Made by a program: the position numbers and the translations under genes
DNA from: a virus
IMG/VR virus record: IMGVR_UViG_3300045988_112234
Span: 51,374-115,373 of that record
Strand: one strand, 5' to 3'
DNA: 64,000 nucleotides
Notes under the pieces: generated by a model
The model's database searches: none
Told to the model about the DNA's origin: nothing
Seen by the model: only the letters and a program-made list of their open reading frames with translations
In this document: positions 1 to 64,000 of the stretch, one piece after another
Layout: each line of letters opens with the position of its first letter
How positions within the stretch are numbered: the stretch's first letter is position 1

Positions 1-24
1 TTTTACTGAAGCGCTTTCTGCCAT
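1..24 (-). CDS. 5' end (MAESASVK...) of a minus-strand gene running off the left edge of the window
   Basis: reverse complement of 1-24 reads ATG GCA GAA AGC GCT TCA GTA AAA; no stop before the window edge. Confidence 0.3.
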
Positions 25-296
25 TCTGTTACGCTCCTTCTATAGAAGGAATTTCTATATTTTATTTAATTCCTCTATTGGCGAAGGATGATTAATAATA
101 TAATATAATGTGTATTATATTATTAACGGAGAAAATTCTTCGATTTTCTCTCTCTATGTTACCATAGAGTTCGGACTATTGCATATTTTAAATAAATTTA
201 TTTAAAATTCTCTTTATTTAGTCTCTCAGGCTGCCCATAATTATAATAATTATTGCTTGCCCCTCGTTGTCCTTAATTTAAGGAGTTTCGAGTCAA

Positions 297-2066
297 TTAA
301 AAGAGATTTATAGTGCCCACACGTCTAGGCACTTGTTCAGTATTAAATTGAGCTGTTTTAGTTTTATGTTTCTTATTCTGTTCTTTTATAGTACTGAATA
401 TCAATTTACAGAATGTCTTATAATAAATATTATTATTACATTCCATTCCTAAGTATTCAGCAGCCTGATTTAAGCCATTAATTCCAATAGTTAAATACTG
501 TTTATCAAGATTAATAAAACCAGCATCATAAGCAGCATATAAATGATGATCTTTGCACCAATGCATTAAGTCGTTATAAGCATACTGATATAAATAAACT
601 CTTTCAAGAATATTTTCTATATATTTCTTAATTCCTTCTTGGAAGTCTTTATGTGTAATCCAATCTACTGGGAAACAACATTTATTGGTATTAGCATCAA
701 TATGGTCTTTATAATCAGACCAAGTATGCTGCCAATCTTGAATAATTCTATTTAAATCAAGAGTGATAACATTCTTACTACCAGTCATTATACCTATTTG
801 ACCATTAGTAGTATTAAATGTATTTTCTTGTACGGCATTCTGTAAACGACAACATGAACTTAAACTATCTACACTACGAGACAAATAAGTAAAGAAAGAA
901 TTTCCTTGAGCATATTCACTGCATATAAAATGGAAAGTATCTAAATCTTTAAAATTACCTTCCTTATCTGTTAAGCAAGCATAACTACATACAGGAAATG
1001 TTAAGATACATTTTAATCTTTCTTGATTTAACCAATGTAAATAACGTCTTTGTAACCAATTAGTAGAATTCCATTCTGGCTTTGTTCCATCTGGAAATAC
1101 AAATTCTCCAAACATACCTTCAAAGAAATATTTATCGAAGAATGAAAAATTTGTAAATGGAGACTGCATTCCTCTAGCTCCCGCTATTTGATTAATGGAA
1201 TAAGTTACCTGTTGGAAATATTGATCAATTTGACTACCAATAGTTTTTTGTTTTATACAATAGTCTGTAGTTATTTTTACACTTGGTTTGAGATAATAAT
1301 TATTTCCCCATTCTTTTCTACAGAAATAATCCATATACATCAGAAACTCAGGAGTAGCTACTGCTCCTTTAATTTCAGAGGCTAATGCAAAGTTTAAATT
1401 TACATAAATACCACAGAATGAATCAAGGTTCTTTGGAACAGCTGATTTACCTCCTAATTTCTCTAATCCAAACAACAAGAAAGGATACATAGAAGCTGCC
1501 ATACAATATGGTTCCCCTACTTGAGAAGATGAGTCATGAGGATACAAAATAGTTTTAAAGTCATTCCTCATAACTTTTATATTAAAGTTAGGGTCTCTCT
1601 TCTTTACAAAACTTTCCCACCATTCTGTATTAGTAAGTTTATTATCGACTTTATGTATTTCAGCGTTTAATACTCCAATACCTTTAGTTCCAACATTACT
1701 ATTATCATCAATAGTAGCATTAGCAGTATTATCAGATTTTACAAAATTATGAATAAATTTAATATCCCTAATAGCATGATTTCTAATATCTTCACGTTCT
1801 TTACGATATAGAATATATTTTTTAGCTACGTTGTAATATCCTAAATCCATTAAGAGTTCTTCAATTTGGTCTTGAATATCCTCAATAGATTGATCTTTAG
1901 TCTCTACTACAGAATTAGTTATTTCAGTAACTGCTCTGTAAATATCTTCGTCCATTGTCTTACTAGAATTTTGGGTAATTCCAAAAGCCTTTAGTACAGC
2001 ATCTCTAATTTTGTTTCTGTTAAACTCTTCTTTAATTCCGTCTCTCTTTATTACCATAAATAACAT
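297..2066 (-). CDS. nrdD: class III anaerobic ribonucleoside-triphosphate reductase (NrdD-like), N-terminal ATP-cone; C-terminal Zn-ribbon/glycyl-radical region not present in the ORF
   Basis: ATP-cone MVIKRDGIKEEFNRNKIRDAVLKA; core motif CRLQ...GIMTGSKNVITLDLNRI aligns with T4 NrdD GCRSF...GVVTLNLPRI; ORF ends about 110-190 aa short of full-length NrdD. Confidence 0.7.
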   Translation of the reverse strand: MLFMVIKRDGIKEEFNRNKIRDAVLKAFGITQNSSKTMDEDIYRAVTEITNSVVETKDQSIEDIQDQIEELLMDLGYYNVAKKYILYRKEREDIRNHAIRDIKFIHNFVKSDNTANATIDDNSNVGTKGIGVLNAEIHKVDNKLTNTEWWESFVKKRDPNFNIKVMRNDFKTILYPHDSSSQVGEPYCMAASMYPFLLFGLEKLGGKSAVPKNLDSFCGIYVNLNFALASEIKGAVATPEFLMYMDYFCRKEWGNNYYLKPSVKITTDYCIKQKTIGSQIDQYFQQVTYSINQIAGARGMQSPFTNFSFFDKYFFEGMFGEFVFPDGTKPEWNSTNWLQRRYLHWLNQERLKCILTFPVCSYACLTDKEGNFKDLDTFHFICSEYAQGNSFFTYLSRSVDSLSSCCRLQNAVQENTFNTTNGQIGIMTGSKNVITLDLNRIIQDWQHTWSDYKDHIDANTNKCCFPVDWITHKDFQEGIKKYIENILERVYLYQYAYNDLMHWCKDHHLYAAYDAGFINLDKQYLTIGINGLNQAAEYLGMECNNNIYYKTFCKLIFSTIKEQNKKHKTKTAQFNTEQVPRRVGTINLF

Positions 2067-2163
2067 TTATAAATTAACATTTTAAATCATCTACGAAATA
2101 AGCACTATAATACTAGTACTGAACTAATAATATAGTGCTTATATAGTTATTTCAAAATATTTT

Positions 2164-2958
2164 TTACAAAGTTAAAATGCTGTTTACTAGTAAAGTTTTC
2201 TCAACCTGATTCATAATATCCTTTTTCATAGAATCAGTTATAATTTGAGTGAATGCATTATATACAGTAAACATATTTGCGTTATCATCTGATATAAGAT
2301 ATGGACTATCTTTTTTATCAAATAATAATTTATAAGCATCAATAGGAGTTGATGTAGCTAATTTTACTTTACCAAAACCATTATCAACAGATTCAGACAT
2401 ACAGTTACGAATCCATCTACCCAAATGTTCATTTACAAAACTTTTATTAGTATAGTCAAAATCTGTATCTGCAAAACGTCTGAGAGTAACTCCTATCTCT
2501 GTAGTTTGCTCTACAAGTCTTGTAATTGGCTTAAAGTCAATAGGAGTCTCGGGTTCTATTTCATTAACTACTAAACTGTCTGGATTAAACACACAAAGGT
2601 TAGTGCAAGCAGAATTTACGGCACCTGAGTATATTTTTACAACAGCTTTTCTAGTATCTAGACCATATACCATACCAATTACTTGCTGATGATTAGCATA
2701 TTGATATTCATTTGGTAATACTGCTTCCAACCATACTCTATTAAAAGTTAAATCAGCAGTATCTATGTCACCATTTTTATTATAAGTGATTTGATCAGGT
2801 AATTTTACATGTACTCTAATATCAGAAGTTAATTTTTGAACTCTTTCTAGAAAAGGCTCAATATATCCTCTAGTAGGAAGATAATCTTTACCTTTAATAC
2901 TAGTAGCTTTTCCTTTTAATACTTCTTCTAAAGTAAATTCAGTTGGCATTCTCTCCAT
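2164..2958 (-). CDS. hypothetical protein (264 aa)
   Basis: long ORF in compact minus-strand array. Confidence 0.6.
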   Translation of the reverse strand: MERMPTEFTLEEVLKGKATSIKGKDYLPTRGYIEPFLERVQKLTSDIRVHVKLPDQITYNKNGDIDTADLTFNRVWLEAVLPNEYQYANHQQVIGMVYGLDTRKAVVKIYSGAVNSACTNLCVFNPDSLVVNEIEPETPIDFKPITRLVEQTTEIGVTLRRFADTDFDYTNKSFVNEHLGRWIRNCMSESVDNGFGKVKLATSTPIDAYKLLFDKKDSPYLISDDNANMFTVYNAFTQIITDSMKKDIMNQVEKTLLVNSILTL

Positions 2959-3175
2959 TGTATGTGAAAAACATTATATTATCAATAATTTCTTTATCTA
3001 ATAATTTTTGTACTAAATTATGGGGAGTATCTTCCGTATAATTAACTTTATTTATATCTACACTAGTAATATATATCCACTTACTCCCGTTGTATAATAT
3101 TTGTCCACAGGGATATGAATTTTTATAGCAGATAAGTAGTGTCTTGTTATCTTTAGTAATGTCATTAGTTACCAT
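2939..3175 (-). CDS. hypothetical protein (78 aa)
   Basis: ORF overlapping neighbours by a few codons, operon-like packing. Confidence 0.45.
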   Translation of the reverse strand: MVTNDITKDNKTLLICYKNSYPCGQILYNGSKWIYITSVDINKVNYTEDTPHNLVQKLLDKEIIDNIMFFTYNGENAN

Positions 3176-3789
3176 TTTAATGTAGCAAGAAATTCTTCAT
3201 CAGATACTTTTTCAAAATCTCCATCCCCATAAATAACATCTGCGATATTATATTCTACTATTTTAAACTCTGGCTTGCCATGACTATGCCAATATTCTGT
3301 AACATGTTTTGCATTACAATTGGGACTAGGACCTAATGCAATACTACAAGAAAATTTATTAGTTTCATAGCAATGTCCTTTATAAAAGTTTTGACATTTC
3401 TTTATATAGTCAATAATAGTATCAACTTCTCCTGGGCAAGTAATAACTTCTTTTAGTGGGAGAACTTTTTTATAATCTCTATAAGCAGGTTTATCAGGAG
3501 TAGCTTTTTTATAGTCATCTTCTACACCTCCTTCTAAAAGTTGCTTAATTAATATTTCAAAAGTATCATCCCAAGTATCCTTAATACCATATGCATACAT
3601 ATAAGTATCTCTTATATAATTAAAATTATCTTGAGATAAATAATGTCTAGCATATAAAGGATATTCTGTACTATCTTTAAATCCCTTCTTAATAAGCTCA
3701 TCCAAATCTATAGAAGGCTGAGCCCATCTATACATTTCTACAAAACACTTATGTAAAGCTTCCTGTAAAACGTCTTCTCTATCAATCAT
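3169..3789 (-). CDS. hypothetical protein (206 aa)
   Basis: long ORF, start overlaps upstream stop. Confidence 0.6.
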   Translation of the reverse strand: MIDREDVLQEALHKCFVEMYRWAQPSIDLDELIKKGFKDSTEYPLYARHYLSQDNFNYIRDTYMYAYGIKDTWDDTFEILIKQLLEGGVEDDYKKATPDKPAYRDYKKVLPLKEVITCPGEVDTIIDYIKKCQNFYKGHCYETNKFSCSIALGPSPNCNAKHVTEYWHSHGKPEFKIVEYNIADVIYGDGDFEKVSDEEFLATLKW

Positions 3790-4066
3790 CGTTATTAGTA
3801 TAAAATTCTAATAATTTAAAACTATCTGCTATATGTTTAATATCTATTAATTCATTGACTACTTCTAATAATGTATCTATACATGTATCAAATTGAGCAT
3901 TATCTATATTGTCATAAAAATACCACAACTCGGTATCTGAGCAATATGAAATTCTTCCTACAGCCATACCTTCTTTGTAAACAATAATTATGCCTTTATA
4001 ATCATTAGTAATAGCTGCTAAGTCTATAGTGTATTCACTATTTTTAGGAATAGTAATATATTTCAT
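3782..4066 (-). CDS. hypothetical protein, tandem paralog A (94 aa)
   Basis: shares ...ADSFKL... C-terminus and overall pattern with 4070-4333. Confidence 0.55.
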   Translation of the reverse strand: MKYITIPKNSEYTIDLAAITNDYKGIIIVYKEGMAVGRISYCSDTELWYFYDNIDNAQFDTCIDTLLEVVNELIDIKHIADSFKLLEFYTNNDD

Positions 4067-4069
4067 TAT

Positions 4070-4333
4070 TTAAAAATCAACTAATTTAAAACTATCGGCG
4101 TAATTACTAGCTATTACGTTTCTTAGTAAAGCTAATAAATTTTCGTCTCGTTTGTAACTACAGTTTATAGTAATATCATCTAAGTATACCCACTCATTAT
4201 TATCATCGTCATATCCAATAAATCCTATTGGTTTATTACCTTTGTATGCTAAGATAATACCTTCAGTATTTGTATCTATAGCAGAGATGTCTATAGATTT
4301 ATCGGATGTTTCTGGAAGTCTTATGTCCTTCAT
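4070..4333 (-). CDS. hypothetical protein, tandem paralog B (87 aa)
   Basis: paralog of 3782-4066. Confidence 0.55.
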   Translation of the reverse strand: MKDIRLPETSDKSIDISAIDTNTEGIILAYKGNKPIGFIGYDDDNNEWVYLDDITINCSYKRDENLLALLRNVIASNYADSFKLVDF

Positions 4334-4647
4334 TAATTATTTCCTTTAATAGTTCCCATCAAAATATCTTTATCTTTTACAATAGTATAATTAATACTCC
4401 ATTTAGTATGTCCAAAATTAGCTGTAATATAATTACTACTACCATACATACTACCTACTGATATATAATCAAATCGTTTACCAGTAGTATAAGCATAATT
4501 ATGAAGATCACCTTTTACTACATAAATATGAGGACTACATATACCTTTTTCTGCTATATAATTAGCAAAGAATAATTCAGTCTGAGGATTTAAAGTAAGA
4601 GGAAATTGTCTAGTCTGAGAATTATTATCTTTCAGTTTTGTTATCAT
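4333..4647 (-). CDS. calcineurin-like metallophosphoesterase, C-terminal segment (motifs GDLHNY and GHTKWS)
   Basis: GD.H and GH.H-type motifs typical of the C-terminal half of Mre11/SbcD-type phosphoesterases; complements 4879-6126. Confidence 0.6.
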   Translation of the reverse strand: MITKLKDNNSQTRQFPLTLNPQTELFFANYIAEKGICSPHIYVVKGDLHNYAYTTGKRFDYISVGSMYGSSNYITANFGHTKWSINYTIVKDKDILMGTIKGNN

Positions 4648-4878
4648 ACAGCTTTTTATCTGTATTTCTATAGTTTCTTATTTACTATAGCTCGGCGTAC
4701 ATATTCACCTCCACCTTTACGTGCTGAGGGCAAACCACTCTTGGAACTATTTTATTCTGATTTCTCAGGTTCAAGTTCTACGCTCTACGATGCTACAGAC
4801 TCTTTAGTTTCTGTAGTTATCTCGGTATTAGCATCACAGCCTTCACCGATATTGGTTTGTTTTAACATATTTGATTTC
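4648..4878 (-). other. 230-bp GC-richer non-coding insert separating the two halves of the phosphoesterase gene (candidate small intron, ncRNA, or split-gene spacer)
   Basis: local GC jump (agctcggcgtacatattcacctccacctttacgtgctgagggcaaacc); 7-bp hairpin ctacaga...tctgtag; no ORF. Confidence 0.35.
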
Positions 4879-6126
4879 TCAAATATACGGCAAAACTCTA
4901 CCGTGAGCATACAGGAATTGATGATCTCCAATAATAAAATTATCAATAGGATAGTTACTAATATAACTCTTAACATTATATTTAGTTAAATATGCAGCTA
5001 AGAGTTTTTGATTTAACCATTCAAAATCCCCACCATGATTAGATTCTCCTATAGAGAGATAATTAAAATCTTCACTTTTTACTTTTACTGTAAGAGTAGC
5101 AAAGAACTCCATCATACACTCTATAAATGCTTCACTAATTTCTTTATTATCAAGAATCTCAGGAAGCTCATGACCCCCTCTAGTAGTTTCTTTATTGAAC
5201 CCATCAATAGAATCTCCAAGATTAACTACATATACAGAATGATATTCTTGTCCCACAAAAGATTCCACAATTCTAGATAATCTAGATTTAATTTCTGGAA
5301 CATCATAAGAAGGTAACTGTACAAAACTACTATATTTAGCATTATAAGCTCCGATATGTAAATCAGATAACCATATAATTAAATCAGGATATTTCGCTTC
5401 TTTATTATTAATATTTACTGGAAGCTCTTTATAATCCTTTACTGTATTTTTAATAGTGTCTTCTATAAGTTCCTTATTTAAAGACTTAGAGGTTTCCTTA
5501 GTTAACTTAGTAACTAAAGCTCTTAAATCCTTTACCTCATCTTTCTCTATTCTTTTTAAGAAATCATTCTCTTTTTCCCTAAGATGCATTTCTTTTAATT
5601 CATCCTCAGTATATTCTTCATACATATGAGGAGCAAATGGAGAGGATGCTTTAGTAATATTAAAAGCTCGTAAAATTCTTTTAAAGTCAATAAGAGAATA
5701 ATCTGGGAAATATCTGCTGACAATCTGCTGGGTTAAACCAGAACCGTAATAAGTATACATTCTATATACACTATTCATTTCGTTTCTAGTAAAGACTCCT
5801 GTGATTGCGGGCTTATTTCTTCTGAAAATCTCAAACTTATATCCAGTAATTTTACCAGTCTCCTCGTCTCTTATTTCCCAAGTATTAGAAGCATCATCTG
5901 TATCTTTCTTTACTTCTTTTTTCTTAGTATCCTTTAGTCTATCATATAATTCCAATATCTTCTTGTCATCTTCATCTTTATTTTCTTTCTTTCTAAGATT
6001 TCTCATTGTAATATATACAGTATTTATATTTTTTCCTGATATAGTACACTGAGCTTTTAAAGAACGATTATTATTAATTGCATCATTAAAGAACTTAATA
6101 TAAGAAGATTTTGTTGCTTGTTTCAT
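4879..6126 (-). CDS. calcineurin-like metallophosphoesterase, N-terminal segment (K/E-rich N-domain plus motifs I-III)
   Basis: SDLHIG (GDxHG-type), LGDSIDG (GDxxDRG-type), GESNHGG (GNHD/E-type). Confidence 0.65.
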   Translation of the reverse strand: MKQATKSSYIKFFNDAINNNRSLKAQCTISGKNINTVYITMRNLRKKENKDEDDKKILELYDRLKDTKKKEVKKDTDDASNTWEIRDEETGKITGYKFEIFRRNKPAITGVFTRNEMNSVYRMYTYYGSGLTQQIVSRYFPDYSLIDFKRILRAFNITKASSPFAPHMYEEYTEDELKEMHLREKENDFLKRIEKDEVKDLRALVTKLTKETSKSLNKELIEDTIKNTVKDYKELPVNINNKEAKYPDLIIWLSDLHIGAYNAKYSSFVQLPSYDVPEIKSRLSRIVESFVGQEYHSVYVVNLGDSIDGFNKETTRGGHELPEILDNKEISEAFIECMMEFFATLTVKVKSEDFNYLSIGESNHGGDFEWLNQKLLAAYLTKYNVKSYISNYPIDNFIIGDHQFLYAHGRVLPYI

Positions 6127-6198
6127 ACTTTTTTAAAAATTAGATAGCTGTTACGCCTTTATAAATAAAAGTATCTAGTAAAATAAAAGGTATCTAAA

Positions 6199-6235
6199 TT
6201 AAAAAAAGGCAGATACTCTCGCGAGCACCTGCCTT
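6199..6235 (-). terminator. rho-independent terminator (aaggcag...ctgcctt stem followed by T-run on minus strand)
   Basis: 7-bp GC-containing stem with 14-nt loop and TTTTTTT on the transcribed strand, directly after the TAA of 6234-7229. Confidence 0.6.
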
Positions 6236-7229
6236 AAATTATATTAAATATGTTTATATCTGTAGAATTATAAGGAATTTCATAATGATTATTTACAAAT
6301 GCTTTATATCTTAAGTATTTTCTAGTTAGATATATTGAGCAATTATCATATAAATAATGTAAGAACTCAATACTTTCTGATTTTTTAAGTTTTAAATTGT
6401 AATAATCATGTACAGTATGGCACAACTAAATTAAGCTATTATTTTGATTACTATATTCCGCTATTTTAGTTACTAACTGTAAAGTTCCAAGTACTGAACA
6501 TCTAGGAACTATTCCATATTTATATTTATTATAACTAATACAACCATCACCATCGAAATATCCCCTAATAAAATGTCTAATTAAATCTTTGGATTTAAAG
6601 ATATTTTCATCAGGAAATTTAAGAGTTAAGGATTTATTAGGAGTACATACATATTTATTTAAAGTCTGCCACAAATGTTTATTAGAGGCTGCCCAAATAC
6701 AACTATTAGTATTTTGTCTTATATTAACTGTTCCAGACATAAAAGTATTAAATTTATGTAAATGCTCAATATCAGAATTTTTTAAAGTTATATTTAAAGT
6801 GTACGTCTAAATTTTTTTAGTAACAGTCTTAATATTACCATCAGCATAAATGAACCCTAACCAATACGCTTTTTCTTCAGTATCAATAGAATCAAATATA
6901 GTTTCTGATATCCTAGATTCAATCTGCTTATTTTTAATATTGTAACCTAAATTTTTTAACTTTTCAGATAATGTAGTTCTACTAGTATGATAAACATCTG
7001 CTAAATATCTAAGACTTTTTCCTTCCTTCCAAGGTTTTATTATATCTTTATCAAAATCTTTTATTAATGATTTCTTAGGATTATGCTAAGTTATATTCCA
7101 AGTTCTTAGATTTTCTAAAATAGAATTTTTAGAGACTTTATATTTTTCACTAAGTTCAGTTATTGAAATTCCATCAATATAATCCTATATTAGATTTTGT
7201 TTAATATTATTTAAATCTTTCCTAAACAT
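6234..7229 (-). CDS. LAGLIDADG homing endonuclease paralog with N-terminal HTH; intact 331-codon reading frame only if four in-frame TAG codons (7185, 7086, 6807, 6426) are read through
   Basis: ATG at 7227-7229, TAA at 6234-6236, no TAA/TGA in frame. Translation MFRKDLNNIKQNLI*DYIDG...DTEEKAYWLGFIYADGN...LIRHFIRGYFDGDGC... is colinear with the standard-code paralog 17132-18088. The ORF track breaks it at each TAG. Confidence 0.7.
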
Positions 7230-7233
7230 AAAT

Positions 7234-7253
7234 AGGGAGGATTACTCCTCCCT
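7234..7253 (-). terminator. hairpin agggagg-agtaat-cctccct between 7260-7940 and the recoded endonuclease gene; also carries a GGAGG just upstream of its ATG
   Basis: perfect 7-bp inverted repeat. Confidence 0.4.
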
Positions 7254-7259
7254 AAAATA

Positions 7260-7940
7260 TTAAAATTCCAAACCAAAAACCATCCATCTTCCATTACGAG
7301 TACTCTTAGATGGAGTATAAGTTACAGTAGCTACTACTGGGTCAGAGCCAATAGACTCCTTACCCTGAACGATATCGATCTGACCCTTAAAGCCCTTCTT
7401 AATAAGTTCCTTAGCCATTTCCTTAGCTGCGGTCTTAGTAGGACGAATAACCTTTGTATCTTGCTCAACACGACCAGTATCGTTACCATCCTTATCAAGA
7501 ATTGGCTCGCCAGCCTTCTCATTCTTTACACGCTCAGACTTCAAAGTCTTCAGTACTTCCTTTGTATTGTGGTCTACCAAATCAAACTTCTTCTGAGTAT
7601 CACGCTTACCCTCAGTCTTAATATCAACAACCTTCCAAGGACGCTCACGTGTACTTGCAACAGCACTAGAAAGAGTTACAATGAAACCACTACCAGGAGC
7701 ATTCTTAGTCTTTTTCTTCAAATACTCCAGCTTAAATTCCTTCTCATCATTAGAAGTTACTTTAGCACTCTTCTCATGGAACTTCTTCCATGCCTGTGTT
7801 GCATCACCATTAATATGAAAATTCTCTTTCTCTACCTGTGCTACTGCTGCTTCCTTTGTTTCTGCACTTACTTCAAAACTCTTAAAATTAAAAATTTCAC
7901 TCATTTTCAAAAATATATTAACATTAATTCTTATTATCAA
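7260..7940 (-). CDS. hypothetical protein (likely true start MSEIF... near 7904); GC-richer than surroundings
   Basis: long ORF, conserved-looking K/E-rich sequence. Confidence 0.6.
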   Translation of the reverse strand: MIIRINVNIFLKMSEIFNFKSFEVSAETKEAAVAQVEKENFHINGDATQAWKKFHEKSAKVTSNDEKEFKLEYLKKKTKNAPGSGFIVTLSSAVASTRERPWKVVDIKTEGKRDTQKKFDLVDHNTKEVLKTLKSERVKNEKAGEPILDKDGNDTGRVEQDTKVIRPTKTAAKEMAKELIKKGFKGQIDIVQGKESIGSDPVVATVTYTPSKSTRNGRWMVFGLEF

Positions 7941-8033
7941 ATCATCTGCGATGTTTTTTCTTTATCTTTGTAGGGCTAATATAATCTATATTTTTTGCCT
8001 CCAAAAAGAAAATTATAAAAAAAAATAATTTTT

Positions 8034-8393
8034 TTAGAATGGAAGAAATTTTCCCATTAATTCTCTTATTTTTGTTGGCATATCTTTTGGTTGCACGCCA
8101 AATGTTGGAAAATCGGTACATCCATATGAAAAATCCTCAGTGATGATAGCAATAGCTTGTATTATATCTTCATCAAGACCTGTTTTTTCTGCTAATTTAG
8201 CAGTTACTTCATAATAAGTAACTCCAGGTTTTTTCTTCTTCATAGAATTTACCATATATCCAAGTAATGATATAAGTGCAAATTTTAAATTTATACTTTC
8301 CCCTAAAGACCCTAAACTAAAGTATTTACGATATAAATCGGAAAGTTTAGTATAATCAGGTCTCTTGAGTAATTCCGAATCCCTCATAACCAT
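8034..8393 (-). CDS. hypothetical protein (119 aa)
   Basis: ORF in array. Confidence 0.55.
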   Translation of the reverse strand: MVMRDSELLKRPDYTKLSDLYRKYFSLGSLGESINLKFALISLLGYMVNSMKKKKPGVTYYEVTAKLAEKTGLDEDIIQAIAIITEDFSYGCTDFPTFGVQPKDMPTKIRELMGKFLPF

Positions 8394-9402
8394 GCATACA
8401 ATAGAATGCTACTAATTTAAGAAGGTGAGTAAACTCTTTAAATCCTTTATTAAAAAGTTCTCTAGTCATAGGAACTACTTTAGTATTAAAATTTGGAATA
8501 GTTTCTACTACTAAGAAATTACTTCTAATTTTAGGATTCTCAATGTTATAATTCTTCTTAGCAGCCATAGTTAATAACCAACTATATAAAGCCATCTCTC
8601 TATAATAGTGATATTTAATAAGAGCTCCTTTAGCAAAGTTATTTATTAAATCTCCTGTGGTTTTTAAATCATTTACAGTGATTATTCCTTCTTCTTTATC
8701 TATACTATAGTTATCAAGTTTAGACTTAATTTTTAGTATAAAAGGTTTATGCTCTGGAGCCTCTACTAAAACATCTATAAGGAAAGCTATTTCATTACCA
8801 ATAATTGGTTGTTCTAGTAATCCTTCAGGGTTTAGTAAAGATTGAATTTGTGTATCACTATCTAGGGACTCTAGACAGACTTTCAGTTTAGCATGATTTT
8901 TAGGATCTGTAAATATTGGTGTTCTAGCATCATTATTTTCTTTTTCAAAAGCTTTTCTATTACACCAGTATTGAGCACAGTCTGCTAACACTTTTTCTAT
9001 TTTTTTATCTGACATTTTATCTTTATAATAATCACATTTATCAGATGCTTCTAATATAATATCATTAGTAACATTGATACCTTGTGTTTTCTTATAAATA
9101 TAGTCTGCCATTGACCCCATTTTAGCAGTAGGTCTGCTAACATCTGTTAGAAAGAAGTCATCAGGTTGTAAAACTAAAGTATGTAACCAACTACCAAATT
9201 CCAAACTAGTTGTATTTAACTTAGTCTTACCCCAATTATCAAAGAACTCTGTTGGAGAACCATCTTGATCTGGATTTATCTTAGATAATCTAGAGTTTGA
9301 GATATAATTATTATACTTTTCTGAGAAATAAGTATTATCATCAATATCTTCAACTCTTAAAGTCTCTATCAGAGGTTTAATAGAAATTTGACTTAATTTC
9401 AC
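8356..9402 (-). CDS. hypothetical protein (348 aa), possibly a nuclease
   Basis: long ORF; weak D...D/E.K-like pattern only. Confidence 0.55.
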   Translation of the reverse strand: MKLSQISIKPLIETLRVEDIDDNTYFSEKYNNYISNSRLSKINPDQDGSPTEFFDNWGKTKLNTTSLEFGSWLHTLVLQPDDFFLTDVSRPTAKMGSMADYIYKKTQGINVTNDIILEASDKCDYYKDKMSDKKIEKVLADCAQYWCNRKAFEKENNDARTPIFTDPKNHAKLKVCLESLDSDTQIQSLLNPEGLLEQPIIGNEIAFLIDVLVEAPEHKPFILKIKSKLDNYSIDKEEGIITVNDLKTTGDLINNFAKGALIKYHYYREMALYSWLLTMAAKKNYNIENPKIRSNFLVVETIPNFNTKVVPMTRELFNKGFKEFTHLLKLVAFYCMHGYEGFGITQET

Positions 9403-9913
9403 GTAAGTAATTATTAAAGTCTTCCGACTCTTTTATACATTCATACCCATATTCTATCTCTTCTTTATCTAAACTATAAATCTTACCATAAGGACCCCAT
9501 TTTTCATTAGATTCAGAAGCTACTAATAAGCAAGGCAATCCTGCTAGATTCATCTGAATAAAATTACTAATAGAATCATCAATAAAAATATCAACTCTAC
9601 CTTTTATATACCGAGCTTTATTAGCACGCTGGCACAAGACTTGATAAACAGGTTTATTAGGATAACCATTATTCTTTAGCCATGTTTTACTATAGTCTTT
9701 ATTACATACTCTTTTAGTACAATATAATTCAGGTATAAAGTTTATTTTATTTTTTATTGGAAGATTTATCCACCATTCTCTGTCTTTTATTAAAACTTGT
9801 TGTACATTTTTTGTTATTTCTCCATCAGACTTAGGATATCCAAATCTTTTTAAATATGGATTCATAAACTCATTTAATGTATCATCTAAATCTAAACCAA
9901 TTCTTAATTTCAT
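9377..9913 (-). CDS. HAD-superfamily hydrolase, 5'(3')-deoxyribonucleotidase-like
   Basis: N-terminal GLDLDDTL (DxDxT/V HAD motif I). Confidence 0.6.
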   Translation of the reverse strand: MKLRIGLDLDDTLNEFMNPYLKRFGYPKSDGEITKNVQQVLIKDREWWINLPIKNKINFIPELYCTKRVCNKDYSKTWLKNNGYPNKPVYQVLCQRANKARYIKGRVDIFIDDSISNFIQMNLAGLPCLLVASESNEKWGPYGKIYSLDKEEIEYGYECIKESEDFNNYLREIKSNFY

Positions 9914-10155
9914 AGATTAAATAATTCCTCAATATCTCTTATATATGTTACCCCAATACCTTTCTTAGCCAATTCAGCTCTGATATTTATCCAGCTATTA
10001 TTGTTATCAAGAATAGCATATGTATCATCGTCTAAATTTAAGTACTTATCAACTTCTTCTTTAGCCTTTTCAACAGCTTCCTCATATGAAGATGCAGTTA
10101 ACTTATGAAGTTTATTTTTATCACTCTGACAAATTGCAAAAATATAATTATTCAT
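9910..10155 (-). CDS. hypothetical protein (81 aa)
   Basis: ORF with ATGA overlap to the downstream gene. Confidence 0.45.
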   Translation of the reverse strand: MNNYIFAICQSDKNKLHKLTASSYEEAVEKAKEEVDKYLNLDDDTYAILDNNNSWINIRAELAKKGIGVTYIRDIEELFNL

Positions 10156-10336
10156 TTGGTATTGTTATATATAATTATCATTATAATAATAAATAATATC
10201 ATTATGGTAATTGGGAGTGATAAAAATATTACCACTGCTAATGTTATCCAACTCCATAACAATATTCCAAAAATCTTAAGTAAAATTAATATTGTACTTA
10301 TTATAAAATCTATTACTCCTAAGGCTAATAGTTCTC

Positions 10337-10846
10337 TCATATTAAATTATTACTTTTAGAATAACATTCTAATAAAGTATAAAAGAAATCCATAGGAATC
10401 ATTGCTATTGCTCCTGGACTAACACTACCTTCTGTTGGAACCTTCTTCCAGCATAGCACAAATGACTTGTCCTTATAAGGGCAAGAATTTTCTATCTTAA
10501 AATATGCTGGAGTATTAGCAGTATGTTTTGCTTGAATATTTATAGGTAATTTTCCAGACCTATCAATAATATCAACTTTATTATTATCTGTAAACTTACT
10601 CTCTCCTCTAGCACTTACACACTCAGTATACCCCATATCTCTAAGATGATGAATTATATCTGCTTCCCATGCACTTCCTTTATTTCTAGATTTTTTAGCT
10701 TGATAACTCTTCTTAGTATGGCTATCTATCCATTCATATAAAGTGCCATCAGCCATTTTTCCAGATTTATTACATCTAATTTTAAGAGCTGCTTGACTTA
10801 TTTTAGTTTTCTCAGAGCATTCCTCTATAGATGTATAATCGTGCAC
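10337..10846 (-). CDS. hypothetical protein (169 aa)
   Basis: ORF in array. Confidence 0.55.
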   Translation of the reverse strand: MHDYTSIEECSEKTKISQAALKIRCNKSGKMADGTLYEWIDSHTKKSYQAKKSRNKGSAWEADIIHHLRDMGYTECVSARGESKFTDNNKVDIIDRSGKLPINIQAKHTANTPAYFKIENSCPYKDKSFVLCWKKVPTEGSVSPGAIAMIPMDFFYTLLECYSKSNNLI

Positions 10847-10892
10847 ATCGCCGTTTTTATATGTTATTCTAATAGCAGTATTCAGATTCTAA

Positions 10893-11903
10893 TTACTTTT
10901 TGACATAGTTACTTAATTTTTTTATATAATACTTTATAAATTTTAAAGTATTCTGTCGACCATATTTTTTATAAAAATCACTTATATCTTTTACTTTGAA
11001 TTTATGAGGTATAAAGAAATAAAGTAATTCTGGATGATTTCTTCTTATCTTAGCCATATTAAACATTCCAGGTCTATCATTATCATAAAAAGTTACTATA
11101 TAAGTAAATCTTTCTTTTAGATCATTTAACATATTTTCAGATAACCATTGTGTTTCACTATTTGGAGCACAGGCTGTTACACCTAAACCTCTTAAACACA
11201 TAGTATCCTTCATACTTTTAGTTATAACTAATAAAGTACCTTTTTTAGGTAACTGACTATAACCTTGAACCTTTTTAGAGGGCCAATTTGTTAGAAATCT
11301 ATATTCCTTACGTTTAGGATAATAAATTCTCCACAATTCTTTACCTTGCATTGTTCCTCCATAATATCCGAAGATAAAGTTATCTTTAGTCTTTATAGTT
11401 TGAATATTACCATTTAAAAATACAGTACGACAAGAATATACTTTATATTTATTTAGTAATTCTAAAGAAACTCCTTGTTTACCCCACCATTTTAATTCAT
11501 CTTCTGAGAAATCTTTTATTTCTACTCGTATATCTGCTGGCTCATTTGTTTTAACAAAAGAAGTGCTTGATTGTATTACAGAATGATAATTATTTTGTCC
11601 TTTTAATAAGCCAAAATCTTTAGCTATAATGTCTAATGCTTGATGGTATTTACAAGCATATTTAGTCATAACTACTGATATAAAGTTTCCATAAAAGCTC
11701 CCATTAAAATCATGGAATATAAGTTCTCCTTTAGAGTTACGAAAAAAGGAAGCCGTAGGATTTTTATCTTTACGTAAAGGATTACAAATTAATTTTTTTG
11801 AAACTTTTACGCCAAGATAATACTCCATATAGGCTTCCTCTGTGTTATATTTAAGTAAGTAGTCCTTAGTAATATCTGGTTTATAAGAAAAATCTAATTC
11901 CAT
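10893..11903 (-). CDS. DNA primase (zinc-binding N-terminus plus TOPRIM domain)
   Basis: CNPLRKDKNPTASFF resembles the primase Zn-finger CP.H.EKTPSF; TOPRIM-like LLVITKSMKD...TFYDNDRPG (E ... DxD). Confidence 0.6.
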   Translation of the reverse strand: MELDFSYKPDITKDYLLKYNTEEAYMEYYLGVKVSKKLICNPLRKDKNPTASFFRNSKGELIFHDFNGSFYGNFISVVMTKYACKYHQALDIIAKDFGLLKGQNNYHSVIQSSTSFVKTNEPADIRVEIKDFSEDELKWWGKQGVSLELLNKYKVYSCRTVFLNGNIQTIKTKDNFIFGYYGGTMQGKELWRIYYPKRKEYRFLTNWPSKKVQGYSQLPKKGTLLVITKSMKDTMCLRGLGVTACAPNSETQWLSENMLNDLKERFTYIVTFYDNDRPGMFNMAKIRRNHPELLYFFIPHKFKVKDISDFYKKYGRQNTLKFIKYYIKKLSNYVKK

Positions 11904-11926
11904 AAAAACTACTTACTTTATAATTA

Positions 11927-12697
11927 CTACATATCTGCCAGCATAGCATCGAAGTCTTCATCTTGAGCCTCCTTGCCTTCAGTAGAGTCAATAGATTTAG
12001 CCTCTTCTGAATCAGCTGCTGGCACAGGAGCAGTAGGCTTACGCTTCTCCATATCCTCTTTCTGCTTAATCTCATAATTAGAGAATGACAATTTATCTTC
12101 CTCTAAGCTAGCAAAATTATCACGGATATAGAACTGTCCATCACTATTAATAGCTCCAATATCAGGAATCTTAGCAAATACATTACCAGTTTCCTTTGAA
12201 ATTCCCTTTTCATCCTTTTTCTTTTCCTTATGACCGCTAAGCTTTAAATAAAAGTTTTTATTCATACAATACTTAGTCAATACTGCCTGGAAAAGCTGCA
12301 TGAATTGGTCAGTACTCTTACAAGTAGGAGCTTTAGTTACAAACAATTCTTTAGCTTTATCACCACCTACTACTGTTATAATATGCAGCATAAAACCTTT
12401 AAGCTGTTCAAATGCTGAAGGAAGTACATATGGGAATTCTACACCCTTAGAATCCTTTCTCTTACCCTCATATCTTTTAGCAGAACTTTCATTAGGATAA
12501 AACAATGATTCTTGATAAGTTCCTTGTTCTCCTTCAAAATGAAGTACCAGAGATTTCCAAGTTGTACTAGGGTCTTGTTTACCTTGACCTTCCTTAGTTT
12601 CTACACTTTTTAACTGAACGAGATAAATTCCATAAGGACGAAGACCTTTCTTACTTGTAGGATTAATATCACCAAGACCACCAAAATTTAAATTCAT
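11927..12697 (-). CDS. hypothetical protein with acidic C-terminal tail (possible ssDNA-binding/annealing protein)
   Basis: C-terminus ...DEDFDAMLADM; position between primase and ATPase. Confidence 0.5.
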   Translation of the reverse strand: MNLNFGGLGDINPTSKKGLRPYGIYLVQLKSVETKEGQGKQDPSTTWKSLVLHFEGEQGTYQESLFYPNESSAKRYEGKRKDSKGVEFPYVLPSAFEQLKGFMLHIITVVGGDKAKELFVTKAPTCKSTDQFMQLFQAVLTKYCMNKNFYLKLSGHKEKKKDEKGISKETGNVFAKIPDIGAINSDGQFYIRDNFASLEEDKLSFSNYEIKQKEDMEKRKPTAPVPAADSEEAKSIDSTEGKEAQDEDFDAMLADM

Positions 12698-12709
12698 ATT
12701 GCTATATTA

Positions 12710-13315
12710 TTAAAGATTATCGAAATTAAAATCATTATCTGAGATTTCTGTATCATCTGTGTTGCCGTCAATAAGACTAGCCATTTCGTCATCTAATTCA
12801 TCTTCTGATGCAATATCCTCTGCTTCAGGAACTACATCTTCTTTAATCTCAGGCTCTCGATTACCTGTTAATATAAACAATCCATCAATTTTAGGATGTG
12901 GAGTGAAAGTAAACTCATTACCATGCTCAGCAAGGTTCTGGTTATTCTTTCCTCTATATGAAACTGCATTCTTCTGAGTTAATTTATTACCTGACTGCGT
13001 ACCAAATGTTTCAGCAGCTCCGATAACTAAGCACTCCTTCTTATTAAGTTTCTGCTGTTTAATGTCTACCTTATCTCCTGGTTCTACACCAAGAGCCTCA
13101 ACAGCAGCCTTATTAAGAATATACTTATTCTCCTCAAGAATTAATAGTGGATTAGGATTTGTATCATCTACTTCTGAATCTTTCTTTTTAGAAGAAGACT
13201 TACGAGTAGACGGCTTCTTTACAGAATCATCCTTCAATTCACGTGTATCAGTAAAAATTTCTCCAGTTTCTTCATTAAGCCACTCGGACTTAATTGTCAT
13301 TTTAATTAGCTTCAT
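12710..13315 (-). CDS. hypothetical acidic protein (201 aa)
   Basis: ORF, D/E-rich termini. Confidence 0.55.
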   Translation of the reverse strand: MKLIKMTIKSEWLNEETGEIFTDTRELKDDSVKKPSTRKSSSKKKDSEVDDTNPNPLLILEENKYILNKAAVEALGVEPGDKVDIKQQKLNKKECLVIGAAETFGTQSGNKLTQKNAVSYRGKNNQNLAEHGNEFTFTPHPKIDGLFILTGNREPEIKEDVVPEAEDIASEDELDDEMASLIDGNTDDTEISDNDFNFDNL

Positions 13316-14057
13316 TTAAAATATTGTCATCATTATTGGTTTCATTATGGTCATCTGCGATTTCTTCTTCTTCCTCACTATATTCAAAGTTATGGATAGT
13401 ATCTAAAACCTTCTGCATATTAGGTTCAATCAGTTTATCTTTAAAACATCCATCAACACTACGACAAGTATCATTACCATTGGTTTTGGTTCTAAAGAAA
13501 TAACTAATATTGCCCTCATCATCAACCTGGCGTTCAGTATATAAAATATAAGAAAATAAACCATCAATATTTACAGTTCTATCCAACATTTTACCACTAG
13601 AATATAACTGCCAATGTTCATCGAGGTCAGTACCAGCATTAATAATATGACTAATGAATACTACATTAAGATCTTCACGCAGTTCACTAGCTTCCATGAT
13701 TAAATCATAGTAATTTTTAGCAAACACAACGTGCTTATCCCAACCTTTTTCAAGGGCAGAATCCATTATATTATTTGAAAGACAATAGTTAGCATCATCT
13801 ATGACTACTGTCTTAATATCAGAACGTAATTTATCAATAATCTTTAACCACTTACCAATAGTAGTATAATCATTAGACACAAGCCAATTTCCAACTGGCT
13901 TCTTATTTACAACTTCAGCTTTCTTATACTTACGTCTAAATCCAGGAATTTGAAGTTGCTTGTTAGTGCAACTAATGATAAATGTTGATTTATAATCTAA
14001 ATAACGCAAAGAAGTGCTTTTTCCGGTACCACTCAAACCTGCTAAACCAATAATCAT
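13302..14057 (-). CDS. P-loop NTPase (AAA_24/Sak4-like phage ATPase)
   Basis: Walker A GLSGTGKST at the N-terminus; Walker B-like VVIDDA. Confidence 0.65.
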   Translation of the reverse strand: MIIGLAGLSGTGKSTSLRYLDYKSTFIISCTNKQLQIPGFRRKYKKAEVVNKKPVGNWLVSNDYTTIGKWLKIIDKLRSDIKTVVIDDANYCLSNNIMDSALEKGWDKHVVFAKNYYDLIMEASELREDLNVVFISHIINAGTDLDEHWQLYSSGKMLDRTVNIDGLFSYILYTERQVDDEGNISYFFRTKTNGNDTCRSVDGCFKDKLIEPNMQKVLDTIHNFEYSEEEEEIADDHNETNNDDNILNEAN

Positions 14058-15136
14058 AAACTATAGTCTAATTTATTTTTCACTTTTTTATCTTTATCTT
14101 CATTCTTTATTGTATTATCTGTTGAACTGTTATTTGTAGCTCGATATCTAGAATAATCAAAGATTTCTTCTGGCTTAGGCATTTCCATCCACTTATTTAC
14201 TGCTCCGTCAAAGAAACAGCAATCAGCTACTTGGTTTTCTCCATATCTTGACTTTAGTACAAGAATACTTCGAAACCTATAACCCATTTCTTTAACTTGG
14301 TAACCTCTATAAGTTATTCTTTTATCAACTTGAGGATTATATACAGCTAAAATAATTTCAGAATTCTCTGAAACAGTGGATGTTTCCTTAATATCCTCCA
14401 CCATTGGCTCCATGAAAGCTTCATTCTTTTTTCTTTCCATGTTAGCCACTGCTCTATTGGATTGCATAACAATAATTGGAGATAATCCTGTTTTATTTCT
14501 AATGATAACTAATTTATTAGTATAATCATCAATTTCTCCTTTTCTGCTCCTTCCATTGGATGGTTGGATCAATCCAACATGGTCAGTTACTGAAAGTATT
14601 ACTTTTTTAGGGTCTTTCGGAATATATTTATTCTCTGTAAATTCTCCTTCTTTTTTAAGCTCTTCCATTGTAACTTTTATGAGCCTATCAGAATTAAAAG
14701 AGCCTTCGTATATAGTTAGTACTTTATATACTTTTTCTAGCCAATCATATCCTAGTTGTACATACTCATATAAATCATCAGGTAAAATATAATCTTTACC
14801 TATAGATAATATTTGTTTAGCAGTTACAACAATATGATAGGTATCATATAAATAGGTACTTAATAATTTAGCTATAATAAAGTCTTCTTTCATTTCAAGA
14901 GCAAAGAAAATAATTTTTAATTTATTATCTTCTAAATGTTCTTTTAAAGGAGCATATATGTAAGAATATAATACACATGAACTTTTACCTTGTCCTGAAC
15001 TCGCAAATAAAAGAGTCATGGTACTTTTAGTAATACCTCCTATTAATTCTTCCAATTTAGGAAGACCCATACTAAATCCTTGATTAAATCCTTGTCTACC
15101 AAGCTCTATCGAACGTTTAAAACTTTCTAAACTCAC
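14054..15136 (-). CDS. replicative DNA helicase, DnaB/gp4 family (RecA-like C-domain)
   Basis: LIGGITKSTMTLLFASSGQGKSS Walker A region; adjacent to primase. Confidence 0.6.
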   Translation of the reverse strand: MSLESFKRSIELGRQGFNQGFSMGLPKLEELIGGITKSTMTLLFASSGQGKSSCVLYSYIYAPLKEHLEDNKLKIIFFALEMKEDFIIAKLLSTYLYDTYHIVVTAKQILSIGKDYILPDDLYEYVQLGYDWLEKVYKVLTIYEGSFNSDRLIKVTMEELKKEGEFTENKYIPKDPKKVILSVTDHVGLIQPSNGRSRKGEIDDYTNKLVIIRNKTGLSPIIVMQSNRAVANMERKKNEAFMEPMVEDIKETSTVSENSEIILAVYNPQVDKRITYRGYQVKEMGYRFRSILVLKSRYGENQVADCCFFDGAVNKWMEMPKPEEIFDYSRYRATNNSSTDNTIKNEDKDKKVKNKLDYSL

Positions 15137-15744
15137 AGAGTGGTGATTGAATTATAATTCATACCTGAATCTCCATTCTTTAAAGCTTCAAGGTCTTCCC
15201 ATTTTTCATCTACAATAAATGTAGCTAAGCTATAATTAATAATACCATTATCAGTATTAGCTTCCCAATCTAGTAAATCAATAATCTTTTTATGAAGTTC
15301 TTCATTCCAATGGATTTTCTTTCCATAAGTTCTATAAGCATCTTCAAGACTATTAAACTTTTTAGAAACACCTAGCATACTAGTTAAGCATCCATTAATA
15401 TTTCTAAATCTAGGATAATGTTCTCTAAGTTCTTTTCCCATTTCAAAGGAACTCTTAGCTAAACATTTTAGGAAGTTTTTATTAAATGGTATCTCTTCAG
15501 GAACTAGTTTCATTCCTGGAATAATTTTATAACTTTTAAGGATAAGACCTTTATCTTGTAAAGATTTAAGTATATCTATAAAACTTCCTACATACTTTTT
15601 ATCAATAGCCAAATACCTACGAAGATAATCTTCTGAATAATCTTCTATATAAGCATTAATAGCTTTAATAACAAATAATTCAGTAGGAGTAATATTATAT
15701 TTTTCTAAAATTGTTATTTCTTCATCAATGTTTAAATCAAACAT
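15133..15744 (-). CDS. hypothetical protein (203 aa)
   Basis: ORF in array. Confidence 0.55.
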   Translation of the reverse strand: MFDLNIDEEITILEKYNITPTELFVIKAINAYIEDYSEDYLRRYLAIDKKYVGSFIDILKSLQDKGLILKSYKIIPGMKLVPEEIPFNKNFLKCLAKSSFEMGKELREHYPRFRNINGCLTSMLGVSKKFNSLEDAYRTYGKKIHWNEELHKKIIDLLDWEANTDNGIINYSLATFIVDEKWEDLEALKNGDSGMNYNSITTL

Positions 15745-15822
15745 ACAGTAATTCGGATAATTAAAAGTCTTCCATACTGTAATTAAGTTAATCTCTTCTC
15801 AGAGCGATATTAATACATAGAT

Positions 15823-16953
15823 TCAGAATCTAAAATCAAATTTAGGAACTATCTTTTCACCTGGGGTAAAGTCTTTACCTTGTAATACTTTATCCAATTC
15901 TGATTCGTCTATAGTTATAAAAGAATCTCCCTTATGAGAATCATAAAACCACTTGGTCTCTTGAGTCCTATTTAATACTATATTGAATATCTCTGCTGTC
16001 TTACCTTTTTCAAAGCGGATTGATCTTCCTCTCCGTTGACAAGCTCTAGTAGTTGAACTATCTAATCCAAATATAATAGCTACAGAAAGACCTTTTACAT
16101 CAAGTCCTTCATCAGCTTTTTTTACTGTAGATAATAAAGTTATCTTTCCAGAGTTAAAATCTTCAATAGTTGTAGCACTTCTTTTCTTAGAAGTTCTACT
16201 AGAATATACAGTAGCATTAGGAATTTTTTCTGCCATTTTAATATTATTAGCAAAAGTTATTATTTTTTTATCCTTTCTAGCTTCTATAATTTTCTTTACT
16301 ATTTCAATTTTCTTTGGATGATTATTTATGAAAGCTTTTTTCTCATGCATAGTAGACCAGAATCTGATAGCATGGTAATTTATATTTTGCAATACTTCAG
16401 ATTTTTTGTTAGGATCACTACACATAGAATCTCTTAGGAGTAGTTTATTTCGCCAACCCATAGGACCGGCTAATTTATTAACTAACTCCCAAGAGAATCC
16501 GAAGAATTCAAAATGAGAAATGAATTCTTTATTTATTTTTTCATATTCTTCTAAATCATCAACATTTACTAAGACTAGATATTCTTTATATGGGCTAACC
16601 CAACCATTTGCAAGACAAGTATTAATATCAATAGTATCAATTACTGGACAGTATTTTGCTAATATTTTATCTCTACCATCAAGACGCTCAAAAGTAGCTG
16701 TAAGACCTAAGATAAATTGGTATTTTACTACTTCAAATAATCTTACAAAAGTCTCAGCTGCATATCTATGCGCTTCATCCAATACTAAAAGATCATATTT
16801 GGCAGGATGTTTTATTACAGTGTTTATTATTTGTACATCACAATTTAATCCTAGCCCATTAGAATCTATATGACCACACCATTGTTTTTGTAAAGTTTCT
16901 GTTGGTACAATTATTAGTACTCGATATTGTGGAAAGTGTTTTAGCACTGTTTT
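15823..16953 (-). CDS. SF2 (DEAH/UvsW-like) helicase, exon 2; begins at KTVLKHF, the second half of Walker A
   Basis: motifs LVLDEAHRY (II), GLTATFER (III), QRRGRSIR (VI). No Walker A in the ORF. The frame stays open upstream to 16953, then a stop follows. Confidence 0.7.
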   Translation of the reverse strand, partial: KTVLKHFPQYRVLIIVPTETLQKQWCGHIDSNGLGLNCDVQIINTVIKHPAKYDLLVLDEAHRYAAETFVRLFEVVKYQFILGLTATFERLDGRDKILAKYCPVIDTIDINTCLANGWVSPYKEYLVLVNVDDLEEYEKINKEFISHFEFFGFSWELVNKLAGPMGWRNKLLLRDSMCSDPNKKSEVLQNINYHAIRFWSTMHEKKAFINNHPKKIEIVKKIIEARKDKKIITFANNIKMAEKIPNATVYSSRTSKKRSATTIEDFNSGKITLLSTVKKADEGLDVKGLSVAIIFGLDSSTTRACQRRGRSIRFEKGKTAEIFNIVLNRTQETKWFYDSHKGDSFITIDESELDKVLQGKDFTPGEKIVPKFDFRF

Positions 16954-18192
16954 AATACAGTTTAGTCCTATTCTGGATTTCGGCCTTGTTATCGTATAGC
17001 TTTTTATCTATACTTCTTACTATTACTAATAAGCCCCGCATAAATTTTTACCCACTTATTTCAGTTGGGGCATCGAACACTCGTGGAGAAATTATATTCT
17101 AATAAAAATAGCCTATTTAATAACTAGACTATTAATTAGGTTCATTCTCTATGCTGTACGGTGTAGAAGATTCTTTAATTTCTTCTATTACCTCGGTATT
17201 ACCCTCTATAGGGCTTTCACCGATTTTGCTCGATGATAATTCTGCCCATTCCTGAACAGAACGGCTTCCATTTTTAAAAAATTCATATAATTTATATTTT
17301 CTATCTAAATAGATAGTACAATTATTGTATAAATAATTTATTAATTCAATTCCTGGTTCTTTGTGATACTCTAATGTCCATGTAAATTCTGTATAACATT
17401 TATCATGTCTATAATTTGCTTCTATTTTAGAATATTCTAAAATTTTATCAAGAAAATCTTTAGTTCCTAAAAAACTAATAGCAGGAGACACAATAGTATG
17501 ATGAATATGCCTGGTAAAACACCCATCACCATCAAAGTATCCCCTAATAAAATGTCTTATTAAATCCCTAGATTTAAAGATACTTTCATTAGGAAATTTT
17601 AATGTTAAACTCTTTCTAGGAGTACATCCATAATTATTAAGAGTTTCCCACAGATGCTTATTTGCTACGTACCATCTACATCTTTTACAAATTACTTTTC
17701 CACATTTAGCATCTTCAATAGTTACTTTATTAGCATTTTCATGCTTCATAAATTTATTGAATTTATCTAAATGGTTTTTATCACTTGCTTTTAAAGAAAT
17801 TTCTAATAAGTATCTAGATTTTCCTTTTAAGGAGTCTGAACTAATATATCCATCAGCAAATATGAAACCTAACCAGTAAGCTTTTTCTTCAGTATCTATA
17901 CAATCAAAAACTGTATTATCAAATTTTAATCTATTTTGTTTATTTATAATCTCTACTCCTAATTCTCTAAAATGTTTAGCTAATGTTTGGCGAGTAGTAC
18001 CTTCTCTTGCTGCCATTTTAGTAGGAGAGATAGATGAATTTAAAAATTCATCAGCTAAAGTTCTGTAATATTTTAATTTTTCTTGCATAAGTAATTATTT
18101 GTTACTTTACAAGTACAGTTAAAATATTACAGGTACAAAATAAATTTTACATTGAATACAAAATTACTAAATTGTTCAAAATTTTAATTGAA
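16954..18192 (-). mobile_element. about 1.24-kb insertion interrupting the helicase gene inside Walker A; candidate group I intron carrying a LAGLIDADG HEG
   Basis: exon 1 ends ...IVASTGFG and exon 2 starts KTVL..., which would restore AxTGxGKT. Flanks are a 130-nt 5' and a 180-nt GC-richer 3' non-coding segment around the HEG. Confidence 0.5.
17132..18088 (-). CDS. LAGLIDADG homing endonuclease (318 aa, standard code) with N-terminal HTH
   Basis: LIRHFIRGYFDGDGC motif; own ATG and stop; paralog of 6234-7229. Confidence 0.8.
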   Translation of the reverse strand: MQEKLKYYRTLADEFLNSSISPTKMAAREGTTRQTLAKHFRELGVEIINKQNRLKFDNTVFDCIDTEEKAYWLGFIFADGYISSDSLKGKSRYLLEISLKASDKNHLDKFNKFMKHENANKVTIEDAKCGKVICKRCRWYVANKHLWETLNNYGCTPRKSLTLKFPNESIFKSRDLIRHFIRGYFDGDGCFTRHIHHTIVSPAISFLGTKDFLDKILEYSKIEANYRHDKCYTEFTWTLEYHKEPGIELINYLYNNCTIYLDRKYKLYEFFKNGSRSVQEWAELSSSKIGESPIEGNTEVIEEIKESSTPYSIENEPN

Positions 18193-18324
18193 ACCAAATC
18201 CAGTAGATGCGACTATTGTCCCCACACAACGATTTTTTATCCATTTTCTACGACACTCTTCTTGTCGTTCATCTCTAGTGATTTTATGAAATAATTCTCC
18301 TTCAATCAGAGAGTTTGTAGCCAT
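18193..18324 (-). CDS. SF2 helicase exon 1 (MATNSLIEGELFHKITRDERQEECRRKWIKNRCVGTIVASTGFG)
   Basis: ATG at 18322-18324 overlaps the end of 18302-19288 in another frame; ends with the first half of Walker A. Confidence 0.55.
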
Positions 18325-19288
18325 TGTAATCAGCTACTGCTTTGATTTGTTTAATACGCTTCTCCCACTCTGAAGCTTGCCATCTAACCTTATTTTCGAG
18401 ATGCAGTAAAACTTTATCTCTTAAGGTTTCCAATTGTACTTTAGTCAGATCATTATAACGCTTATCATATTTATCCTTACGGAAGGTAAACATTGCGCTA
18501 AACTCTTTTAGAGTTAAGCCTTTTCTATCATCAATTTTTAAAACAAGACCTTTTCTATCTTCAGGATTCTTAGGGTCTCTCAGTTTAATATTTAGAAGTT
18601 CAGCAACTTGCTTAATTCTATCTACTAAACGACCATTCTCGTCTTTTTTATTTAATTCTAATAACTCAGAACGTGTAAACCACAATCCAAGCTCAGTAAT
18701 AAATGTAAGAGTAATGTGTTTACGGATACATTTACCTAAAGCAGATAAACAAGCTTCTCTAACGATATACAATGGTAATGAAGCAAACATGGTAAATGAA
18801 TCTTCATCACTATTCATAATATCATTAAGAGTCCACTCTTTAAAGAGAGTTTCTGCAATAGCACTAACATTTGTTTCGCCCTCACCACTTTCTGCATTCT
18901 CTTTAGCAAACTGTTCTGCCTGAGCAGTAATCTGCTGATTGAGCATATTAAAGAAACTAGTTCTTACAATACCTTGTCTAGTACTACCTTCACCTGGGTA
19001 CAATAGCCAAATTAAGAACAACTCAGCATTACAGCGAGTTCTTTGATCTTCAATCTGTTCCAACAAAACTCGTCGTCCAGGATTTTCATAGTTGTCACTA
19101 TAAAGCATTGATTCACAATGTTTATATGCTTTACGTAATTCTTCTTCAGTCATATCTATCATTTTCATGGAAGACTGAATGCGTTCACCATCTACAATTT
19201 TTCTGGAACCTTTCCAGAGAAATGTTTCTACATCGTTATTCTTAGCTTCAAAAGCTTGATTGAGTTTATCACCTAAAACTGTTGTCAT
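18302..19288 (-). CDS. hypothetical protein (328 aa)
   Basis: long ORF. Confidence 0.6.
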   Translation of the reverse strand: MTTVLGDKLNQAFEAKNNDVETFLWKGSRKIVDGERIQSSMKMIDMTEEELRKAYKHCESMLYSDNYENPGRRVLLEQIEDQRTRCNAELFLIWLLYPGEGSTRQGIVRTSFFNMLNQQITAQAEQFAKENAESGEGETNVSAIAETLFKEWTLNDIMNSDEDSFTMFASLPLYIVREACLSALGKCIRKHITLTFITELGLWFTRSELLELNKKDENGRLVDRIKQVAELLNIKLRDPKNPEDRKGLVLKIDDRKGLTLKEFSAMFTFRKDKYDKRYNDLTKVQLETLRDKVLLHLENKVRWQASEWEKRIKQIKAVADYNGYKLSD

Positions 19289-19304
19289 AAATCTTAAAGA
19301 TTAT

Positions 19305-19643
19305 TTATTGTATTATTATATCATCTACGTTTTTAGGTCTCTGAGGGACAAACTTAATAAACCAGATATTATTATATCTGTATTTCTGTTGTGTGTCTCC
19401 ATCGTACCATTCATCTATCCCTGCTATTACAGGCTTCACTTCGAGATAACCAATATCCCCATAATTTATAGTAGCAGCGCTCCAATTAGGAGGTTGAGTA
19501 CACATAAGGTATTTAGTCTTTTCTCTAAGCTTATCCTCATTATCTAACAATTCGAATACATATATCACATAGCCTAAGCTATCATTAAATTTCTCAAGTA
19601 ATTTACTATAAACAACCATTAATTGATAAATAAATTTCCTCAA
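19305..19643 (-). CDS. hypothetical protein (112 aa)
   Basis: ORF. Confidence 0.5.
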   Translation of the reverse strand: MRKFIYQLMVVYSKLLEKFNDSLGYVIYVFELLDNEDKLREKTKYLMCTQPPNWSAATINYGDIGYLEVKPVIAGIDEWYDGDTQQKYRYNNIWFIKFVPQRPKNVDDIIIQ

Positions 19644-19851
19644 TAATATGGTAATCCTTTTTCAAGGCGTAAATATTATTTATCAATTTTTAGTAATTTT
19701 AGTTATCTAGGATTATAATTTCTGCATCCATACCTAGCAAAATTACATTTAAGCATGTCCATATTTACTAAGCATTTATATCTTTTACAATTCTTACAAT
19801 CTCTATCTGGAAATTTAAATTTCTTACCGTCAGTATCCTTTATGTAAGTAT

Positions 19852-20265
19852 CTAATGTATTAGAGCACATATTATAGATAATATACTTATACCTCCAAAT
19901 AAATAATTCAATTTTGATAATTTTTTATTTTGCATATACAATTCATTATTTTTATCAGATTGAATCTTTATTTGATAATTTTTATATGTTAGCGTACTAT
20001 CCAGCGTATTTACTAAAGATTTGTAGTTATTTATTTGAATTTTTTGTAGACTATCATTTACTAGTAAATATTTATGCTCATTAAAAATAAGATTAGTTAT
20101 TTTTAATTGATACGGTGTCAATAAGAAGTTTTCTCCCGACTTCTTGAATGTAGTTTGTGAAAAACTGCATGTCGCTATCAGGAGACTGCTTAATAATATT
20201 GTCCTTCTCTTTAACATAGATAGTTTTATTATAGTAGATAGCAGTATCACACTTATTGATATCAA
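19852..20265 (-). CDS. hypothetical membrane protein (137 aa)
   Basis: hydrophobic N- and C-termini. Confidence 0.45.
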   Translation of the reverse strand: MISISVILLSTIIKLSMLKRRTILLSSLLIATCSFSQTTFKKSGENFLLTPYQLKITNLIFNEHKYLLVNDSLQKIQINNYKSLVNTLDSTLTYKNYQIKIQSDKNNELYMQNKKLSKLNYLFGGISILSIICALIH

Positions 20266-20425
20266 CTTTAATAGAATTTTTCTTACTATTTAATGAGTCT
20301 ATTTTTCTTTCTAAGGTATCTGTAGGCATTACAGTAATAGATTTAAACCCTTTATATAAAAAGATAGTAGCTCCTATAATAGTAATAAAAATTAATATTA
20401 AAATTAATCTATCTAAAAGTTTCAT
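20093..20425 (-). CDS. hypothetical membrane-anchored protein (110 aa); overlaps 19852-20265 in another frame, one of the two may be spurious
   Basis: N-terminal TM LILILIFITIIGATIFLY. Confidence 0.4.
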   Translation of the reverse strand: MKLLDRLILILIFITIIGATIFLYKGFKSITVMPTDTLERKIDSLNSKKNSIKVDINKCDTAIYYNKTIYVKEKDNIIKQSPDSDMQFFTNYIQEVGRKLLIDTVSIKNN

Positions 20426-20847
20426 TAATCTGCTACTGCCTTATTATATAAAACTGCTTTTTGAGCTAAAGCTTTAGCTTTTTCATATTTATCTTTAGCT
20501 TTAGCATATGCCACACTATACTGCTCAGGATATTGTTTTACGTGATTAACTTCATTATCAAGTATATATTTTACAGTCTCAATATTAAGAAGTCCTGCTC
20601 TACCTAATAGTACGTTGGTATTTCTATCACTAATACTTTTACCATAAGCAATTTTCTTACCAAGTTCGTTGTTGTGTTTATCTACCGGATTACAGAAAGA
20701 TACTCCAAAACTAAGAATTCTAGTAGTATTTTCAAATACAGCACTTTCTCTAAGAACAGCGCATACTACAAAGTAATGATCTTTACCTTCAAAGTCTACA
20801 AAACTACCTTCTCTGTAATCTACAAGTTTCTGCTTAGTGTTTGTCAT
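20425..20847 (-). CDS. hypothetical protein (140 aa)
   Basis: ORF. Confidence 0.55.
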   Translation of the reverse strand: MTNTKQKLVDYREGSFVDFEGKDHYFVVCAVLRESAVFENTTRILSFGVSFCNPVDKHNNELGKKIAYGKSISDRNTNVLLGRAGLLNIETVKYILDNEVNHVKQYPEQYSVAYAKAKDKYEKAKALAQKAVLYNKAVAD

Positions 20848-21113
20848 AATTTTTTAAATTTGGAATTATTAATAATATAATCTAGAGGAGCTGATACTAA
20901 GTCAATGGATTTTATAATTCTGTATCCAATTTTTTTAGTAACTTGTATCCTCTCTTTAAGAGGTTTACTTGAAGATATAAACTTGCTACCTAGTAATTCC
21001 TCTCTATCTTTATAGTGAGCATATGCTGTAAGTTCATAAACGAACATCTTAGAAACTGTAATATCTCTATGATGTTCGTCTCTCCAAGTAGTTATAGGAA
21101 TGGACTTAATCAT
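20844..21113 (-). CDS. hypothetical protein (89 aa)
   Basis: ORF, 4-nt overlap. Confidence 0.5.
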   Translation of the reverse strand: MIKSIPITTWRDEHHRDITVSKMFVYELTAYAHYKDREELLGSKFISSSKPLKERIQVTKKIGYRIIKSIDLVSAPLDYIINNSKFKKL

Positions 21114-21427
21114 TCCTCCATCAAAGTAGTATTGTTAGGAGTTTCCCCCACAATATCATATAATCTATGAAGTTCTTTTGTATAGGAATCTAAATATTGT
21201 TGCATAGTAAAAGCCTTTTCAGAATTAGCTTTAGCTACTCTATATCTAGCAATTGATGCCATAGCTCCAGATAAGGTTAATCCATATCCTGCTAAAGTAA
21301 GTTCCTCTCTAGCCTCTCTAGTTTTAGATTTGGCATTAATGGTCTTCATAATATATAAATCCCAATGAGGACAACTTTCATCATTTGTTGAAGATCTTAA
21401 TTCAAAATCAGACTCTTTAATTATCAT
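21110..21427 (-). CDS. hypothetical protein (105 aa)
   Basis: ORF, 4-nt overlap. Confidence 0.5.
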   Translation of the reverse strand: MIIKESDFELRSSTNDESCPHWDLYIMKTINAKSKTREAREELTLAGYGLTLSGAMASIARYRVAKANSEKAFTMQQYLDSYTKELHRLYDIVGETPNNTTLMEE

Positions 21428-21704
21428 AGATTACTTTGATCCAATACCACCAGGTCTTGTTGTTGCATTCTTTACTGTTTGAGGGAGCTTATCCCACCAT
21501 ACCTGCTTCTGACGAAGTCTTTCAAGCTTTGCCTTATACTTCATTTTAACTAGAATTGAAAATTAAAAGAAAATTAATCATCTGTGTAATATTAAAATTA
21601 TCTAGGTAAAATACCATAATTTAGTCATAGACACATCTAGAATAGCCTACAAACTTCTAAATTTAGAATCATGAACAATTTATCACTCTAGAAATGAAAA
21701 TGTC

Positions 21705-21884
21705 TTAGAGAGACTCTGAGACATTACCTTCAAAGTGCTCATCAGCATACTTACGAGCATCTTTGATATCATCGAAATATTTACTTGGTTTTAATCGGTC
21801 ACTACGTTTTACCGCAATTTTACCACCAGTAGTACGATAAATAGTAATAGTATCCACTGTTGCTTTTACAATTTCTTTAGCCAT
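21705..21884 (-). CDS. small hypothetical protein (59 aa, MAKEIVKATVDT...)
   Basis: ATG-to-TAA ORF below the track cutoff; hairpin overlaps its 3' end. Confidence 0.4.
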   Translation of the reverse strand: MAKEIVKATVDTITIYRTTGGKIAVKRSDRLKPSKYFDDIKDARKYADEHFEGNVSESL

Positions 21885-21886
21885 AA

Positions 21887-22102
21887 TTAATTATTTTTAA
21901 AAATTTTACTTAAAGTTTCTGTTAACTCAGGATACAGGTAATACAGTGCTAATAACGTATTTATAATTGGACATACTAATATTAACATTGTTATTATATT
22001 AGTAGGAACATTAATTTCAGTCCATCTGTCTATAACAGCAAATGCAGATCCAATATAAATAGCTATACCTGCAACAATTATTATTGATATAACTAAATAC
22101 AT
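21887..22102 (-). CDS. small membrane protein (71 aa, two TM helices)
   Basis: hydrophobic throughout. Confidence 0.45.
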   Translation of the reverse strand: MYLVISIIIVAGIAIYIGSAFAVIDRWTEINVPTNIITMLILVCPIINTLLALYYLYPELTETLSKIFKNN

Positions 22103-22515
22103 TATTCTAATAATTCTAAACTAGCATTACTAGCTAATTCATCCGCTAGATTATTACCAAAACAATCTTGATGTCCCCTAACATGGGTAAATTTAATATT
22201 TTTTATTAAAGATTTAACTCTTTCATATTCTTTATCTAAAATATTCCAGAGCTCTACATTCTTTTTTTTCTTCCATCCTTTAGTAAGACATCCTAATACA
22301 TATTGACTGTCACTTATAAATTCTACTTCATCTATTGGAGTTTTAATGGACTTAAAAGCACATAGCATAGCAATTAATTCCATTTTATTATTAGTAGTAT
22401 GTTTAAAGCCTTTAGAGTATTTTTTAAATACTTCATCATCCTTCATCCATACTATTCCAATACCTCCCTGGTCAATAGAAGATTTATAAGCACCATCAGT
22501 ATAAATCTGTAACAT
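22102..22515 (-). CDS. rnh: ribonuclease H (RNase HI family)
   Basis: IYTDGA...GGIG, TNNKMEL, SDSQYV, VRGHQDCFGNNLADELA catalytic motifs in canonical order. Confidence 0.85.
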   Translation of the reverse strand: MLQIYTDGAYKSSIDQGGIGIVWMKDDEVFKKYSKGFKHTTNNKMELIAMLCAFKSIKTPIDEVEFISDSQYVLGCLTKGWKKKKNVELWNILDKEYERVKSLIKNIKFTHVRGHQDCFGNNLADELASNASLELLE

Positions 22516-22517
22516 AG

Positions 22518-22844
22518 TTATAAAGATATGTAATCTGCATATTCAAATACTATTCCGTTCTTTTCAGGATCAAAATACGTTGTAGACATACAAAAAGTAT
22601 CAAAACTATGAGCTTTTCTATAACCATTTAATAAATCCCTAACATACTCTTCAGTATCCTCTATTGTGGAAATATAACAGTGTTCCTCACCTTTAATAAC
22701 AATTCGTATATCTGAAGCATCATCTAAATCTCCAGTACTAGAACTAATTTCCCAAGTTCTATTATCTGTAAATAATGCTTCTAACTCCAAATTAATGTCA
22801 TGAATTAAGTTAGGATCTAATTCATTTTTATTTATAATGATCAT
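22518..22844 (-). CDS. hypothetical protein (108 aa)
   Basis: ORF. Confidence 0.5.
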   Translation of the reverse strand: MIIINKNELDPNLIHDINLELEALFTDNRTWEISSSTGDLDDASDIRIVIKGEEHCYISTIEDTEEYVRDLLNGYRKAHSFDTFCMSTTYFDPEKNGIVFEYADYISL

Positions 22845-22985
22845 TTTTATTCCAAAGTATTAAATAACAACGTTCTCCTTCTAAATTTGAATACCACAAT
22901 ATACATTGGTTATCTGTAATATCTAATCTTGGATCAATTATAATTATTACCAAAATAATAGTTATAATAAGTCCCAAAATATACA

Positions 22986-23795
22986 TTAGATAACCTTAAA
23001 CATTGTAACATTCTCAGGAAGATTGTCCCAGTCTTTATAAGAATTAGTAAACCATACGTGATTAAAATTTTCTGACAGATTCTTTATACCCTTAGGATTT
23101 ACCATATGAGTAACTGCAATATTTAAACGCTCTTTAGAAATACCTAAAGCATTAAATGCTTTAGCAATACCACAGAAGGTTCCACCACCATCACATAAAT
23201 CATCAAGAATTAACAGAGGTTTATCCTGTATATTTTCAGGATTATCTATTTTAATCTCTAAGATTTTTCCAGTAGTTAAATCTCGGACTTTACTACAAGT
23301 AATTCCTACGCGATTATATCTGAATTCATTTCTCTTTACAGCTCCAGCATCTGGGAAAACTAATTGAAATTCTTTCCAAGTATTATTAGATGGATTCTTT
23401 TCACTATAGAGAGACATAAATTTAACTCCGAATCTAGAATCATAATAAACATCAGAATGAGGTTCTAAAATTTCAATAGTCTCTGCATTACAATTTTTTA
23501 ATATGTTTAAGACTATTTTTAAAGTGAATGGTCTATTGAAATCCATTACTCTATCCATTCTCATACTCATTAAGTAATAGATATTTAACTTATACAGAAC
23601 TTCATGTCTATCAAGAATATCTAAAACTTGTATAAGTATAAATAAGTCTTCAGCATTAGTAACTCTACAGTTAACTAATACTTGCTCCTTATGGCTGAAT
23701 TCTTCTAATGAAATTTGAACTTCTCCATCAGGGAATCTAGAGATAGAATACTTAATATCACTATCTTCTAAATGTACTAAATTTAATTGTTGCAT
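22986..23795 (-). CDS. PRPP-synthetase (Prs)-like phosphoribosyl pyrophosphokinase; candidate ADPR-PP synthetase (Adps) of a NARP1-type pathway
   Basis: type I PRTase/Prs PRPP-binding motif LLILDDLCDGGGT; N-terminal FPDGE...RMDR pattern resembling Prs. Confidence 0.6.
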   Translation of the reverse strand: MQQLNLVHLEDSDIKYSISRFPDGEVQISLEEFSHKEQVLVNCRVTNAEDLFILIQVLDILDRHEVLYKLNIYYLMSMRMDRVMDFNRPFTLKIVLNILKNCNAETIEILEPHSDVYYDSRFGVKFMSLYSEKNPSNNTWKEFQLVFPDAGAVKRNEFRYNRVGITCSKVRDLTTGKILEIKIDNPENIQDKPLLILDDLCDGGGTFCGIAKAFNALGISKERLNIAVTHMVNPKGIKNLSENFNHVWFTNSYKDWDNLPENVTMFKVI

Positions 23796-24277
23796 AATTT
23801 ATAAATATAAAGAGTTATTGTTAAATCATTAGCAAAAAGTTCTTGGAGCATAGGATAAACTACTCCGTCCCAATCTCCTCCTGCTAATCCACATCCCAAT
23901 TTATAAGGAATACCTACTTCTGTTACTTCTTCGTCCTCACAAAAAGCTTTTAAATTTAACAAAGCTTTTTTAAGAGCATTATAATCAGTATGTCTATTTT
24001 CAAAAGGAGCTACTGATTCAGTAAAAGAATATTCTCCAAATAAATTAGCTACGAGATTAATAGGTTCATTTCCTGTTATACATACTTGACATTTTCCTAG
24101 TAATTTTCTAGAATATTTAGAATTTTTACAATAATTAGCATATTGTGTATATACGCTATTCCATTTATTTTTAATAGCCTTAGCTATACCTGCCTCCATT
24201 ACTCCTAAACAATTAGTTTGGTGAGCTATAAGAGGTAAATTTGATTGGAGTAAATCTTCATTAACAACTTCTATCAT
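23783..24277 (-). CDS. macro domain protein (ADP-ribose binding/processing)
   Basis: IAHQTNCLGVMEAGIAKAI and GIPYKLGCGLAGG macro-domain motifs. Confidence 0.7.
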   Translation of the reverse strand: MIEVVNEDLLQSNLPLIAHQTNCLGVMEAGIAKAIKNKWNSVYTQYANYCKNSKYSRKLLGKCQVCITGNEPINLVANLFGEYSFTESVAPFENRHTDYNALKKALLNLKAFCEDEEVTEVGIPYKLGCGLAGGDWDGVVYPMLQELFANDLTITLYIYKLCNN

Positions 24278-25827
24278 ACTAATGTTGAATTTACACGTTC
24301 ACGAATTTCAGAAAGAGAATATTCTCTTACTAATTCTCCATCTACAAAGACTGTTTTAAGACAACCTTGTAGTTCTGCATCCTTAGTCTGCTGGTCATAA
24401 GCAACATACTTACCATCCTCTTTTTCAACTCTTATAAGACCTTTAAGAGAGTTCTTTGTTCCATCATCAGTCTTTGGGTGCTTATAGATTTCTATAAGTT
24501 TACCATTAATGATGCATGCGGTTGCTTTAACTGCGAAACCCAAAGAATCTCTACTCTTAAATTGATAAGTATAAGATCCAATACCTAGAACAAGATTACA
24601 AGCTGCCATATGAGCGTTTTCCAATCTAGCATAGATATCACGCTGACGCTCCAGAGTAATAGAATCTCCATAAAGTAATCCAACCTTGGTACTTGGATAA
24701 CGATAGTCATTTACAGTAGTATTCCATCCAAAGATTTTTCCTAGCATATAATATGCTCCATAGTACTGACCTTCAGATACTTCTACATAATGATTTTCAT
24801 CATCGTCCATAAATGGATTAAAATCACAGTAATACTTACCTTCTTTCATAGCAGTATGATAGTGAGGATTTGTACGAAGACCACAAATAATGTCTACTGG
24901 ATCACCACTATCAGGACGAATTACTACTCGACCAACACGTTTCATAATATCTGCCTTAAGCTTAGGCAAGAATTTTTCAACTACCTGCCAAAAATCCCAA
25001 GTATCAGATACTATTGAGATAATACCTGTTGGATATAGGTCATTAATAAGACGGCGGTATGTTTCAATCTCATCATCCTCACCTCCTGCGCACATTACTG
25101 AATGTTCCGAAGCCGGAACAGTTGCAGCTACAAGTTCTTCAGTAACATTTGCATTGTAATAATGTTCTACTGCTTCAATAGCAGGAATTGTTTCACTACC
25201 ACAGAATGAAGTCATATGAGCCATACCAGAGATAATAGCAGCATCAAGTCCTGCCATACCTCTCATTGAGAAATCGTGACAAGAGAAACCTAGATTTACT
25301 TCCTCTGGGAATCCAGTCTTTCTAGCATGTTCCATAAGTCTCTTTTTATAGAGACGAGCACTTGTTGCAGAAGTACAAGGAAGCCATAGAGTACAACTAA
25401 TTAAAGTTTCCAAGTAATTAGTCAACCAAAAGAAGTCCGGGAGAGTGTTCTTAATAGTCATCATAGGTACTCTTATAGGACAGATAGAACCTTCAGGAAG
25501 AGCTTTAATTTCAATAGGAAGATATCCTAAATCATAGAGTTCTTCAATATGCTTTGTCCCAACCTGGTTAAGATCTACAAAGTTACCTACACGATAGGCA
25601 AATTGCTTAATAGCTTCTTCCTTAGGAAGAGCAAACCATTTGTTAAATTCCTCTATCAAATACTTCTTTACAAAGTACTGAATACCAAATACTACAGAAC
25701 CTTCTGTAGCTTCTGGGAAGTAACGATTACTTCTAGGAGTCCAGTTACTATAAACCATTTGTGTACCCTCTGGGTACATACGATGATGACCAAGCTTGTA
25801 GCCATCAGTTGCATTAATAATTTCCAT
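24274..25827 (-). CDS. nadV: nicotinamide phosphoribosyltransferase family (NadV/NAMPT-like; candidate Namat)
   Basis: N-terminal NATDGYKLGHH... and overall length/pattern of NAMPT. Confidence 0.75.
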   Translation of the reverse strand: MEIINATDGYKLGHHRMYPEGTQMVYSNWTPRSNRYFPEATEGSVVFGIQYFVKKYLIEEFNKWFALPKEEAIKQFAYRVGNFVDLNQVGTKHIEELYDLGYLPIEIKALPEGSICPIRVPMMTIKNTLPDFFWLTNYLETLISCTLWLPCTSATSARLYKKRLMEHARKTGFPEEVNLGFSCHDFSMRGMAGLDAAIISGMAHMTSFCGSETIPAIEAVEHYYNANVTEELVAATVPASEHSVMCAGGEDDEIETYRRLINDLYPTGIISIVSDTWDFWQVVEKFLPKLKADIMKRVGRVVIRPDSGDPVDIICGLRTNPHYHTAMKEGKYYCDFNPFMDDDENHYVEVSEGQYYGAYYMLGKIFGWNTTVNDYRYPSTKVGLLYGDSITLERQRDIYARLENAHMAACNLVLGIGSYTYQFKSRDSLGFAVKATACIINGKLIEIYKHPKTDDGTKNSLKGLIRVEKEDGKYVAYDQQTKDAELQGCLKTVFVDGELVREYSLSEIRERVNSTLV

Positions 25828-26317
25828 TAATTGATTCTTTTAATGTTAAACCTGTACTATATTTATAAAACACTTCAGTTATATAACTCTTAGTTTTTTT
25901 GTGGATTTTCATATGAGGCTGTTGTTTAAGCCACCATGTATATTCTCTTCTAGGGTCAGCTCCATATGTTTTAGCTGCTGCTAAATAATCACATATAAGT
26001 TCTAGAACATATTTTTTAGGCATTTTAGCAGGAATTCCTCCATTATCTAAGGAATGTATCCAATATTCATAATGGTGAGGATTCCTTCCTCTATGATGAA
26101 GGAATGTTTGACTATATCCTAATATTCTACACTCATTCGCTAAAGAGCTCATTTTATCATCCCAATACTTAATAGCTCTTGAAAATTCTGTAAAACTAAA
26201 TTTAGACAAATCATGAGTAATACCTTGCCAATATAATCCTATTTGAAAGCAATATTTAGCAACATAATACTTATGAGTTAAGATTCGCTTTATTAATTTC
26301 AACCAAACTAAGTTCAT
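25814..26317 (-). CDS. hypothetical protein (167 aa)
   Basis: ORF overlapping the nadV start. Confidence 0.55.
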   Translation of the reverse strand: MNLVWLKLIKRILTHKYYVAKYCFQIGLYWQGITHDLSKFSFTEFSRAIKYWDDKMSSLANECRILGYSQTFLHHRGRNPHHYEYWIHSLDNGGIPAKMPKKYVLELICDYLAAAKTYGADPRREYTWWLKQQPHMKIHKKTKSYITEVFYKYSTGLTLKESINGNY

Positions 26318-26541
26318 AATGCTGATAATTTATTTATATAAATATCTGAATATTTCTTTCCAAGTTTTTGCATTATACTATAGAAACTTCTTCTAAAACT
26401 GCTATCTTTCATACACAATATCTTTATATTAGAAATTAAATCTTCTGGTATATGTGCTTCAGAATATTCTTTAGACACTATTTCAGAAGATTTAATTAAT
26501 TCTACTAATAAAGATACTTGATTAGCTTTTTGATAATTCAT
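26314..26541 (-). CDS. hypothetical protein (75 aa)
   Basis: ORF. Confidence 0.4.
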   Translation of the reverse strand: MNYQKANQVSLLVELIKSSEIVSKEYSEAHIPEDLISNIKILCMKDSSFRRSFYSIMQKLGKKYSDIYINKLSAL

Positions 26542-26723
26542 AAGTGAGAATCCCTAATTGCTGTATAATATCCTAGAATAAAAAAGTCTTTACACTTTCC
26601 TAACTCTCTATTAAACATTAATAGATATATAGGAGACTCTGCAATTAATGTTTTCCAAGCTTTATTTACTTTTATTTCAAGAGTATCTGAATTCATAATC
26701 CTTCTTTTTCTAAGGAATTCCAA
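26538..26723 (-). CDS. hypothetical protein (61 aa)
   Basis: ORF. Confidence 0.35.
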   Translation of the reverse strand: MEFLRKRRIMNSDTLEIKVNKAWKTLIAESPIYLLMFNRELGKCKDFFILGYYTAIRDSHL

Positions 26724-26759
26724 TAGTCTGCTTCTAGATCATTCCAATAATCATCTAGA

Positions 26760-26987
26760 TCACTTATAATGTCTGTTAGATCTTCCATCAGATATACAAT
26801 ATAAAATTAGCAATATAATACAGAGTATAATTATAAGCTCTATTCCTATTAAGAATGGGCTAAAAACAACTAACCATGAAATATCTGAATGTAGAATAAC
26901 TTTAGCAACTAATAAAATAATAAAAGCTACTGGAATAACCCATCCTAAACATCCTAAATTCACATTTACTTTATTACTTGACAACAT
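26760..26987 (-). CDS. small membrane protein (75 aa)
   Basis: two hydrophobic helices. Confidence 0.4.
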   Translation of the reverse strand: MLSSNKVNVNLGCLGWVIPVAFIILLVAKVILHSDISWLVVFSPFLIGIELIIILCIILLILYCISDGRSNRHYK

Positions 26988-27156
26988 TTAATAAAGACTT
27001 TATATAATCAATAGATTCCTTCACAGATAAGCAGCCTCCACTCTTTAACATAATGTAAGAGCTTTCACCAACTTCTTCTACTAAGGAAATATCATCTACG
27101 GCTATTAAATATCTTCTATTAATATTGTCATTGTCTAATGTTAAATCAATAAACAC
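26974..27156 (-). CDS. hypothetical protein (60 aa)
   Basis: ORF. Confidence 0.35.
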   Translation of the reverse strand: MFIDLTLDNDNINRRYLIAVDDISLVEEVGESSYIMLKSGGCLSVKESIDYIKSLLNVVK

Positions 27157-27221
27157 ATTTAATCATATTAATAATTTTCTATAATAATCATCTACGTTAT
27201 GATAAGTAAGATAATATAATA

Positions 27222-27422
27222 CTATAAAGATTTAATCCTAGTACAGATCGTTTCTACAGCATTATTAAACTCTTGCTTATTACTATCTAAAATAGTTTCT
27301 CTTAAAAACCCTAAATATGAAGTACTACGACTAGTAATAGATGGTAATTTAAGATTTACTACAATACATTTATTACCATCTATTCTAATTCGTAATGCTC
27401 CACACTTTTTATACTTAACCAT
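27222..27422 (-). CDS. hypothetical protein (66 aa)
   Basis: ORF. Confidence 0.4.
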   Translation of the reverse strand: MVKYKKCGALRIRIDGNKCIVVNLKLPSITSRSTSYLGFLRETILDSNKQEFNNAVETICTRIKSL

Positions 27423-27459
27423 TTAAATTAATAAATATTAGTAATGCTAATACAAAAAT

Positions 27460-27490
27460 AGGGACTAATAAGATAAACTTACTAGTCCCT
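27460..27490 (-). terminator. hairpin agggacta...tagtccct (8-bp stem)
   Basis: inverted repeat in the intergenic region. Confidence 0.4.
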
Positions 27491-27586
27491 TTCTCCTTGC
27501 CATCAAAGGCTTCTACAATTTCTTTTAATGTCGTCTGTTCATCATATAATTAAAAAATTTATTTTTTGGAAGAGTTCTTAATAATT

Positions 27587-27799
27587 TTAAAGTATCATTT
27601 GCTATCCATCAGTATAATAGTGACTTCCTATAAATAAACCTATAGTATCAATAGATTCATCAATATCAAAACTATTATGTGTATCTCTACGACATTCATA
27701 TCTTCCAGCATAAGGACTTACTATCTTTATATTATATCCAAAAGAATGTAGTCCTATATCTATAATTAAATATTGGTGAATAATAATCTAACCTACCAT
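27587..27799 (-). CDS. 70-codon ORF with two in-frame TAG codons and a RuvC/YqgF-like N-terminal motif (LIIDIGLHSFGY); possibly a truncated resolvase remnant
   Basis: MVG*IIIHQYLIIDIGLHSFGYNIKIVSPYAGRYECRRDTHNSFDIDESIDTIGLFIGSHYYTDG*QMIL; no TAA/TGA in frame. Confidence 0.3.
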
Positions 27800-27873
27800 A
27801 ATTTATTAGAGCTTCCATACATATATGTTAGAAGTAGCTACACATTCTTCTTTATATCGCAAATATAAACACA

Positions 27874-28404
27874 TTATTTAAGAATTTTAACTTTTACATG
27901 TTTAATACTGATTCGTTTAGAATTTTTGGGGTGTATTAATATATCAATACAATGTTTATGTCTTTTATTCAGTATATTTAAGTACATATCCTTTACAAGA
28001 TAAAGTACAGATTGAACATTTGAATAGCTACAATTTAGTTTTCTTGCAACATCCATCATACTTTTACAAGTATCTATATAATTATTTTCGGAATCATATA
28101 TTGCTACTGATCTTTTGTTTAACTGTAACTTTGATGAATTTTTTCTAGATTTTTCAGGTTTAGTACCAAAATTGCAATTATACTTATTAGTACACCATTC
28201 TAAATTATCTACACAATTATTTAATTTATTTTCATCTATATGATTCACTTGTGGATAATTATGATAGAGTTGCACTCTCACATATCCACCTTTATCTATA
28301 AAAGTATTTTTAATTTTTTTTCTTTGCACAGAGTAGACTCTTCCTAAATTGGATATTTTATATGCTCCCTTATGCCATTCAATGTCTTTCCATACTTCTT
28401 CCAT
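27874..28404 (-). CDS. HNH homing endonuclease (NUMOD4 N-motif plus HNH_3)
   Basis: IEWHKGAYKISNLGRVYS (NUMOD4-like) and YHNYPQVNHIDENKLNNCVDNLEW (HNH). Confidence 0.75.
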   Translation of the reverse strand: MEEVWKDIEWHKGAYKISNLGRVYSVQRKKIKNTFIDKGGYVRVQLYHNYPQVNHIDENKLNNCVDNLEWCTNKYNCNFGTKPEKSRKNSSKLQLNKRSVAIYDSENNYIDTCKSMMDVARKLNCSYSNVQSVLYLVKDMYLNILNKRHKHCIDILIHPKNSKRISIKHVKVKILK

Positions 28405-28784
28405 TATAATATTTTAATTTTTACATTTTTTAATAAAATCTTTTTTGAATTTTTTGGATGCACTAATATATCGACTCTATGTTTAAATCGTTTATTAGTA
28501 ATATCTCTAACTTCATATATCCCAAATCCTTCTATAAACACTTTTTTAGGTTTATTCTTTGGAAATAAATAAAGTAAATCACGGGATATAGCACACCACT
28601 TGATTTTATTATGTTTTAAATGATGTAAGTTAATTTTAGAACCATCAGCTGTAACTAATGGTTTATTATCACATTGACTCTTTACTGGCTGATAACAAGT
28701 AAGAGTTACATGAGTTATTGTTTGAGCAATACTTTTAGTGCATAAGAAACATAATAATATTAATATAAATTTAAATCTTCTCAT
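28404..28784 (-). CDS. secreted 3D-domain protein (YuiC/MltA-like, cell-wall related)
   Basis: signal peptide; TCYQPV..QCD..P..TADGSKI...AISRDLL...IEGFGIYEVRDI...RVDIL matches the 3D-domain pattern. Confidence 0.65.
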   Translation of the reverse strand: MRRFKFILILLCFLCTKSIAQTITHVTLTCYQPVKSQCDNKPLVTADGSKINLHHLKHNKIKWCAISRDLLYLFPKNKPKKVFIEGFGIYEVRDITNKRFKHRVDILVHPKNSKKILLKNVKIKIL

Positions 28785-28798
28785 TATAAATAATCTTT

Positions 28799-29149
28799 TT
28801 AGTTATGGCATATATTACCACTCATAGTACTAACATTTCCACCAACATTACCACAAGTAACATCGCCACTCATTGTTAATACTCCACCTTTAACGTCTTT
28901 ACAGGATACATCACCACTAGTTGTATTAACAGTTGAAACATTCCCACTATCAGTACGTACACTAGCTACATTACCTTCTATTTTTACTTCTATAGATGGA
29001 CTTTCAAGACCTTCTCTTAAATTTCCATTTACATAAATTTTACCATTATTAATACTAATGGTTTGTGCTCCTTATATTTTAACATTGTTAATCCAAGTAG
29101 CACCATTAATACCATTTAATGTTGTTTTAATTGTGTTAATTATTCCCAT
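28799..29149 (-). pseudogene. beta-helix/bactofilin-like repeat protein gene interrupted by an in-frame TAA after codon 25
   Basis: MGIINTIKTTLNGINGATWINNVKI-TAA-GAQTISINNGKIYVNGN...SGDVSCKDVKGGVLTMSGDVTCGNVGGNVSTMSGNICHN. Confidence 0.4.
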
Positions 29150-29216
29150 AATATATAAAATTTTTAAAAATGTATACAAACAAAAAAAGTCGAGCTTATT
29201 GCCCGACTCAACATCA

Positions 29217-29239
29217 GTAAGTACCCCTTTGGTACTTAC
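29217..29239. terminator. bidirectional hairpin gtaagtacc-cctt-ggtacttac
   Basis: 9-bp perfect stem. Confidence 0.5.
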
Positions 29240-29614
29240 AAATTAAATAATAAGATTAAATAATTGGAGGCATGTATAATCTACAATACTGATTAGCATA
29301 CCAAGTCCAACCCTTCTTAAATGCTTTTAAAGTTCTTTTTAAAATTTTCATCATAATAAATCAAATTTAAAGTTTAACTTATAAAATATCTAGGAGGAGA
29401 GTTTAAAAAATTAAGAATCCCAGGTAAATCACCCCTGTTAGAGACAATCTTATGGTCTCTATTTTTATTATTTAGGATTCTGTAGGAATGCAAAAAACGT
29501 CGAACCATTCCAGTTCGTAGGTTCTACGACACCTAATAGGCGAGTATGCATCGTTGAGAGGCACCCTATAAGTTACGTTGCTCCTGTAACTAGTATTCTA
29601 GAGCTTTATCATAG

Positions 29615-29682
29615 TGCAAGATGTGGGAATCAAACCCACTGGTTGGAAGCCAGATATGCGCCTTCAGTTACACTAATCTTGC
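29615..29682 (-). tRNA. short (68-nt) tRNA-like gene, anticodon loop CTTCCAA (anticodon UCC, Gly?) with an atypical D/variable region
   Basis: perfect 7-bp acceptor GCAAGAT/ATCTTGC; T-arm GTGGG-TTTGATT-CCCAC. Confidence 0.45.
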
Positions 29683-29684
29683 AT

Positions 29685-30023
29685 TTATTTATAAGATATC
29701 TTTCCAACGCATGAAGAATAAGAAATTTTTTTATTATTATCTTCTAATATATAATAATAATCCTCAAATGTTTCTTGAATACCTTTAAAGACATATTCTT
29801 TATTCATATGCCCATCCATATAACAGGTTTTTCCTACATTAAGTAGTTCTTCTTTTACCCATTTTGGAGCATCTTCAGGAACATTGTCTACAGAATAATA
29901 ATTCCCTATTACTTCATACATTAATTTATTTATTAATTGTTGGAAAGTCTTCATTAAAATAGGAACATCTTCAGTTTTATACTTTAATGTTTCTAAATTG
30001 TCTGTATCAATAGTTATTTTCAT
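29685..30023 (-). CDS. hypothetical protein (112 aa)
   Basis: ORF between tRNA genes. Confidence 0.55.
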   Translation of the reverse strand: MKITIDTDNLETLKYKTEDVPILMKTFQQLINKLMYEVIGNYYSVDNVPEDAPKWVKEELLNVGKTCYMDGHMNKEYVFKGIQETFEDYYYILEDNNKKISYSSCVGKISYK

Positions 30024-30042
30024 AAATATTTAATTTAATAGT

Positions 30043-30116
30043 GGACCACGGTGGGACTCGAACCCACGACATCTACCTTGCAAAAGTAGCGTTCTAGCCA
30101 ACTGAACTACGAGCCC
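30043..30116 (-). tRNA. tRNA-Ala (anticodon UGC)
   Basis: D-arm GTTC/GAAC, anticodon stem CTACT/GGTAG, loop TTTGCAA, T-arm GTGGG-TTCGAGT-CCCAC; two mismatches in the acceptor stem by hand parse. Confidence 0.6.
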
Positions 30117-30126
30117 AAATTGGAGA

Positions 30127-30603
30127 TTATTCTCCAGTTAATTGTTTTATTTTAAGTTTAGCTTGTGTTAATTCATATACTAAATCAGACATAGTTTTTT
30201 TATTATCTTTAAGATGTTTTTTGAGAGCTTTAATAGCTAATTTCATGCTATTAAAGTCTTTCAAATTATTTGCTATAGATTCTAATTCTCTAAAAGACTT
30301 AGTATTATCAAATAAAGATATATTAACTTTAGCTCTTAACTCTCTAATTTTAAGATTCTGTTTCTCAATCTCATTTTCTAAAGACTGAATCTTATTATTT
30401 AAAGATTCTATACCAAGTCCATTTTCTAATTCATCTATATAGGATTCTAATTCTCCGATTTTTTGTTCTAATCCAGCATAATGTTTTTTTCTTTCAGCAT
30501 CATACTCTTTAAAACTATTTATTTTTCTTTTTAAAGTAGCTATAATAAAATCCTTTTTATCATAAAAATTTGCATCAGATTGATAATTAAAAGTTTTTTC
30601 CAT
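30127..30603 (-). CDS. coiled-coil protein (158 aa)
   Basis: heptad-rich K/E/L sequence. Confidence 0.55.
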   Translation of the reverse strand: MEKTFNYQSDANFYDKKDFIIATLKRKINSFKEYDAERKKHYAGLEQKIGELESYIDELENGLGIESLNNKIQSLENEIEKQNLKIRELRAKVNISLFDNTKSFRELESIANNLKDFNSMKLAIKALKKHLKDNKKTMSDLVYELTQAKLKIKQLTGE

Positions 30604-30628
30604 ATTATTTATTTTTTTTAATTAGTTG

Positions 30629-30705
30629 CGGAATATAAGGGATTCGAACCCTTAGTTTTACTAGAGTGACAGTCTAGTTCCCTTACCAACAGGGCTTAAT
30701 ACTCC
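30629..30705 (-). tRNA. tRNA-Asp (anticodon GUC)
   Basis: anticodon stem CTAGA/TCTAG, loop CTGTCAC, T-arm AAGGG-TTCGAAT-CCCTT, acceptor GGAGTAT/ATATTCC. Confidence 0.65.
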
Positions 30706-30769
30706 AGGCGCGTACACATTTCTTTTCGAGAAGGTAGCTAACCTTAGAAATAAGAGGCATATATTATTA

Positions 30770-30851
30770 CGTCTAGACTAGGATTCGAACCTAGGAACCT
30801 TTCGGGGCAAGTTAACAGCTTGCTGCCGTTGACCACTTGGCTATCTAGACG
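30770..30851 (-). tRNA. tRNA with anticodon GUU (Asn) and an unusually long variable region
   Basis: palindromic acceptor GTCTAGA/TCTAGAC; anticodon stem GCAAG/CTTGC, loop CTGTTAA; T-arm CTAGG-TTCGAAT-CCTAG. Confidence 0.55.
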
Positions 30852-30861
30852 AAAGTCCTGA

Positions 30862-31017
30862 TTAATCAGGACATACAGTTGAATCAATAGCAGTAGTATC
30901 AACTACTGTAGTATCAACATTAATAGAATCATTTAAAGTTGAATTTACTGAATTATTTGAACCAGTAGAACAACTCAAGAGTGTAAATAACACACTAAAT
31001 ACAAGTAATTTCTTCAT
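30862..31017 (-). CDS. small lipoprotein (51 aa), signal peptide plus lipobox LLSC
   Basis: MKKLLVFSVLFTLLSCSTGSNNS...; ATG at 31015-31017, TAA at 30862-30864; below the ORF-track cutoff. Confidence 0.5.
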   Translation of the reverse strand: MKKLLVFSVLFTLLSCSTGSNNSVNSTLNDSINVDTTVVDTTAIDSTVCPD

Positions 31018-31098
31018 TTTTTATTCTTTTTTATCGTATTGACTATTATAAATCTAAATTTTATTATTCAAAATATAATTTTAATAAAATTTAAAAAT

Positions 31099-31126
31099 GA
31101 ACCGAGAACTTCCCAATTCTCGGTTC
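31099..31126 (-). terminator. rho-independent terminator gaaccgagaa...ttctcggttc followed by T-run (minus strand)
   Basis: 10-bp stem, 8-nt loop, downstream of 31298-31519. Confidence 0.55.
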
Positions 31127-31297
31127 TGTGTACTAAGGTAAGTACGACCCTTCCAATTTCATGTTGAAATCTTCAAAAAAGTCAGTATATTTATAGATAT
31201 ATACATCTGGGAATCAGGTTAATCGTGAAATTCGTAACTATAACAGTCCTAACCCGTTTGTGATATAAATATAATTTAACTATAAAAATTATAAAAG

Positions 31298-31519
31298 TTA
31301 ATTTTTGTTTACTTTATTATTTTTAATTAAATTATTTATTTCTGTCTCTGTGAGTTCTATCTTGTAATCCCCATAACTTAAAGAATAATTAAAATCAAAT
31401 AAATAGACAAATTTATTATCTATATATTGGGCACATTGTGGAATTACACTAATATTAATAACTGTAAATTTAATATTGTCTAAGACAATACTTTCATACA
31501 ATTTAAATTTGCTAGTCAT
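31298..31519 (-). CDS. hypothetical protein (73 aa)
   Basis: ORF. Confidence 0.45.
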   Translation of the reverse strand: MTSKFKLYESIVLDNIKFTVINISVIPQCAQYIDNKFVYLFDFNYSLSYGDYKIELTETEINNLIKNNKVNKN

Positions 31520-31684
31520 AATAAACCAAAAGAGGGAACTCTAAATAGAGTCCCCTCAAAAGATTGAGTTTCCTTTTAATTATCACGACTATAATCCACG
31601 TTTCACAACGTTCAATAAGTATTCCTTATTACTGAGGTTATTATAGTTGTGAATTTTTTTTCTAAAAATAAAATCTTAAAAATT

Positions 31685-32053
31685 TTAATTCTGAAGCATA
31701 GCACGAAGTTCTTCAGTAGATTTCTTCTCAAGCTCTTCGTCATTTCTCTTTGCGAGGATCTCAAGGATACGTTTCTTTTGAGCATTAGCTTGTGCTTTAT
31801 CAATATTGTCTTTACGAGCCTTTAATTTAATATTAATTACATCTTTTACGATGCTGAAACGAAGTTCATCATCATTTTTTTCAGCTGGGAGCTCTTCAAT
31901 GAAAGACTTCTTAGGAGCCTCACTAATTTTCTTATCCAGCATAATAGCTAAAGTGTTAAGATTCTGCAGAGATAAGTCGAACAAATCTTCTGTAGTAATC
32001 ATACCCTTGTTTGTCTTAAAACGTAATTTCTTTTGTAATGCTTCTTTGTACAT
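31685..32053 (-). CDS. hypothetical protein (122 aa)
   Basis: ORF. Confidence 0.55.
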   Translation of the reverse strand: MYKEALQKKLRFKTNKGMITTEDLFDLSLQNLNTLAIMLDKKISEAPKKSFIEELPAEKNDDELRFSIVKDVINIKLKARKDNIDKAQANAQKKRILEILAKRNDEELEKKSTEELRAMLQN

Positions 32054-32065
32054 TGTTGTTAATTA

Positions 32066-34099
32066 TTAAATGTTTACTTTATAAATTTTACCTGAATCTA
32101 CTCTAACCATAAGTGAATTACGAGAAGTAGCTATAAATCCTAAACCACTCATCTGATTATCATCATAAGGAGTCAAAGCTTTAGATGCTAATACTTCAAA
32201 TACTCTCTTATGATTTTTAGTGAGTTCGTCTTTAAGATACTCATTAAAATATCCACGAACAGCATCTGGATTCTTACAATCCTTCAACATAAAGAAATAG
32301 TGCTTAGCACCTATTTTATTATTTCCCCAATAATTTGGAGATAAGCATATAGCAGATACTTCAACGAAGTTCTGAGTCTTTACTCCCCAAATTTCTTTAG
32401 ATGCTGTAGTACTACTCAAATATTCCTTAGTGAAGATAACTTCATGTCCATTAGAAGTAAAGTCTAATACTAAAACATCGCTTTTATGAGGGACGTCTTT
32501 ATCATACACATAAGTATGAATAACTCCATTGAGCTCTACTTCTACTTCAAATCCTAAATCAATATTTTCAACTTTAGCAAAGTTGTTAACAAATACTTCA
32601 TAAGTACCTGCTTTAGGAATTCCTGGGAAAATGATATTTTCTACAGCATTGCGAGAGAATTTCTTAGGATTATTACGTTCTTCAGAAGCACTACCTCCAT
32701 AGGCATTCATATCTACATCGAGAAGGTCTGCTTTATTACTATAATAAATGTGTCCATAAGGACTATTCATATGTAAATCCAAATCATCGTAATTATACCA
32801 ATGAAGAGAGATTCTCATATAGCCATCTACCTTACCTCCTACTTCTTTAACACGTTGTTTAATAGCATCAGAGATATTACCATTATATGCCCAAGCAAAC
32901 CCATTATTCCATTTAAACATAGAAGGAGCTTCTTTATTAACTGGGGCAGTAAGAGTTACTAAATTATTATTTAACTTATTGTCAAAGAATAATTCAAGCT
33001 TACTAGCCTTAGAAACAATATTATTAAGGAACTCTTCCATAGTTGTTGGAATAGCAATCTTCTCAAAGTCTGTAGCAGTTTTGCTAGTATTAGAAGTTTC
33101 ATTCATAAGAGAATCAAATCCTCCTAACATTCTCTTACGAGTTTCTCTATTTACAAAGATAACATCTTCAATAGATATATCTTCTACTTTAGCATGACGA
33201 CGCTCTAAAGAATCTTCATAACCAAGTTCTACTACAGTTTTATAAACATTTTCTACCTGAGTTTTGGTGATAATACCCTTAGGTCTCTTATAATTATAAG
33301 GAGCAACCATAGCTTCAAACTTTTTAACTGAACTTTCAACATTGTTAGTATCAGTTATGTCTTTAAGAAGTTGACCTATAGCACTATTAAGTATATGTGT
33401 TACAGCATCAGGAAGTACACAAGAAGATATCCAAGCATAATTATCTAACTCAAAACCTTCCAAGTGCTTACTCTCTATTGTATCAAGAGCAGTCTTTAAA
33501 GCACTCACTTGACGTAGATAAGTGTCACCTCTATAGAGGTTATTATCTGCAATTAAGTCTAATACTGTTTGTACAGAATTATAGTTAATTTCAGATAAAG
33601 TTCTTACCCATACATCATGTGAAGATTTAGCACCTGCACGGAATGTTGGAATCTGAGACTTATTCATAATTAAATTAATTGTAGGAGTAACATAAAAATG
33701 GTTCCAAGTAATTATTTCTTTAGAAGGTAGTATCTGCTGATTACATTTACAACCCATCGTAGTCTCTTCCGTAACAAATGCATTCCTAATTTTAGTATTT
33801 TTAAGCACTTGTAACATATTGTCTACAACTTTAGCAAACATTCCTTCAGCGTGAACATCCTCCCAGTAAGAATGTATTTTATAATTCTCATCTACAGAGA
33901 CTAATGCTCCATAGCGAGTAATGAAATGTTTACAATTTACACAGTTAAATTCTTGACGTACGGCTCCTTCAGGGAAAGATTCCATATAAGCCGTCCATAA
34001 AAACTTTTTTTGAGTGTCAAGAATAAAGAGATGTTTGTTCTCTTTAATCATCTTATTACATGCTTCTGTAACAAGATTTCTAAAATCTAAGTATTCCAT
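32066..34099 (-). CDS. large hypothetical protein (677 aa)
   Basis: long ORF, no motif recognised by eye. Confidence 0.65.
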   Translation of the reverse strand: MEYLDFRNLVTEACNKMIKENKHLFILDTQKKFLWTAYMESFPEGAVRQEFNCVNCKHFITRYGALVSVDENYKIHSYWEDVHAEGMFAKVVDNMLQVLKNTKIRNAFVTEETTMGCKCNQQILPSKEIITWNHFYVTPTINLIMNKSQIPTFRAGAKSSHDVWVRTLSEINYNSVQTVLDLIADNNLYRGDTYLRQVSALKTALDTIESKHLEGFELDNYAWISSCVLPDAVTHILNSAIGQLLKDITDTNNVESSVKKFEAMVAPYNYKRPKGIITKTQVENVYKTVVELGYEDSLERRHAKVEDISIEDVIFVNRETRKRMLGGFDSLMNETSNTSKTATDFEKIAIPTTMEEFLNNIVSKASKLELFFDNKLNNNLVTLTAPVNKEAPSMFKWNNGFAWAYNGNISDAIKQRVKEVGGKVDGYMRISLHWYNYDDLDLHMNSPYGHIYYSNKADLLDVDMNAYGGSASEERNNPKKFSRNAVENIIFPGIPKAGTYEVFVNNFAKVENIDLGFEVEVELNGVIHTYVYDKDVPHKSDVLVLDFTSNGHEVIFTKEYLSSTTASKEIWGVKTQNFVEVSAICLSPNYWGNNKIGAKHYFFMLKDCKNPDAVRGYFNEYLKDELTKNHKRVFEVLASKALTPYDDNQMSGLGFIATSRNSLMVRVDSGKIYKVNI

Positions 34100-34161
34100 A
34101 AAATTTTTAAAAGTTAGAAAAAGAGGGAGAGATTATTCCCTCCCTCTGTGATACTTAATAT

Positions 34162-35715
34162 TTATACATTTACGTTGGTGTTTTCTACGTCGCCGTTAAC
34201 GTTAACATTCTTGTTAACCTTTGCATCAATAGTGTTAGCCTTCATAATGTCTGCCATATCTACACCTGTAGCATCTTTTACAATGTCACGGGTTTGCTTA
34301 ATAATAGCAGGTACATTACCAGAAATACCAGAAGCCTCAGAACCATTAGTTCCATAAACTGTCATATTGCCAATCTTACTCATAGGTTCAGCAATATACT
34401 TAGCCATATCAGGAAGAACTTTCTCATTAAGTTTAGAAAGCATGTCAATTACAGCAATAGAACCATACTTACTATATGCTTCAGCCTTCTTCTGCATAGC
34501 CTCAGCTTCTGCAAGACCCTTAGCCTTCACACCTTCAGCTTCTGCCAAAAGTTTAGCTTTAGTACCTTCAGCTTCTGCAGTCAAGGTCTGCTGAGTAGCA
34601 TATGCTTCAGCTTCACCCTTAGCACGAATACCTGCTGCCTCCTGCTCCTGAGAATAACGATTAGCTTCAGCCTTAGCTTTTACAGCCTTAGCAGTTTGCT
34701 CTGCTTTATAAGCTTCAGCCTCAGCCTCACGCTTCTGCTTCTCCAAAGCAGCCTGAGCATCAATTTCTGTCTGATACTTGTCAGCATCAGCCTTAGCATT
34801 TACATCTGCAAGATACTCATTCTGCTTAATCTTAATCTTCTCCTCAGACAAGGTCTGTTCCTTACGAGTCTTCTCAATATCAGCATCTACAGTTTTGATA
34901 TTAATAGTTTTTTGCTGCTCTTGCTGCTGAATTTCATATGCGGCATCAGATTCAGCCTTCTTAATATCAGATAATCTCTTCAGTTCAGCTCTCTTAATAG
35001 CTAATTCATTATTACGTTCAGCAATAATGGTGTCAGCCTTTACTCGTGCTTCATTAGCCTCATTGTCAGCCTCAGCCTGAGCCTTAGCTACATCTCTATC
35101 AGCATTAGCACGGGTAATCTTAGCATTCTTCTGAATAGCTGCTGTATTATCAGCTCCCAAATCACGGATCAAGCCTTTCTCATCAGTAATATTCTGAATA
35201 TTGCAAGACAAAATCTCAAGACCTAACTTAGCCATATCAGGAGCTGCCTTCTTCTGAATTTCATCAGAGAATGCATCTCTATCAGTGTTAATCTTAATCA
35301 AGTCAAGAGAACCTACTACTTCACGCATATTACCCTCCAAAGAATCTTTCACCTGAGCAGCAATCTGCACAGAATTCATATTCAAGAAGTTCTTAGCTGC
35401 AAGTCTAGTGCCTTCTGTATCAGGTTTTACCCTAACTTTACATACGGCATCTACCATTACATCCAAAAAATCATGAGTAGGAACTGGTTGTGAAGTCTTA
35501 ACATCAACTGTTACTTGACCAAGATATACTTTATCTAATCGTTCAAGTACAGGAATTTTTACTCCACCACCACCGATAAGTACTCGTGGCTCCTTACGAA
35601 AACCTGAAAGAATGTACGCCATCGAAGGAGGAGCTTTAACATACATTGTAGCAATAATAATAAGCAGTACAATAATAACGACTGCGATAACACCAATAAG
35701 AACTAAATGTTCCAT
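34162..35715 (-). CDS. flotillin-like SPFH/band-7 membrane protein with a long A/E/K-rich coiled coil
   Basis: N-terminal TM helix, SPFH-like core, then EA/AK repeats like bacterial FloT/YqiK; GC-richer codon usage than neighbours. Confidence 0.7.
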   Translation of the reverse strand: MEHLVLIGVIAVVIIVLLIIIATMYVKAPPSMAYILSGFRKEPRVLIGGGGVKIPVLERLDKVYLGQVTVDVKTSQPVPTHDFLDVMVDAVCKVRVKPDTEGTRLAAKNFLNMNSVQIAAQVKDSLEGNMREVVGSLDLIKINTDRDAFSDEIQKKAAPDMAKLGLEILSCNIQNITDEKGLIRDLGADNTAAIQKNAKITRANADRDVAKAQAEADNEANEARVKADTIIAERNNELAIKRAELKRLSDIKKAESDAAYEIQQQEQQKTINIKTVDADIEKTRKEQTLSEEKIKIKQNEYLADVNAKADADKYQTEIDAQAALEKQKREAEAEAYKAEQTAKAVKAKAEANRYSQEQEAAGIRAKGEAEAYATQQTLTAEAEGTKAKLLAEAEGVKAKGLAEAEAMQKKAEAYSKYGSIAVIDMLSKLNEKVLPDMAKYIAEPMSKIGNMTVYGTNGSEASGISGNVPAIIKQTRDIVKDATGVDMADIMKANTIDAKVNKNVNVNGDVENTNVNV

Positions 35716-35793
35716 AAATCTGTAAATGTTTAAATAATAAAAATTAAATATCTAAGAACTAACTGATGTTAATTCCAAGGGGGCATTTATTTT

Positions 35794-36906
35794 TTATAAT
35801 TCGTAATTTACAAGACCTGTAGCTTTACTTGTAGAATAGCAACTATTAATTATATATATTCTAATATTCCCATAATCAGTCATAGTTACTACATATTTTT
35901 CTTTAATACTTACCATCAATATACGATCATCCTCAAAATAATCTCCAGGTTCCAGATATTTTAACTCTTTATCCTCAGTAGTGGAACCATAATCCTCATT
36001 GAACTTAGTAGACCATTCGTTATAGAATTTGCTTTCTTCACGAGTATGTTTCTCCCAATCTTTCTTTTTAATTTCTTTAAACTTATAAAAAGCTTTTAAT
36101 ATATTCTTTATATTTTCAGGAGTAAATTTCAAGTCACAATGTCTGATTTGTACTTCTCTATACAAATAAGTAAACCTAGAGAATTCAATATTAAAGGTTT
36201 CTTTAATATTAGGAAGAGCTTCTACTCCATGAATATTAATTTCAGTTGCTATAGCTTTAATTAAGTCTATAGTAATAATATTCATAGAATGAGTTAGCTC
36301 TATAACCTTTTCTATAGCAGTTTTATCTTCCAAGATATCATTAAGAATCTCTCTAGTAACTTCCTCAGAAAGATTACTGAAAGACTTTTTATATCTTATT
36401 CTAGAAGGTCTACCAAGAAGATTTGGGTCTACATTTAACTCATTAGTAGTAAGTAAAAATACCTTACGATAAATAGAGTTATAAGTACCATCCATGAAAG
36501 AAAGAACATCAGAAAAATTTTTAAATTCTTTCTCATATTTATCAAAGAAGAAGATACAGTCAAAATCAATAGAGGTAGATAAATATTTTATTAATTTACT
36601 ATTAGCCATTGATTGTACTAAGATCACAGGAAGCTGTAAATGATTACAAAGTTCCTTTGCAACGACCGTCTTACCAGTTCCTTTGATTCCATCTAGCAGA
36701 ACACCTAAATTTCCTGTAGTGTTCTCATATGTCTTTAAGACATAATCAATAAATTTTTGGTTCAGACCATACAGTTTGTAATCAAACGTAAAAGACTCAG
36801 CGATTTTACTTAAGTAAAATCCAGTCATTGAGACTTTTACTTCATAAATACCTTTCGGTAATCCTTCAGTCGCACTACCCTGACTAAAAACGTTGCCATC
36901 TTGCAA
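35794..36906 (-). CDS. AAA+ ATPase
   Basis: Walker A LLDGIKGTGKTVVAKEL; Walker B-like IFFFDKYE. Confidence 0.65.
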   Translation of the reverse strand: MQDGNVFSQGSATEGLPKGIYEVKVSMTGFYLSKIAESFTFDYKLYGLNQKFIDYVLKTYENTTGNLGVLLDGIKGTGKTVVAKELCNHLQLPVILVQSMANSKLIKYLSTSIDFDCIFFFDKYEKEFKNFSDVLSFMDGTYNSIYRKVFLLTTNELNVDPNLLGRPSRIRYKKSFSNLSEEVTREILNDILEDKTAIEKVIELTHSMNIITIDLIKAIATEINIHGVEALPNIKETFNIEFSRFTYLYREVQIRHCDLKFTPENIKNILKAFYKFKEIKKKDWEKHTREESKFYNEWSTKFNEDYGSTTEDKELKYLEPGDYFEDDRILMVSIKEKYVVTMTDYGNIRIYIINSCYSTSKATGLVNYEL

Positions 36907-37569
36907 TCAAATTTGTTTACCCATTTTGATAAATGTTTAATAATTACTTTAATAAATTTATAAGAATATCTATGTTATGTAACATATTATCAATTATTTT
37001 AATAGAGTTATTAATATGTTCTTCCATAATTAACAGTTAAAATTAAACAAAAATCCCTGAACTATAATAATAGCCCAGGGATTAAAAACAAACAATAAAA
37101 ACAGTTCTATGAACTGGTGGAGCTAGACGGTACTGCCCCGTCGTCTTGCCTATTTGCATCAAAACGTTCTTACAGCATAGGTTTTAAAGACTTTCCTTGT
37201 CTGTTAGGGTTGACAAGATTAATATTGTCAACTTCCACCACTCTGTTCCTAAAGTATACAGAGAACTAATAAAGAAATGGAAAATAGTGCACCTTTCTGT
37301 TCCTAAGCAAGTGCTGCTCGGCTTATTAGGCAGCAGCCTGATAAGCAGGAGTCATATTGATAACTCTAGCGATTATTGTTTTGTTGTCTCTCCAACTGTC
37401 TTGCTGTGTTTCTTATCTCCTAGACAATCAAATACTAGTTTAGCCCCATACTTAAAAAAGTTCTAATTTAGAACTCTTTAATATCTTCTGATTCTTCGGC
37501 TATATGGAAAACCCATATCATCTGGATCTATTCTATCTTCATTACCCATAATTTAAAACTTAATTAATG
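36907..37569. promoter_or_regulatory. 660-bp non-coding, locally GC-richer region with palindrome TTGACAagattaatatTGTCAA, direct repeat tctgttcctaa(a/g) x2 and GC hairpins
   Basis: no credible ORF (37197-37466 plus ORF judged spurious); unusually large gap for this genome. Confidence 0.35.
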
Positions 37570-37899
37570 TTAAAAACTAAATTGAACATCTCTATTAACA
37601 TCTAATAATCCTCCTTGCCAATTAGATTGAATATCCATACTAAACCATGTACCATATTTAGTTCTTGCAAACCAAATAAGATGATCGTCGTACTCAGGAA
37701 TATAACAACCTATAAAATAGTCAGTATCTCCATTCCATATCCAACTACAGTTAAGAGCACTATTAACTAAATGTATCTTTAGATGTATATCAGCTTTATT
37801 AAAAGGAATTACTTTCTTTATATAAGCTTTATATAATCTACTAGGTGAACATTTACCATCGTCAAAGAAATTATAAATCTGTTTCTTTTTTGGAATCAT
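37570..37899 (-). CDS. hypothetical protein (109 aa)
   Basis: ORF. Confidence 0.5.
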   Translation of the reverse strand: MIPKKKQIYNFFDDGKCSPSRLYKAYIKKVIPFNKADIHLKIHLVNSALNCSWIWNGDTDYFIGCYIPEYDDHLIWFARTKYGTWFSMDIQSNWQGGLLDVNRDVQFSF

Positions 37900-38497
37900 T
37901 TATCATACACTGTCTTAATATATTTTCATTAACTGTACCATCATTTTCTCTAGTGAGATTATCTAATAACTCTAGATTAAATTCTTCCTTTTGAAACTTG
38001 AATTGAATCCAGTTAGGTTCAAATTCTCTATAATCTAGATGAGACAGAGGTTCATCTGTGTTAAGTACATATTTAACTAATTTAGTTAAACGTTCTCCAG
38101 CTAGTTTAGATACTACAAAACCAGATAAATCATAACCTACACCTCTACTTCTCCAATATTCACCAACTTCAGGTTTAGAATCTGGAGCAACATAGAACAT
38201 TTTATAATAATCTGAAGACTCTAAAGTTACATAAGTACCTAACTGACTACTACAACATATACCTAAACCAATATTAGAATACAAATTATTATCACGCTCT
38301 AATGTAAGAAATACTAGAACTTTATCAGGGTCTAAATTATTAATCTCACAATTACGTAGTGCAGTGTGAACATACTCAAGTAATTTAGATACTGATATAG
38401 TACTTAGTTTAGTATCTTCTTCACTTTTGTTCTCTTTAATGGCAGTATCAGAACATCTAGTGTGCCAATTTTTCCATTTATCTCCTTCTAAATACAT
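37871..38497 (-). CDS. hypothetical protein (208 aa)
   Basis: ORF. Confidence 0.55.
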   Translation of the reverse strand: MYLEGDKWKNWHTRCSDTAIKENKSEEDTKLSTISVSKLLEYVHTALRNCEINNLDPDKVLVFLTLERDNNLYSNIGLGICCSSQLGTYVTLESSDYYKMFYVAPDSKPEVGEYWRSRGVGYDLSGFVVSKLAGERLTKLVKYVLNTDEPLSHLDYREFEPNWIQFKFQKEEFNLELLDNLTRENDGTVNENILRQCMINDSKKETDL

Positions 38498-38606
38498 AGC
38501 AATTAACTTATATAATACAATAAAAAAGTCATAGAAACAATTAATATTCCTATCATAATAAAGAATAGAATTACAAATTGAATATCTGCATTCATATTAT
38601 AAATAC

Positions 38607-38816
38607 TTAATCACCTCCAGGCAGACTATCTAAATACTGAGGAATAGTTACTTCTGTATTATTCTTCTCTTTTTCAAGTTGCTGAATAGCATTTGACTGT
38701 CTATCTACAATTATTTGCAATTCCAGAATTTTTGCTTTCTGATAATAGTAGCTAGGTACTGACCAAGCTAAAACAATTATAAAACAAATTGTTGGTAATA
38801 TCCAAAGTTTATTCAT
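38607..38816 (-). CDS. small membrane-anchored coiled-coil protein (69 aa)
   Basis: N-terminal TM then QQLEKEKNN. Confidence 0.45.
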   Translation of the reverse strand: MNKLWILPTICFIIVLAWSVPSYYYQKAKILELQIIVDRQSNAIQQLEKEKNNTEVTIPQYLDSLPGGD

Positions 38817-38838
38817 ATTTTTTATTTTTTTTTTATTT

Positions 38839-39078
38839 TTAACCCCAAATTACATAAACTCCATGTTCACCCTTATAACGAAGACTAATCTCAAATCCTA
38901 ACTCTTTAAGGTAATTATAATATTTGTCAACATTAGTTGGCGGAAGTATAGAACCAATCCAAGCTGCATAATTACCTTTACTAGCTTCCTTAATTATAGC
39001 AAAGTTTATTTGATCTAATATATGCGGGTCTAATACAGCAGACCTAGATATAATCTTTGCTTCTGTTGCTTTAATCAT
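38839..39078 (-). CDS. hypothetical protein (79 aa)
   Basis: ORF. Confidence 0.45.
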   Translation of the reverse strand: MIKATEAKIISRSAVLDPHILDQINFAIIKEASKGNYAAWIGSILPPTNVDKYYNYLKELGFEISLRYKGEHGVYVIWG

Positions 39079-39479
39079 AACTTTTTAATTTTTAAACTAG
39101 CATCCTTAAACCATATATTAAGTCTATCTATGGCACTTTCCCATTCAGATTGAGAGCAGATTTTATAATATTTTAAAAAGTTAGTATTATCTGCATTAAA
39201 TTGGTATATACCTATACATTTACCACCAGGAGTGATTTTAGTTACAGTATATCCAGTACCATCATTGATAACTACTTTTAGATAAGATGTGTTATCTTTA
39301 TAGTAAGGATGTTCTCTAAGAGCGTGATTACTAACTTTCAGTTTTTTAGCTCTTATATTATTTATTATTTCTCCTATAGTATTCTCTAAATTATCTCTTT
39401 GACTTAGAAACTTTATTTTGAGTTTTTCCAAGTCCTCAATAGACATTTCCGAATAGTTATTTATATTTTCTGTTTCCAT
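39075..39479 (-). CDS. hypothetical protein (134 aa)
   Basis: ORF. Confidence 0.5.
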   Translation of the reverse strand: METENINNYSEMSIEDLEKLKIKFLSQRDNLENTIGEIINNIRAKKLKVSNHALREHPYYKDNTSYLKVVINDGTGYTVTKITPGGKCIGIYQFNADNTNFLKYYKICSQSEWESAIDRLNIWFKDASLKIKKL

Positions 39480-39481
39480 AA

Positions 39482-39781
39482 CTATAATTTTTTTAATATT
39501 TTTACATTCTTAATTAATGGTTCGCCATCAGTACCAGTTTCATCTAACAAATCACCGGTTACTAGATATTTATTGCCAGTAAAGTATTTTACATTATATA
39601 TAAAATCATTAAATGCCATCTCATTTGTTGGAAATGGAAGAACAGGAGAATATGTTCCATTTATATTTTTATGAGCTTCATAAACAGACACACCCTTTTC
39701 TTTACCTATTACTTCATTATTATTGTTCCATATAGATGAACATGCATCTTCTGGAATTTCACCAAATCTATAGAATATCAT
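39482..39781 (-). CDS. hypothetical protein (99 aa)
   Basis: ORF. Confidence 0.5.
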   Translation of the reverse strand: MIFYRFGEIPEDACSSIWNNNNEVIGKEKGVSVYEAHKNINGTYSPVLPFPTNEMAFNDFIYNVKYFTGNKYLVTGDLLDETGTDGEPLIKNVKILKKL

Positions 39782-39927
39782 TTATTTTTTTAAGTTCTAT
39801 ACTACTAAATGCCAAAAATATCCATCTACTAGTTGAGATATATCTGGTTCTAAACTTTTTAGGTCTTTGAGAATGGAGTATGTAAATTCTTCTAAGATTT
39901 CTAAGTTATTATTGTTATTATTCATGT

Positions 39928-40278
39928 TCATTTTTCTCTAATATCTAGAATATCGTTGATTTTCCTTTCAATAAACTCATCAGAAGTATTTTCTTTTATT
40001 AGAGCATCAATGTCAGGCAACTCTACATCAACTTTATCTTCTTGTACTTTTGAAGTGAGCATACCAATTACTAATTTCGCCCAAGGACTATTAGCCATAT
40101 TTGTTAATGAATCCTTTTGGATTTCATAAGCTTTCTTTAATTCTCCATTATCACGGAAATATCTGAGAACATCTGTTAATGCAGCAACAAAGTTTTTGTC
40201 AGACATTGAATTGCTTTTAGCCTCTTCCAGTTTAATCATTAGAAAAAGCAATGATGAATGTAAATCTGTTTTGCTCAT
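39928..40278 (-). CDS. hypothetical protein (116 aa)
   Basis: ORF. Confidence 0.5.
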   Translation of the reverse strand: MSKTDLHSSLLFLMIKLEEAKSNSMSDKNFVAALTDVLRYFRDNGELKKAYEIQKDSLTNMANSPWAKLVIGMLTSKVQEDKVDVELPDIDALIKENTSDEFIERKINDILDIREK

Positions 40279-40280
40279 AA

Positions 40281-40655
40281 CTATTCTTCTCTTATACCAA
40301 ATGGAGTCCCATCTGCAAATGTATATTCTTTAATAGCACCTGAATAATTAGTATTATCATCAACATCTGTTATAAAACTATATTCGATTGCTCCTATTAG
40401 TTTAGTCCACCCAAACGGCTGGTGCTTTTGCATTTCTGCCCAGCACTCTTTTGCATCCTTGAATGGACGATACTTTGGTTCTGGCTTAACACGGTACTCT
40501 GTATTATTCCAAAACTCAATCTCTTTTATTTCCGTCCAATCATTCGGAACACTTGTGCCTTTTACGGCATTCGGCTTTGTCCTACACTCAATTGCCTTTT
40601 CTTCTGCAAAAGCTTGCAGAATAGGATAAAATTTTTTAGCTTGATTTCTGTTCAT
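40281..40655 (-). CDS. hypothetical protein (124 aa)
   Basis: ORF. Confidence 0.5.
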   Translation of the reverse strand: MNRNQAKKFYPILQAFAEEKAIECRTKPNAVKGTSVPNDWTEIKEIEFWNNTEYRVKPEPKYRPFKDAKECWAEMQKHQPFGWTKLIGAIEYSFITDVDDNTNYSGAIKEYTFADGTPFGIREE

Positions 40656-40660
40656 ATTAA

Positions 40661-41005
40661 TTATAATTTGATTGGAAAACCATGAACATAAACTTCACGA
40701 TTGTCATAAGTACCATCTTTTTTCTCCATATGGAAGAAAAGGGTCAAACTCAATGTCGCACACATAAACCTTTCCGATGGTGAACGATATGGAACTATTC
40801 TGGAAAGTTGACCTACACGTCCATCCTCATCCATAATCTTATCTCCAATTTTAACAGGCAAGGCTTTAATATAGTCTTCTTGAAATTGTTTCATTTCTTG
40901 AAGTAGCTCATCGCGTCTTACATTTAATTTGTCCCTTTTATCTATAAAAGATCTAATAATTTCTAGCCATCTTTCTGCATTCCTTTCTACTTCTTCTTTA
41001 GTCAT
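40661..41005 (-). CDS. hypothetical protein, MTKEE family paralog 1 (114 aa)
   Basis: shares MTKEE...LP.K.GDK...KKDGT..NRE with 42895-43200. Confidence 0.55.
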   Translation of the reverse strand: MTKEEVERNAERWLEIIRSFIDKRDKLNVRRDELLQEMKQFQEDYIKALPVKIGDKIMDEDGRVGQLSRIVPYRSPSERFMCATLSLTLFFHMEKKDGTYDNREVYVHGFPIKL

Positions 41006-41751
41006 ATTCTATTTATTTCTTTTATAGTAATATTAATACGGATTGAGAATCCATTACCTATTTTATACACTCTATGACCAACATAGACAGTTTTAATTTC
41101 GTAGGAGTGCTTCATTCTTTAGTTTTAGATTGATTTTTGTAAAACTCTGGAACTCTATTTACTTCCCACCAAGAACCTCCTTCATCGCCACAAGACACTA
41201 TCCATACTGGTTCTTTAGTATCTTTATCTTGACAGTACCTAAAACGTCATCATGCCAAAAGACAGAATCTACTTCAAAGTCTAAGTCCTCTAAAGTGATA
41301 TAGACTTTACAGGAAAATATATTTCTATCTTCATTATAGCGTCTAGCAAAAGCTTCCATCACTATTTACTAAGTCTATTTTAAGTATTTCTAGATTATTC
41401 TTTTCGACAATCTCTAGAATTGACTTTTTAACATTTATTTTACCCATTATTCATCCTCCAACTCTTTAAGTACATCCTCAATATTGCCCATAGCCTTCCA
41501 AAGAAGATTATGCTGAGTAGCACCGCCTTTATTGTATTCATCAAGCTGACTGAATGCTTGACTTAATAATTCCTTAATTTTGCTCATTACTTTCTCTCCT
41601 TTATATTACATGTTGCTTGGTCTCCTTCATAGTAAGGAGCACCAACTTTAGGTAATATTTGAGTATCCATATTACAGGAACATTGCATCACCCAAGGTGC
41701 GTTTACCTTTCCACATCTAGGGCATATCCATCCTTCTTGTGCCATATTATT

Positions 41752-42006
41752 TTATTTTTTAAAAACTACCGCAGAATCTACTGGTGTATTTCCTTCATAC
41801 GTGATACGTAATTCAGTTTTACCTTTATATACATCGATTGCTCGTGGTCTACTATTTATGTATCCAATAATAAGTAATAAACCAGTTATAAATCCGACAT
41901 AAGATATTATAATACCTATTTTTTCATCAGATTCATGTATGATTGCTATTCCTAAACAGATAGCAAGAATCACAAGAAGAATTCCTAATATTAACCAAAT
42001 TACCAT
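41752..42006 (-). CDS. small membrane protein (84 aa)
   Basis: two TM helices. Confidence 0.45.
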   Translation of the reverse strand: MVIWLILGILLVILAICLGIAIIHESDEKIGIIISYVGFITGLLLIIGYINSRPRAIDVYKGKTELRITYEGNTPVDSAVVFKK

Positions 42007-42308
42007 ATTCTTTTATTTTATCTTTTTCCTTTTATAGGAAAGAGTAGTTAATTACTCAACTATAACTTTCCAATCTTCTGCTAAGATATCACACTGAGTT
42101 GGAGTATAGAATCCAACATCACCATCTTTGCAGCGAATAGCAATGTATTCCTTATACAGAACTTTTCCATCTTTATCAGCAATAGAGTTTTCTATACTGC
42201 CGATGGAACATAATAAAGAAATTTATCTCCACTCCAACATTCACGTCTTACTTTCTTGCCATTTTTAATGGCTTCAATCATTTCTTGTATTTTCATATTA
42301 TTTATATA

Positions 42309-42599
42309 TTACTCTGTTACTTTCTCATAAGTCTTATCAAAAATATCAGGCTTACAAGGATAGAACTCTCCGTTTATACCTTTGATGATGTAATCACCAA
42401 TATTAGCTTTCATATTACCTTCTAATGTTGGAATATAAAACCCACCTTTAACATCATCAATGGTTGCTGATTTTCCAATTAAAGATGTTTCCATTCCTAT
42501 TTTAAAAACCCACTCGATACATTCTTCTATTGAATCATCGTTATTTAATAATCTAATAGCTTCAATAGTAACTGGCTTTTTTCTAAATTTCTTAATCAC
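42309..42599 (-). CDS. hypothetical protein (96 aa)
   Basis: ORF. Confidence 0.5.
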   Translation of the reverse strand: MIKKFRKKPVTIEAIRLLNNDDSIEECIEWVFKIGMETSLIGKSATIDDVKGGFYIPTLEGNMKANIGDYIIKGINGEFYPCKPDIFDKTYEKVTE

Positions 42600-42621
42600 A
42601 CTATTATTAAATTATTATTAA

Positions 42622-42888
42622 TTACTTGTTTGGAATACAACGATTCTCAAACTTCTTATAAGCATCTAGATAGAATTCATCCTTAACTTTATTGTATGTT
42701 ACTTCATAATACATATCATCTGGAAGTGTTGTTGAAAGCAGCCACTTTGCATTACCAAGAATATAACACTGCCATACTACATATACATCATACTCTTGTT
42801 TTTGGTCACTCTTATCTAAGTGCTCCTCAACATACTTACGTACAATCTCAATTACTTTTTTATTCATATTACTACTATTTATGCCCAA
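42622..42888 (-). CDS. hypothetical protein (88 aa)
   Basis: ORF. Confidence 0.5.
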   Translation of the reverse strand: MGINSSNMNKKVIEIVRKYVEEHLDKSDQKQEYDVYVVWQCYILGNAKWLLSTTLPDDMYYEVTYNKVKDEFYLDAYKKFENRCIPNK

Positions 42889-42894
42889 AAGCGA

Positions 42895-43200
42895 TTAACT
42901 AATCTTTTTGATACTATCAATTTCCATACTCCATAGTACAAACTCTCTATTGGAGCGAGTGCCATCTTTCTTAGCAGGGTTGATTCTTACTTCAATCTTG
43001 CCAGTATAGCCTCTATAACTTTTTTCCGGAACAATACTTTTAATCCAACAAACATCACATCTGGAACAGCTAACTTTGTCGCCAACCTTGTATGGAAGAC
43101 TTTCGATGTAATCATTTACGTAAGAACAAATCTCATCGTTAGCATCATTGATAATGCTTAGTTGTTTGTCAACCTTTACTTTTAATTCTTCTTTTGTCAT
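42895..43200 (-). CDS. hypothetical protein, MTKEE family paralog 2 (101 aa)
   Basis: paralog of 40661-41005. Confidence 0.55.
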   Translation of the reverse strand: MTKEELKVKVDKQLSIINDANDEICSYVNDYIESLPYKVGDKVSCSRCDVCWIKSIVPEKSYRGYTGKIEVRINPAKKDGTRSNREFVLWSMEIDSIKKIS

Positions 43201-43430
43201 ATCTTTTAAAATTATGTCCGAAGACGTTAAACATTTAACAATACTCTTTTGAGCTTTATTCGCAAATTCTCTTTTAACTCTTTAGCTTCACTCCAAGGTG
43301 TATATGTTGTGGTATAAAAATTATAACTACGTTCATCTACACAATGTAAGCCTGTTATGAGTAATTCTAACTCTTCGTTTGATAATACAACATTTTTATC
43401 CATACTTCTATTATTTATGCCTGAAGGTAA

Positions 43431-43931
43431 TTAATAATTGCGTCTTATCTCAACTTTCCACTCTTTAGAAGAGAACTTCTTTTTGAGGTTTTTAATTAAA
43501 TTCTCTATCTCTTCAAGAGATTCGAAGGCATTAACTAAATCCCCTACTTCATACCAATCATCCCATCTGTCTGGTTGCTCATCTTTCTCCTTTTGAGTGA
43601 GTGGTCTAACAAACTCCCCTTTGATGGTTTGATAGTCGTTTGGAATTTCAATTCCACCCAAATATCCACTTACCGAGCTGTTACCACACATATTGCTTAC
43701 TTTAATATACAATTTTGCGTAATAATGTATTGCTCCACCACAAAGACCACAAAAAGAACTAATTTCGATATTCATGAGTCTTTTTTTGTCTTTAGTATAG
43801 CTACCCATAGTTGTATATGTTTTATCAGAAAGATCAAACTGAAATCCTTCTCCAATATTCTGAGGAATAACCCCAGTTATCTTAGATATATCATATCCAT
43901 TTTCTATTCGTAAATAGCTGTTTGTATTCAT
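43431..43931 (-). CDS. hypothetical protein (166 aa)
   Basis: ORF. Confidence 0.55.
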   Translation of the reverse strand: MNTNSYLRIENGYDISKITGVIPQNIGEGFQFDLSDKTYTTMGSYTKDKKRLMNIEISSFCGLCGGAIHYYAKLYIKVSNMCGNSSVSGYLGGIEIPNDYQTIKGEFVRPLTQKEKDEQPDRWDDWYEVGDLVNAFESLEEIENLIKNLKKKFSSKEWKVEIRRNY

Positions 43932-44253
43932 ACGCTTTGCTTTTTACACTAAGTTCTTTCTAGCCCAAGCTTCAGCCTTTGGCTTAGTCTTAAACTTCTT
44001 ATCTTTCACTTCATGCCAAACTCCATAAGGACCGGTCTTATACTCGATGAGAAACAAACCTTTCTCAATCTTGACTATTCTATATTCATAATACATACGC
44101 TTTATTTTTTAAGTTTCTTATATCTTTTATACCAATCTGGTGAGAAATAACCACATAGATATGCTGCTATAACGCTACAAATTAAAAAATAAACCGTTAA
44201 AAATATCCAGAAAGCAATTCCTAGAATTTCATTTTTTACTTCGCCCATACGCT

Positions 44254-44496
44254 TTACTCCTTAACTTCTTTAAAGATTACACACTTATTATCAGAACGTT
44301 CTCTTATTGTCCATTCCCAATATAGTCGATTATTCAAAGCGTTCCAATTATGATTTTTACACTTCAGCGTATTATTAGCGCACCATCCATGGGAACACCC
44401 AAACGCACAATTCCAACAATTTCCTGTGGCATCTTCAACAACAATGTATTTTTTGCCACAGTAATTAAAATATTCTCCAACTTTAAGCTCTTTCAT
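44254..44496 (-). CDS. Cys-rich small protein (80 aa)
   Basis: N-terminal K.GE.F.Y..K.Y.VV shared with 46471-47109. Confidence 0.5.
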   Translation of the reverse strand: MKELKVGEYFNYCGKKYIVVEDATGNCWNCAFGCSHGWCANNTLKCKNHNWNALNNRLYWEWTIRERSDNKCVIFKEVKE

Positions 44497-44921
44497 TGCT
44501 CACCTCCTTTTGGGAACAAATCATCAATATTGATATATTCTACTAATGAGCCTTTAATGTAACAATCCCAAGCCTTTGTATCGACGACATCAGCTTCAAA
44601 ACATTCTTCTTCTTTGTCTTTGTAATGAAGCAATAAATAGTTGCATCTACGTTTTGGTGCTTCACTAGCAGGATGCCATAAATTCTTCAAGAACTCATTG
44701 ATAGCCCACTTAGCACCAGCCTTGAAATCTATAATACATTGATTACGTTTTTCTTCATTAGTAATAGGATAATTCCATTCGGCTTCATCCCTATCATAAA
44801 ACTCACCAATCATATAGACTTTTGCAACTTCTTCTATTTTCTTATCGTCCATCATGTTTTTAAGTTTTATAGTGACCTCCACGACCAGTATTGTTCTGGG
44901 GCTAAGAAGGTATATGGGCAT
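44493..44921 (-). CDS. hypothetical protein (142 aa)
   Basis: ORF. Confidence 0.5.
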   Translation of the reverse strand: MPIYLLSPRTILVVEVTIKLKNMMDDKKIEEVAKVYMIGEFYDRDEAEWNYPITNEEKRNQCIIDFKAGAKWAINEFLKNLWHPASEAPKRRCNYLLLHYKDKEEECFEADVVDTKAWDCYIKGSLVEYINIDDLFPKGGEQ

Positions 44922-44966
44922 AAAGCCTTAACTTACTTTCGCTCATTCTGTGTCGTGGAGGTTGTA

Positions 44967-45916
44967 CTATTCAGGATTATTTCTTGTGCCTAGAAGATGT
45001 TCATTACCTTCGTAAGGAATACAATACTTACGACTAAATCCGATACACCGAAAAGGATATTGTGATTCTTCTCTATAATGAGAAAAGAGATCAGCTTCCC
45101 ATACATCATCTTTCTCATTTCGCCCCAACACTTTATCGAATGGCTTAAACTCACACTTTGGCTTCAAATCCACAATCTGTTTCTTCTCACTATCCCAAGC
45201 CTTGCCTTTCTTTGTAAGGGCATCAAAAAGTTCTTTCTTTTCATCCTCTCTAGCAGGATAAAGTCTTGAAAGAAGAAAATTATCTATAGGTACATTAGTT
45301 TCAACAAGTTTCTTATGTCTAATCAAAGAAACTATTGATTCTGTTATATTTTCATCCTTATGAAGTATTAAAGTTGTATGTCTTGTAAATGAATCTTCAT
45401 CACAACTAAGTATATCTCCATCCTTAAACTTTGGTTGCTTTTCAATCTCCAAAGTTTCAAGATTGAGCTTGCCATCCAAACGCTTCTTTATGGTGTTAAT
45501 GTAGGTCTGAGCTTCAAGGGAATATCTTTCAGTTGTGCATAAGAATTCTTCATAATATACGATTTTATTCTTATCTTCACTGTTAAGGTAATGCTTACAA
45601 TAAAAACTTGTACATCGTACCATTTGTCAAAGATAACCTCTGTGCCACCATCACCTTTTTCCCATTGGAACTTAGACCAATCACGCATTTCCTTAGATGG
45701 GAAGATAATACATTCTCCGCCATCATACATATTACCAAATTTAATTAAGGTACATTCTCCAGATTGTGTTAAACCAAATTTTGAAGTACAGAAGTTTATT
45801 TTAAAAATTTCATCTGTTACTGCTTCAGAACTACATTTACCATGAATCATAGAATACAATTTAGTACCCCTTGGTTTATTCTTCAAGATTTCTGCTATAT
45901 TAAGTTTCTGTTCCAT
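44967..45916 (-). CDS. one gene of about 316 aa apparently split by a frameshift in a T5 homopolymer near 45600 (track ORFs 45488-45916 and 44967-45623)
   Basis: adding one T in gtttttatt joins ...FDKWYDVQVF to YCKHYLNSEDKNK... in frame. Confidence 0.45.
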
Positions 45917-46117
45917 AATCTACTTAATTTTAATAAAACATATTGTATATTATATCTTCATATTTAAGTTTATCTATTACTTTATTCAAGTAATCGATAG
46001 CCACTTTACAATCAGGTCTAAATTTTTTTATCTCAGAAACTAGTTGCTCTAAATCTGATAATCTAGTATTCATAATTAGCTATTAACACTAGTTACAATA
46101 GAGTTTAAAACTTTATT

Positions 46118-46474
46118 TCAATTAGATTCTGGTCTTTCTTCAAAATCTGGATCTTGAATATCCTTTATTACAGCAAGATAAGCATCTTTAAATTGGTGAG
46201 GAGTAATCTTTTCCCAATCTTCAATATCATATATATAAGAATAGTCTCTAGTGATACAATCCTTATCTAAACATATATAATATATGTAATTATCTTTTAT
46301 CGAAACAATTTTTATTAAATCATTCCATTTTGTATTTAAGTAACAATCACCAACAGTAAACTTAGAAATTGCATTTCTCTTTTCTAGTGCTTTAATTTTA
46401 CTATAAAGATTATTACTTTCTTCTTGTAATTTCTTATATGTATTTTTTAGTTCTTTTAATGTTTCTATAATCAA
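46118..46474 (-). CDS. hypothetical protein (118 aa)
   Basis: ORF. Confidence 0.5.
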   Translation of the reverse strand: MIIETLKELKNTYKKLQEESNNLYSKIKALEKRNAISKFTVGDCYLNTKWNDLIKIVSIKDNYIYYICLDKDCITRDYSYIYDIEDWEKITPHQFKDAYLAVIKDIQDPDFEERPESN

Positions 46475-47109
46475 TTTTTATAAATAGCATCAAGAATACT
46501 TCTAAAATTAGGATTAGTTATTACATATTTAGCATCATCTTTATTTTTAAATACAGGAATACCATAGTAAACACTTGCCTGTGGACTTATTGCATTATAA
46601 CGATATCCACCATTATCTACTAAGTGCGCACCATAATAAATGGCATAACCTATAGTCTTATCATCATCTACATTATAATTCCAATCTCCATTAAAATATC
46701 TAGCTATATTCATTAATTGTGCTAGGGCTTTGGATTTCTTTGTATCATTACTATGTGTATAAACATTAGTATTGACTACAGAATTAAAGGAATTAATTAT
46801 CTCACTATAAGTAATATACTTAGGTTTAAACTTAATTATTCCTTTAGCTAAATCACTGTCTTCTAAATCTATCTCCATTCCTTCAGGAATATCAATAGTT
46901 AATTGATTATTCTTTATTTCCATATTATTTATTTCTTTAAATACTACATTAGTTTTATCAAATCTTATACTAGAGACGCATAGACCTATATGTGATCTAA
47001 TAATACTACAATCGTTCTCTCTAAATGCACAATTCGCACATATATCAGATTTTACTACCTGATAAATTTTACTATTATAAGTAAATGTTTCACCTATTTT
47101 TCTTTCCAT
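46471..47109 (-). CDS. hypothetical protein (212 aa); N-terminal domain paralogous to 44254-44496
   Basis: MERKIGETFTYNSKIYQVV...CANCAF. Confidence 0.55.
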   Translation of the reverse strand: MERKIGETFTYNSKIYQVVKSDICANCAFRENDCSIIRSHIGLCVSSIRFDKTNVVFKEINNMEIKNNQLTIDIPEGMEIDLEDSDLAKGIIKFKPKYITYSEIINSFNSVVNTNVYTHSNDTKKSKALAQLMNIARYFNGDWNYNVDDDKTIGYAIYYGAHLVDNGGYRYNAISPQASVYYGIPVFKNKDDAKYVITNPNFRSILDAIYKN

Positions 47110-47128
47110 AATCCTTTTGTATATATGC

Positions 47129-47503
47129 TTAACTTTTTATATAATCTAGAGCTTTGTCATACTCTTCTCTAGTGCACTCTCTACAATATGCATTACTGAA
47201 GGCTCTATAATAAGGATAAACTTCCATGGTAGTATACAGCTCAGATGTATTAACTTCATACACAAATATAACATCTTCTTTAATATCATAGACTTTACAG
47301 TATAAACCATTATTATCAGTATAATAGCCCTTCTTGATATTCTTTAATACTATTTTATCTCTTAGCTCATTAATCTTATTTACTAAAGCTGTATCTTGCG
47401 CACTTAATAGAGTTCGTTGCTTTTGCAATTCTTTAATTTGATTAAAAATTTCTTGATTGTCCATAATTAATTTTGTTAATGTATTAAATATAAAAAGGAG
47501 CAT
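47129..47503 (-). CDS. hypothetical protein (124 aa)
   Basis: ORF. Confidence 0.5.
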   Translation of the reverse strand: MLLFIFNTLTKLIMDNQEIFNQIKELQKQRTLLSAQDTALVNKINELRDKIVLKNIKKGYYTDNNGLYCKVYDIKEDVIFVYEVNTSELYTTMEVYPYYRAFSNAYCRECTREEYDKALDYIKS

Positions 47504-47555
47504 ACTAACTAAAAGTTAATATACTCCTATGAAACCTGGCATTTCAGTCTATCAA

Positions 47556-47760
47556 AGACTTTGGAGAAGTAATACGAATCGAACGTACTTCGACTACTTA
47601 GATAATAATCATGTTTCGCCTTATCACCTGTCCTACATACTCCGGATTATGTAGGTAACTTCTCTTTTCTCTAATTAGGTACATAATTTCCTAACTAGGT
47701 ACAACAACTGAAACTTCGCAGTGGGGGGACTTACGAATCTAACGTACTTTGAAACTTTCG
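47556..47760 (-). repeat. two degenerate tRNA-like elements sharing the GTACGTT(C/A)GATTCGTA T-arm-like core
   Basis: cgaatcgaacgtact at about 47575 and cgaatctaacgtact at about 47735; neither folds into a clean cloverleaf by hand. Confidence 0.3.
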
Positions 47761-47949
47761 TTCACAATTCCTGAGGGTTACTAGAATTACCCATTCATTG
47801 TTTCCGTTTCTTATCAATCTGCCCTATAATATTCGCGACTATATAGGTATCCCCCAAATTGGCTGCATTAGTTGGTTAATATTCTTTTACCAGTCGGGTG
47901 CAACCCATGCGTCTAAGTATACTTAGAATACAAACCAACCCGATTTTCG

Positions 47950-48031
47950 TCGGAATAGTGGGACTCGAACCCACACGCATTGCTGCATATGCTCCTAGGG
48001 CATATGTGTCTACCAATTCCACCATACTCCG
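47950..48031 (-). tRNA. class II tRNA-Leu (anticodon UAG) with palindromic anticodon loop CCTAGGA (C at position 33)
   Basis: acceptor CGGAGTA/TATTCCG, 6-bp anticodon stem ATATGC/GCATAT, 13-nt variable arm, T-arm GTGGG-TTCGAGT-CCCAC; overlaps spurious ORF 47876-48070. Confidence 0.6.
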
Positions 48032-48215
48032 AGTTGCCTTTTGTCTACAAAGTTGAGAGGCATAACTCAACTATCGGACTTTTTCTTTTTCGGGTCTTAT
48101 TTATACTGGTTTAACCCCACTTACATGTTATCACAACATCATAGTGAATCTAGCCATTAATCGCTAGTAATCATCAGAATGCCTTCCCAGTTTCATTTAT
48201 TATTCAGGATAAAAT

Positions 48216-48614
48216 TTAGATTTCTTCTAATAACCCTAAATATTTAATATCAGTACTAACTACTTCTCTATATGCATAGTTGATATATACAGTAGCACCT
48301 ACTGGAATTTCAAATATTCCTATTTCAGCACTATACATTCTACCCTTAGCCATTTCTTCAGTTAAGTATGAATGATAACCTTCATGTATATAAAAACGAT
48401 CATAATTCCAAAGTTCTCCCACACATCCCATAACAGATCTATACCTTTCAAATTTAGGTCCTATCTTTACTGTAGGCATAGTCTGAGATTTATAGTATCT
48501 AAAATTTTGATATAAACTTATAAAGATACCTAAAGTTTTTGCCGTGCCTACTTTATAAACTTTCAAAGGCTTCTTCAATACAATTGGAGTTGCCATATAA
48601 TTTGACCAACACAT
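48216..48614 (-). CDS. hypothetical protein, MCW...EGYHSY family paralog 1 (132 aa)
   Basis: paralog of 49078-49515. Confidence 0.55.
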   Translation of the reverse strand: MCWSNYMATPIVLKKPLKVYKVGTAKTLGIFISLYQNFRYYKSQTMPTVKIGPKFERYRSVMGCVGELWNYDRFYIHEGYHSYLTEEMAKGRMYSAEIGIFEIPVGATVYINYAYREVVSTDIKYLGLLEEI

Positions 48615-48638
48615 AATTTAATTATAAATTGTTTTACT

Positions 48639-48857
48639 TTATTTAAATAATTCTATAATTCTCCAATAGATGATTGTATGATGAATACTATATTGTAATA
48701 TCCAAAATAACAATAGAAGTGTACTATACGTTCCTATTCCAAAACTATAAAATATTCGTTTATCTGAATAACTGGAACTAGTATACATTCCCATAAATAT
48801 AGCAATATAAAGTATTATCATAAATATAGCCATTATTAATTGAATAAACCAAGGCAT
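48639..48857 (-). CDS. small membrane protein (72 aa)
   Basis: hydrophobic. Confidence 0.45.
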   Translation of the reverse strand: MPWFIQLIMAIFMIILYIAIFMGMYTSSSYSDKRIFYSFGIGTYSTLLLLFWILQYSIHHTIIYWRIIELFK

Positions 48858-48859
48858 AA

Positions 48860-49081
48860 TTATTTATATGTATTGGCATCCAAATCAATAGCTGTCATTC
48901 CTTCTCTAAATTCGGAATAAATAACTATCTTATGAGGTTTCTTTTTAGAATCATACATTATTTCTAATGTTTTATTCTCATAAGCCCAGCTTCTCTTACC
49001 TGTCCACGTGTCAGGATAATTGTAACTATTGACTAAAACAACAATTAATAATAATCCTATAATTAATAATACTTTTTTCAT
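48860..49081 (-). CDS. small secreted/membrane-anchored protein (73 aa)
   Basis: N-terminal signal/TM. Confidence 0.45.
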   Translation of the reverse strand: MKKVLLIIGLLLIVVLVNSYNYPDTWTGKRSWAYENKTLEIMYDSKKKPHKIVIYSEFREGMTAIDLDANTYK

Positions 49082-49515
49082 AATTTTATATATTTACCTG
49101 TGTAGCGAATTTTATTAGAAACAATTTCACCTTCTTCGTTTGTAAAATATACAAAACCTGAGGGAATTATAAAGGTAGCTAAATATAAAGAATTGTCTAA
49201 TCTAAATATTCTATCACGATTTCCACACTGTATAGTTTTTACACAACCTCCAAAGATGTCCGGCACTATTGAATCACATACGAAATTTACAGAAGAGTAA
49301 CTATGATAACCTTCTGTAATTTTTGCAAAAATTGAACAAGGTTCAATCATTACTCCTAAAGTTAAAGAAGGCTGTATATCTTTTGAATAGTAAGTATAAT
49401 CCATAAATGGAGATATACAATATTTCTTAGTAGCTTTCTTAACTATTTTATATATATTAATATCTTCTTTAGCTATTTGAGCTTTTAATTTATTAATATT
49501 ACAAGTCCAACACAT
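49078..49515 (-). CDS. hypothetical protein, MCW...EGYHSY family paralog 2 (145 aa)
   Basis: paralog of 48216-48614. Confidence 0.55.
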   Translation of the reverse strand: MCWTCNINKLKAQIAKEDINIYKIVKKATKKYCISPFMDYTYYSKDIQPSLTLGVMIEPCSIFAKITEGYHSYSSVNFVCDSIVPDIFGGCVKTIQCGNRDRIFRLDNSLYLATFIIPSGFVYFTNEEGEIVSNKIRYTGKYIKL

Positions 49516-49861
49516 AATTATTTAACTAATTTATAGAATCCTAGTTCTATGGCATCCTTTCTATGCTTGAGAAAAGATGCCATTTACCTATAATACTATT
49601 TTGTCCATTCCAAATCAATAATTTTATTTATATCCTTCATCTTTGTGCATAAATTTAGTTAAATCTAAATAATTGATAAGCTGATCAGCATACCATTATT
49701 TACTTTCTCCTAAATCCTCATAATAGTACCACTGTTTCTTAGAATTAACATAAAACATAATAATACCATTATTTACTTTTATTTTAGTAATTAATAGTTC
49801 ATCTCTACCTGCCTTAGTTCAAAACATATTAAAGCAAACTGTTCTCCGCATAAATCAGATA

Positions 49862-50278
49862 CTAAGTATTCTTTACCATCATTAGGTATACTATTAATAT
49901 ATTTGAATAATTGAGTATAGTCACTATTAATATTATTAAGCTTTCTTTGCTGATACACTTAATAAATTCTTCTTTGGATATTTCCTTAGCACCTTCCAAT
50001 TTTTTACTTAGCTCCTCTACATTCCAATATTTACGGCTAAGATGCCCTGCCGTACTTATTAAAGTACAATTAAATACAAAATAGTCAGAATTAAGACACT
50101 TACCTCCAGTGTATAATAAAGAATATCCTTTCAATTTAAAGAATCTTCTATATCCATCAGAACTAGGTTTTGTAGACACCTCCTTTAAAAGTTGTAAATG
50201 ATCATTATTACGTTTCAACATTTCCTCTAATCTGAGCTTCTCAGATTCAAGAGTGTTTATTTCATTTGTAAAATCCAT
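49862..50278 (-). CDS. hypothetical protein (138 aa)
   Basis: ORF. Confidence 0.5.
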   Translation of the reverse strand: MDFTNEINTLESEKLRLEEMLKRNNDHLQLLKEVSTKPSSDGYRRFFKLKGYSLLYTGGKCLNSDYFVFNCTLISTAGHLSRKYWNVEELSKKLEGAKEISKEEFIKCISKESLIILIVTILNYSNILIVYLMMVKNT

Positions 50279-50361
50279 ATGTTAATGTGTTAAATAAAAG
50301 AGCCTAACTAGATTAACTAATTAGACTCTCCAAAATAATAATAATATGATAAAAGAAATGG

Positions 50362-50435
50362 TCCGTGTTGAGGGACTTGAACCCCCGACCACTTAGGTAT
50401 AAGCTGAGCACTCTGACCAACTGAGTTAAACACGG
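50362..50435 (-). tRNA. tRNA with anticodon UAU (Ile, AUA-reading) by hand parse
   Basis: acceptor CCGTGTT/AACACGG, D-arm ACTC/GAGT, anticodon loop CTTATAC, T-arm GGGGG-TTCAAGT-CCCTC. Confidence 0.55.
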
Positions 50436-50442
50436 ATATAAA

Positions 50443-50510
50443 AGTGTCTGAGGGTCGCTACTTCCTCTCCTCCCTAATTGCTAGCAGGGCGTGCACTTGC
50501 CACTAAGACA
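50443..50510 (-). ncRNA. GC-rich about 68-nt element closed by a GTGTCT/AGACAC stem between two tRNA genes (possible small RNA or processing element)
   Basis: local GC island in an AT-rich spacer; no T-loop motif. Confidence 0.25.
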
Positions 50511-50681
50511 CTTAGCGCTTTAGGCTTTTTATAAGAAGCCTTAACTTAATAAAGTTCTCGCATAATTTATAACCAAAAACAGATAAATAATTCCATTTTC
50601 ACAAACAGAATTTTTACCGAAAACTTAGAAAATTCTTAAAACTTATGAGTATAAAACATCGAATATGAATAATAATAGAGT

Positions 50682-50753
50682 AAATATGGACAGACTCGAA
50701 CTGTCAACCTCTGGTTACCTAGCCAGTGCCCTACCGCTTTAAACTACATATTT
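50682..50753 (-). tRNA. tRNA-like gene with an 8-nt anticodon loop CTAGGTAA on a 4-bp stem (identity unresolved)
   Basis: good acceptor AAATATG/CATATTT and T-arm GACAG-TTCGAGT-CTGTC; the anticodon stem fits only as CTGG/CCAG with an 8-nt loop. Confidence 0.4.
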
Positions 50754-50925
50754 CTATTTATACTAGTATTGTAAAAACTCATACTACTTTCGCAAGCAGT
50801 ATGAGTTTAAAAAAAGATAAAATCTTTTACAAAACGAAAATTTTACATTACTTATAAATTTTCACAAATTCACAGTAATTATGAATGATTTTAATTTTTC
50901 AAAACATAATAAATAATCAATTATG

Positions 50926-51010
50926 TAGCTCAGACGGGACTCGAACCCGTACGGACACATGTCCAATGGTGTTTAAGACCATCTCCTATACCAATTCGGA
51001 TACTGAGCCA
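50926..51010 (-). tRNA. class II tRNA-Leu (anticodon UAA)
   Basis: anticodon stem ATGGT/ACCAT, loop CTTAAAC, long variable arm, T-arm ACGGG-TTCGAGT-CCCGT. Confidence 0.65.
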
Positions 51011-51014
51011 AGGA

Positions 51015-51037
51015 GCAACTAATTATCTGCTAGTTGC
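51015..51037 (-). terminator. hairpin gcaacta-attatctgc-tagttgc (copy 1 of a repeated hairpin)
   Basis: identical 33-nt sequence recurs at 53525-53557; lies just downstream of the 51077-51436 gene end. Confidence 0.5.
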
Positions 51038-51076
51038 CAACAATATTTATTTTATAAACCCTAAACTATTACGGTA

Positions 51077-51436
51077 TTACAATTGTTTTAACATGTTTGT
51101 AGCTATATGTAATGAAATATCCACAGTTGTATGAATATCATCATTTAATTTTAAGATATATGTATTGTTTTTATCATTCTTTCTAGTTATCTCAGATATG
51201 TATTTATGATTTATTAAAAATCCTTGTGTTGCAAGAATAAAATTAATACATAAAACACGTGAAATATTTTTTAATGAACAACACACAATAATACTATTGC
51301 CATGAACATCTATTATAGTACTATATTTACCAGATGTTTTTATACACACAATGTCATTTATGTTTATCTGTCTGTACTCTCGTCCCTTAAACACTAAAAA
51401 TGTATCAGAGTCAATCTGTATTGTTTTTATTTCCAT
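51077..51436 (-). CDS. hypothetical protein (119 aa)
   Basis: ORF. Confidence 0.5.
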   Translation of the reverse strand: MEIKTIQIDSDTFLVFKGREYRQININDIVCIKTSGKYSTIIDVHGNSIIVCCSLKNISRVLCINFILATQGFLINHKYISEITRKNDKNNTYILKLNDDIHTTVDISLHIATNMLKQL

Positions 51437-51441
51437 ATCTC

Positions 51442-51831
51442 TTAACCCATAATAAAACGAGCATCTACAATATTTTCAGGATGATGAATAGTTTTAGTTA
51501 ATCCTATCATCGCCCATTTCACAACATCAGAATGTTTAACTCCACTTTTAAGTTTATGGTAAAATATTAAATCATAAGCTTCTCCACTTTTAAAAGTTAC
51601 TTTGATTTTAAATGTAGGCTTTTCATCATTTCTAATAAGTTCGTCCATTTCTTCATCAGTTACCATGTAACTGAACAGAGGATTAGAAAGATGTTCTTTT
51701 TTGTATTTCTTTTCAAGTTCAGCTAAGTTTAACTTTGCACACTTGAGTACATATTTACAACCAAATTTCTTAGCACTTTCTATTTGTGCTATTAAATTGG
51801 TTTTACTAATAAAATAATCTTGTCTTGTCAT
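51442..51831 (-). CDS. hypothetical protein (129 aa)
   Basis: ORF. Confidence 0.5.
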   Translation of the reverse strand: MTRQDYFISKTNLIAQIESAKKFGCKYVLKCAKLNLAELEKKYKKEHLSNPLFSYMVTDEEMDELIRNDEKPTFKIKVTFKSGEAYDLIFYHKLKSGVKHSDVVKWAMIGLTKTIHHPENIVDARFIMG

Positions 51832-52016
51832 AATTTATCTATAATTAATGTGTTAATAATCTATTTAAATAATAGGTGACTGGTTATATTTAAACTATTC
51901 CATTGTCCTCAGCTATCTAACGTTCTTTCTCTTTTTAACCCAAATGATTAATTTTAAGGTAATTACGCTATTTAATAGAGTTACTGAGAGTTGTTTAGTA
52001 TCTATTTATTAATTAG

Positions 52017-52089
52017 TAGAGGATGGCAGAGTCGGACTGCCTATTAGGGAGTCAAAGTCCCTCGTGTGAAACCGTTACACTAATCCTCC
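52017..52089 (-). tRNA. tRNA-Gln (anticodon UUG)
   Basis: acceptor GGAGGAT/ATCCTCT, D-arm GTGT/ACAC, anticodon stem AGGGA/TCCCT, loop CTTTGAC, T-arm GGCAG-TCCGACT-CTGCC. Confidence 0.6.
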
Positions 52090-52155
52090 GAATAAAATAC
52101 TATTCTCATGAACCATATTTTCCAACTACAAGTTCACAATTTGTCATAAATGTTG

Positions 52156-52230
52156 CGGAGAAAGAAGGATTCGAACCTTCGAGCTAACACCTTAGCAGGG
52201 TGCCACTTTCGACCGCTCAGTCATTTCTCC
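52156..52230 (-). tRNA. tRNA with anticodon GCU (Ser-type) but a short class-I variable loop
   Basis: acceptor GGAGAAA/TTTCTCC, anticodon stem GCACC/GGTGT, loop CTGCTAA, T-arm GAAGG-TTCGAAT-CCTTC. Confidence 0.5.
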
Positions 52231-52343
52231 AATAAAGCTTCCTATCTTCACAGACAAGAAGCCTAGCAACTCTTTAACGTTATAAAGTCCGCTGACTTTA
52301 TATTTTAAATATTAATCGTATTAGTTTTTTAAATATGGAAGAG

Positions 52344-52416
52344 TAGCACTAGCGATGCTCGAAATCGCCTTTGGATCTTGAAAGAATCCCGTCCTAACCA
52401 GCTAGACAATAGTGCC
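52344..52416 (-). tRNA. tRNA-Glu (anticodon UUC)
   Basis: acceptor GGCACTA/TAGTGCT, anticodon loop CTTTCAA, T-arm GCGAT-TTCGAGC-ATCGC. Confidence 0.6.
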
Positions 52417-52590
52417 AAGTAGATTCTCTATCTTTACAGACTGAGAATCTCGTGTATTACAAATGAATACTTTTAACAAATTAAAAATTAATGGTGCTCC
52501 CTGACAGTACTGACCTGTCTTCCCGAAATTAAAAGTTTCGTGCTTCACCTTAAAGCTTAGAGAGCTAATTTATAATCTTATTTTGCACAC

Positions 52591-52636
52591 GGAGTAGGAT
52601 TCGAACCCACGCTCTGACCTTCTGAGCTATATCTCC
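52591..52636 (-). ncRNA. truncated tRNA-like mini-element: acceptor half, canonical D-arm and T-arm but no anticodon arm
   Basis: GGAGATA-TA-GCTCAGAAGGTCAGAGC-G-TGGGTTCGAATCCTAC-TCC. Confidence 0.3.
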
Positions 52637-52865
52637 ATAGCCCACATTTCTATAAAGGAGAATAGTGGTAACACCTACCTATACTAATAGATTTATTAGT
52701 TAGGATACACACTAACAATATGATTAAATTTAAATAAAATGATAGTGTCTTCTCAAATCATGACTGGTGATTGTAGAAATTCTACATAAATGAGCATTTT
52801 AAACGAAACTATTGATAATATCTAATAGTTGAAGATCTCACCTCCATCCTATCAAATTAAATTTG

Positions 52866-52935
52866 TACGGTAGAAAGGATTCGAACCAATGACCTATTAT
52901 AAAAAGAGATGCTTTAACCACTGAGCTACTACCGT
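52866..52935 (-). tRNA. degenerate tRNA-like gene (perfect acceptor ACGGTAG/CTACCGT, AT-rich anticodon arm with loop TTTTATA, weak T-stem); possible pseudogene
   Basis: hand fold has a mismatched anticodon stem and T-stem ATTGG/CCTTT. Confidence 0.3.
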
Positions 52936-52990
52936 AAGTACTAGTTTATATCGGAAAACTAGTAAAACGTTAACACATTATTATGGAAAC

Positions 52991-53341
52991 TTAAAAGCCA
53001 AATAAAAACATGGTATTTGCGGAAGTGCTGAGAGTTACATAAGGAATATTATCTCTTACTGTAATAAGGACAACAAAGCGTCTTTCTGTATTAACCTCTC
53101 TACAATAATGGATTTCTACTCCATCCTTCATTTCAGAAGAGTATATTTTTAATACCATTTTACCATACTCACTATTACTAAAAGTAATAGTTTGTCTGGC
53201 TTCATTATATACTACTGAAGTTTTAATATACAATGGTTTGCCCCATTCACCATCTTGATAAAGAGTGATAGAACCATAATTAAACGCATGAGCTATTGTA
53301 GTTAATACAATAAAACTCATTAATAAAATAATCTTTTTCAT
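52991..53341 (-). CDS. secreted protein (116 aa) with signal peptide
   Basis: MKKIILLMSFIVLTTIAHA signal. Confidence 0.5.
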   Translation of the reverse strand: MKKIILLMSFIVLTTIAHAFNYGSITLYQDGEWGKPLYIKTSVVYNEARQTITFSNSEYGKMVLKIYSSEMKDGVEIHYCREVNTERRFVVLITVRDNIPYVTLSTSANTMFLFGF

Positions 53342-53365
53342 ATTACTTAATCTTTTAATGTTAGT

Positions 53366-53445
53366 ACGGAGTAAAGGATTCGAACCAATATAACCTCTCT
53401 ATGAATTGTGGAAGTGAGGTGCTCTAGCCATTAAGCTAACTCCGC
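53366..53445 (-). tRNA. 80-nt tRNA-like gene with an unresolvable anticodon region (possible intron/long insert or pseudogene)
   Basis: acceptor GCGGAGT/ACTCCGT, D-arm GCTT/GAGC, same unusual T-arm ATTGG-TTCGAAT-CCTTT as 52866-52935. Confidence 0.3.
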
Positions 53446-53450
53446 ATGTG

Positions 53451-53523
53451 TGGTCCTGGTGAGAATCTAACTCACGACCCGGAATTTAGAAGATTCCTGC
53501 TCTATACACTGAGCTACAGGACC
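53451..53523 (-). tRNA. tRNA-Arg (anticodon UCU)
   Basis: perfect acceptor GGTCCTG/CAGGACC, D-arm GCTC/GAGC, anticodon stem GGAAT/ATTCC, loop CTTCTAA, T-arm GTGAG-TTAGATT-CTCAC. Confidence 0.7.
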
Positions 53524-53527
53524 AAGT

Positions 53528-53550
53528 GCAACTAATTATCTGCTAGTTGC
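53528..53550 (-). terminator. hairpin gcaacta-attatctgc-tagttgc (copy 2)
   Basis: identical to 51015-51037; downstream of the 53577-53840 gene end and upstream of tRNA-Arg. Confidence 0.5.
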
Positions 53551-53576
53551 CAACAATATATATGAACTTTACAGAA

Positions 53577-53840
53577 TTACTCTATTATTTCAGTTTCAGA
53601 TATACACCATTTACCATTAATTTTAACGGCTTCTACCTGTTTATTATTTACTGTCTCAAGAGATACTTTATTTTCTAAAGTTCTATTGAACGAAATAATG
53701 TATTTGTTAGCCTCTTCTTTAGAATTGACTACACGAGACTGAATGCTATTGTTAATAACATTATATATCTTTCTTAAAACTTTCATAATTATAATTTTTA
53801 TAAAGTTAATAGTATATAGAGCATTGTTTCTCAACAACAC
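53577..53840 (-). CDS. hypothetical protein (87 aa)
   Basis: ORF. Confidence 0.45.
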   Translation of the reverse strand: MLLRNNALYTINFIKIIIMKVLRKIYNVINNSIQSRVVNSKEEANKYIISFNRTLENKVSLETVNNKQVEAVKINGKWCISETEIIE

Positions 53841-53948
53841 TCTACTATAGTTTCAAATATCCATTGTAAAAGTAAAAATTTGTTAATTTCAAATTTTATA
53901 GTTTAAATTATCATATTTTGCAAATTTTAAACTTTAACAAAGACAATT

Positions 53949-54455
53949 TTATAGTATGTCTGCAATATCCACATCATTATCTTCTGAGTCTGGACAAATA
54001 TCATATATATAATTCTCATTGTATTTTAAATGATAAGCAATGTGCTCTAACTTATTAATAATATTGTTTACTTTAGCTAATCTATTATAAGTAGAATCCA
54101 AAGCCTGATTCAAAGCATTTGCAATAACTTTACACATAGTATGCATAGCTTTATCTCTTACAATTCGATTAGCTACTACCTGGTCGTCCTTATCATTTTT
54201 ACTTAAAGTAATTTTAGAAACGACTGTTACAGTAGAATTATCAACAGTAAGTCCCCAAGAAGCAAGATTTTTAATGAAAATCTTTCTTTCTTTAGAAGTC
54301 GCAATTTTTAGGAATACAGAAGTATCAGCACTTGAAACTTTTATATTAGCTCCTTCTAAGTGATCCATTATGTACTCTAAATCACAAGACATAGTACAAA
54401 ACGTACTATTACCAACTCTTTCAATGCTGTACTTTACTTTCTTAATTGTCTGCAT
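53949..54455 (-). CDS. hypothetical protein (168 aa)
   Basis: ORF. Confidence 0.55.
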   Translation of the reverse strand: MQTIKKVKYSIERVGNSTFCTMSCDLEYIMDHLEGANIKVSSADTSVFLKIATSKERKIFIKNLASWGLTVDNSTVTVVSKITLSKNDKDDQVVANRIVRDKAMHTMCKVIANALNQALDSTYNRLAKVNNIINKLEHIAYHLKYNENYIYDICPDSEDNDVDIADIL

Positions 54456-54837
54456 TTTCTTTCGTTTTAGATTGTTTGAACAATTTAATGATGCCTTTTA
54501 AAACATATTCTGGAACATTTCCACAAAGGCATCCACCATTTACATACAGTTTAATATTACCATAAGTAAATTTAGTAATTTCAAGATTTCCTTCAGCGCC
54601 ATTAGATTCATTCTCTAACCATACTGGAAAATCTTTCCATTCATCTACAGTTAATGATTCATCAATAACTGAATGTTCTTCAATAGTCGGTTTCAGAGCT
54701 TTAAAATGCTTTAAGACTAAAGTCTTATGCACTGAATCAGCAAACTCTAGTTTCTTTGGTTTCTTGCTAAGAAAGAAGTAATCTTTACCAATTTTAGCCA
54801 CAACATTTTTCTGTTTAACATTAAATAATAATTCCAT
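54442..54837 (-). CDS. hypothetical protein (131 aa)
   Basis: ORF. Confidence 0.5.
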   Translation of the reverse strand: MELLFNVKQKNVVAKIGKDYFFLSKKPKKLEFADSVHKTLVLKHFKALKPTIEEHSVIDESLTVDEWKDFPVWLENESNGAEGNLEITKFTYGNIKLYVNGGCLCGNVPEYVLKGIIKLFKQSKTKENADN

Positions 54838-54848
54838 AATTTTTAAAA

Positions 54849-55247
54849 TTAATAGTTATATCTATCTAGTTCAAGATTAACTTCAGAAATTAATCTAGAT
54901 TTATATGTAGCTAATGCTGTTTTATAAGTTTCAGAATCAGCTTCATAATGACCTTCAATATATTCTAAAGTTCCCTCTTTGAACACTACAATTTTAGATG
55001 ATAAGTTATCTGATAGAAATACTATTCCATCAGATGTCAAAGATTTACTCCTAGTAAATCCTTTATTATACATATTAATATGTATATACAAACAATCGTA
55101 GAGACTTAAAGCATTGTTTATATTGCTTCTTATATCTCTTAGCTGATTAAGTTTTACTTGTTTTATTACTTTATTATGACTGGCAATAGTCCAAATCACA
55201 CATAGAATAAAAGCAAGTATAACAATTCCTAGCAAACCTTTATCCAT
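54849..55247 (-). CDS. membrane-anchored protein (132 aa)
   Basis: N-terminal TM. Confidence 0.5.
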   Translation of the reverse strand: MDKGLLGIVILAFILCVIWTIASHNKVIKQVKLNQLRDIRSNINNALSLYDCLYIHINMYNKGFTRSKSLTSDGIVFLSDNLSSKIVVFKEGTLEYIEGHYEADSETYKTALATYKSRLISEVNLELDRYNY

Positions 55248-55590
55248 ATATTCTTGGTTCTGTATTAATGTTTTTAGAACTCATATATTGGTAAAGCCAT
55301 TTAACATTATTTACAACAAAAGTGTTACCTTTTATATCTGTAAATAATATTTTCTTGTACTTATCCATAATTAGTCCCGATAATACTAACAAAGGATTTC
55401 TAATATATGCTGCAAATGTTCCCCCCTTTATACTTTCTCCAGAAATAATTCTTAATGTATTATTAAGATATTGATATTTCTTATTGAAAGCATTAGCATA
55501 GTTAGCATTAGAAATATTGTACTCTGCATCAATCTGTGCTGAGAGCATTATTACTAAATCTCCCAGAGTATTGTGATTCATTGTTACCAT
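55240..55590 (-). CDS. hypothetical protein (116 aa)
   Basis: ORF. Confidence 0.5.
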   Translation of the reverse strand: MVTMNHNTLGDLVIMLSAQIDAEYNISNANYANAFNKKYQYLNNTLRIISGESIKGGTFAAYIRNPLLVLSGLIMDKYKKILFTDIKGNTFVVNNVKWLYQYMSSKNINTEPRIYG

Positions 55591-56061
55591 TGATAAATTC
55601 CTCCCAAAGATAATGTTTCTAAGTCACTCTTGATTGGAAGTTCTTTACCATGAATAGCTTTGTACTCCTTACTTACTTGTGCAATAGTTTTCTTTTTAGA
55701 AAAGACTAATGCTGTAATCTTAATAATGTCTTTTGTCTCCATTTTTTTAAACTATTTAATTATTAATAATGTGCCATCACCTTTCTCATTAAGAGTCTGC
55801 TACTTTGGATATGCAGGATGTAGGTTTACACTAGAGCTCTATCTGTCACAGACCGAACTCTAATATTTGTCTTTGTTGTGTTTATGGACATAGTAGATTA
55901 CTAAAGTAACTAGCCACAGACCGAACTAGCGAAAATGATCTAAATTGTATATTGTTGATAACTATTTTATTTTAAAAATACATAAGTCTTGTCTTATGAT
56001 TAACCAATTTTCTTTCCAAGATGTCAACTATTTATTATACTCTATAGTACTAGAGTGCAGC

Positions 56062-56436
56062 TTAATAAACTTCACTTCTTAAAGATTCATAGCCTTCATA
56101 TAATGGAAATTCTGAATTAAGAGTAATCTTAATAAAGACTCTGTTGTCGATAGTTACAAGTCCTACAGTTTTAATATTGCGATTACAATTATCAAAACTA
56201 GTACAAATAACTGTATTAGAGGTAAAATCTTCTATGCCTTTAAAACCCATATCAGCAAGAACCTTACATATAGGTGTTAAGTAATAAATTTTACCTTCCT
56301 TGATAACACAAGAAGAAAATGGAATTACTCTATCACTAATGTGATAAGTTCTAGCATCATGATCTATTATGAGAGCCTTACCTGCAAGACTCTCACAACC
56401 TGATACAATTTTTTTATTTAAGTTCTCTGTATTCAT
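56062..56436 (-). CDS. hypothetical protein (124 aa)
   Basis: ORF. Confidence 0.5.
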   Translation of the reverse strand: MNTENLNKKIVSGCESLAGKALIIDHDARTYHISDRVIPFSSCVIKEGKIYYLTPICKVLADMGFKGIEDFTSNTVICTSFDNCNRNIKTVGLVTIDNRVFIKITLNSEFPLYEGYESLRSEVY

Positions 56437-56457
56437 CTGTTACATCAATAATAAATA

Positions 56458-56922
56458 TTATAACTTATAATTATTTTGTTGGTATTCTGCTACTAATAAC
56501 TTAGCATTATCTGCAAGTGCTATAATATTAGATTTTAACAATCTTTTATAAGCACATAAGATAATGTCATAGCATGTCCGTGTAGAATCATATGGTTCTT
56601 CTTTAGAATCTTCCCATTGTGCGATAGTTCGAGTATTAAGACCATAGATTCCTCCAATATAAACCTCATTTATTGTCATAAGGTTTATATCTTTAGTTCT
56701 AAACATTCCATATTTATCTGGACCAAGGTTAGCATTACGAAACCCTTTATGCCAAATTCTTTTATGGAGTATCATACACTCAGATAGAGTATTGGCATTA
56801 CCAATTTTAGTAAGCCAACACTCATAACTATTAACAAGATCTTGTTGAAGTTTGTAATCTGTAACATTCTTGTTTAATTCCTTTTTATGGAAAATTTTAT
56901 TCCAAACGTTGTATTTCTTCAT
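56458..56922 (-). CDS. hypothetical protein (154 aa)
   Basis: ORF. Confidence 0.55.
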   Translation of the reverse strand: MKKYNVWNKIFHKKELNKNVTDYKLQQDLVNSYECWLTKIGNANTLSECMILHKRIWHKGFRNANLGPDKYGMFRTKDINLMTINEVYIGGIYGLNTRTIAQWEDSKEEPYDSTRTCYDIILCAYKRLLKSNIIALADNAKLLVAEYQQNNYKL

Positions 56923-57306
56923 TTTATTTAAATAATTAAATTGTTTATAAGTTTAAATATACATAATACATTTTTCGTTGAGGCACTTTAGTTTTAAGAC
57001 CTATAAACCACGTTGAGGTATGCTCTATGATATAGGATTTCGTCTAAAGTAAACTTTAGACAGGGATTTCAACCTATGGAATAAAAAACCTTTTGTTTGT
57101 TTTATTTTATTTGTGTTTTGTTATTTTTAGTAAAACATCTTACAAAGAATAAAGATATTATTGTATAATATCCTTAAAATTTATTTGATGTGATGTTGAT
57201 TTTTTGGAGTGATATATAAGTTGGTTTTAGTGAGAGAGATTGGGAAATTGAGGAAAGGTTTGTTTGGTGGATGGGGGTTGAGAATGGGGGTTTTTGTCCC
57301 AAAATC

Positions 57307-57552
57307 TCATACCAAGCCATACAAACAACTAACTTTCCTTACCCATTCCCACCTTATCCCCCACCATTTCCAACTATCTCTCCAAGTAGCATATTTGACA
57401 ACGATAACTTTATCATTTTCAATGAGAATCATAAAGATTCCAACAATTTGTGTCGGAAGTTGAACATTGTAGAATTCCAAAGTTTCTAAGTCAACAAGCT
57501 TATTTTTTCCATAAACTCCCTTAATAGTTTTGAACATATACAAAAAATACAA
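57307..57552 (-). CDS. small protein with Trp/Arg-rich C-terminus (81 aa, ...WRDSWKWWGIRWEWVRK...)
   Basis: ORF encoded opposite a C-rich/G-rich asymmetric stretch; preceded by a terminator of the upstream gene. Confidence 0.4.
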   Translation of the reverse strand: MYFLYMFKTIKGVYGKNKLVDLETLEFYNVQLPTQIVGIFMILIENDKVIVVKYATWRDSWKWWGIRWEWVRKVSCLYGLV

Positions 57553-57577
57553 AGAAATTTATAAAAAAAATTTTAAA

Positions 57578-57597
57578 GGAGAGAGATTACTCTCTCC
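57578..57597 (-). terminator. rho-independent terminator ggagagag-atta-ctctctcc plus T-run (minus strand)
   Basis: 8-bp stem immediately downstream of 57606-58019. Confidence 0.6.
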
Positions 57598-57605
57598 CCT
57601 TTTCT

Positions 57606-58019
57606 TTACTTAGTACCAATTACGTTATTAAAACGTTTTGCTCCACCATAGTTTTCAAGAGTTTCAATATCAGCTGTGAAACCTTTGAAACCCTTCTCGT
57701 TGATGATTTTAACGGCGTCATCAACATCAGCCGCTCCAGGTGCCAACATAGCCAGCACTCGATTACAATTGATAGTACGAACACCATCTAAGCCCTCTAT
57801 AGTGACGTTAGCCATGGTGGCAACTACTGCCTTTGAGGCAGCAATTCCTCTCATAACATCACCTGGCATTGATTGCTCTGATGCAGATACTGATGTATCA
57901 TCAGTGAAGCTAAACTTAAGCCCAGTAGCTTTACCGTTCAATGCAGCCTGAATGGCTGCAGCACCCATGGATACCTGGCGAAGTGCTAAAGCTCCGCCGC
58001 CTTTAACTGTAATTTTCAT
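57606..58019 (-). CDS. hypothetical protein (137 aa), Gly/Ala/Val-rich, markedly GC-richer than the genome
   Basis: long ORF with strong codon bias shift. Confidence 0.6.
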   Translation of the reverse strand: MKITVKGGGALALRQVSMGAAAIQAALNGKATGLKFSFTDDTSVSASEQSMPGDVMRGIAASKAVVATMANVTIEGLDGVRTINCNRVLAMLAPGAADVDDAVKIINEKGFKGFTADIETLENYGGAKRFNNVIGTK

Positions 58020-58109
58020 AATCTTTAATTGTTTTAAATTTGTTAATAATTTTTATTTGGTTTTTACTCCAAATATGTGGGGGGCTCTAAGGGGTAGTGA
58101 ACACCCGTA

Positions 58110-58240
58110 TAAATAACTAAATTTAATTTTACTAGCCATTAATTTCCTAAAAATTAACTAAATTTAATTTAAAAATTAACTAAATTTAATTTAAAAATTA
58201 ACTACTAGCCATTAATTTCCTAAAAAATAACGGGGGGGGG
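58110..58240. promoter_or_regulatory. divergent control region: iteron-like repeats taactaaatttaattt (x3) and actagccattaatttcctaaaaa (x2) followed by a G9 homopolymer
   Basis: repeats at about 58114, 58155, 58177 and 58131, 58203; cggggggggg at 58231-58240; sits between the minus gene starting at 58019 and the plus cassette starting at 58327. Confidence 0.4.
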
Positions 58241-58326
58241 AATATATAAAGTAACCTTAAAAATTTTTTATGCATTCCTACATTTGTTCTATTTATAATT
58301 TTTGTGACATAATTTTTGTGAATCAT

Positions 58327-58443
58327 ATGAATAAATTAATTTTAATTAAAACAAATGTTAATATGAAACAAATAGAGTCAATTAAAGTTGGAGTGGGTGG
58401 AGAGATATTATTAGCTTGTTAGTGCTCTGCCAGATATATTTAA
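58327..58443 (+). CDS. small ORF (38 codons) with one in-frame TAG at 58420
   Basis: MNKLILIKTNVNMKQIESIKVGVGGEILLAC*CSARYI, TAA stop. Confidence 0.35.
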
Positions 58444-58449
58444 GAGATA

Positions 58450-58659
58450 ATGAAGAATTTTATAAGTTATCTAAAGCAGAGTCTAATGTATTAGCTTACT
58501 TCTAATTATTATGAAGATAAAGATAGGGCACTTCCAGGAAATAAGATTTCTTTAGATGAAGAACTTAGAGATACTATTAAAATTAAAACTAACTTAGCTG
58601 CTGGAACTATACGTAATACTATTACTCCTTTAGTAAAGAAAAAGATGTTTACTATTTAA
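58450..58659 (+). CDS. small ORF (69 codons) with one in-frame TAG at 58492
   Basis: MKNFISYLKQSLMY*LTSNYYEDKDRALPGNKISLDEELRDTIKIKTNLAAGTIRNTITPLVKKKMFTI, TAA stop. Confidence 0.45.
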
Positions 58660-58950
58660 ATCCTGAATACTTTTTTAAAGGTAAAATATCTGATAGAACT
58701 CAAATTATAAAAAATATAATTGAGTATAAGTTTATTTAGTAATTGAATTTTTAAAATTTTAATTTAAAAATCTTAGAATATTAACTTTTACAAAAATTAA
58801 CTTTTTAATATTCTCTACCTCGACTATATTACTCGCGTAATCAAAAAGAAATATTAAATGAATAAAGAACAACTAATACAAAGTATTAAAGACCTTCCTG
58901 ATTAGTATAATATAAATTTATAGGTTATTGATAATGTAATTCATATAACC

Positions 58951-59160
58951 ATGACTAAAAAGGTAGATGAATTTGAAGAATATTGTAGTAAATTAGATGA
59001 TGAAACATTTAACAATGCTTGTCTAATATTTGGAATTATCTCAGATATATCTTTAGAAGATTTTTCTTCTAATTTAGATAATTCTAAATATAAAAAATAT
59101 AAACAAGAATTTAAACACATAGTGGATTTTTTAAATGATAGAAACATTACAAAAAATTAA
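58951..59160 (+). CDS. small hypothetical protein (69 aa), standard code
   Basis: ORF in the plus-strand cassette. Confidence 0.45.
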   Translation: MTKKVDEFEEYCSKLDDETFNNACLIFGIISDISLEDFSSNLDNSKYKKYKQEFKHIVDFLNDRNITKN

Positions 59161-59322
59161 TAAGATAGTTCCTAATCTTACAGTATCTCAATTAATAGAA
59201 CTAGTAAATATTATTAATGGTTTTAAAAGATATACCACATTTATTACAATAAACACTAGTGATAATAAAACTACTTCTACTGAAAATCCTTTTAGTGTTA
59301 GTAGTTATTTATAAGATAATAT

Positions 59323-59394
59323 TCTCCTATGGTGTAATGGTTAGCACAGAAGACTCTAAATCTTTTAGTCAGGGTTCGAATCCTTGTGGGAGAA
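59323..59394 (+). tRNA. amber suppressor tRNA, anticodon CUA (tRNA-Sup; amino acid identity not determinable, Gln is the usual assignment in TAG-recoding phages)
   Basis: acceptor TCTCCTA/TGGGAGA, D-arm GTGT-AATGGTTA-GCAC, anticodon stem GAAGA/TCTTT, loop CTCTAAA (U33-CUA-A37), variable TAGT, T-arm CAGGG-TTCGAAT-CCTTG; 72 nt. Confidence 0.8.
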
Positions 59395-59469
59395 GAATAG
59401 CGTAAGTAGAAACCTCCACGTGGTGCTATTCGGATAACGCTAATTCTACTTTAAAAACATAATCTTCAA

Positions 59470-59751
59470 ATGATAGCAGCAATTTATGAATTAAATGGTA
59501 AGATTTTAAAAACAACTAATCTTACTAAAAAATTAAAACGATTAAAATCAGAACCTAAGATTCTATTTCAATTAGAGAATGGAACAGAAGCTGATTTAGA
59601 CCAATGGATTAAAGATAACCAAAATATAAATTCTAATTCAGAAGAAGATATTGAAATTAAAAAATATCATTATAGAAATCCAATTACAGGATATACAATG
59701 ACTTCTATATATGATAATCTAGATGTTAATGATTATATAAAAATTGATTAA
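59470..59751 (+). CDS. small hypothetical protein (93 aa), standard code
   Basis: ORF directly downstream of tRNA-Sup. Confidence 0.45.
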   Translation: MIAAIYELNGKILKTTNLTKKLKRLKSEPKILFQLENGTEADLDQWIKDNQNINSNSEEDIEIKKYHYRNPITGYTMTSIYDNLDVNDYIKID

Positions 59752-59909
59752 TGACTAACAAAGAATTAAAAGGCTTAAAGTCTAAAATGAACAAAGTACT
59801 TAATGAAGTACAGTAGATTATTGATACTATAGGAGATAATGATTTACAAGATAATCAATTAACTCTTGATTTTTGCGATAAGTTAAATGAATTATCTGTT
59901 ACTTATTAA
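59751..59909 (+). CDS. small ORF (52 codons) with one in-frame TAG at 59814; ATG overlaps the TAA of the upstream ORF
   Basis: MTNKELKGLKSKMNKVLNEVQ*IIDTIGDNDLQDNQLTLDFCDKLNELSVTY, TAA stop. Confidence 0.4.
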
Positions 59910-59951
59910 TAAATATTTGGGGATGGATATTTATTAATTTTAAAAAAAAAT

Positions 59952-59985
59952 AGCCGAGGCTTCTCATTTGAGAAACTTCGGCTAT
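59952..59985. terminator. bidirectional terminator: 15-17-bp stem agccgaggcttctca/tgagaaacttcggct flanked by an A9 run and a T-rich stretch
   Basis: between the end of the plus cassette and the convergent minus-strand late gene ending at about 60103. Confidence 0.6.
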
Positions 59986-60102
59986 TGTGGTATTATTGCT
60001 TTATATACAAAAAATTTCCTCCACCAGCATCATATTCTAATAAATCATCTCTGGTAAATATTTTATCAAAGGTTCTTAATCCTGAATGATATCTAGAGTA
60101 TT

Positions 60103-60660
60103 TTTAACATTGTTTCTAGATTTCATAGCCTCTATCTCATCTCTAATATTATCTATACTTCCAGAAACTAAACGAACTTCTTTACCAGCCTATATAATTA
60201 TTCTTCCTCCAGCTATAGAACCATATTCATCAGTTATATTATTATTAGCTAAGAAATTTAATCTGTTATTTACAGTATAGCATGGACTTTTTTTAGAACC
60301 ATTAGAATTACTTTCCATGAATAATACATTATCTTTAGAATCTGTTTTAAAACCAGTTTTAAATGTTGAAGAAATCATACTTCCATTAGGAATATCTGAA
60401 TATTTACCAAAAACAAATTTACCAATAGAATCTATACCTATATAATTCTAATTATTAGGAGATATACTTTCTTTAGATTTGAAATTAGAAAAAGCAGTAA
60501 TAGGAGCTGCTATACTATTTATAGGAGTATAATTACCTCTATTTCTATAACCAAAAGTATGCTTTGTTAAGGATTCTGGTATACGATATCTTCTAGAGTT
60601 TATTTTAGTAGTATCATTTATAGTTTGGAGATATTTCTATTTCTCTCCTCTTATTTTTAG
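60103..60660 (-). CDS. late (structural-looking, N/S/T/G-rich) protein gene segment with in-frame TAG codons at 60190, 60448 and 60637; TAA stop at about 60103; start not resolved
   Basis: track ORF 60190-60378 ends on TAG and continues 29 more sense codons to a TAA; upstream the frame is open to a TAA at 60661 except for TAGs. Confidence 0.45.
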
Positions 60661-60956
60661 TTACTTTTTTATTAGGAATTTTAATTCTTTTACTAGTATG
60701 CTCAGGTTCTGAATCAAAAAATAACTATAGTTTTCTACTTAATCCATTTCCTACTAAATTAATCAACTATTTACCACTATTGTTTCTTCTTTCTATTTAG
60801 GAGTAGATATTTTTTTAGCAGTGGGCATTTCTTTATATTTTGCCGGGTGGTAGATGTTGGTTTCTACTCCTTTAGCCTAAACCTATGGAAATATTATACT
60901 TTATCAGAATTAATTTTAAAAGGGATCTTATTTGATTACCATACAACTACCCATCT

Positions 60957-61377
60957 TCATACCAGTATTGAATCATTATCAGTATACAGCCATGGTGTTC
61001 TTACTATTACTGGAGTTCCTAATTTATTTAATATTTTTAATCCTAATACAGCTTTACTGTCTAAATCATATGAACTCCATTTCTACTTATATTCATCAGG
61101 ATTAAACTTCCAAATATCTTGTGCTCTATATACTTTCTTACCATTAGATGTTCCTTCCTAAACTAAATGTCCAGCAGTATCTCCAAAGTCTAGATTATTA
61201 TTAGCACCTTTCCAAGGAGTTTTATTAGTTATATTAGAAGCTTTCTATATAGGTTTCTTAGTAAAGAAATCTAAAGTTTCTGTATTTTCATATACAGGAA
61301 TATCTTTATAAGGTTTCTTATATAATTTTAATGTGCTACATTTATCTTTCTTACTCCATAAGAAGGATTTATAGTTT
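60957..61377 (-). CDS. late gene segment ending in TGA at about 60957 with three in-frame TAG codons within about 100 codons; start not resolved
   Basis: ...KPYKDIPVYENTETLDFFTKKPI*KASNITNKTPWKGANNNLDFGDTAGHLV*EGTSNGKKVYRAQDIWKFNPDEYK*KWSSYDLDSKAVLGLKILNKLGTPVIVRTPWLYTDNDSILV-TGA. Confidence 0.35.
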
Positions 61378-64000
61378 TATTATATAAATCATATCATTGC
61401 CTTTAGCTGCTTTCTAAAATCCAGTATATGCTTCAGGAGCATAGGTATTGTAACCTACACCAGTTGATATATAACTCCAGCATGTTTTTTAGGACTTGCC
61501 TTATGCATATTATATACTATGTCTTCTATAGGATTCGCATTATTCTCATAGCTACTTCTACTCCACGTTTTAAAGGAACTTTTACAGCATATCCTATTAC
61601 AGAAGCATTACTAAATAATTACTAGCTTTAGTTGGATTCTTAGATATATCTAAAGCACCTTTAGTATAATCATATACTGCCTAAGCAGCTGGAGCTAAAG
61701 CATAACCTATTCCTGAATTAACTAATGCTTTAATAGGACTAGTATTATTATTCCAACTATCTACTTCTCTAGCATAAGCTCCTTTTATAGGATGGGTTCT
61801 ATTCTTATTACTATAATTATATAATTTAGAATTAGTATGCCCACCCTATTTTATAGTCCTACAAATACATCTTGTACCCCATTTAAAGTTCTAACGGGAA
61901 TAACTCTCTACTAATATTTAGCACCAAGATATGAAGCTAGGATGATTTAATCTATTATAATATTCCATATCTATAGCCATCTATTTATTCCGAGTATTAT
62001 TATTTACTCCTTTATTTTGTTTACTCTCATCTACTATTGGCATATTTATACTTTATTTTTCCATATACTAGTTATACTATCTATACCTAGTAATCCCATA
62101 CAACAATATAAAACTGTATCTATCATATCAGGAGCTTGTATCTAACTAATAGAACAGTATATTAGAATAATTAAACTTACTATCCATCCTAATATTCCAC
62201 ACACTCTTTTACTACTTATTCCAGTATGTGCTGTTATTAATTTAATTAAAAACTATTTCATATTTTTTCACATAGTTTTAATAAAGAATCTAGAGTAATC
62301 TCAGAATATGATATTTCTACTGGGTTTTCCATAGTAATCCTTTTTCAGTTTTAATCATCTGTTTCATATTTTTTTAAATATTTATCCCATAACTATTTAT
62401 CCCTCTCACTTACAAAATCTAAAAATCTTTGTAATTCTTCAATTTTTTCTGTCAAAATATATGTATCCATTATTATTTTTATTAGGTTTTAAATTAAATC
62501 CACTACCTTTAGTTTTAGTAATATACAATGTTGGGAGACTCCATCATAAACTACTTTAGTTCCACCATTATTATAGTCATAATCGGAACCTAGATAGTCC
62601 ATAGTATAATCTAAAGGCTAACCACTATTAGGTTTTATATATTGATCTTTACTTATTATTATCTCTACTCCAAGATTTATCTCCTAAATCTGGATAAGTC
62701 GGATGAGTTTTAGTTTTATAAGTCCCTGAAGCTCCTTCATCAGGAAAATGCCCAGTAGGAATATACCTATTCCAATTATGTGCTAGAATACTATTTAACT
62801 ATAGCCAAGCTACTATAGGTTGGTCATTATAGTATTTTCTATAATCGTAATGGTCTTTATACCCCATGCTTGAGATAACTATTTATTCCAAATATTATAA
62901 TTATTATTATTTATTTCTGGCATGTATATCAATAATATTAGGTATAATCTAAATAGGTAACTATATCTTAGGACTTAATTTAATAACATCATTTGCTATT
63001 ATAGTATTCCATTTAGCTACCTATTCTAAATAAGATCTATTTAATTCCTAAGATGTGAAGTATGAACCTTGACTTGGTCGAACTCCTTTTTTAGCTAATT
63101 TTTTAGTAGTTTCTTTTTTCTACTAATTTAATACTACGTCGACTTGTCTCTTCCGCATAGCATTAACTCTTGGAGATTAGGGTAATAATCAGGTAGATCT
63201 AAGAAGTTTAGAACCTCCTTTAGTTAAAGTTGTTGCAAATTTAGCTCCTAATATATCTGCCCCAGTTTCTAAAGTATTCCATACAGCGCTTCCAAAATTA
63301 CTTGGGGATTCTTTAAAAATCTTGTACCATCCTCTACCAGCTATAGCTAAAGAAGGCAACTAACCTACTCCAGCAATAATTCCTCCTATAGGAGCACCTA
63401 CAGCGGTAGTACTTATACCTGCACCTAGTCCTAAACTACCTAAAGATATAGCTGCCGCAGTAGGTTCTCATTTATCTGCTTGACGATCTAATTCTTCAAA
63501 AATTTCAGGCATTTCTAAATTTATTTATATATTTTGCAACACTAATACCATTGGCATCAGACCCTCCTGCAATACCATGTTTATAATAATTTTTAGTCCA
63601 TGTTGGACTTAACCATGATGCTGCTATAGCTTCTCCAGTAACTGCTATACCATTATTTCTTAAAAATCTTGCATTAGCATCATATAATTGTGATGCGGCT
63701 AATACTTGTGCATCAGGACTATTTTTAAACTGTTCTCTAGATAAATTAGAATATTTATTTCTAGTACCATCTATAAGCTAGAACCATCCAGTAGCAGAAC
63801 TATTTTTAGATTGAGCTTTAGAATTAAATCCTGATTCTAGAGAAGCTATCTTCATTAAAGTAATTTTCTTGTTTCCAGTGATACCATATTTATCTAAAGT
63901 CTATTCTAGTACCTATTTATTTTTACTAGGCTTGTTTCCAGTGATTAAAGTCTATTCTAGTACCTATTTATTTTTACTAGGCTTGTTTCCAGTGATACCA
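61378..64000 (-). other. remainder of the minus-strand late-gene block; the standard-code ORF track is fragmentary here, consistent with TAG-recoded coding sequence (gene boundaries unresolved)
   Basis: high density of plus-strand cta triplets; the only track ORFs are short antisense ones. Confidence 0.4.
63868..64000. repeat. tandem direct repeat of about 51 bp (about 2.5 copies; unit aaagtctattctagtacctatttatttttactaggcttgtttccagtgat) running into the window edge
   Basis: 63896-63945 and 63947-63996 are identical; cttgtttccagtgatacca recurs at 63868 and 63982. Confidence 0.6.

What the first reader, a model, noticed from the sequence alone, without database searches (positions are those of the whole stretch)
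6234..7229. Full-length LAGLIDADG homing endonuclease gene in the early region that is intact only under TAG readthrough (4 in-frame amber codons)
In standard code the locus looks like a shattered pseudogene (track ORFs 6234-6425 and 6426-6740 plus ORF-less DNA to 7229). Hand translation shows a single frame from ATG 7227-7229 to TAA 6234-6236 with no TAA or TGA. It has four TAG codons, at 7185-7187, 7086-7088, 6807-6809 and 6426-6428. The product is colinear with the standard-code paralog at 17132-18088, sharing the HTH, DTEEKAYWLGFI(F/Y)ADG and LIRHFIRGYFDGDGC motifs. The gene has its own hairpin/GGAGG upstream and a textbook terminator downstream. A mobile-element nuclease gated by suppressor-tRNA availability is an unusual regulatory arrangement. 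It is also independent evidence that TAG is a sense codon in this phage.
Basis: seen in the sequence. Interest (0 to 1): 0.85.

Follow-up and report, generated by a model that had tools for sequence, protein, structure and literature searches.

The report
Amber-codon-gated homing endonuclease gene
A selfish DNA-cutting gene sits among a gut phage's replication genes and can only be translated in full when the stop codon TAG is read as glutamine; the gene is real, intact and under selection, but the same idea was already proposed for a TGA-recoded phage group.

Summary
Window 7229..6234 (minus strand) is one 331-codon frame with four TAG codons, no TAA or TGA, and a TAA stop. It encodes a complete two-domain LAGLIDADG nuclease (Pfam hits; AlphaFold pLDDT 92.9; fold matches I-AniI and I-OnuI).

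It is not a pseudogene. In 23 independent metagenome contigs (9 haplotypes) all four TAGs are kept, there are no indels or other stops, and pN/pS is about 0.1. Codon 251 is CAG in seven haplotypes and TAG in two, which fits TAG = Gln.

About 82 other genes in the same replication module (14,548 codons) have no internal TAG. In a 95-99% identical relative, late genes use TAG for 60% of Gln codons. A CUA suppressor tRNA lies at 59322-59395.

The gene is a free-standing mobile insert of 1,022 nt. Ten related genomes have an empty site. All HEG-carrying alleles carry a distinct 10-substitution block about 20-40 nt upstream, a likely target or immunity site.

The "GGAGG" is probably not a ribosome-binding site, because this phage does not use Shine-Dalgarno motifs. 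The downstream terminator belongs to the host gene.

Suppressor-dependent, probably late, translation is inferred, not shown. Borges et al. already proposed it for a TGA-recoded intron endonuclease. This is a new member of a known kind.

The parts
6234..7229 (-). Free-standing LAGLIDADG homing endonuclease gene. It has 331 codons, an ATG at 7227-7229 and a TAA at 6234-6236. The product has two N-terminal helical (HTH-like) modules (residues ~10-43 and 59-93) and a double LAGLIDADG core (residues ~118-313).
   Evidence: Translation; Pfam; AlphaFold pLDDT 92.9 and Foldseek matches to I-AniI, I-OnuI and I-SmaMI at probability 1.00; pN/pS about 0.1 across 9 haplotypes.
7185..7187 (-). In-frame TAG 1 (codon 15), in the first N-terminal helix.
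   Evidence: kept in all 23 contigs; position in the model.
7086..7088 (-). In-frame TAG 2 (codon 48), in the linker between the two N-terminal helical modules.
6807..6809 (-). In-frame TAG 3 (codon 141), at the start of a beta-strand in LAGLIDADG domain 1.
6426..6428 (-). In-frame TAG 4 (codon 268), in a beta-strand of LAGLIDADG domain 2. It aligns with a genuine Gln codon in the two closest homolog lineages (P0007, P0004).
6477..6479 (-). Codon 251. It is CAG here and in 6 other haplotypes, and TAG in 2 haplotypes (10 contigs). This is a natural CAG/TAG polymorphism.
6237..7258 (-). The mobile insert (1,022 nt: hairpin plus endonuclease ORF up to its stop). In 10 related genomes it is replaced by a ~21-nt spacer (TTTATTCATAATTTTTAAAG).
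7233..7254 (-). A 9-bp GC-rich hairpin (UAGGGAGGA-GUAA-UCCUCCCUA) with a GNRA loop (GCAA in L002), followed by UUUAUGUUU, which contains the start codon. It is terminator-like or a structured leader, and probably not an SD site.
6206..6235 (-). Intrinsic terminator of the upstream host gene, displaced by the insert and now serving the endonuclease gene.
   Evidence: present unchanged in empty alleles.
7260..7904 (-). Host gene directly upstream (214 aa from the ATG; 226 aa if the TTG at 7940 is used). Function unknown. The endonuclease follows the ortholog of this gene in every genome examined, including 57%-identical homologs.
   Evidence: no Pfam or PHROG hit.
7278..7298 (-). Candidate homing-target or immunity block in the 3' end of the host gene. 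It reads CGTAATGGAAGATGGATGGTT here and in 17 of 17 endonuclease-carrying alleles, versus AAGAATGGTCGCTATATGTTC in 8 of 10 empty alleles (10 substitutions).
   Evidence: Fisher p = 2e-5 (the alleles are not phylogenetically independent).
59322..59395 (+). tRNA with anticodon CUA (amber suppressor; U1-A72 first pair), on the opposite strand from the standard-code module. It is presumed to decode the four TAGs.
   Evidence: ARAGORN; Rfam tRNA 63.6 bits. The same tRNA sits at the boundary to TAG-rich genes in 16 contigs of 106-225 kb.
17132..18088 (-). Paralogous LAGLIDADG endonuclease gene with no TAG. It is present in both the window and the relative MT835492.

Best explanation
This is a functional, free-standing LAGLIDADG homing endonuclease gene. 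It has inserted between the stop codon of a replication-module gene and that gene's terminator, in a gut phage with a dual genetic code. The replication module is written in the standard code. The endonuclease gene uses the late-gene dialect, in which TAG encodes glutamine. Full-length enzyme can therefore be made only when the phage's CUA suppressor tRNA reads through all four TAGs. Before that, translation stops at codon 15. Shown here: the ORF is intact, it is under selection, TAG is equivalent to Gln, the gene is mobile, and the tRNA exists. Inferred: the consequence is that nuclease production is confined to the code-switched, probably late, phase of infection, even though the gene sits in a standard-code transcription unit. 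A terminator-like hairpin over the start region probably lowers expression further. The likely cleavage target is the 3' end of the upstream host gene in genomes without the insert, and carrier genomes are protected by a 10-substitution block there.
For: The ORF is intact with TAG-only interruptions. Nine haplotypes from 23 contigs keep all four TAGs with no indels or other stops; 39 of 61 variable sites are at third codon positions; pN/pS is 0.07-0.2, including the segment after the last TAG. pS is similar to the neighbouring host gene (0.070 vs 0.082), while pN/pS is 0.13 vs 0.04. Codon 251 shows a CAG/TAG polymorphism. TAG 4 aligns with Gln codons in the 54-58% identical homologs. Those homologs carry 6 and 7 TAGs of their own, several of them opposite Gln in the window protein. 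The model is a complete double-LAGLIDADG fold with invariant motif residues. The roughly 82 other genes of the module have 0 internal TAG in 14,548 codons, against 4 in 331 here (p = 2.4e-7). In the relative's late module TAG makes up 3.2% of codons and 60% of Gln codons; in this gene it makes up 40% of Gln codons. The suppressor tRNA is in the window and sits at the head of TAG-rich genes in related contigs. No intron was found. For precedent, T4 homing endonucleases are held back until middle or late times (PMC2988022), and Borges et al. made the same inference for a TGA-recoded intron endonuclease.
Against: No expression data exist, so the timing of the suppressor tRNA is unknown. The tRNA lies close to the divergent region between the modules and could be made early. 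The paralog at 17132-18088 has no TAG, so TAG is not a requirement for endonucleases in this module. TAG positions turn over between lineages, and the TAG share of Gln codons (40-47%) is not above the late-gene average (60%). That fits neutral drift in a gene with no need for early expression as well as it fits selected gating. Nuclease activity and the target site are untested.
Confidence: 0.8

Rival explanations
1. Neutral dialect, not regulation. The element circulates among TAG-recoded phages and is only useful once replicating co-infecting genomes are present. CAG-to-TAG changes are therefore simply tolerated. The dependence on the suppressor is a by-product with no selected timing function.
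For: TAG positions differ between the window lineage and the 54-58% identical homologs. A CAG/TAG polymorphism is segregating. The TAG share of Gln codons (40-47%) is at or below the late-gene mean of 60%. The TAG-free paralog persists in the same module. Most distant homologs in IMG/VR have no internal TAG.
Against: Three of the 4 endonuclease genes seen in the standard-code module of this phage and its relative carry internal TAGs. These are two LAGLIDADG genes and one GIY-YIG gene. None of about 82 other genes does (p = 4e-5). All three are presence/absence variable. This concentration in selfish nucleases would be expected if delayed or limited expression is favoured. It is also expected under pure tolerance, so the data do not separate the two readings.
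Confidence: 0.35
2. Attenuation rather than timing. The suppressor tRNA is present throughout infection at partial efficiency, so four TAGs in series only reduce the yield of a toxic nuclease (yield about r^4) without confining it to a phase.
For: The tRNA lies at the module boundary next to an AT-rich divergent region and might be transcribed early. The start region is also covered by a terminator-like hairpin, consistent with general down-tuning.
Against: Late ORFs with 128 TAGs in 3,402 codons need near-complete suppression, so a permanent partial regime seems unlikely. Six standard-module genes end in TAG and would be read through constantly.
Confidence: 0.12
3. Decaying pseudogene. The endonuclease is dead and the TAGs are ordinary nonsense mutations.
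For: Under the standard code the locus is fragmented. Some annotation pipelines call only a 104-aa piece.
Against: All four interruptions are TAG although TAA dominates the off-frames. There are no indels in 23 contigs, pN/pS is about 0.1 along the whole length including after the last TAG, and third-position variation dominates. The predicted fold is complete and confident. Homolog lineages keep open frames with 6-7 TAGs.
Confidence: 0.03

Closest known systems
Group I intron endonuclease with in-frame TGA in an early gene of TGA-recoded 'Agate' phages (Borges et al., bioRxiv 10.1101/2021.08.26.457843; read)
   Same: A homing endonuclease located among early or standard-code genes of a stop-codon-recoded gut phage. 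It carries in-frame reassigned stop codons. The authors infer that this prevents endonuclease production until late in infection.
   Different: Here the codon is TAG (Gln, code 15) rather than TGA (Trp, code 4). The gene is free-standing in an intergenic position rather than intron-encoded. The phage lineage is different. This report adds population evidence: 9 haplotypes, a CAG/TAG polymorphism, empty sites and a candidate target block.
Delayed expression of T4 homing endonucleases (I-TevI, I-TevII, I-TevIII, segB, Aeh1 mobE) by late promoters and RBS-sequestering hairpins (Edgell, Gibb and Belfort 2010, PMC2988022)
   Same: Endonuclease genes embedded in early or middle transcription units are translated only late. 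Free-standing, promoter-less cassettes sit between conserved genes. A stable hairpin covers the translation start region.
   Different: In T4 the switch is alternative transcript 5' ends that free the RBS. Here the proposed switch is a change of genetic code (a suppressor tRNA). The host system appears not to use SD sites, so the hairpin cannot work by SD sequestration in the T4 sense.
Monomeric double-motif LAGLIDADG endonucleases: I-AniI (1p8k), I-OnuI, I-SmaMI, and the bI3 maturase (2ab5)
   Same: Two tandem LAGLIDADG domains in one chain, with conserved acidic residues at the ends of both motif helices. Foldseek probability 1.00.
   Different: Sequence identity is only 12-21%. An extra ~110-residue N-terminal region with two HTH-like helical modules is present. 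There is no sequence-level PDB hit. The gene is free-standing in a phage rather than organellar and intron-encoded.
Variable homing endonuclease content of zeta crAss-like phages (Lera vs ct1yV3; PMC12386605)
   Same: Large gut phages with a forward replication and tRNA block, a reverse virion block and suppressor tRNAs. Near-identical genomes differ mainly in which endonuclease genes they carry.
   Different: That paper does not report in-frame TAGs in the endonuclease genes (no occurrence of 'in-frame' in its text). I did not establish whether the present phage belongs to that family. Its major capsid protein matches only two unclassified records in the phage collection.

Membership tests
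LAGLIDADG homing endonuclease (monomeric, double-motif) | Two LAGLIDADG motifs, each ending in a conserved acidic residue | tested here: met
   Motif 1 is KAYWLGFIYADG (G125, D130 and G131 invariant in 46 homologs). Motif 2 is FIRGYFDGDG (R222, G223, Y224, D226, G227, D228 and G229 invariant). Pfam LAGLIDADG_1 and LAGLIDADG_3 score above their cut-offs.
LAGLIDADG homing endonuclease (monomeric, double-motif) | Two alpha-beta-beta-alpha-beta-beta-alpha domains forming one DNA-binding saddle | tested here: met
   AlphaFold2 model with pLDDT 92.9 and pTM 0.75. Helix and strand order at 118-313 matches two such domains. The top 50 PDB fold matches are all LAGLIDADG-type proteins (homing endonucleases, engineered meganucleases, the bI3 maturase and an intein endonuclease), at probability 1.00.
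LAGLIDADG homing endonuclease (monomeric, double-motif) | Site-specific double-strand cleavage of a long (about 18-22 bp) target | not testable with these tools
   There is only an indirect lead: a 21-nt block with 10 substitutions distinguishes carrier alleles from most empty alleles.
Mobile (homing) genetic element | Presence/absence polymorphism at one defined site in otherwise near-identical genomes | tested here: met
   The 1,022-nt insert is present in 23 contigs at the same site. Ten genomes have a clean empty site with a 21-nt spacer. Flanks are 98-99% identical.
Mobile (homing) genetic element | Free-standing: not inside an intron or intein | tested here: met
   The insert starts 2 nt after the host gene's stop codon. 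Rfam at gathering threshold finds only tRNAs in the window.
Code-15 (TAG = Gln) recoded phage with dual coding | Phage-encoded tRNA with anticodon CUA | tested here: met
   Window 59322-59395: ARAGORN anticodon cta and Rfam tRNA at 63.6 bits. The same tRNA is conserved in 16 large viral contigs.
Code-15 (TAG = Gln) recoded phage with dual coding | Structural or lysis genes open only with TAG as sense, while another module is TAG-free | tested here: met
   In the relative MT835492, 23 late ORFs hold 593 TAGs in 18,390 codons, including the major head protein. Window 60-64 kb holds TAG-containing membrane-protein and transglycosylase-like ORFs. Window 1-58 kb has 0 internal TAG in 14,548 codons.
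Code-15 (TAG = Gln) recoded phage with dual coding | TAG corresponds to glutamine | tested here: met
   CAG/TAG polymorphism at codon 251. TAG 4 lies opposite Gln codons in two homolog lineages, and the reverse also occurs. CAG is depleted where TAG is abundant in late genes. Aminoacylation of the tRNA itself was not testable; U1-A72 is only suggestive.
Suppressor-gated (late-only) translation of a homing endonuclease, as proposed by Borges et al. | An endonuclease gene with in-frame reassigned stops located among standard-code (early) genes | tested here: met
   Neighbours are an exonuclease VIII-like protein, an exonuclease, a primase, a DnaB-like helicase and a helicase, all TAG-free. The same contrast is seen in L087 and L092.
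Suppressor-gated (late-only) translation of a homing endonuclease, as proposed by Borges et al. | Suppressor activity appears only late, so the protein is absent early | not testable with these tools
   No transcript, tRNA or protein time course is available. Only the genomic position of the tRNA at the head of TAG-rich genes is known.

The most novel reading that the evidence does not exclude
In dual-code gut phages, selfish nucleases as a class (LAGLIDADG and GIY-YIG alike) adopt the reassigned stop codon as a built-in timer and containment device. The nuclease is silent in the standard-code phase, and in any cell or phage that lacks the matching suppressor. It is produced only after the code switch. 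Homing is thereby restricted to co-infections among phages that share the same code, a 'genetic-code firewall' for mobile elements. The hint here is that 3 of 4 endonuclease genes, and none of about 82 other genes, in the standard-code module carry internal TAGs.
Probability: 0.3. Interest if true: 0.65.

Novelty: new member of a known kind. Interest (0 to 1): 0.45.

Why it matters
This is a clean, well-documented natural case for the hypothesis that recoded phages use their code switch to time gene expression. A single gene written in the late code sits inside an otherwise standard-code module. Population data show that the TAGs are maintained as sense codons and interconvert with CAG. The case extends the one published example (TGA, intron-encoded) to TAG and to free-standing endonucleases of two families. 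It also supplies concrete reagents for a test: the Gln-substituted ORF, the empty-site allele and a candidate 21-nt target. On the practical side, standard-code annotation shreds such genes, and public pipelines call this one as a 104-aa fragment.

Tried and rejected
I obtained close variants through exact-protein look-ups instead.
- A sequence search of the PDB found nothing meaningful. The fold search was needed.
- I considered SD sequestration by the hairpin, as in T4 I-TevI. I rejected it because 60 of 64 genes have no SD motif and the GGAGG lies 17 nt from the ATG.
- I looked for an intron context and found none.
- I asked whether the TAG sites are conserved positions across the family. 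They are not: they fall in variable columns, and distant homologs show many residues there. Only the close homologs are informative.
- I tried to place the window's 41-64 kb region in the relative MT835492 and found no similarity. That record also has no suppressor tRNA and is probably an incomplete scaffold.
- Aligning the suppressor tRNA with the phage's tRNA-Gln(UUG) showed no close relationship, so the tRNA's amino-acid identity was not settled from its sequence.
- Lineage assignment failed. The capsid protein matches only two unclassified records.
- SNP density in the flanks gave only a weak signal, until alleles were sorted by presence or absence of the insert.

Full report
**1. The observation.** Translating window 7229..6234 on the minus strand gives one uninterrupted frame of 331 sense codons ending in TAA (6234-6236). 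It has four in-frame TAGs, at 7185-7187, 7086-7088, 6807-6809 and 6426-6428. There is no TAA, no TGA and no frameshift. Under the standard code the locus appears as the two fragments 6234..6425 and 6426..6740. With this base composition, 331 unconstrained codons would lack TAA and TGA with probability about 1e-12. The other two frames of the same stretch contain 25 and 35 TAA codons. The product hits Pfam LAGLIDADG_1 and LAGLIDADG_3. It is 46% identical over 274 residues to the TAG-free paralog at 17132-18088.

**2. The gene is alive, not a wreck.** The 90%-identity protein cluster around this gene has 167 members. Some pipelines called it as a 331-aa protein with Q at the four sites, and others as a 104-aa fragment. 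In every DNA copy I fetched, those Q's are TAG codons.

- I collected 23 full-length copies from independent metagenome assemblies, giving nine haplotypes at 96.9-100% nucleotide identity. All keep the four TAGs, none has an indel, and none has a TAA or TGA.
- Of 61 variable sites, 39 are at third codon positions. Pairwise pN/pS is 0.07-0.2. The 63 codons after the last TAG show 8 third-position changes against 3 others.
- In the same contigs, pS of this gene (0.070) is close to that of the adjacent host gene (0.082). pN/pS is 0.13 against 0.04. The gene has co-diverged with its phage under real, somewhat weaker, constraint.
- An AlphaFold2 model built on 46 homologs is confident (pLDDT 92.9). 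It shows two N-terminal helical modules followed by two LAGLIDADG domains.
- The best PDB fold matches are all LAGLIDADG-type proteins (I-AniI, I-OnuI, I-SmaMI, the bI3 maturase, PI-PfuI), at probability 1.00.
- The motif residues are invariant in the family: G125, D130 and G131; R222, G223, Y224, D226, G227, D228 and G229.
- TAG 3 and TAG 4 lie inside beta-strands of domains 1 and 2. TAG 1 lies in the first helix. Stopping at any of them would remove part of the catalytic core.

**3. TAG means glutamine here.**

- Codon 251 (window 6477-6479) is CAG in seven haplotypes and TAG in two haplotypes carried by ten contigs.
- The closest homolog lineages are 54-58% identical and sit at the same genomic position in other large phages. 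They have 6 and 7 in-frame TAGs, mostly at other positions.
- The window's TAG 4 lies opposite a true Gln codon in both lineages, and several of their TAGs lie opposite Gln in the window protein.
- This matches the published code-15 assignment for gut phages (PMC9523058 and PMC10607447, seen).

**4. The phage has two dialects, and this gene speaks the late one.**

- In window 1-58 kb, 82 minus-strand gene proxies (14,548 codons) have no internal TAG. Six of them use TAG as their stop codon. The difference from 4 TAGs in 331 codons gives p = 2.4e-7.
- The neighbours are replication and recombination genes: an exonuclease VIII-like protein, an exonuclease, a primase, a DnaB-like helicase, a helicase and NrdD.
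- The GenBank record MT835492 is 95-99% identical to window 331-40642. On its opposite strand it carries 23 large ORFs that are open only with TAG as sense, for example 3,402 codons with 128 TAGs. They include the major head protein.
- In that module TAG is 3.2% of all codons and 60% of Gln codons. In the endonuclease gene TAG is 40% of Gln codons, and in its two homolog lineages 46-47%.
- The window itself carries a tRNA with anticodon CUA at 59322-59395 on the plus strand. It also has TAG-containing genes at 60-64 kb: a 71-aa membrane protein and a transglycosylase-like ORF.
- The same tRNA occurs in 16 viral contigs of 106-225 kb. There it marks the boundary between TAG-free genes and TAG-rich genes that start 1.5-5 kb downstream on its own strand.

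**5. It is a mobile insert.**

- MT835492 lacks window 6237-7258 and has a 21-nt spacer instead. The flanks are 98-99% identical.
- Nine more viral contigs (94-181 kb) have the same empty site.
- In all 23 carrier contigs, and in the 57%-identical homologs, the gene lies directly after the ortholog of the gene at 7260..7904.
- The insert sits between that gene's stop codon and its intrinsic terminator (6235-6206). The 'textbook terminator' is therefore the host gene's own.
- Rfam finds no intron.
- The insert has 23% G+C, against 38% for the host gene and 30% for the window.
- Sorting alleles by presence of the insert reveals a 21-nt block (7278-7298, about 20-40 nt upstream of the insertion point) with ten substitutions. 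All 17 carrier alleles and 2 empty alleles have one version. Eight of the 10 empty alleles have the other (p = 2e-5; the alleles are not phylogenetically independent).
- That pattern is what one expects of a homing target with immunity substitutions in the carrier. This is an inference.

**6. The start region.** A 9-bp GC-rich hairpin with a GNRA loop lies between the host gene's stop codon and the ATG. It is followed by UUUAUGUUU, and the simple scan calls it terminator-like. However, 60 of 64 genes in this phage have no Shine-Dalgarno motif, which is fewer than at random positions. The motif is also 17 nt from the ATG and buried in the stem. I read the hairpin as an insulator, either a partial terminator or a structured leader, that keeps expression low. 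The homolog lineages lack it and instead abut or overlap the host gene's stop codon.

**7. How it most likely works.**

- Shown: the only way to make the full enzyme is to read four TAGs as Gln, and the phage supplies a CUA tRNA and uses TAG massively in its late genes.
- Inferred: without suppression, translation ends at codon 15. Late ORFs with more than 100 TAGs imply that suppression becomes nearly complete once it is switched on. Enzyme production is therefore confined to the code-switched phase, although the gene is embedded in a standard-code module.
- This parallels T4, where endonucleases in early or middle transcripts are translated only late (PMC2988022).
- Whether the TAGs are selected for this effect or merely tolerated cannot be decided here. 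In favour of selection or strong tolerance: the relative has two further endonuclease genes in the TAG-free module that the window lacks, and both have in-frame TAGs. One is a GIY-YIG gene with four internal TAGs and one is a LAGLIDADG gene with one. None of about 82 other genes has any (p = 4e-5).
- Against a strict requirement: the paralog at 17132-18088 has none, TAG positions turn over, and the TAG share is not above the late-gene mean.

**8. Comparison and novelty.**

- Borges et al. (bioRxiv 10.1101/2021.08.26.457843) reported that a group I intron endonuclease inserted in an early gene of TGA-recoded Agate phages preferentially uses TGA. They inferred that in-frame stops should prevent its production until late. 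The present case uses the same logic with TAG/Gln, a free-standing LAGLIDADG gene and a different lineage.
- The variable endonuclease content of near-identical genomes matches what is described for zeta crAss-like phages (PMC12386605).
- I therefore rate it a new member of a known kind. It is well supported and useful as a test case, but not a new principle.

Noticed in passing
window 59395-59451 (+), immediately 3' of the suppressor tRNA: A 57-nt element (GAATAGC GT AAGTAG AAA CC-TCCACGT-GG T GCTATTC GG ATAACGCTAATT CTACTT) has the nested P1/P2/P3-L3/P1.1 topology of a minimal HDV-like ribozyme, with its 5' end at the tRNA's discriminator base. It is present after the same tRNA in L195 and L207 and absent in 13 other contigs, so it is an optional insert. 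It fits the 'theta ribozymes' reported next to suppressor tRNAs (PMC10879173). Rfam gave no hit.
   Followed up: partly
window 62046-62261 (-): A 71-aa protein with two hydrophobic helices and two in-frame TAGs (codons 3 and 40). It is 90-98% identical at the DNA level in the 14 of the 16 suppressor-tRNA contigs that match it, in an otherwise divergent region. It has a weak PHROG 'membrane protein' hit and may be a holin-like lysis protein.
   Followed up: partly
window 63505-63999 (-), open at its upstream end: An ORF with 5 in-frame TAGs that matches transglycosylase and lytic tail protein PHROGs (3e-10). Together with other TAG-bearing minus-strand ORFs at 60-64 kb, it shows that the window's right end is written in the recoded dialect.
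   Followed up: partly
L084 (MT835492) 12551-13201; corresponds to the gap between window 30621 and 30628: A GIY-YIG endonuclease gene (Pfam 1.4e-9) with four internal in-frame TAGs. It lies between tRNA-Met and tRNA-Tyr genes in the TAG-free module of the relative. The whole 1.3-kb segment is absent from the window.
   Followed up: partly
L084 (MT835492) 4925-5935; corresponds to the gap between window 36652 and 36671: A third LAGLIDADG endonuclease gene (47% identical to the one studied) with one in-frame TAG just after the second motif. It is absent from the window. The same TAG is present in IMG/VR loci L006, L007 and L059.
   Followed up: partly
L087 5953-5997 vs 6973-7017; L090 ~20-66 vs 1061-1105: In the 54-58% identical homolog lineages, the endonuclease ends with ..AFGIE(N)A. 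This repeats the C-terminus of the upstream host gene (..IAFGIEAA / ..VAFGIESGL), with 15 identical nucleotides in L090. It suggests an ancestral insertion inside the 3' end of the host gene with duplication of its last codons. The echo is weak in the window copy.
   Followed up: partly
window, all gene starts in 1-58 kb: Genes have almost no Shine-Dalgarno motifs (60 of 64 have none). This is typical of phages of Bacteroidota-type hosts. The host was not identified.
   Followed up: no
window 50680-50753 (-), 52866-52935 (-), 53365-53445 (-): ARAGORN reports a tRNA with a four-base anticodon (aggt) at 50680-50753. Rfam also scores it as a tRNA (43.4 bits) and finds two further tRNAs that ARAGORN missed.
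   Followed up: no
window 24369-26222: A 1.85-kb segment absent from MT835492 carries most of a nicotinamide/nicotinate phosphoribosyltransferase gene (24274..25827; Pfam NAPRTase 5e-34) at higher G+C (35%). It is an auxiliary metabolic gene that varies between close relatives.
   Followed up: no
window 11927, 19852, 39482, 40281, 44967, 49862 (stop codons of minus-strand genes): Six standard-code genes end in TAG. If TAG is read through after the code switch, each meets a TAA or TGA within 1-11 codons, so late read-through would add only short tails.
   Followed up: no
L092 14921-17749 vs window 297-2066: In one carrier genome the anaerobic ribonucleotide reductase gene is 942 codons long, with intein and LAGLIDADG_3 hits. 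The window's NrdD ORF is 589 codons. This is another variable mobile element in this module.
   Followed up: no

What the first reader, a model, noticed from the sequence alone, without database searches (positions are those of the whole stretch)
15823..18324. SF2 helicase gene interrupted inside its Walker A motif by a 1.24-kb insertion carrying a LAGLIDADG endonuclease (candidate group I intron)
The 374-aa helicase ORF (motifs II DEAH, III TAT, VI QRRGRS) begins mid-motif at KTVLKHF. A 44-codon ORF starting at ATG 18322-18324, which overlaps the end of the upstream gene, ends ...IVASTGFG. Joined, they give IVASTGFGKTVL, a canonical AxTGxGKT Walker A. Between them lie 130 nt non-coding, a free-standing LAGLIDADG gene (17132-18088), and 180 nt of GC-richer non-coding DNA. 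This is the architecture of a phage group I intron with an HEG in a peripheral loop, inserted at the most conserved site of the host gene. Caveat: at the simplest junction the insertion does not end in G (omega-G) and I could not identify P7/R-S elements by eye. A split gene or an inactivated gene remains possible.
Basis: partly seen in the sequence, partly recalled or inferred. Interest (0 to 1): 0.75.

Follow-up and report, generated by a model that had tools for sequence, protein, structure and literature searches.

The report
Group I intron splitting phage helicase
A gut-phage DNA helicase gene is interrupted in its ATP-binding motif by a 1,212-base self-splicing-type (group I) intron carrying its own homing endonuclease gene.

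Summary
The insertion is real, and it is very probably a mobile group I intron.

- **Boundaries.** Seven 99-100% identical phage contigs carry the same helicase gene uninterrupted. They fix the limits exactly: exon 1 is 18324..18193, the intron is 18192..16981 (1,212 nt), and exon 2 is 16980..15823, all on the minus strand.
- **Corrected join.** With this correction the intron follows a U and ends in G.
- **Rfam.** No Rfam model matches. The same library scores phage T4 td at only 40 bits.
- **Structure.** I found about 100 homologous cores in other phage contigs. They show the full group I architecture with heavy covariation: P1 with a U·G pair against an invariant GCC guide, P2-P6, a P7 pseudoknot with a bulge and an invariant G-C, P7.1, P8, P9.0, P9, P9.1 and the terminal G.
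- **Endonuclease.** The LAGLIDADG ORF sits in the P1 loop and reads about 140 nt into the ribozyme core.
- **Alleles.** Near-identical genomes carry the empty site, an endonuclease-less 322-nt intron, or the full intron. Three synonymous changes at the site track intron presence.
- **Family.** The same intron family splits Walker A codons (G|K) of six NTPase families. A second copy lies at 4899..4633.
- **Status.** Dense group I introns are already described in gut Bacteroides phages. This is a new member of a known kind. Splicing itself was not observed.

The parts
18193..18324 (-). Helicase exon 1: 44 codons, MATNS...IVASTGFG, ending GGT (U at -1 of the 5' splice site). Overlaps the end of the upstream gene by 23 nt.
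   Evidence: ORF list. Intron-less alleles L003/4/7/10/17/19/20 continue directly from this GGT into exon 2.
16981..18192 (-). The intron, 1,212 nt. It starts UUCAAUUAAA... and ends ...GAUAACAAGGCCG, with the terminal (omega) G at 16981.
   Evidence: Boundaries fixed by uninterrupted 99-100% identical alleles. A 322/314-nt endonuclease-less intron sits at the identical site in L012-L016.
18186..18195 (-). P1 5' strand: exon GGU plus intron UUCAAUU.
   Evidence: Pairs with AAUGGAAGCC at 17272..17263 with one A x G mismatch. Across 34 introns, 90 of 102 pairs form at intron +1..+3 against a permutation mean of 56 (0 of 5000 permutations reach it).
17132..18088 (-). LAGLIDADG homing endonuclease ORF, 318 aa, two motifs, located in the loop of P1 (L1). 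Its last ~141 nt (17272..17132) also encode the IGS, P2, P3, P4-P6, P7 and part of P7.1.
   Evidence: Pfam LAGLIDADG_3 E=3.8e-8. PHROG 4645 'endonuclease' E=1e-50. Overlap read.
17263..17272 (-). P1 3' strand: AAUGGAA plus the internal guide sequence GCC (17265..17263). G17265 forms the U.G pair with U18193.
   Evidence: GCC (rarely GCU) is nearly invariant in A1, and all 5' exons in the family end in GGT.
17241..17260 (-). P2 hairpin (UCUGUUCA / UGGGCAGA).
   Evidence: Helix 1: all 8 pairs compensated, 96% of cells paired.
17227..17233 (-). P3 5' strand (UCGAGCA), followed by J3/4 AAA (17226..17224).
   Evidence: Helix 2: all 7 pairs compensated, 99.4% paired. Long-range partner at 17079..17073.
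17160..17223 (-). P4-P5-P6/P6a domain: P4 UCGGUG/UACCGA, P5 hairpin, P6 GGU/ACC, P6a UAGAAGA/UCUUCUA.
   Evidence: Helices 3 and 4. RNAalifold finds them independently. Coordinates.
17151..17156 (-). P7 5' strand, C-(A bulge)-GCAU, preceded by J6/7 GUA.
   Evidence: Helix 5: 100% paired. The outer pair is AU 22 / CG 13 / GC 11, there is a bulged nucleotide, and the next pair is an invariant G-C (46 of 46), at the position of the guanosine-binding pair.
17086..17149 (-). P7.1 (GAGAA/UUCUC) with a large loop that holds the endonuclease stop codon (17134..17132) and an optional hairpin.
   Evidence: Helix 6: 4 of 5 pairs compensated, 100% paired. It lies between P7 and P3', as in subgroup IA.
17073..17079 (-). 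P3 3' strand (UGUUCGA).
   Evidence: helix 2.
17049..17072 (-). P8 hairpin (UGCCC...GGGUA).
   Evidence: Helix 7: all 5 pairs compensated.
17037..17048 (-). J8/7 (AAAAUUU) and the P7 3' strand (AUGCG).
16981..17036 (-). P9.0 (GG at 17035..17034 pairing with CC at 16983..16982), P9, P9.1 with invariant loop AUAAAAAG, conserved GAUAAC, and omega-G at 16981.
   Evidence: P9.0 covariation AG/CU 18, AA/UU 12, GA/UC 7, GG/CC 4; 88 of 92 pairs against a permutation mean of 66.7. Helices 8 and 9.
15823..16980 (-). Helicase exon 2: 385 codons plus stop, starting AAA TCC AGA (KSR...). Carries DEAH, TAT and QRRGRS. The spliced product is 429 aa.
   Evidence: The 429-aa join matches L003's uninterrupted gene at 100% amino-acid identity over residues 1-429. 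Pfam ResIII and Helicase_C. PHROG 16 DNA helicase.

Best explanation
This is a mobile group I intron, subgroup-IA-like, of 1,212 nt. It is inserted between the second G and the K of the Walker A motif (GFG|KS) of a phage SF2 DNA helicase gene.

Inferred mechanism, following the established group I pathway:
1. The pre-mRNA folds so that exon-1 GGU plus the first intron bases pair with ...AAUGGAA-GCC. This forms P1, with a U18193.G17265 wobble.
2. An external guanosine docks at the bulge-flanked G-C pair of P7 and cleaves after U18193.
3. P9.0 brings the terminal G16981 into the same site, and the exons are ligated.
4. The result is an mRNA for a 429-aa helicase with an intact ASTGFGKS P-loop.

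The LAGLIDADG endonuclease is encoded in the P1 loop. It presumably cuts intron-less helicase alleles at or near ...CTGGATTTGGT|AAATCCAG... during co-infection. Repair then copies the intron and a few flanking exon bases into the recipient (homing).

What is shown and what is not:
- Shown here: exact boundaries, the conserved and covarying RNA architecture, the intact endonuclease ORF, and presence/absence polymorphism among near-identical genomes.
- Inferred, not shown: actual splicing, endonuclease activity and its target site.
For: **Boundaries.** Seven uninterrupted alleles abut exactly at GGT|AAG AGC. The spliced 429-aa product matches L003's gene at 100% amino-acid identity.

**Splice-site rules.** U lies at -1 and G is the last intron base. 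In the 46 aligned family members a G could be assigned at the inferred 3' splice site in every case.

**Core.** The L012 intron and the A1 profile find about 100 homologous cores. RNAalifold recovers P2, P3, P4, P5, P6, P7.1, P8, P9 and P9.1 on its own. With the P7 pseudoknot added:
- 97.5% of cells are paired, against 70% for shuffles and 32-40% for slid controls.
- 51 of 62 pairs have double changes, and 0 of 500 shuffles reach any of the five measures.
- P7 is 100% paired, with a bulge and an invariant G-C.

**P1.** All 5' exons end in GGT, the guide GCC is nearly invariant, and the lower stem covaries (0 of 5000 permutations).

**P9.0.** The 2-bp helix covaries: 88 of 92 pairs against 66.7.

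**Endonuclease.** Pfam LAGLIDADG_3 scores above its cut-off and PHROG 4645 'endonuclease' matches.

**Mobility signature.** Empty site, 322-nt endonuclease-less intron and 1,212-nt intron all occur in genomes whose helicase is at least 98% identical. All 9 intron-bearing alleles have AAATCC after the site. The 11 closely related intron-less alleles have AAGAGC (10) or AAGACG (1).

**Context.** Dense group I introns with LAGLIDADG genes are documented in large gut Bacteroides phages. In one such group splicing is supported by metatranscriptome reads (PMC7886860; PMC12880540).
Against: - No RNA-level evidence of splicing exists for this locus. A search of JGI metagenome contigs for the ligated junction of this allele found nothing.
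- No Rfam model, RF00028 included, hits the window intron, the endonuclease-less 322-nt version, the second window copy or four family members from cultured or named phages, even at E<=1-10.
- A P10 pairing between the 3' exon (AAA...) and the bases 5' of the guide (..GGAA) cannot form in this copy.
- P1 has one A x G mismatch.
- The 5' splice sites used for the P1 test were chosen by eye from reading-frame logic, and the sequences are not phylogenetically independent.
- A ribosome translating the endonuclease ORF would pass through the catalytic core. Splicing and endonuclease translation must therefore be separated somehow, and I have no evidence on how.
Confidence: 0.88

Rival explanations
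1. The gene is split or dead. A homing endonuclease cassette landed in the helicase gene and the RNA is not spliced. The helicase is then either made as two polypeptides (44 aa plus a C-terminal part starting at an internal GTG/ATG) or is inactive.
For: No splicing data are available. Exon 1 runs into a stop two codons after the junction. No curated intron model matches. From my own knowledge, not checked here: T-even-type phages do contain genes split by free-standing endonuclease genes, for example Aeh1 nrdA.
Against: - The break falls between G and K of the P-loop, so neither fragment would bind ATP.
- The first start codon in exon 2 (GTG 16947) lies after the KS residues.
- The flanking RNA is a conserved, heavily covarying group I fold with U at -1 and a terminal G. 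A passive cassette has no need for this.
- A 322-nt version with no ORF at all sits at the same site in otherwise intact genes.
- Both exons encode exactly the protein of the uninterrupted alleles.
Confidence: 0.07
2. It is a spliced element of another class, such as a group II intron, an archaeal-type bulge-helix-bulge intron or an intein, and not a group I ribozyme.
For: The Rfam group I model is silent. The insertion length is a multiple of three, so exon 1 and exon 2 are in the same frame. The exon flanks CUGGAUUU/AAAUCCAG can pair with each other.
Against: - The in-frame reading through the insertion contains many stops, and Pfam reported no family other than LAGLIDADG types and a weak XAP5 match for the ORF. 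This excludes an intein.
- Rfam returned no hit of any family, group II included, over the region.
- Every diagnostic group I feature is present with covariation: the P3/P7 pseudoknot, the bulged P7 with an invariant G-C, P9.0, the U.G pair in P1 and the terminal G.
- The exon-exon complementarity is broken by synonymous variants in L013 and L016.
Confidence: 0.02
3. The intron is a relic. The ribozyme still splices, but the endonuclease is no longer active or no longer finds targets, so the element is only inherited vertically.
For: All close intron-less alleles carry three synonymous changes right at the site (AAGAGC against AAATCC). These could make them uncuttable. ORF-less derivatives are common (L012-L016). 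No intron-less AAATCC allele of this lineage was found in IMG/VR or JGI contigs.
Against: - The 318-aa ORF is intact and 98% identical in two other contigs.
- An 82%-identical copy with the same intron sits in a more distant helicase (L026).
- Both LAGLIDADG motifs keep their acidic residues.
- The three-base flank difference is equally what co-conversion during recent homing would leave.
Confidence: 0.25

Closest known systems
Subgroup IA group I introns of phages (T4 td, nrdB and sunY; also, from my own knowledge, Staphylococcus phage Twort and Bacillus phage SPO1)
   Same: - A self-splicing-type intron in an essential phage DNA-metabolism gene, placed at a highly conserved catalytic motif.
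- The P1-P9 core has an extra helix (P7.1) between P7 and P3', which is the IA signature.
- A homing endonuclease ORF is looped out of a peripheral element.
- Presence or absence varies among close relatives.
   Different: - The endonuclease is LAGLIDADG, whereas the T4 enzymes are GIY-YIG or HNH types.
- The ORF lies in the P1 loop and reads ~140 nt into the core. In td and nrdB it lies in P6a, and in sunY in P9.1.
- The guide sequence is a fixed 3-nt GCC.
- The sequence is too divergent for RF00028. T4 td scores 40.3 bits, this family scores nothing, and the family profile does not hit td.
Group I introns of large gut Bacteroides phages (Zeta/Delta crAss-like phages, Yutin et al. 2021, PMC7886860; Jug phages, PMC12880540)
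   Same: - Human-gut source, ~30% GC, related contigs up to 194 kb, an nrdD gene in the window, several introns per genome and LAGLIDADG 'intron-encoded endonuclease' genes.
- Those papers report genes fragmented by group I introns, and for Jug phages splicing supported by metatranscriptome reads.
- The family profile hits a split 'DNA helicase' of the crAss-like phage cr118_1 at E=1e-58.
   Different: - I could not establish that this exact intron, or this window's phage, is among those catalogued.
- Neither paper was seen to describe the fixed GGU/GCC targeting of Walker A codons or the ORF-core overlap.
Inteins and homing elements in P-loop (Walker A) sites of DnaB, terminase and other ATPases
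   Same: A selfish element parked in the most conserved ATP-binding codons. Imprecise loss there is lethal, and the DNA target is conserved across many genes.
   Different: Removal here is at the RNA level by a ribozyme, not at the protein level. No Hint domain is present and the insertion is full of in-frame stops.
Genes split by free-standing homing endonuclease genes in T-even-type phages (from my own knowledge, e.g. Aeromonas phage Aeh1 nrdA split by mobE)
   Same: An endonuclease ORF lies between two halves of an essential gene.
   Different: Those halves are translated separately and assemble. Here the break is inside the P-loop, and the ORF is embedded in a conserved ribozyme fold with canonical splice-site nucleotides.

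Membership tests
Group I intron | 5' splice site follows a U that forms a U.G wobble with the internal guide sequence in P1 | tested here: met
   Exon 1 ends GGU (18195..18193) and the guide GCC lies at 17265..17263. All 34 curated family members have a 5' exon ending GGT and a guide GC(C/U). The adjacent P1 pairs covary: 90 of 102 against 56 expected, 0 of 5000 permutations.
Group I intron | Last intron nucleotide is G (omega-G) | tested here: met
   G16981, fixed independently by intron-less alleles. A G could be assigned at the inferred 3' end of all 46 aligned members.
Group I intron | Core topology: P3 (long-range) enclosing P4-P5-P6, then P7-P3'-P8-P7' forming the P3/P7 pseudoknot, with an A-rich J3/4 | tested here: met
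   RNAalifold and pair counts. P3 has 7 of 7 pairs compensated. P4-P6, P8, P9 and P9.1 are all compensated. Overall 97.5% of cells are paired, against 70% shuffled and 32-40% slid. J3/4 is AAA.
Group I intron | Guanosine-binding site: a P7 helix with a bulged nucleotide next to a conserved G-C pair | tested here: met
   P7 columns 165, 167-170 pair with 291-295 and are 100% paired. The outer pair varies AU/CG/GC, column 166 is bulged, and G167-C294 is invariant in 46 of 46. Function of the site was not tested.
Group I intron | P9.0: two bases before omega-G pair with J7/9 | tested here: met
   AG/CU 18, AA/UU 12, GA/UC 7, GG/CC 4; 88 of 92 pairs against 66.7 expected. In the window: GG 17035..17034 with CC 16983..16982.
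Group I intron | P10: 3' exon pairs with the guide region | tested here: not met
   In the window the 3' exon AAAUCC faces ..GGAA (A x A). By eye, 2-4 bp are possible in some other members, for example L056 GGAG/UUCU. From my own knowledge, P10 is dispensable in many group I introns.
Group I intron | Match to the curated covariance model (Rfam RF00028) | tested here: not met
   No hit at E<=10 for the window intron, its 3' core, the 322-nt ORF-less allele or the second copy. No hit at E<=1 for four members from named phages. Control: T4 td reaches only 40.3 bits, below the 50-bit gathering score. The subtype models of Selles Vidal et al. 2025 were not available.
Group I intron | Guanosine-dependent self-splicing with exon ligation | not testable with these tools
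   Needs RNA data or an in-vitro assay. The search for the ligated junction in JGI contigs was empty.
Group I intron, subgroup IA | Extra helices P7.1/P7.2 between P7 and P3' | tested here: met
   P7.1 (17149..17145 with 17090..17086) has 4 of 5 pairs compensated and is 100% paired. A second, optional hairpin lies inside its loop and is not a separate P7.2. Assignment to IA1, IA2 or IA3 was not attempted.
LAGLIDADG homing endonuclease (double-motif, monomeric) | Two LAGLIDADG motifs, each ending in an acidic residue | tested here: met
   YWLGFIFADGY and IRGYFDGDGCF in the 318-aa ORF. Pfam LAGLIDADG_3 33.9 bits (cut-off 22.5), LAGLIDADG_1 sub-threshold. PHROG 4645 endonuclease 1e-50. No PDB relative by sequence. 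The fold was not modelled.
LAGLIDADG homing endonuclease (double-motif, monomeric) | Site-specific cleavage of the intron-less allele | not testable with these tools
   Only indirect evidence: the site polymorphism AAATCC against AAGAGC tracks intron presence.
SF2 helicase (host gene) | Motifs I (Walker A), II (DExH), III and VI in one polypeptide | tested here: met
   After the corrected join: ASTGFGKS, DEAH, TAT, QRRGRS. ResIII and Helicase_C. PHROG 16. 100% amino-acid identity to the uninterrupted L003 gene.
Intein | In-frame insertion with a Hint splicing domain | tested here: not met
   The length is a multiple of 3, but the exon frame through the insertion has many stops. Pfam reported no Hint-type family for the ORF.

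The most novel reading that the evidence does not exclude
The window intron belongs to a large, so far uncurated lineage of IA-like group I introns. Rfam's group I model does not see it. It is spread through phages of Bacteroidota (crAss-like and large gut phages) and Firmicutes (Clostridioides, Streptococcus and Staphylococcus phages).

The lineage has a hard-wired 3-nt guide (GCC) and so always sits after GGU. It has repeatedly colonised the G|K boundary of Walker A codons in unrelated NTPase genes: SF2, SF1/PIF1, DnaB, AAA, AAA_24 and AAA_5. It also occupies HG|KD and GTG|GD sites.

Its LAGLIDADG gene is nested in the P1 loop, and its last ~47 codons are read from the same nucleotides that form the guide, P2-P6 and P7. 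If this holds, the lineage would be a natural system for asking how an intron and endonuclease pair retargets between paralogous motifs, by reverse splicing on a 3-nt guide or by drift in endonuclease specificity.
Probability: 0.45. Interest if true: 0.5.

Novelty: new member of a known kind. Interest (0 to 1): 0.33.

Why it matters
**Annotation.** The helicase here is one 429-aa gene, not a 374-aa ORF plus a 46-aa ORF. Gene callers and Rfam both miss this, so gene fragmentation in these abundant gut phages is under-corrected. A profile built from this family finds a second intron in the same window and about 100 more in other phage contigs.

**Biology.** The locus shows co-existing stages that fit the homing cycle in near-identical genomes: an empty site with altered codons, the full intron, and an intron that has lost its endonuclease. 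The family also illustrates how a short guide sequence and a conserved protein motif let one element colonise many ATPase genes. None of this changes what is known about how group I introns work.

Tried and rejected
Rejected: intron-less alleles and a 46%-identical homologue show nine more residues (KSRIGLNCI).
2. **Rfam.** I scanned the whole region, the 3' core alone, the ORF-less 322-nt allele, the second window copy and four family members from named phages. All were negative. A T4 td control showed the model is present but weak on phage introns. I therefore treat the negatives as uninformative, not as refutation.
3. **IGS by eye in the first 100 nt of the intron.** Nothing convincing. The guide turned out to lie 927 nt downstream, after the ORF.
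4. **Exon-exon pairing** CUGGAUUU/AAAUCCAG as a functional helix. Not pursued as a mechanism, because synonymous variants break it in L013 and L016. I kept it only as a possible palindromic endonuclease target.
5. **Search for the ligated junction or an intron-less AAATCC allele.**
   - IMG/VR gave only eight distant (28-31% identity) helicases carrying the same 21-nt site.
   - JGI metagenome contigs gave none.
6. **Stop-codon recoding** as an explanation for short ORFs in 37-64 kb. TAG or TGA read-through does not restore long ORFs.
7. **PDB sequence search for the endonuclease.** No relatives. I did not model the structure, because Pfam and the motifs suffice.
8. **Covariance model from A1.** Not attempted. 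The alignment is probably too long for the tool's time limit, so I used an nhmmer profile instead.


Full report
**What is in the window.** All features lie on the minus strand.
- A 44-codon frame (ATG 18324) overlaps the end of the upstream gene. It reads ...IVASTGFG and hits a stop two codons later.
- An intact 318-aa ORF lies at 18088..17132.
- A long helicase frame ends at 15823.
- Pfam finds LAGLIDADG_3 above its cut-off in the middle ORF, and ResIII plus Helicase_C in the downstream one.
- The 104 nt before the endonuclease ORF are 17% GC. The stretch after it is 31.5% GC.

**The junction was misplaced.**
- Translating the helicase frame upstream of the GTG that the ORF finder reports shows it stays open...TRPKSRIGLNCIKTVLKHFPQY.
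- An uninterrupted homologue in MT836666.1 (46% identity) reads TGFGKTRCAINCLKAVLSKYP.
- IMG/VR settles the matter. Seven contigs whose helicase is 99-100% identical carry the gene uninterrupted. In them ...GGATTTGGT is followed directly by AAGAGCAGAATAGGACTAAAC....
- The insertion is therefore 18192..16981 (1,212 nt), exon 2 starts at 16980, and the spliced protein has 429 aa with the P-loop ASTGFGKS.

**Is the RNA a group I intron?** Rfam says nothing. There was no hit at E<=10 over the region, over the 3' core alone, over a 322-nt ORF-less allele, or over a second copy in the window. As a control, I ran the same library on phage T4 td. It scored 40.3 bits, below RF00028's own threshold. Silence is therefore weak evidence, and I turned to comparative analysis.
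- Five contigs (L012-L016) carry a 322/314-nt insertion at exactly the same site. L018 carries a 386-nt one. Their last ~290 nt are homologous to window 17268..16982, which is the last part of the endonuclease ORF plus everything after it.
- Using that sequence as a query, nhmmer found about 100 homologous cores directly downstream of relatives of the endonuclease in other phage contigs.
- I aligned 46 diverse cores.
- RNAalifold alone recovered a long-range helix enclosing a three-helix domain, followed by further hairpins. 49 of its 57 pairs were compensated.
- By eye I added a five-pair pseudoknot. On the full structure, 97.5% of cells pair, against 70% for shuffles and 32-40% for slid controls. 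51 of 62 pairs show double changes, and no shuffle reaches any measure.

The topology is that of group I:
- P2, then P3 (long-range) and J3/4 AAA.
- P4-P5-P6/P6a, then J6/7.
- P7 and P7.1, then P3', P8 and J8/7, then P7'.
- P9 and P9.1.

P7 has the classical form: a variable outer pair (AU 22, CG 13, GC 11), one bulged nucleotide, then an invariant G-C. The helix between P7 and P3' is the subgroup-IA signature.

**P1 and P9.0.**
- Every 5' exon in the family ends in GGT. A nearly invariant GCC sits just 5' of P2. GGU/GCC gives the U.G wobble at the splice site.
- The first intron bases pair with the bases just 5' of GCC, and they covary. Examples are window UUCAAUU/AAUGGAA, L026 UCCAUU/AAUGGA, L012 UGUAA/UUACG and L056 AGG/UCU.
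- Across 34 introns, 90 of 102 pairs form at +1..+3, against 56 in permutations (0 of 5000). The 5' sites for this test were curated by eye, and the sequences are related to one another.
- The two bases before the terminal G covary with two purines after P7': AG/CU 18, AA/UU 12, GA/UC 7, GG/CC 4 (88 of 92 against 66.7). This is P9.0.
- P10 cannot form in the window copy.
- Window coordinates of all elements are given.

**The endonuclease.**
- The ORF lies between the two strands of P1, that is, in L1.
- It does not stop before the ribozyme. Its last ~47 codons (17272..17132) are the P1 3' strand, the guide, P2, P3, P4-P6, P7 and the start of P7.1, where the stop codon sits.
- The same nucleotides are nearly identical in the ORF-less alleles. 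I infer that the RNA fold is the main constraint on them.
- PHROG 4645 'endonuclease' matches at 1e-50. No solved structure is detectably related by sequence.

**Signs of mobility.** Among genomes whose helicase is at least 98% identical there are three states: empty site, ORF-less intron and full intron. All nine intron-bearing alleles read GGT|AAA TCC. Ten close empty alleles read GGT|AAG AGC and one reads AAG ACG, which are the same or a similar amino acid with three base changes at the site. Either the flank was co-converted with the intron, or the surviving empty sites are variants the endonuclease cannot cut, or both. In intron-bearing alleles the flanks form a perfect 8-bp palindrome around GGT (CTGGATTT GGT AAATCCAG). 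This is a plausible LAGLIDADG target, but that is inference only. Eight distant helicases (28-31% identity) carry the same 21-nt site uninterrupted.

**The family.**
- Exon-2 proteins next to other copies are DnaB_C, AAA_30/UvrD_C_2, PIF1, AAA, AAA_24, AAA_5/CbbQ and ResIII/Helicase_C proteins, all cut at G|K(T/S) of Walker A. Other copies sit at HG|KD and GTG|GD sites.
- The window itself holds a second, ORF-less 267-nt copy at 4899..4633. It splits a gene (exon 1 6126..4900 ...FLYAHG; exon 2 from 4632 KDNNSQ...).
- The family profile also hits, at E=1e-30 to 1e-58, a split 'DNA helicase' of crAss-like phage cr118_1, the tail/tape-measure junction of C. difficile phage phiCD211, a split tape-measure gene with a 'homing endonuclease' in Streptococcus phage Javan355, and a split terminase in Staphylococcus phage SpP.

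**Comparison with what is known.** Large gut Bacteroides phages are already described as densely populated by group I introns with LAGLIDADG genes. These include Zeta/Delta crAss-like phages with 145-192 kb genomes (PMC7886860). Jug phages have 2,513 predicted introns, and splicing was supported for 37 of 76 introns checked against metatranscriptomes (PMC12880540). The window fits that world: 30% GC, nrdD, a DnaB-like helicase, a human faecal relative MT835492.1, and related contigs up to 194 kb. I could not assign it to a named group. The finding is thus a new member of a known kind. The family-level regularities may not have been spelled out before, but I did not verify that. They are the fixed GGU/GCC pairing, repeated use of Walker A codons, the ORF in L1 overlapping the core, and invisibility to Rfam.

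**Caveats.**
- No RNA evidence exists for this locus, and the ligated junction was not found in JGI contigs.
- The covariation statistics use related sequences.
- Subgroup placement rests on one feature.
- Endonuclease activity and target are inferred.

Noticed in passing
window 4633-4899 (-), with exons 4900-6126 and 4333-4632: A second intron of the same family: 267 nt, no endonuclease ORF, and a minimal P1 (GGU|AGAGUUUUGCC). It splits a gene between ...FLYAHG and KDNNSQ.... Exon 1 matches PHROG 22398 and an 'exonuclease' PHROG. The nhmmer profile E-value is 6e-64. Rfam does not see it.
   Followed up: partly
window 6234-7241 (-): A third LAGLIDADG-type ORF (…IRHFIRGYFDGDGC…) lies just upstream of the gene carrying the second intron. 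It is broken by one in-frame TAG and becomes a 335-aa ORF only if TAG is read through. No intron core is detected next to it. It may be a decaying or free-standing endonuclease gene.
   Followed up: no
window 14054-15136 (-), compared with L002 6093-6343, L003 7225-7476, L014 6574-6824, L019 7226-7478: The DnaB-like helicase gene two genes downstream is uninterrupted in the window. In several near-identical relatives a same-family intron core lies about 2 kb downstream of the helicase. Its exon 2 (KSSAALYSYVYTPLKEHLED) resembles the window's DnaB-like protein (GKSSCVLYSYIYAPLKEHLED). In L003 and L019 an endonuclease ORF accompanies it. This would be a second presence/absence polymorphism in the same replication module.
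   Followed up: partly
window 18159-18166 (-), inside L1: TAATTTTG matches the Bacteroides -7 promoter consensus TAnnTTTG (recalled from my own knowledge), about 70 nt upstream of the endonuclease ATG. Similar TAnnTTTG strings (TATATTTG) occur upstream of the ORF in several family members (L056, L083, L088, L090). This hints that the endonuclease has its own promoter. Such strings are common in AT-rich DNA, and I did not test for enrichment.
   Followed up: no
window 16973-16980 and 18196-18203 (-): In intron-bearing alleles the exon flanks are an exact 8-bp inverted repeat around the insertion point (CTGGATTT-GGT|AAATCCAG). The repeat is absent from intron-less alleles (…GGT|AAGAGCAG). It may be the pseudo-palindromic endonuclease site or an exon-exon helix. 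Synonymous variants break it in L013 and L016.
   Followed up: partly
L075, about 30 nt before its 5' splice site (…AGAGTAGTTTGAGGAACTGGT|): A TGA stands where homologues (L056, L083, L088, L090) have TGG (Trp) in the motif WGTG. This suggests TGA-to-Trp recoding in that phage, or a sequencing variant.
   Followed up: no
L106 (Clostridium phage phiCD211) 1471-1760 and 1779-2044: A core of this family lies immediately next to a region the depositors annotated as Intron_gpI, between the minor tail and tape-measure genes. These may be two tandem introns. This Rfam copy reported neither at E<=1.
   Followed up: no
L018 about 4157-4220: This allele (helicase 88% identical) has an extra ~64-nt insertion inside the small L1 hairpin of the ORF-less intron. 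This shows that L1 tolerates insertions, which is where the endonuclease ORF sits in the window.
   Followed up: no
window 37000-64000: No ORF of 250 aa or more on either strand under code 11. Reading through TAG or TGA does not create ORFs of 300 aa or more. The region may hold many small genes or further fragmentation by mobile elements.
   Followed up: partly

What the first reader, a model, noticed from the sequence alone, without database searches (positions are those of the whole stretch)
22986..25827. Prs-like / macro-domain / NadV-like gene trio: a NARP1-type NAD+ reconstitution (anti-defence) cluster with an embedded ADP-ribose-binding macro domain
22986-23795 has the PRPP-synthetase fold signature (FPDGE...RMDR..., LLILDDLCDGGGT). 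24274-25827 is a NAMPT/NadV family protein. Between them, overlapping both, sits a macro domain with both diagnostic glycine-rich motifs. Established knowledge: the phage pair ADPR-PP synthetase (a Prs homolog) plus nicotinamide ADPR transferase (a NadV homolog) rebuilds NAD+ from ADP-ribose and nicotinamide to defeat NAD-depleting defences (Thoeris, DSR, SIR2 and SEFIR-type systems). A macro domain wedged into the operon could capture or deacylate the ADPR substrate, or remove ADP-ribosyl marks. I have not seen this three-gene arrangement described.
Basis: partly seen in the sequence, partly recalled or inferred. Interest (0 to 1): 0.65.

Follow-up and report, generated by a model that had tools for sequence, protein, structure and literature searches.

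The report
Phage NAD+ rebuilding operon with phosphatase
This gut-phage gene trio is a further example of a phage counter-defence operon first described in 2026 (NARP1-AP), which rebuilds the cell's NAD+ after bacterial immune enzymes destroy it; it is a real feature but not a new kind of system.

Summary
Three translationally coupled minus-strand genes fill 22986-25827: a Namat-type NadV homologue (517 aa), a macro domain (164 aa) and an Adps-type Prs homologue (269 aa).

The arrangement is not undescribed. Osterman et al. (bioRxiv 10.64898/2026.01.28.702374) named it NARP1-AP. In that pathway the macro protein Adpp dephosphorylates ADPR-1''-phosphate, the product of the aRES RES-domain defence. 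Adps and Namat then rebuild NAD+ from the resulting ADPR. They found the macro gene in 15% of 859 phage NARP1 operons.

The window proteins pass every sequence-level membership test I could run:
- Every residue mutated in the tested Vibrio phage Gary operon is conserved.
- The Namat adenine-clamp motif is present.
- The Adps donor loop is Adps-like, not PRPS-like.
- The macro fold is Poa1p/DarG-like, and it scores highest against an Adpp profile.

This is therefore a new member of a known kind, from an uncultured human-gut phage, with reversed gene order.

Two side observations are new to me. A DUF5662 (HD-like?) gene is conserved directly upstream. In sister lineages the macro slot holds an unrelated HAD-type phosphatase instead.

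The parts
24274..25827 (-). Namat (nicotinamide ADP-ribose transferase; NadV/NAMPT-family), 517 aa
   Evidence: Pfam NAPRTase 5.2e-34 plus NAMPT_N; PHROG 448 2.3e-178. In the PDB search, SPbetaL1 Namat 9W5X scores 477 bits against about 205 bits for human and Xanthomonas NAMPT. 41% identical to the Vibrio phage Gary Namat, E 2e-117.
24547..24579 (-). Namat selectivity-clamp helix motif GSYTYQFKSRD (aa 417-427)
   Evidence: Matches the Namat-specific consensus GS-X-phi-X-phi-X-phi-TRD, with aromatic residues at positions 3, 5 and 7 (PMC12774641). SPbetaL1 F392 and Y396 correspond to window Y419 and F423 (alignment).
25102..25104 (-). Namat catalytic His242
   Evidence: Aligns with Gary Namat H243, whose H243A mutant was among those that abolished anti-aRES activity.
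23783..24277 (-). Adpp-type macro domain (predicted ADPR-1''-phosphate phosphatase), 164 aa
   Evidence: Pfam Macro 3e-9, PHROG 335 'phosphatase' 2.8e-34. 35% identical to Gary Adpp, E 1e-24. Scores 110.5 bits against an HMM of 7 NARP1-associated Adpp proteins, versus 45-70 bits for other macro families. AlphaFold model pLDDT 86; best Foldseek matches are the DarG macro domain and Poa1p (TM 0.80).
24212..24223 (-). Macro active-site motif HQTN (His19, Asn22)
   Evidence: Equivalent to Gary Adpp H24 and N27, which were mutated in the preprint's loss-of-function tests, and to Poa1p H23 and N26.
23870..23896 (-). Macro glycine-rich phosphate-binding loop GCGLAGGDW (aa 128-136)
   Evidence: Closely matches the loop in most NARP1-associated Adpp proteins (G[CA]GL[AG]G.DW; Gary is identical). 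Ala132 sits where TARG1 has its catalytic Asp125.
22986..23795 (-). Adps (ADP-ribose pyrophosphokinase; PRPS-like), 269 aa
   Evidence: PHROG 619 4.7e-61, but below the curated cut-offs of all PRPS models. BLASTP gives 72-75 bits to ICP1 and Gary Adps versus 46 bits to E. coli Prs. ICP1 Adps residues F18, R87, H121, D161, K185, D212, D213, C215, D216 and F221 are conserved.
23175..23204 (-). Adps donor (PP) loop DDLCDGGGTF (aa 198-207)
   Evidence: Adps-type C-D-G...F (ICP1 DDICDGAASF, Gary DDISDGGASF) rather than PRPS-type I-D-T...L (E. coli DDMIDTGGTL).
23289..23291 (-). Adps catalytic Lys169 (in SKVRDLTTG)
   Evidence: [quoted passage not shown]
25814..26317 (-). DUF5662 protein, 167 aa, overlapping the Namat start by 14 nt; candidate fourth operon member (inferred, function unknown)

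Best explanation
The trio is a NARP1-AP operon (NAD+ reconstitution pathway 1 with associated phosphatase) of an uncultured human-gut phage, transcribed on the minus strand in the order Namat, Adpp, Adps.

Proposed mechanism:
1. When host defences cleave NAD+ (SIR2, TIR or SEFIR types give ADPR plus nicotinamide; aRES gives ADPR-1''-phosphate plus nicotinamide), the macro protein Adpp removes the 1''-phosphate and yields ADPR.
2. Adps transfers the beta-gamma pyrophosphate of ATP to the 1''-OH of ADPR, giving ADPR-PP plus AMP.
3. Namat joins nicotinamide to ADPR-PP, regenerating NAD+ plus PPi.

Shown here: gene identity, operon architecture, family membership by sequence and predicted fold, and conservation of the experimentally critical residues. 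Inferred from homologues characterised elsewhere: all three enzyme activities and the anti-defence phenotype.
For: Architecture: the three ORFs overlap by 4 and 13 nt on one strand, within a run of coupled small genes.

Literature: the same three-gene operon from Vibrio phage Gary overrides aRES and Nezha. Purified Gary Adpp converts ADPR-1P to ADPR. Inactivating any one of the three genes abolishes the effect.

Homology to Gary: Adpp 35% identity (E 1e-24), Adps 30% (3e-20), Namat 41% (2e-117). All residues mutated in Gary are conserved: Adpp H24/N27 = H19/N22, Adps K192 = K169, Namat H243 = H242.

Namat: 477 bits to the SPbetaL1 Namat crystal structure versus about 205 bits to human and Xanthomonas NAMPT. 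The clamp motif GSYTYQFKSRD is present, and an Arg aligns with R40.

Adps: it is below the PRPS curated cut-offs, closer to ICP1 and Gary Adps than to E. coli Prs, and Adps-like at the discriminating positions C201, G203 and F207.

Macro: the model (pLDDT 86) matches Poa1p at TM 0.80 and the DarG macro domain. It gives the highest score of the non-Adpp macro proteins tested against an Adpp HMM (110.5 bits versus 70 or less).

Comparative: the module is conserved in 13 sibling IMG/VR phages. In sister lineages the same slot is filled by a HAD-type phosphatase, which fits a phosphatase role for that slot. aRES occurs in 4.7% of Bacteroidota genomes, according to Table S3 of the preprint.
Against: No activity was measured for these proteins. 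Identity to the tested Gary proteins is only 30-41%.

The Adps assignment is the weakest. The margin over E. coli Prs is modest (72-75 versus 46 bits). Two adenine- or ATP-contacting aromatic residues of ICP1 Adps are not conserved (F92 is Met, F223 is Gly).

The macro domain differs from nearly all Adpp proteins at one position: E82, where the other Adpp sequences aligned mostly have Gln (GQY becomes GEY). Its closest solved relatives include DNA and protein ADP-ribosyl hydrolases (DarG, TARG1).

The host is unknown, so the presence of aRES in the real host is unverified. NCBIfam would name the Namat 'nicotinate phosphoribosyltransferase' (514.9 bits, above its cut-off), because that model does not separate Namat from NAMPT.
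Confidence: 0.78

Rival explanations
1. The macro protein is an anti-ADP-ribosylation factor: a free-standing DarG/TARG1-like hydrolase that strips ADP-ribose from phage DNA, RNA or protein modified by DarT-like defence toxins. The released ADPR might be recycled by NARP1.
For: The only NCBIfam and PADLOC hits are DarG (51 and 57.7 bits). The top Foldseek match is the M. tuberculosis DarG macro domain, and TARG1 is also matched.
Against: The DarG scores are far below the NCBIfam cut-off (51 versus 250). The biochemically validated Gary Adpp and two other NARP1 macro proteins score similarly against the same PADLOC DarG model (44.6, 54.2, 42.5 bits), so the hit reflects the shared macro clade. 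At the position aligned with the Lys-Lys of the DarG 'PTKKHW' segment, the window has Gly81-Glu82-Tyr83. That this segment holds the catalytic Lys, as TARG1 K84 does, is from my own knowledge of the literature. TARG1 Asp125 aligns with Ala132. The window protein scores higher against an Adpp profile than DarG or TARG1 do. It sits inside a NARP1 operon.
Confidence: 0.08
2. The flanking genes are an ordinary auxiliary-metabolism pair: a true PRPP synthetase plus a true NAMPT that make NMN from ribose-5-phosphate and nicotinamide (the pre-2024 annotation, or a NARP2-like route). The macro gene is an unrelated passenger.
For: Database names for both proteins say so: PHROG 619 and 448, and NCBIfam NF006629 above its cut-off. 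SPbetaL1 Namat retains about half of NAMPT's NMN-forming activity in vitro.
Against: The NadV homologue carries the Namat-specific clamp motif and scores more than twice as high against Namat as against NAMPT structures. The Prs homologue fails every curated PRPS threshold and has the Adps-type donor loop. In Osterman 2024, 97% of Adps-clade proteins have Namat adjacent, whereas NARP2 NAMPTs co-occur with an Nmnat. No Nmnat-like domain was found among the 17 neighbouring ORFs scanned.
Confidence: 0.07
3. The macro protein acts on a different ADPR derivative than ADPR-1''P, for example O-acetyl-ADPR, ADPR-2'-phosphate from NADP+ cleavage, or a cyclic phosphate. It still feeds NARP1 but counters a defence other than aRES.
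For: The Gln-to-Glu change at position 82 relative to most Adpp proteins. The slot can alternatively hold a HAD phosphatase, and a putative HD-like DUF5662 is co-conserved, which hints at a broader substrate set. Other NARP1 'feeder' enzymes exist, such as RyDEP for 2'/3'cADPR.
Against: His19 and Asn22 and the glycine-rich loop match the validated ADPR-1P phosphatase. No data point to another substrate.
Confidence: 0.07

Closest known systems
NARP1-AP of Vibrio phage Gary (Adps / Adpp KNV71_gp137 / Namat; Osterman et al., bioRxiv 10.64898/2026.01.28.702374)
   Same: It has the same three protein families, with the macro gene in the middle of a tight operon. All mutated catalytic residues are conserved. 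The macro protein has the same clade relationships (Poa1p, TARG1, DarG, BT1257).
   Different: Gene order is reversed (Namat-Adpp-Adps versus Adps-Adpp-Namat). Identity is only 30-41%. The source is an uncultured human-gut phage with 30% GC rather than a Vibrio demerecvirus. A DUF5662 gene is fused to the operon upstream. Position 82 is Glu rather than Gln. No entry in the preprint's Table S1 matches the terms Bacteroid, Prevotella, crAss, 'Bacteriophage sp' or MT835492.
Core NARP1 (SPbetaL1, Bas63, FADO, ICP1; Osterman 2024; structures 9W5X/9W5W for Namat and ICP1 Adps)
   Same: An Adps plus Namat pair; the Namat clamp motif; the Adps donor loop and catalytic Lys.
   Different: Core NARP1 has no phosphatase and cannot use ADPR-1''P, so aRES defeats it.
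Yeast Poa1p (ADP-ribose 1''-phosphate phosphatase, PDB 6LFQ/6LFR)
   Same: The predicted fold matches (TM 0.80, rmsd 2.3). The His and Asn of the H-x-x-N motif are conserved.
   Different: About 24% identity. Poa1p has a long insertion and Phe152 where the window has Ala132. Its cellular role is tRNA-splicing by-product clearance, not anti-defence.
DarG / TARG1 macro domains (ADP-ribosyl glycohydrolases)
   Same: The same macro sub-clade, and the top structural and HMM neighbours.
   Different: The window lacks the Lys-Lys of the DarG segment and the TARG1 Asp. It has no DarT partner and no DarG C-terminal domain.
NARP2 (KVP40 NadV NAMPT + NatV Nmnat/Nudix)
   Same: It uses a NadV-family enzyme to rebuild NAD+ during infection.
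   Different: NARP2 uses PRPP and needs an Nmnat. Here the NadV homologue has the Namat motif, is paired with Adps, and no Nmnat was seen nearby.
RyDEP-NARP1 of mycobacteriophage DyoEdafos (bioRxiv 10.64898/2026.05.28.727677)
   Same: The same logic: an accessory enzyme inserted in a NARP1 operon converts an ADPR derivative into ADPR for Adps.
   Different: The accessory is an RyR-domain glycosidase acting on 2'/3'cADPR, not a macro phosphatase.

Membership tests
NARP1 (Adps + Namat) | A PRPS-like protein of the Adps clade, distinct from housekeeping Prs | tested here: met
   It is below all curated PRPS cut-offs. It scores 72-75 bits to ICP1 and Gary Adps versus 46 bits to E. coli Prs. Positions C201, G203 and F207 and the KVRDLTTG loop are Adps-like. 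No full phylogeny was built, and the margin is modest.
NARP1 (Adps + Namat) | A Namat homologue in the immediate vicinity of adps (97% of the Adps clade) | tested here: met
   The two genes are separated only by the 164-aa macro gene, in the same operon.
NARP1 (Adps + Namat) | Namat selectivity clamp: SCH motif GS-X-phi-X-phi-X-phi-TRD with aromatic X, plus a stacking residue in the SCL loop | tested here: met
   GSYTYQFKSRD at aa 417-427, with aromatic residues at positions 3, 5 and 7. Position 8 is Lys and position 9 is Ser, instead of the consensus Asn/Val and Thr. Arg35 aligns with SPbetaL1 R40.
NARP1 (Adps + Namat) | Catalytic residues: Namat His (Gary H243); Adps Lys (ICP1 K185, Gary K192), H121, D161, D212, D213 | tested here: met
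   H242; K169, H113, D149, D198, D199.
NARP1 (Adps + Namat) | Enzymology: ADPR + ATP gives ADPR-PP; ADPR-PP + nicotinamide gives NAD+; rescue from NAD+-depleting defence | not testable with these tools
   Needs protein biochemistry and phage assays.
NARP1-AP (with Adpp) | A macro-domain gene (PF01661, PF14519 or PF20016) within two genes of the NARP1 genes | tested here: met
   PF01661 at 37.3 bits, above the cut-off of 22, and located between Namat and Adps.
NARP1-AP (with Adpp) | A Poa1p-like macro fold and homology to validated Adpp | tested here: met
   Foldseek to Poa1p gives TM 0.80, E 3e-11. BLASTP to Gary Adpp gives E 1e-24. An Adpp HMM gives 110.5 bits, versus 70 or less for the other macro clades tested.
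NARP1-AP (with Adpp) | Active-site His and Asn (Gary H24, N27) and the glycine-rich loop | tested here: met
   H19, N22 and GCGLAGGDW.
NARP1-AP (with Adpp) | ADPR-1''P gives ADPR phosphatase activity; counters aRES | not testable with these tools
   Inferred from the Gary homologue only.
NARP2 (NAMPT + Nmnat) | An Nmnat homologue encoded in the same phage, and a NAMPT that prefers PRPP | tested here: inconclusive
   No Nmnat- or Nudix-like Pfam hit among the 17 ORFs scanned between 20093 and 28404. The rest of the window and the rest of the genome were not scanned. The Namat motif argues against a PRPP-preferring NAMPT.
DarG antitoxin / TARG1 glycohydrolases | Catalytic Lys after the central strand (DarG PTKK, TARG1 K84; catalytic role from my own knowledge), TARG1 Asp125, and for DarG a C-terminal DarT-binding domain and an adjacent darT | tested here: not met
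   G81-E82-Y83 and A132 at those positions. The protein is 164 aa with no C-terminal domain. The neighbours are Namat and Adps. The NCBIfam DarG score is 51 bits against a cut-off of 250.
Canonical PRPP synthetase (Prs) | Passes the TIGR01251 / PRK equivalog thresholds; has the R5P loop D-T-[AG]-G-T | tested here: not met
   TIGR01251 scores 71.9 against 113, and NF002095 scores 60.7 against 296. The loop is C-D-G-G-G-T.

The most novel reading that the evidence does not exclude
In this family of large gut phages the NARP1 module may be a four-gene cassette. It would consist of DUF5662 (a possible HD-type phosphohydrolase), Namat, an exchangeable 'feeder phosphatase' slot, and Adps.

The slot holds a macro Adpp in the window's lineage. 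In most sister lineages it holds an unrelated small HAD-type phosphatase, with no detected sequence similarity to the macro protein. The swap is seen even next to a Namat that is 93% identical to the window's. The same HAD family also sits between Adps and Namat in Saprospiraceae, Cytophagales and Chitinophagales MAG contigs.

If the HAD protein and DUF5662 are additional enzymes that convert phosphorylated or cyclic ADPR derivatives into ADPR, they would extend the known set of NARP1 feeder enzymes (Adpp, RyDEP). That would imply further, still unknown, NAD+-derived products of host defences. I found no mention of HAD or DUF5662 in the NARP1-AP preprint, and no paper in the searchable library mentions DUF5662.
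Probability: 0.35. Interest if true: 0.55.

Novelty: new member of a known kind. Interest (0 to 1): 0.3.

Why it matters
The finding extends NARP1-AP from the cultured-phage hosts I saw in the preprint's table (Vibrio, Pseudomonas, Acinetobacter, Pseudoalteromonas in the part read) to an abundant lineage of uncultured human-gut phages of roughly 100-190 kb. This suggests that NAD+-phosphorolysing (aRES-type) immunity is a selective force in the gut microbiome. aRES is reported in about 4.7% of Bacteroidota genomes.

By itself this is an annotation-level result. More interesting are the comparative observations: macro/HAD slot swapping, the conserved DUF5662, and natural Namat deletions and homing-element insertions in siblings. 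They give cheap, testable candidates for further 'ADPR-feeder' enzymes. They also show that this counter-defence module is under rapid turnover.

Tried and rejected
- Sigma-70 promoter scan of 21500-28000 found fewer sites than shuffled controls (26 versus 41). It is uninformative for a probable Bacteroidota phage. The only strong terminator-like hairpin lies upstream, at 27490-27460.
- An Rfam e-value scan of four sibling loci with an interrupted Namat gene found no intron family at E<=0.01. One insertion nevertheless contains a group-I-like GGTTCAGAGACTA element, so the intron idea stays unproven.
- I suspected stop-codon recoding because of a CTA-anticodon tRNA and the lack of long ORFs beyond 37 kb. 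Re-calling ORFs with TAG or TGA read as sense added only one long ORF (300 codons or more), none of them beyond 36 kb. I rejected this for the window.
- A PDB sequence search with the HAD-like protein gave nothing significant. Its HAD assignment rests on motifs I-IV, PHROG 1238 (3e-17) and weak NCBIfam hits to BT0820-family HAD phosphatases at E 0.004.
- Host inference from MAG binning failed. Near-identical phage contigs are binned with Alistipes, Bacteroides, Eubacteriales, Clostridium, Gastranaerophilales and Intestinibacter.
- The MAFFT alignment misplaces the central strand of TARG1. The K84 equivalence therefore rests on the DarG 'PTKK' alignment and on motif logic, not on a structural superposition.
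Full report
**Observation.** The region 22986-25827 holds exactly three minus-strand ORFs: 24274..25827 (517 aa), 23783..24277 (164 aa) and 22986..23795 (269 aa). Their boundaries overlap by 4 nt (ATGA) and 13 nt. A fourth ORF, 25814..26317, overlaps the start of the 517-aa gene by 14 nt.

Profile searches confirm the three families:
- NAPRTase plus NAMPT_N, and PHROG 448 at 2.3e-178.
- Macro (above the Pfam cut-off), and PHROG 335 'phosphatase' at 2.8e-34.
- PHROG 619 'ribose-phosphate pyrophosphokinase' at 4.7e-61.

The Prs-like protein stays below every curated PRPS threshold in Pfam and NCBIfam.

**What is already known.** A full-text search for NARP1 plus macro found Osterman et al., bioRxiv 10.64898/2026.01.28.702374 (January 2026). 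That preprint reports the following:
- RES-domain defence proteins (aRES) cleave NAD+ phosphorolytically into nicotinamide and ADPR-1''-phosphate.
- Core NARP1 cannot use ADPR-1''-phosphate.
- 15% of 859 phage NARP1 operons carry a macro-domain gene.
- The Vibrio phage Gary protein (Adpp) converts ADPR-1P to ADPR in vitro.
- The three-gene operon Adps-Adpp-Namat, named NARP1-AP, overrides both aRES and Nezha.
- Inactivating any one of the three genes abolishes the effect.

**Membership tests.** I fetched the Gary operon and compared it protein by protein. Adpp is 35% identical (E 1e-24), Adps 30% (3e-20) and Namat 41% (2e-117). The preprint's strain table lists the loss-of-function mutants: Adpp H24A and N27A, Adps K192A, and Namat H243A. 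These positions correspond to H19, N22, K169 and H242 in the window, and all are conserved.

*Namat.* In the PDB sequence search the SPbetaL1 Namat structure (9W5X) scores 477 bits. Human and Xanthomonas NAMPT score about 205 bits. The Namat-specific clamp motif defined in PMC12774641 is GS-X-phi-X-phi-X-phi-TRD, with aromatic X. It is present as GSYTYQFKSRD. An Arg aligns with the stacking residue R40.

*Adps.* The ICP1 protein used for the Adps structures (PMC13586617) matches the residue numbering given in that paper. The following ICP1 residues are conserved in the window: F18, R87, H121, D161, K185, D212, D213, C215, D216 and F221. F92 is Met and F223 is Gly in the window. Most of these residues are shared with true PRPS enzymes. 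The discriminating positions are the donor loop (window C-D-G...F, like Adps, against E. coli I-D-T...L) and the K-V-R-D-x-x-T-G hairpin. At these positions the window is Adps-like. BLASTP gives 72-75 bits to ICP1 and Gary Adps and 46 bits to E. coli Prs. This is the weakest of the three assignments, but adjacency to a clear Namat backs it. Osterman 2024 found a Namat next to 97% of Adps-clade genes.

*Macro.* An AlphaFold2 model (pLDDT 86) matches the DarG macro domain, Poa1p (TM 0.80), BT1257, SCO6735 and TARG1. Gary Adpp has the same set of solved relatives. I built an HMM from seven NARP1-associated macro proteins in the preprint's Table S1. It scores the window protein at 110.5 bits. The other macro proteins score lower: BT1257 70, SCO6735 69, DarG 64, TARG1 56 and Poa1p 45.

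**The DarG-like rival.** The only NCBIfam and PADLOC hits for the macro protein are DarG. However, validated or NARP1-linked Adpp proteins score similarly against the same PADLOC model. The window has Gly-Glu-Tyr where DarG has T-K-K. It has Ala where TARG1 has its catalytic Asp125. I therefore rate the anti-ADP-ribosylation reading as unlikely. One difference from most Adpp proteins is Glu82 in place of the usual Gln. Its significance is unknown.

**Context.** The window (30% GC) belongs to an uncultured phage. Its closest database record is MT835492.1, from human faeces in Mexico. Neighbouring genes are RNase H and many small ORFs of unknown function. No Nmnat-like gene was seen among the 17 ORFs scanned between 20093 and 28404. 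Elsewhere the window carries replication genes, an anaerobic ribonucleotide reductase and 12 tRNAs. I searched the preprint's Table S1 for Bacteroid, Prevotella, crAss, 'Bacteriophage sp' and MT835492 and found none of them. This instance therefore extends the known host and ecological range. Its gene order (Namat-Adpp-Adps) is the reverse of Gary's. The preprint reports aRES in 4.74% of Bacteroidota genomes. The true host is unknown, because MAG binning of near-identical contigs is inconsistent.

**Comparative findings beyond the brief.**

1. In MT835492.1 a 1.85-kb in-frame deletion between two Gln-Gly codons fuses the first 32 residues of DUF5662 to the last 29 of Namat. The macro and Adps genes are left intact.
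2. In several IMG/VR siblings the Namat gene is interrupted. At codon ~244 there is an insertion that in some loci encodes an HNH endonuclease. At codon ~430 there is a ~213-nt or ~1.2-kb insertion with a group-I-intron-like element. Rfam did not recognise either.
4. The middle gene of the 46 loci has no detected sequence similarity to the macro protein. It is a 140-aa protein with invariant HAD motifs (DFDNT, T, K...LLDDRAG), a PHROG 1238 hit and weak BT0820-family HAD phosphatase hits. Contigs whose Namat is 93% identical to the window's carry this HAD gene, with an Adps only 69% identical. The swap breakpoint therefore lies at the 3' end of Namat. The same HAD family also sits between Adps and Namat, in the opposite order, in Saprospiraceae, Cytophagales and Chitinophagales MAG contigs. 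Replacement of a macro phosphatase by an unrelated phosphatase fold in the same slot is independent comparative support for a phosphatase role there. I did not find it mentioned in the NARP1-AP preprint.
5. About 70 Bacteroidota chromosomal or MAG NadV homologues at ~50% identity carry the Namat motif. Most have an Adps-like neighbour. This matches the chromosomal NARP1 noted by Osterman 2024 and by PMC12774641.

**Verdict.** The feature is real and correctly recognised as a NARP1-type cluster with an embedded macro domain. It belongs to the already described NARP1-AP system. The most likely role of the macro protein is ADPR-1''-phosphate phosphatase (inferred), not ADPR capture or de-ADP-ribosylation. 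I rate it a new member of a known kind, with modest interest. The HAD/macro slot exchange and the conserved DUF5662 are the parts worth following up.

Noticed in passing
L002 (MT835492.1) 5819-6004; corresponds to window 24369-26222: The closest GenBank relative has a clean 1.85-kb in-frame deletion. It fuses DUF5662 residues 1-32 to Namat residues 489-517 at a shared Gln-Gly microhomology. The macro and Adps genes (88% and 94% amino-acid identity to the window's) are left without a Namat.
   Followed up: yes
L004, L006, L009, L010, L012 (site near Namat codon 244); L007, L012 (site near codon 430): In sibling IMG/VR phages the Namat gene is interrupted by insertions. One site carries a 257-nt or ~780-nt element, the longer form encoding an HNH-type endonuclease, and splits the gene into two ORFs. 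The other carries a ~213-nt or ~1.2-kb element containing GGTTCAGAGACTA, which resembles a group I intron core. Rfam found no family at E<=0.01. The window copy is uninterrupted.
   Followed up: partly
L024-L027, L041-L097 (IMG/VR and metagenome contigs), L109-L118, L120, L121, L178, L182, L186: In most sister lineages the slot between Namat and Adps holds a ~140-aa HAD-type phosphatase (motifs DFDNT / T / K..LLDDRAG) instead of the macro domain. This is true even next to a Namat 93% identical to the window's. The same HAD family lies between Adps and Namat, in reversed order, in Saprospiraceae, Cytophagales and Chitinophagales MAG contigs.
   Followed up: partly
[not shown]
   Followed up: partly
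window 27874-28404 (-): An HNH homing endonuclease (NUMOD4, HNH_3, NUMOD1) is inserted relative to MT835492.1 (window ~27972-28410 is absent there). Its C-terminal tail (..DILIHPKNSKRISIKHVKVKILK) duplicates the tail of the upstream 126-aa ORF at 28404-28784.
   Followed up: partly
window 59322-59395 (+); 50680-50753 (-); tRNA cluster 47949-53523 (-): The window has twelve tRNA genes. One has a CTA anticodon (an amber-suppressor type, called 'Pyl' by ARAGORN) on the opposite strand, in a patch of inverted GC skew. Another has a predicted 4-base anticodon. Re-calling ORFs with TAG or TGA as sense added no long ORFs (300 codons or more) beyond 36 kb, so there is no sign of recoding within this window.
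   Followed up: partly
L119-L188 (GTDB genome contigs: Larkinella, Chitinophaga, Runella, Siphonobacter, Taibaiella and others): Chromosomal NadV homologues of many Bacteroidota (~50% identical to the window Namat) carry the Namat clamp motif GS[YF]TY[QE]YVTRD. Most have a neighbour more similar to ICP1 Adps than to E. coli Prs. This looks like a widespread bacterial NARP1-like ADPR salvage pair.
   Followed up: partly
Prevotella Lak megaphages (MK250020-MK250028): Lak phages have an Adps-like gene (37% identity, at ~420 kb) and a short Namat-like DNA match (at ~196 kb) at widely separated positions.
   Followed up: no
L021, L022 (IMG/VR contigs of 345 and 412 kb): Jumbo-phage contigs carry the order Adps-Namat-macro, with a macro protein 51% identical to the window's. 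This is a third gene order for the same three families.
   Followed up: no
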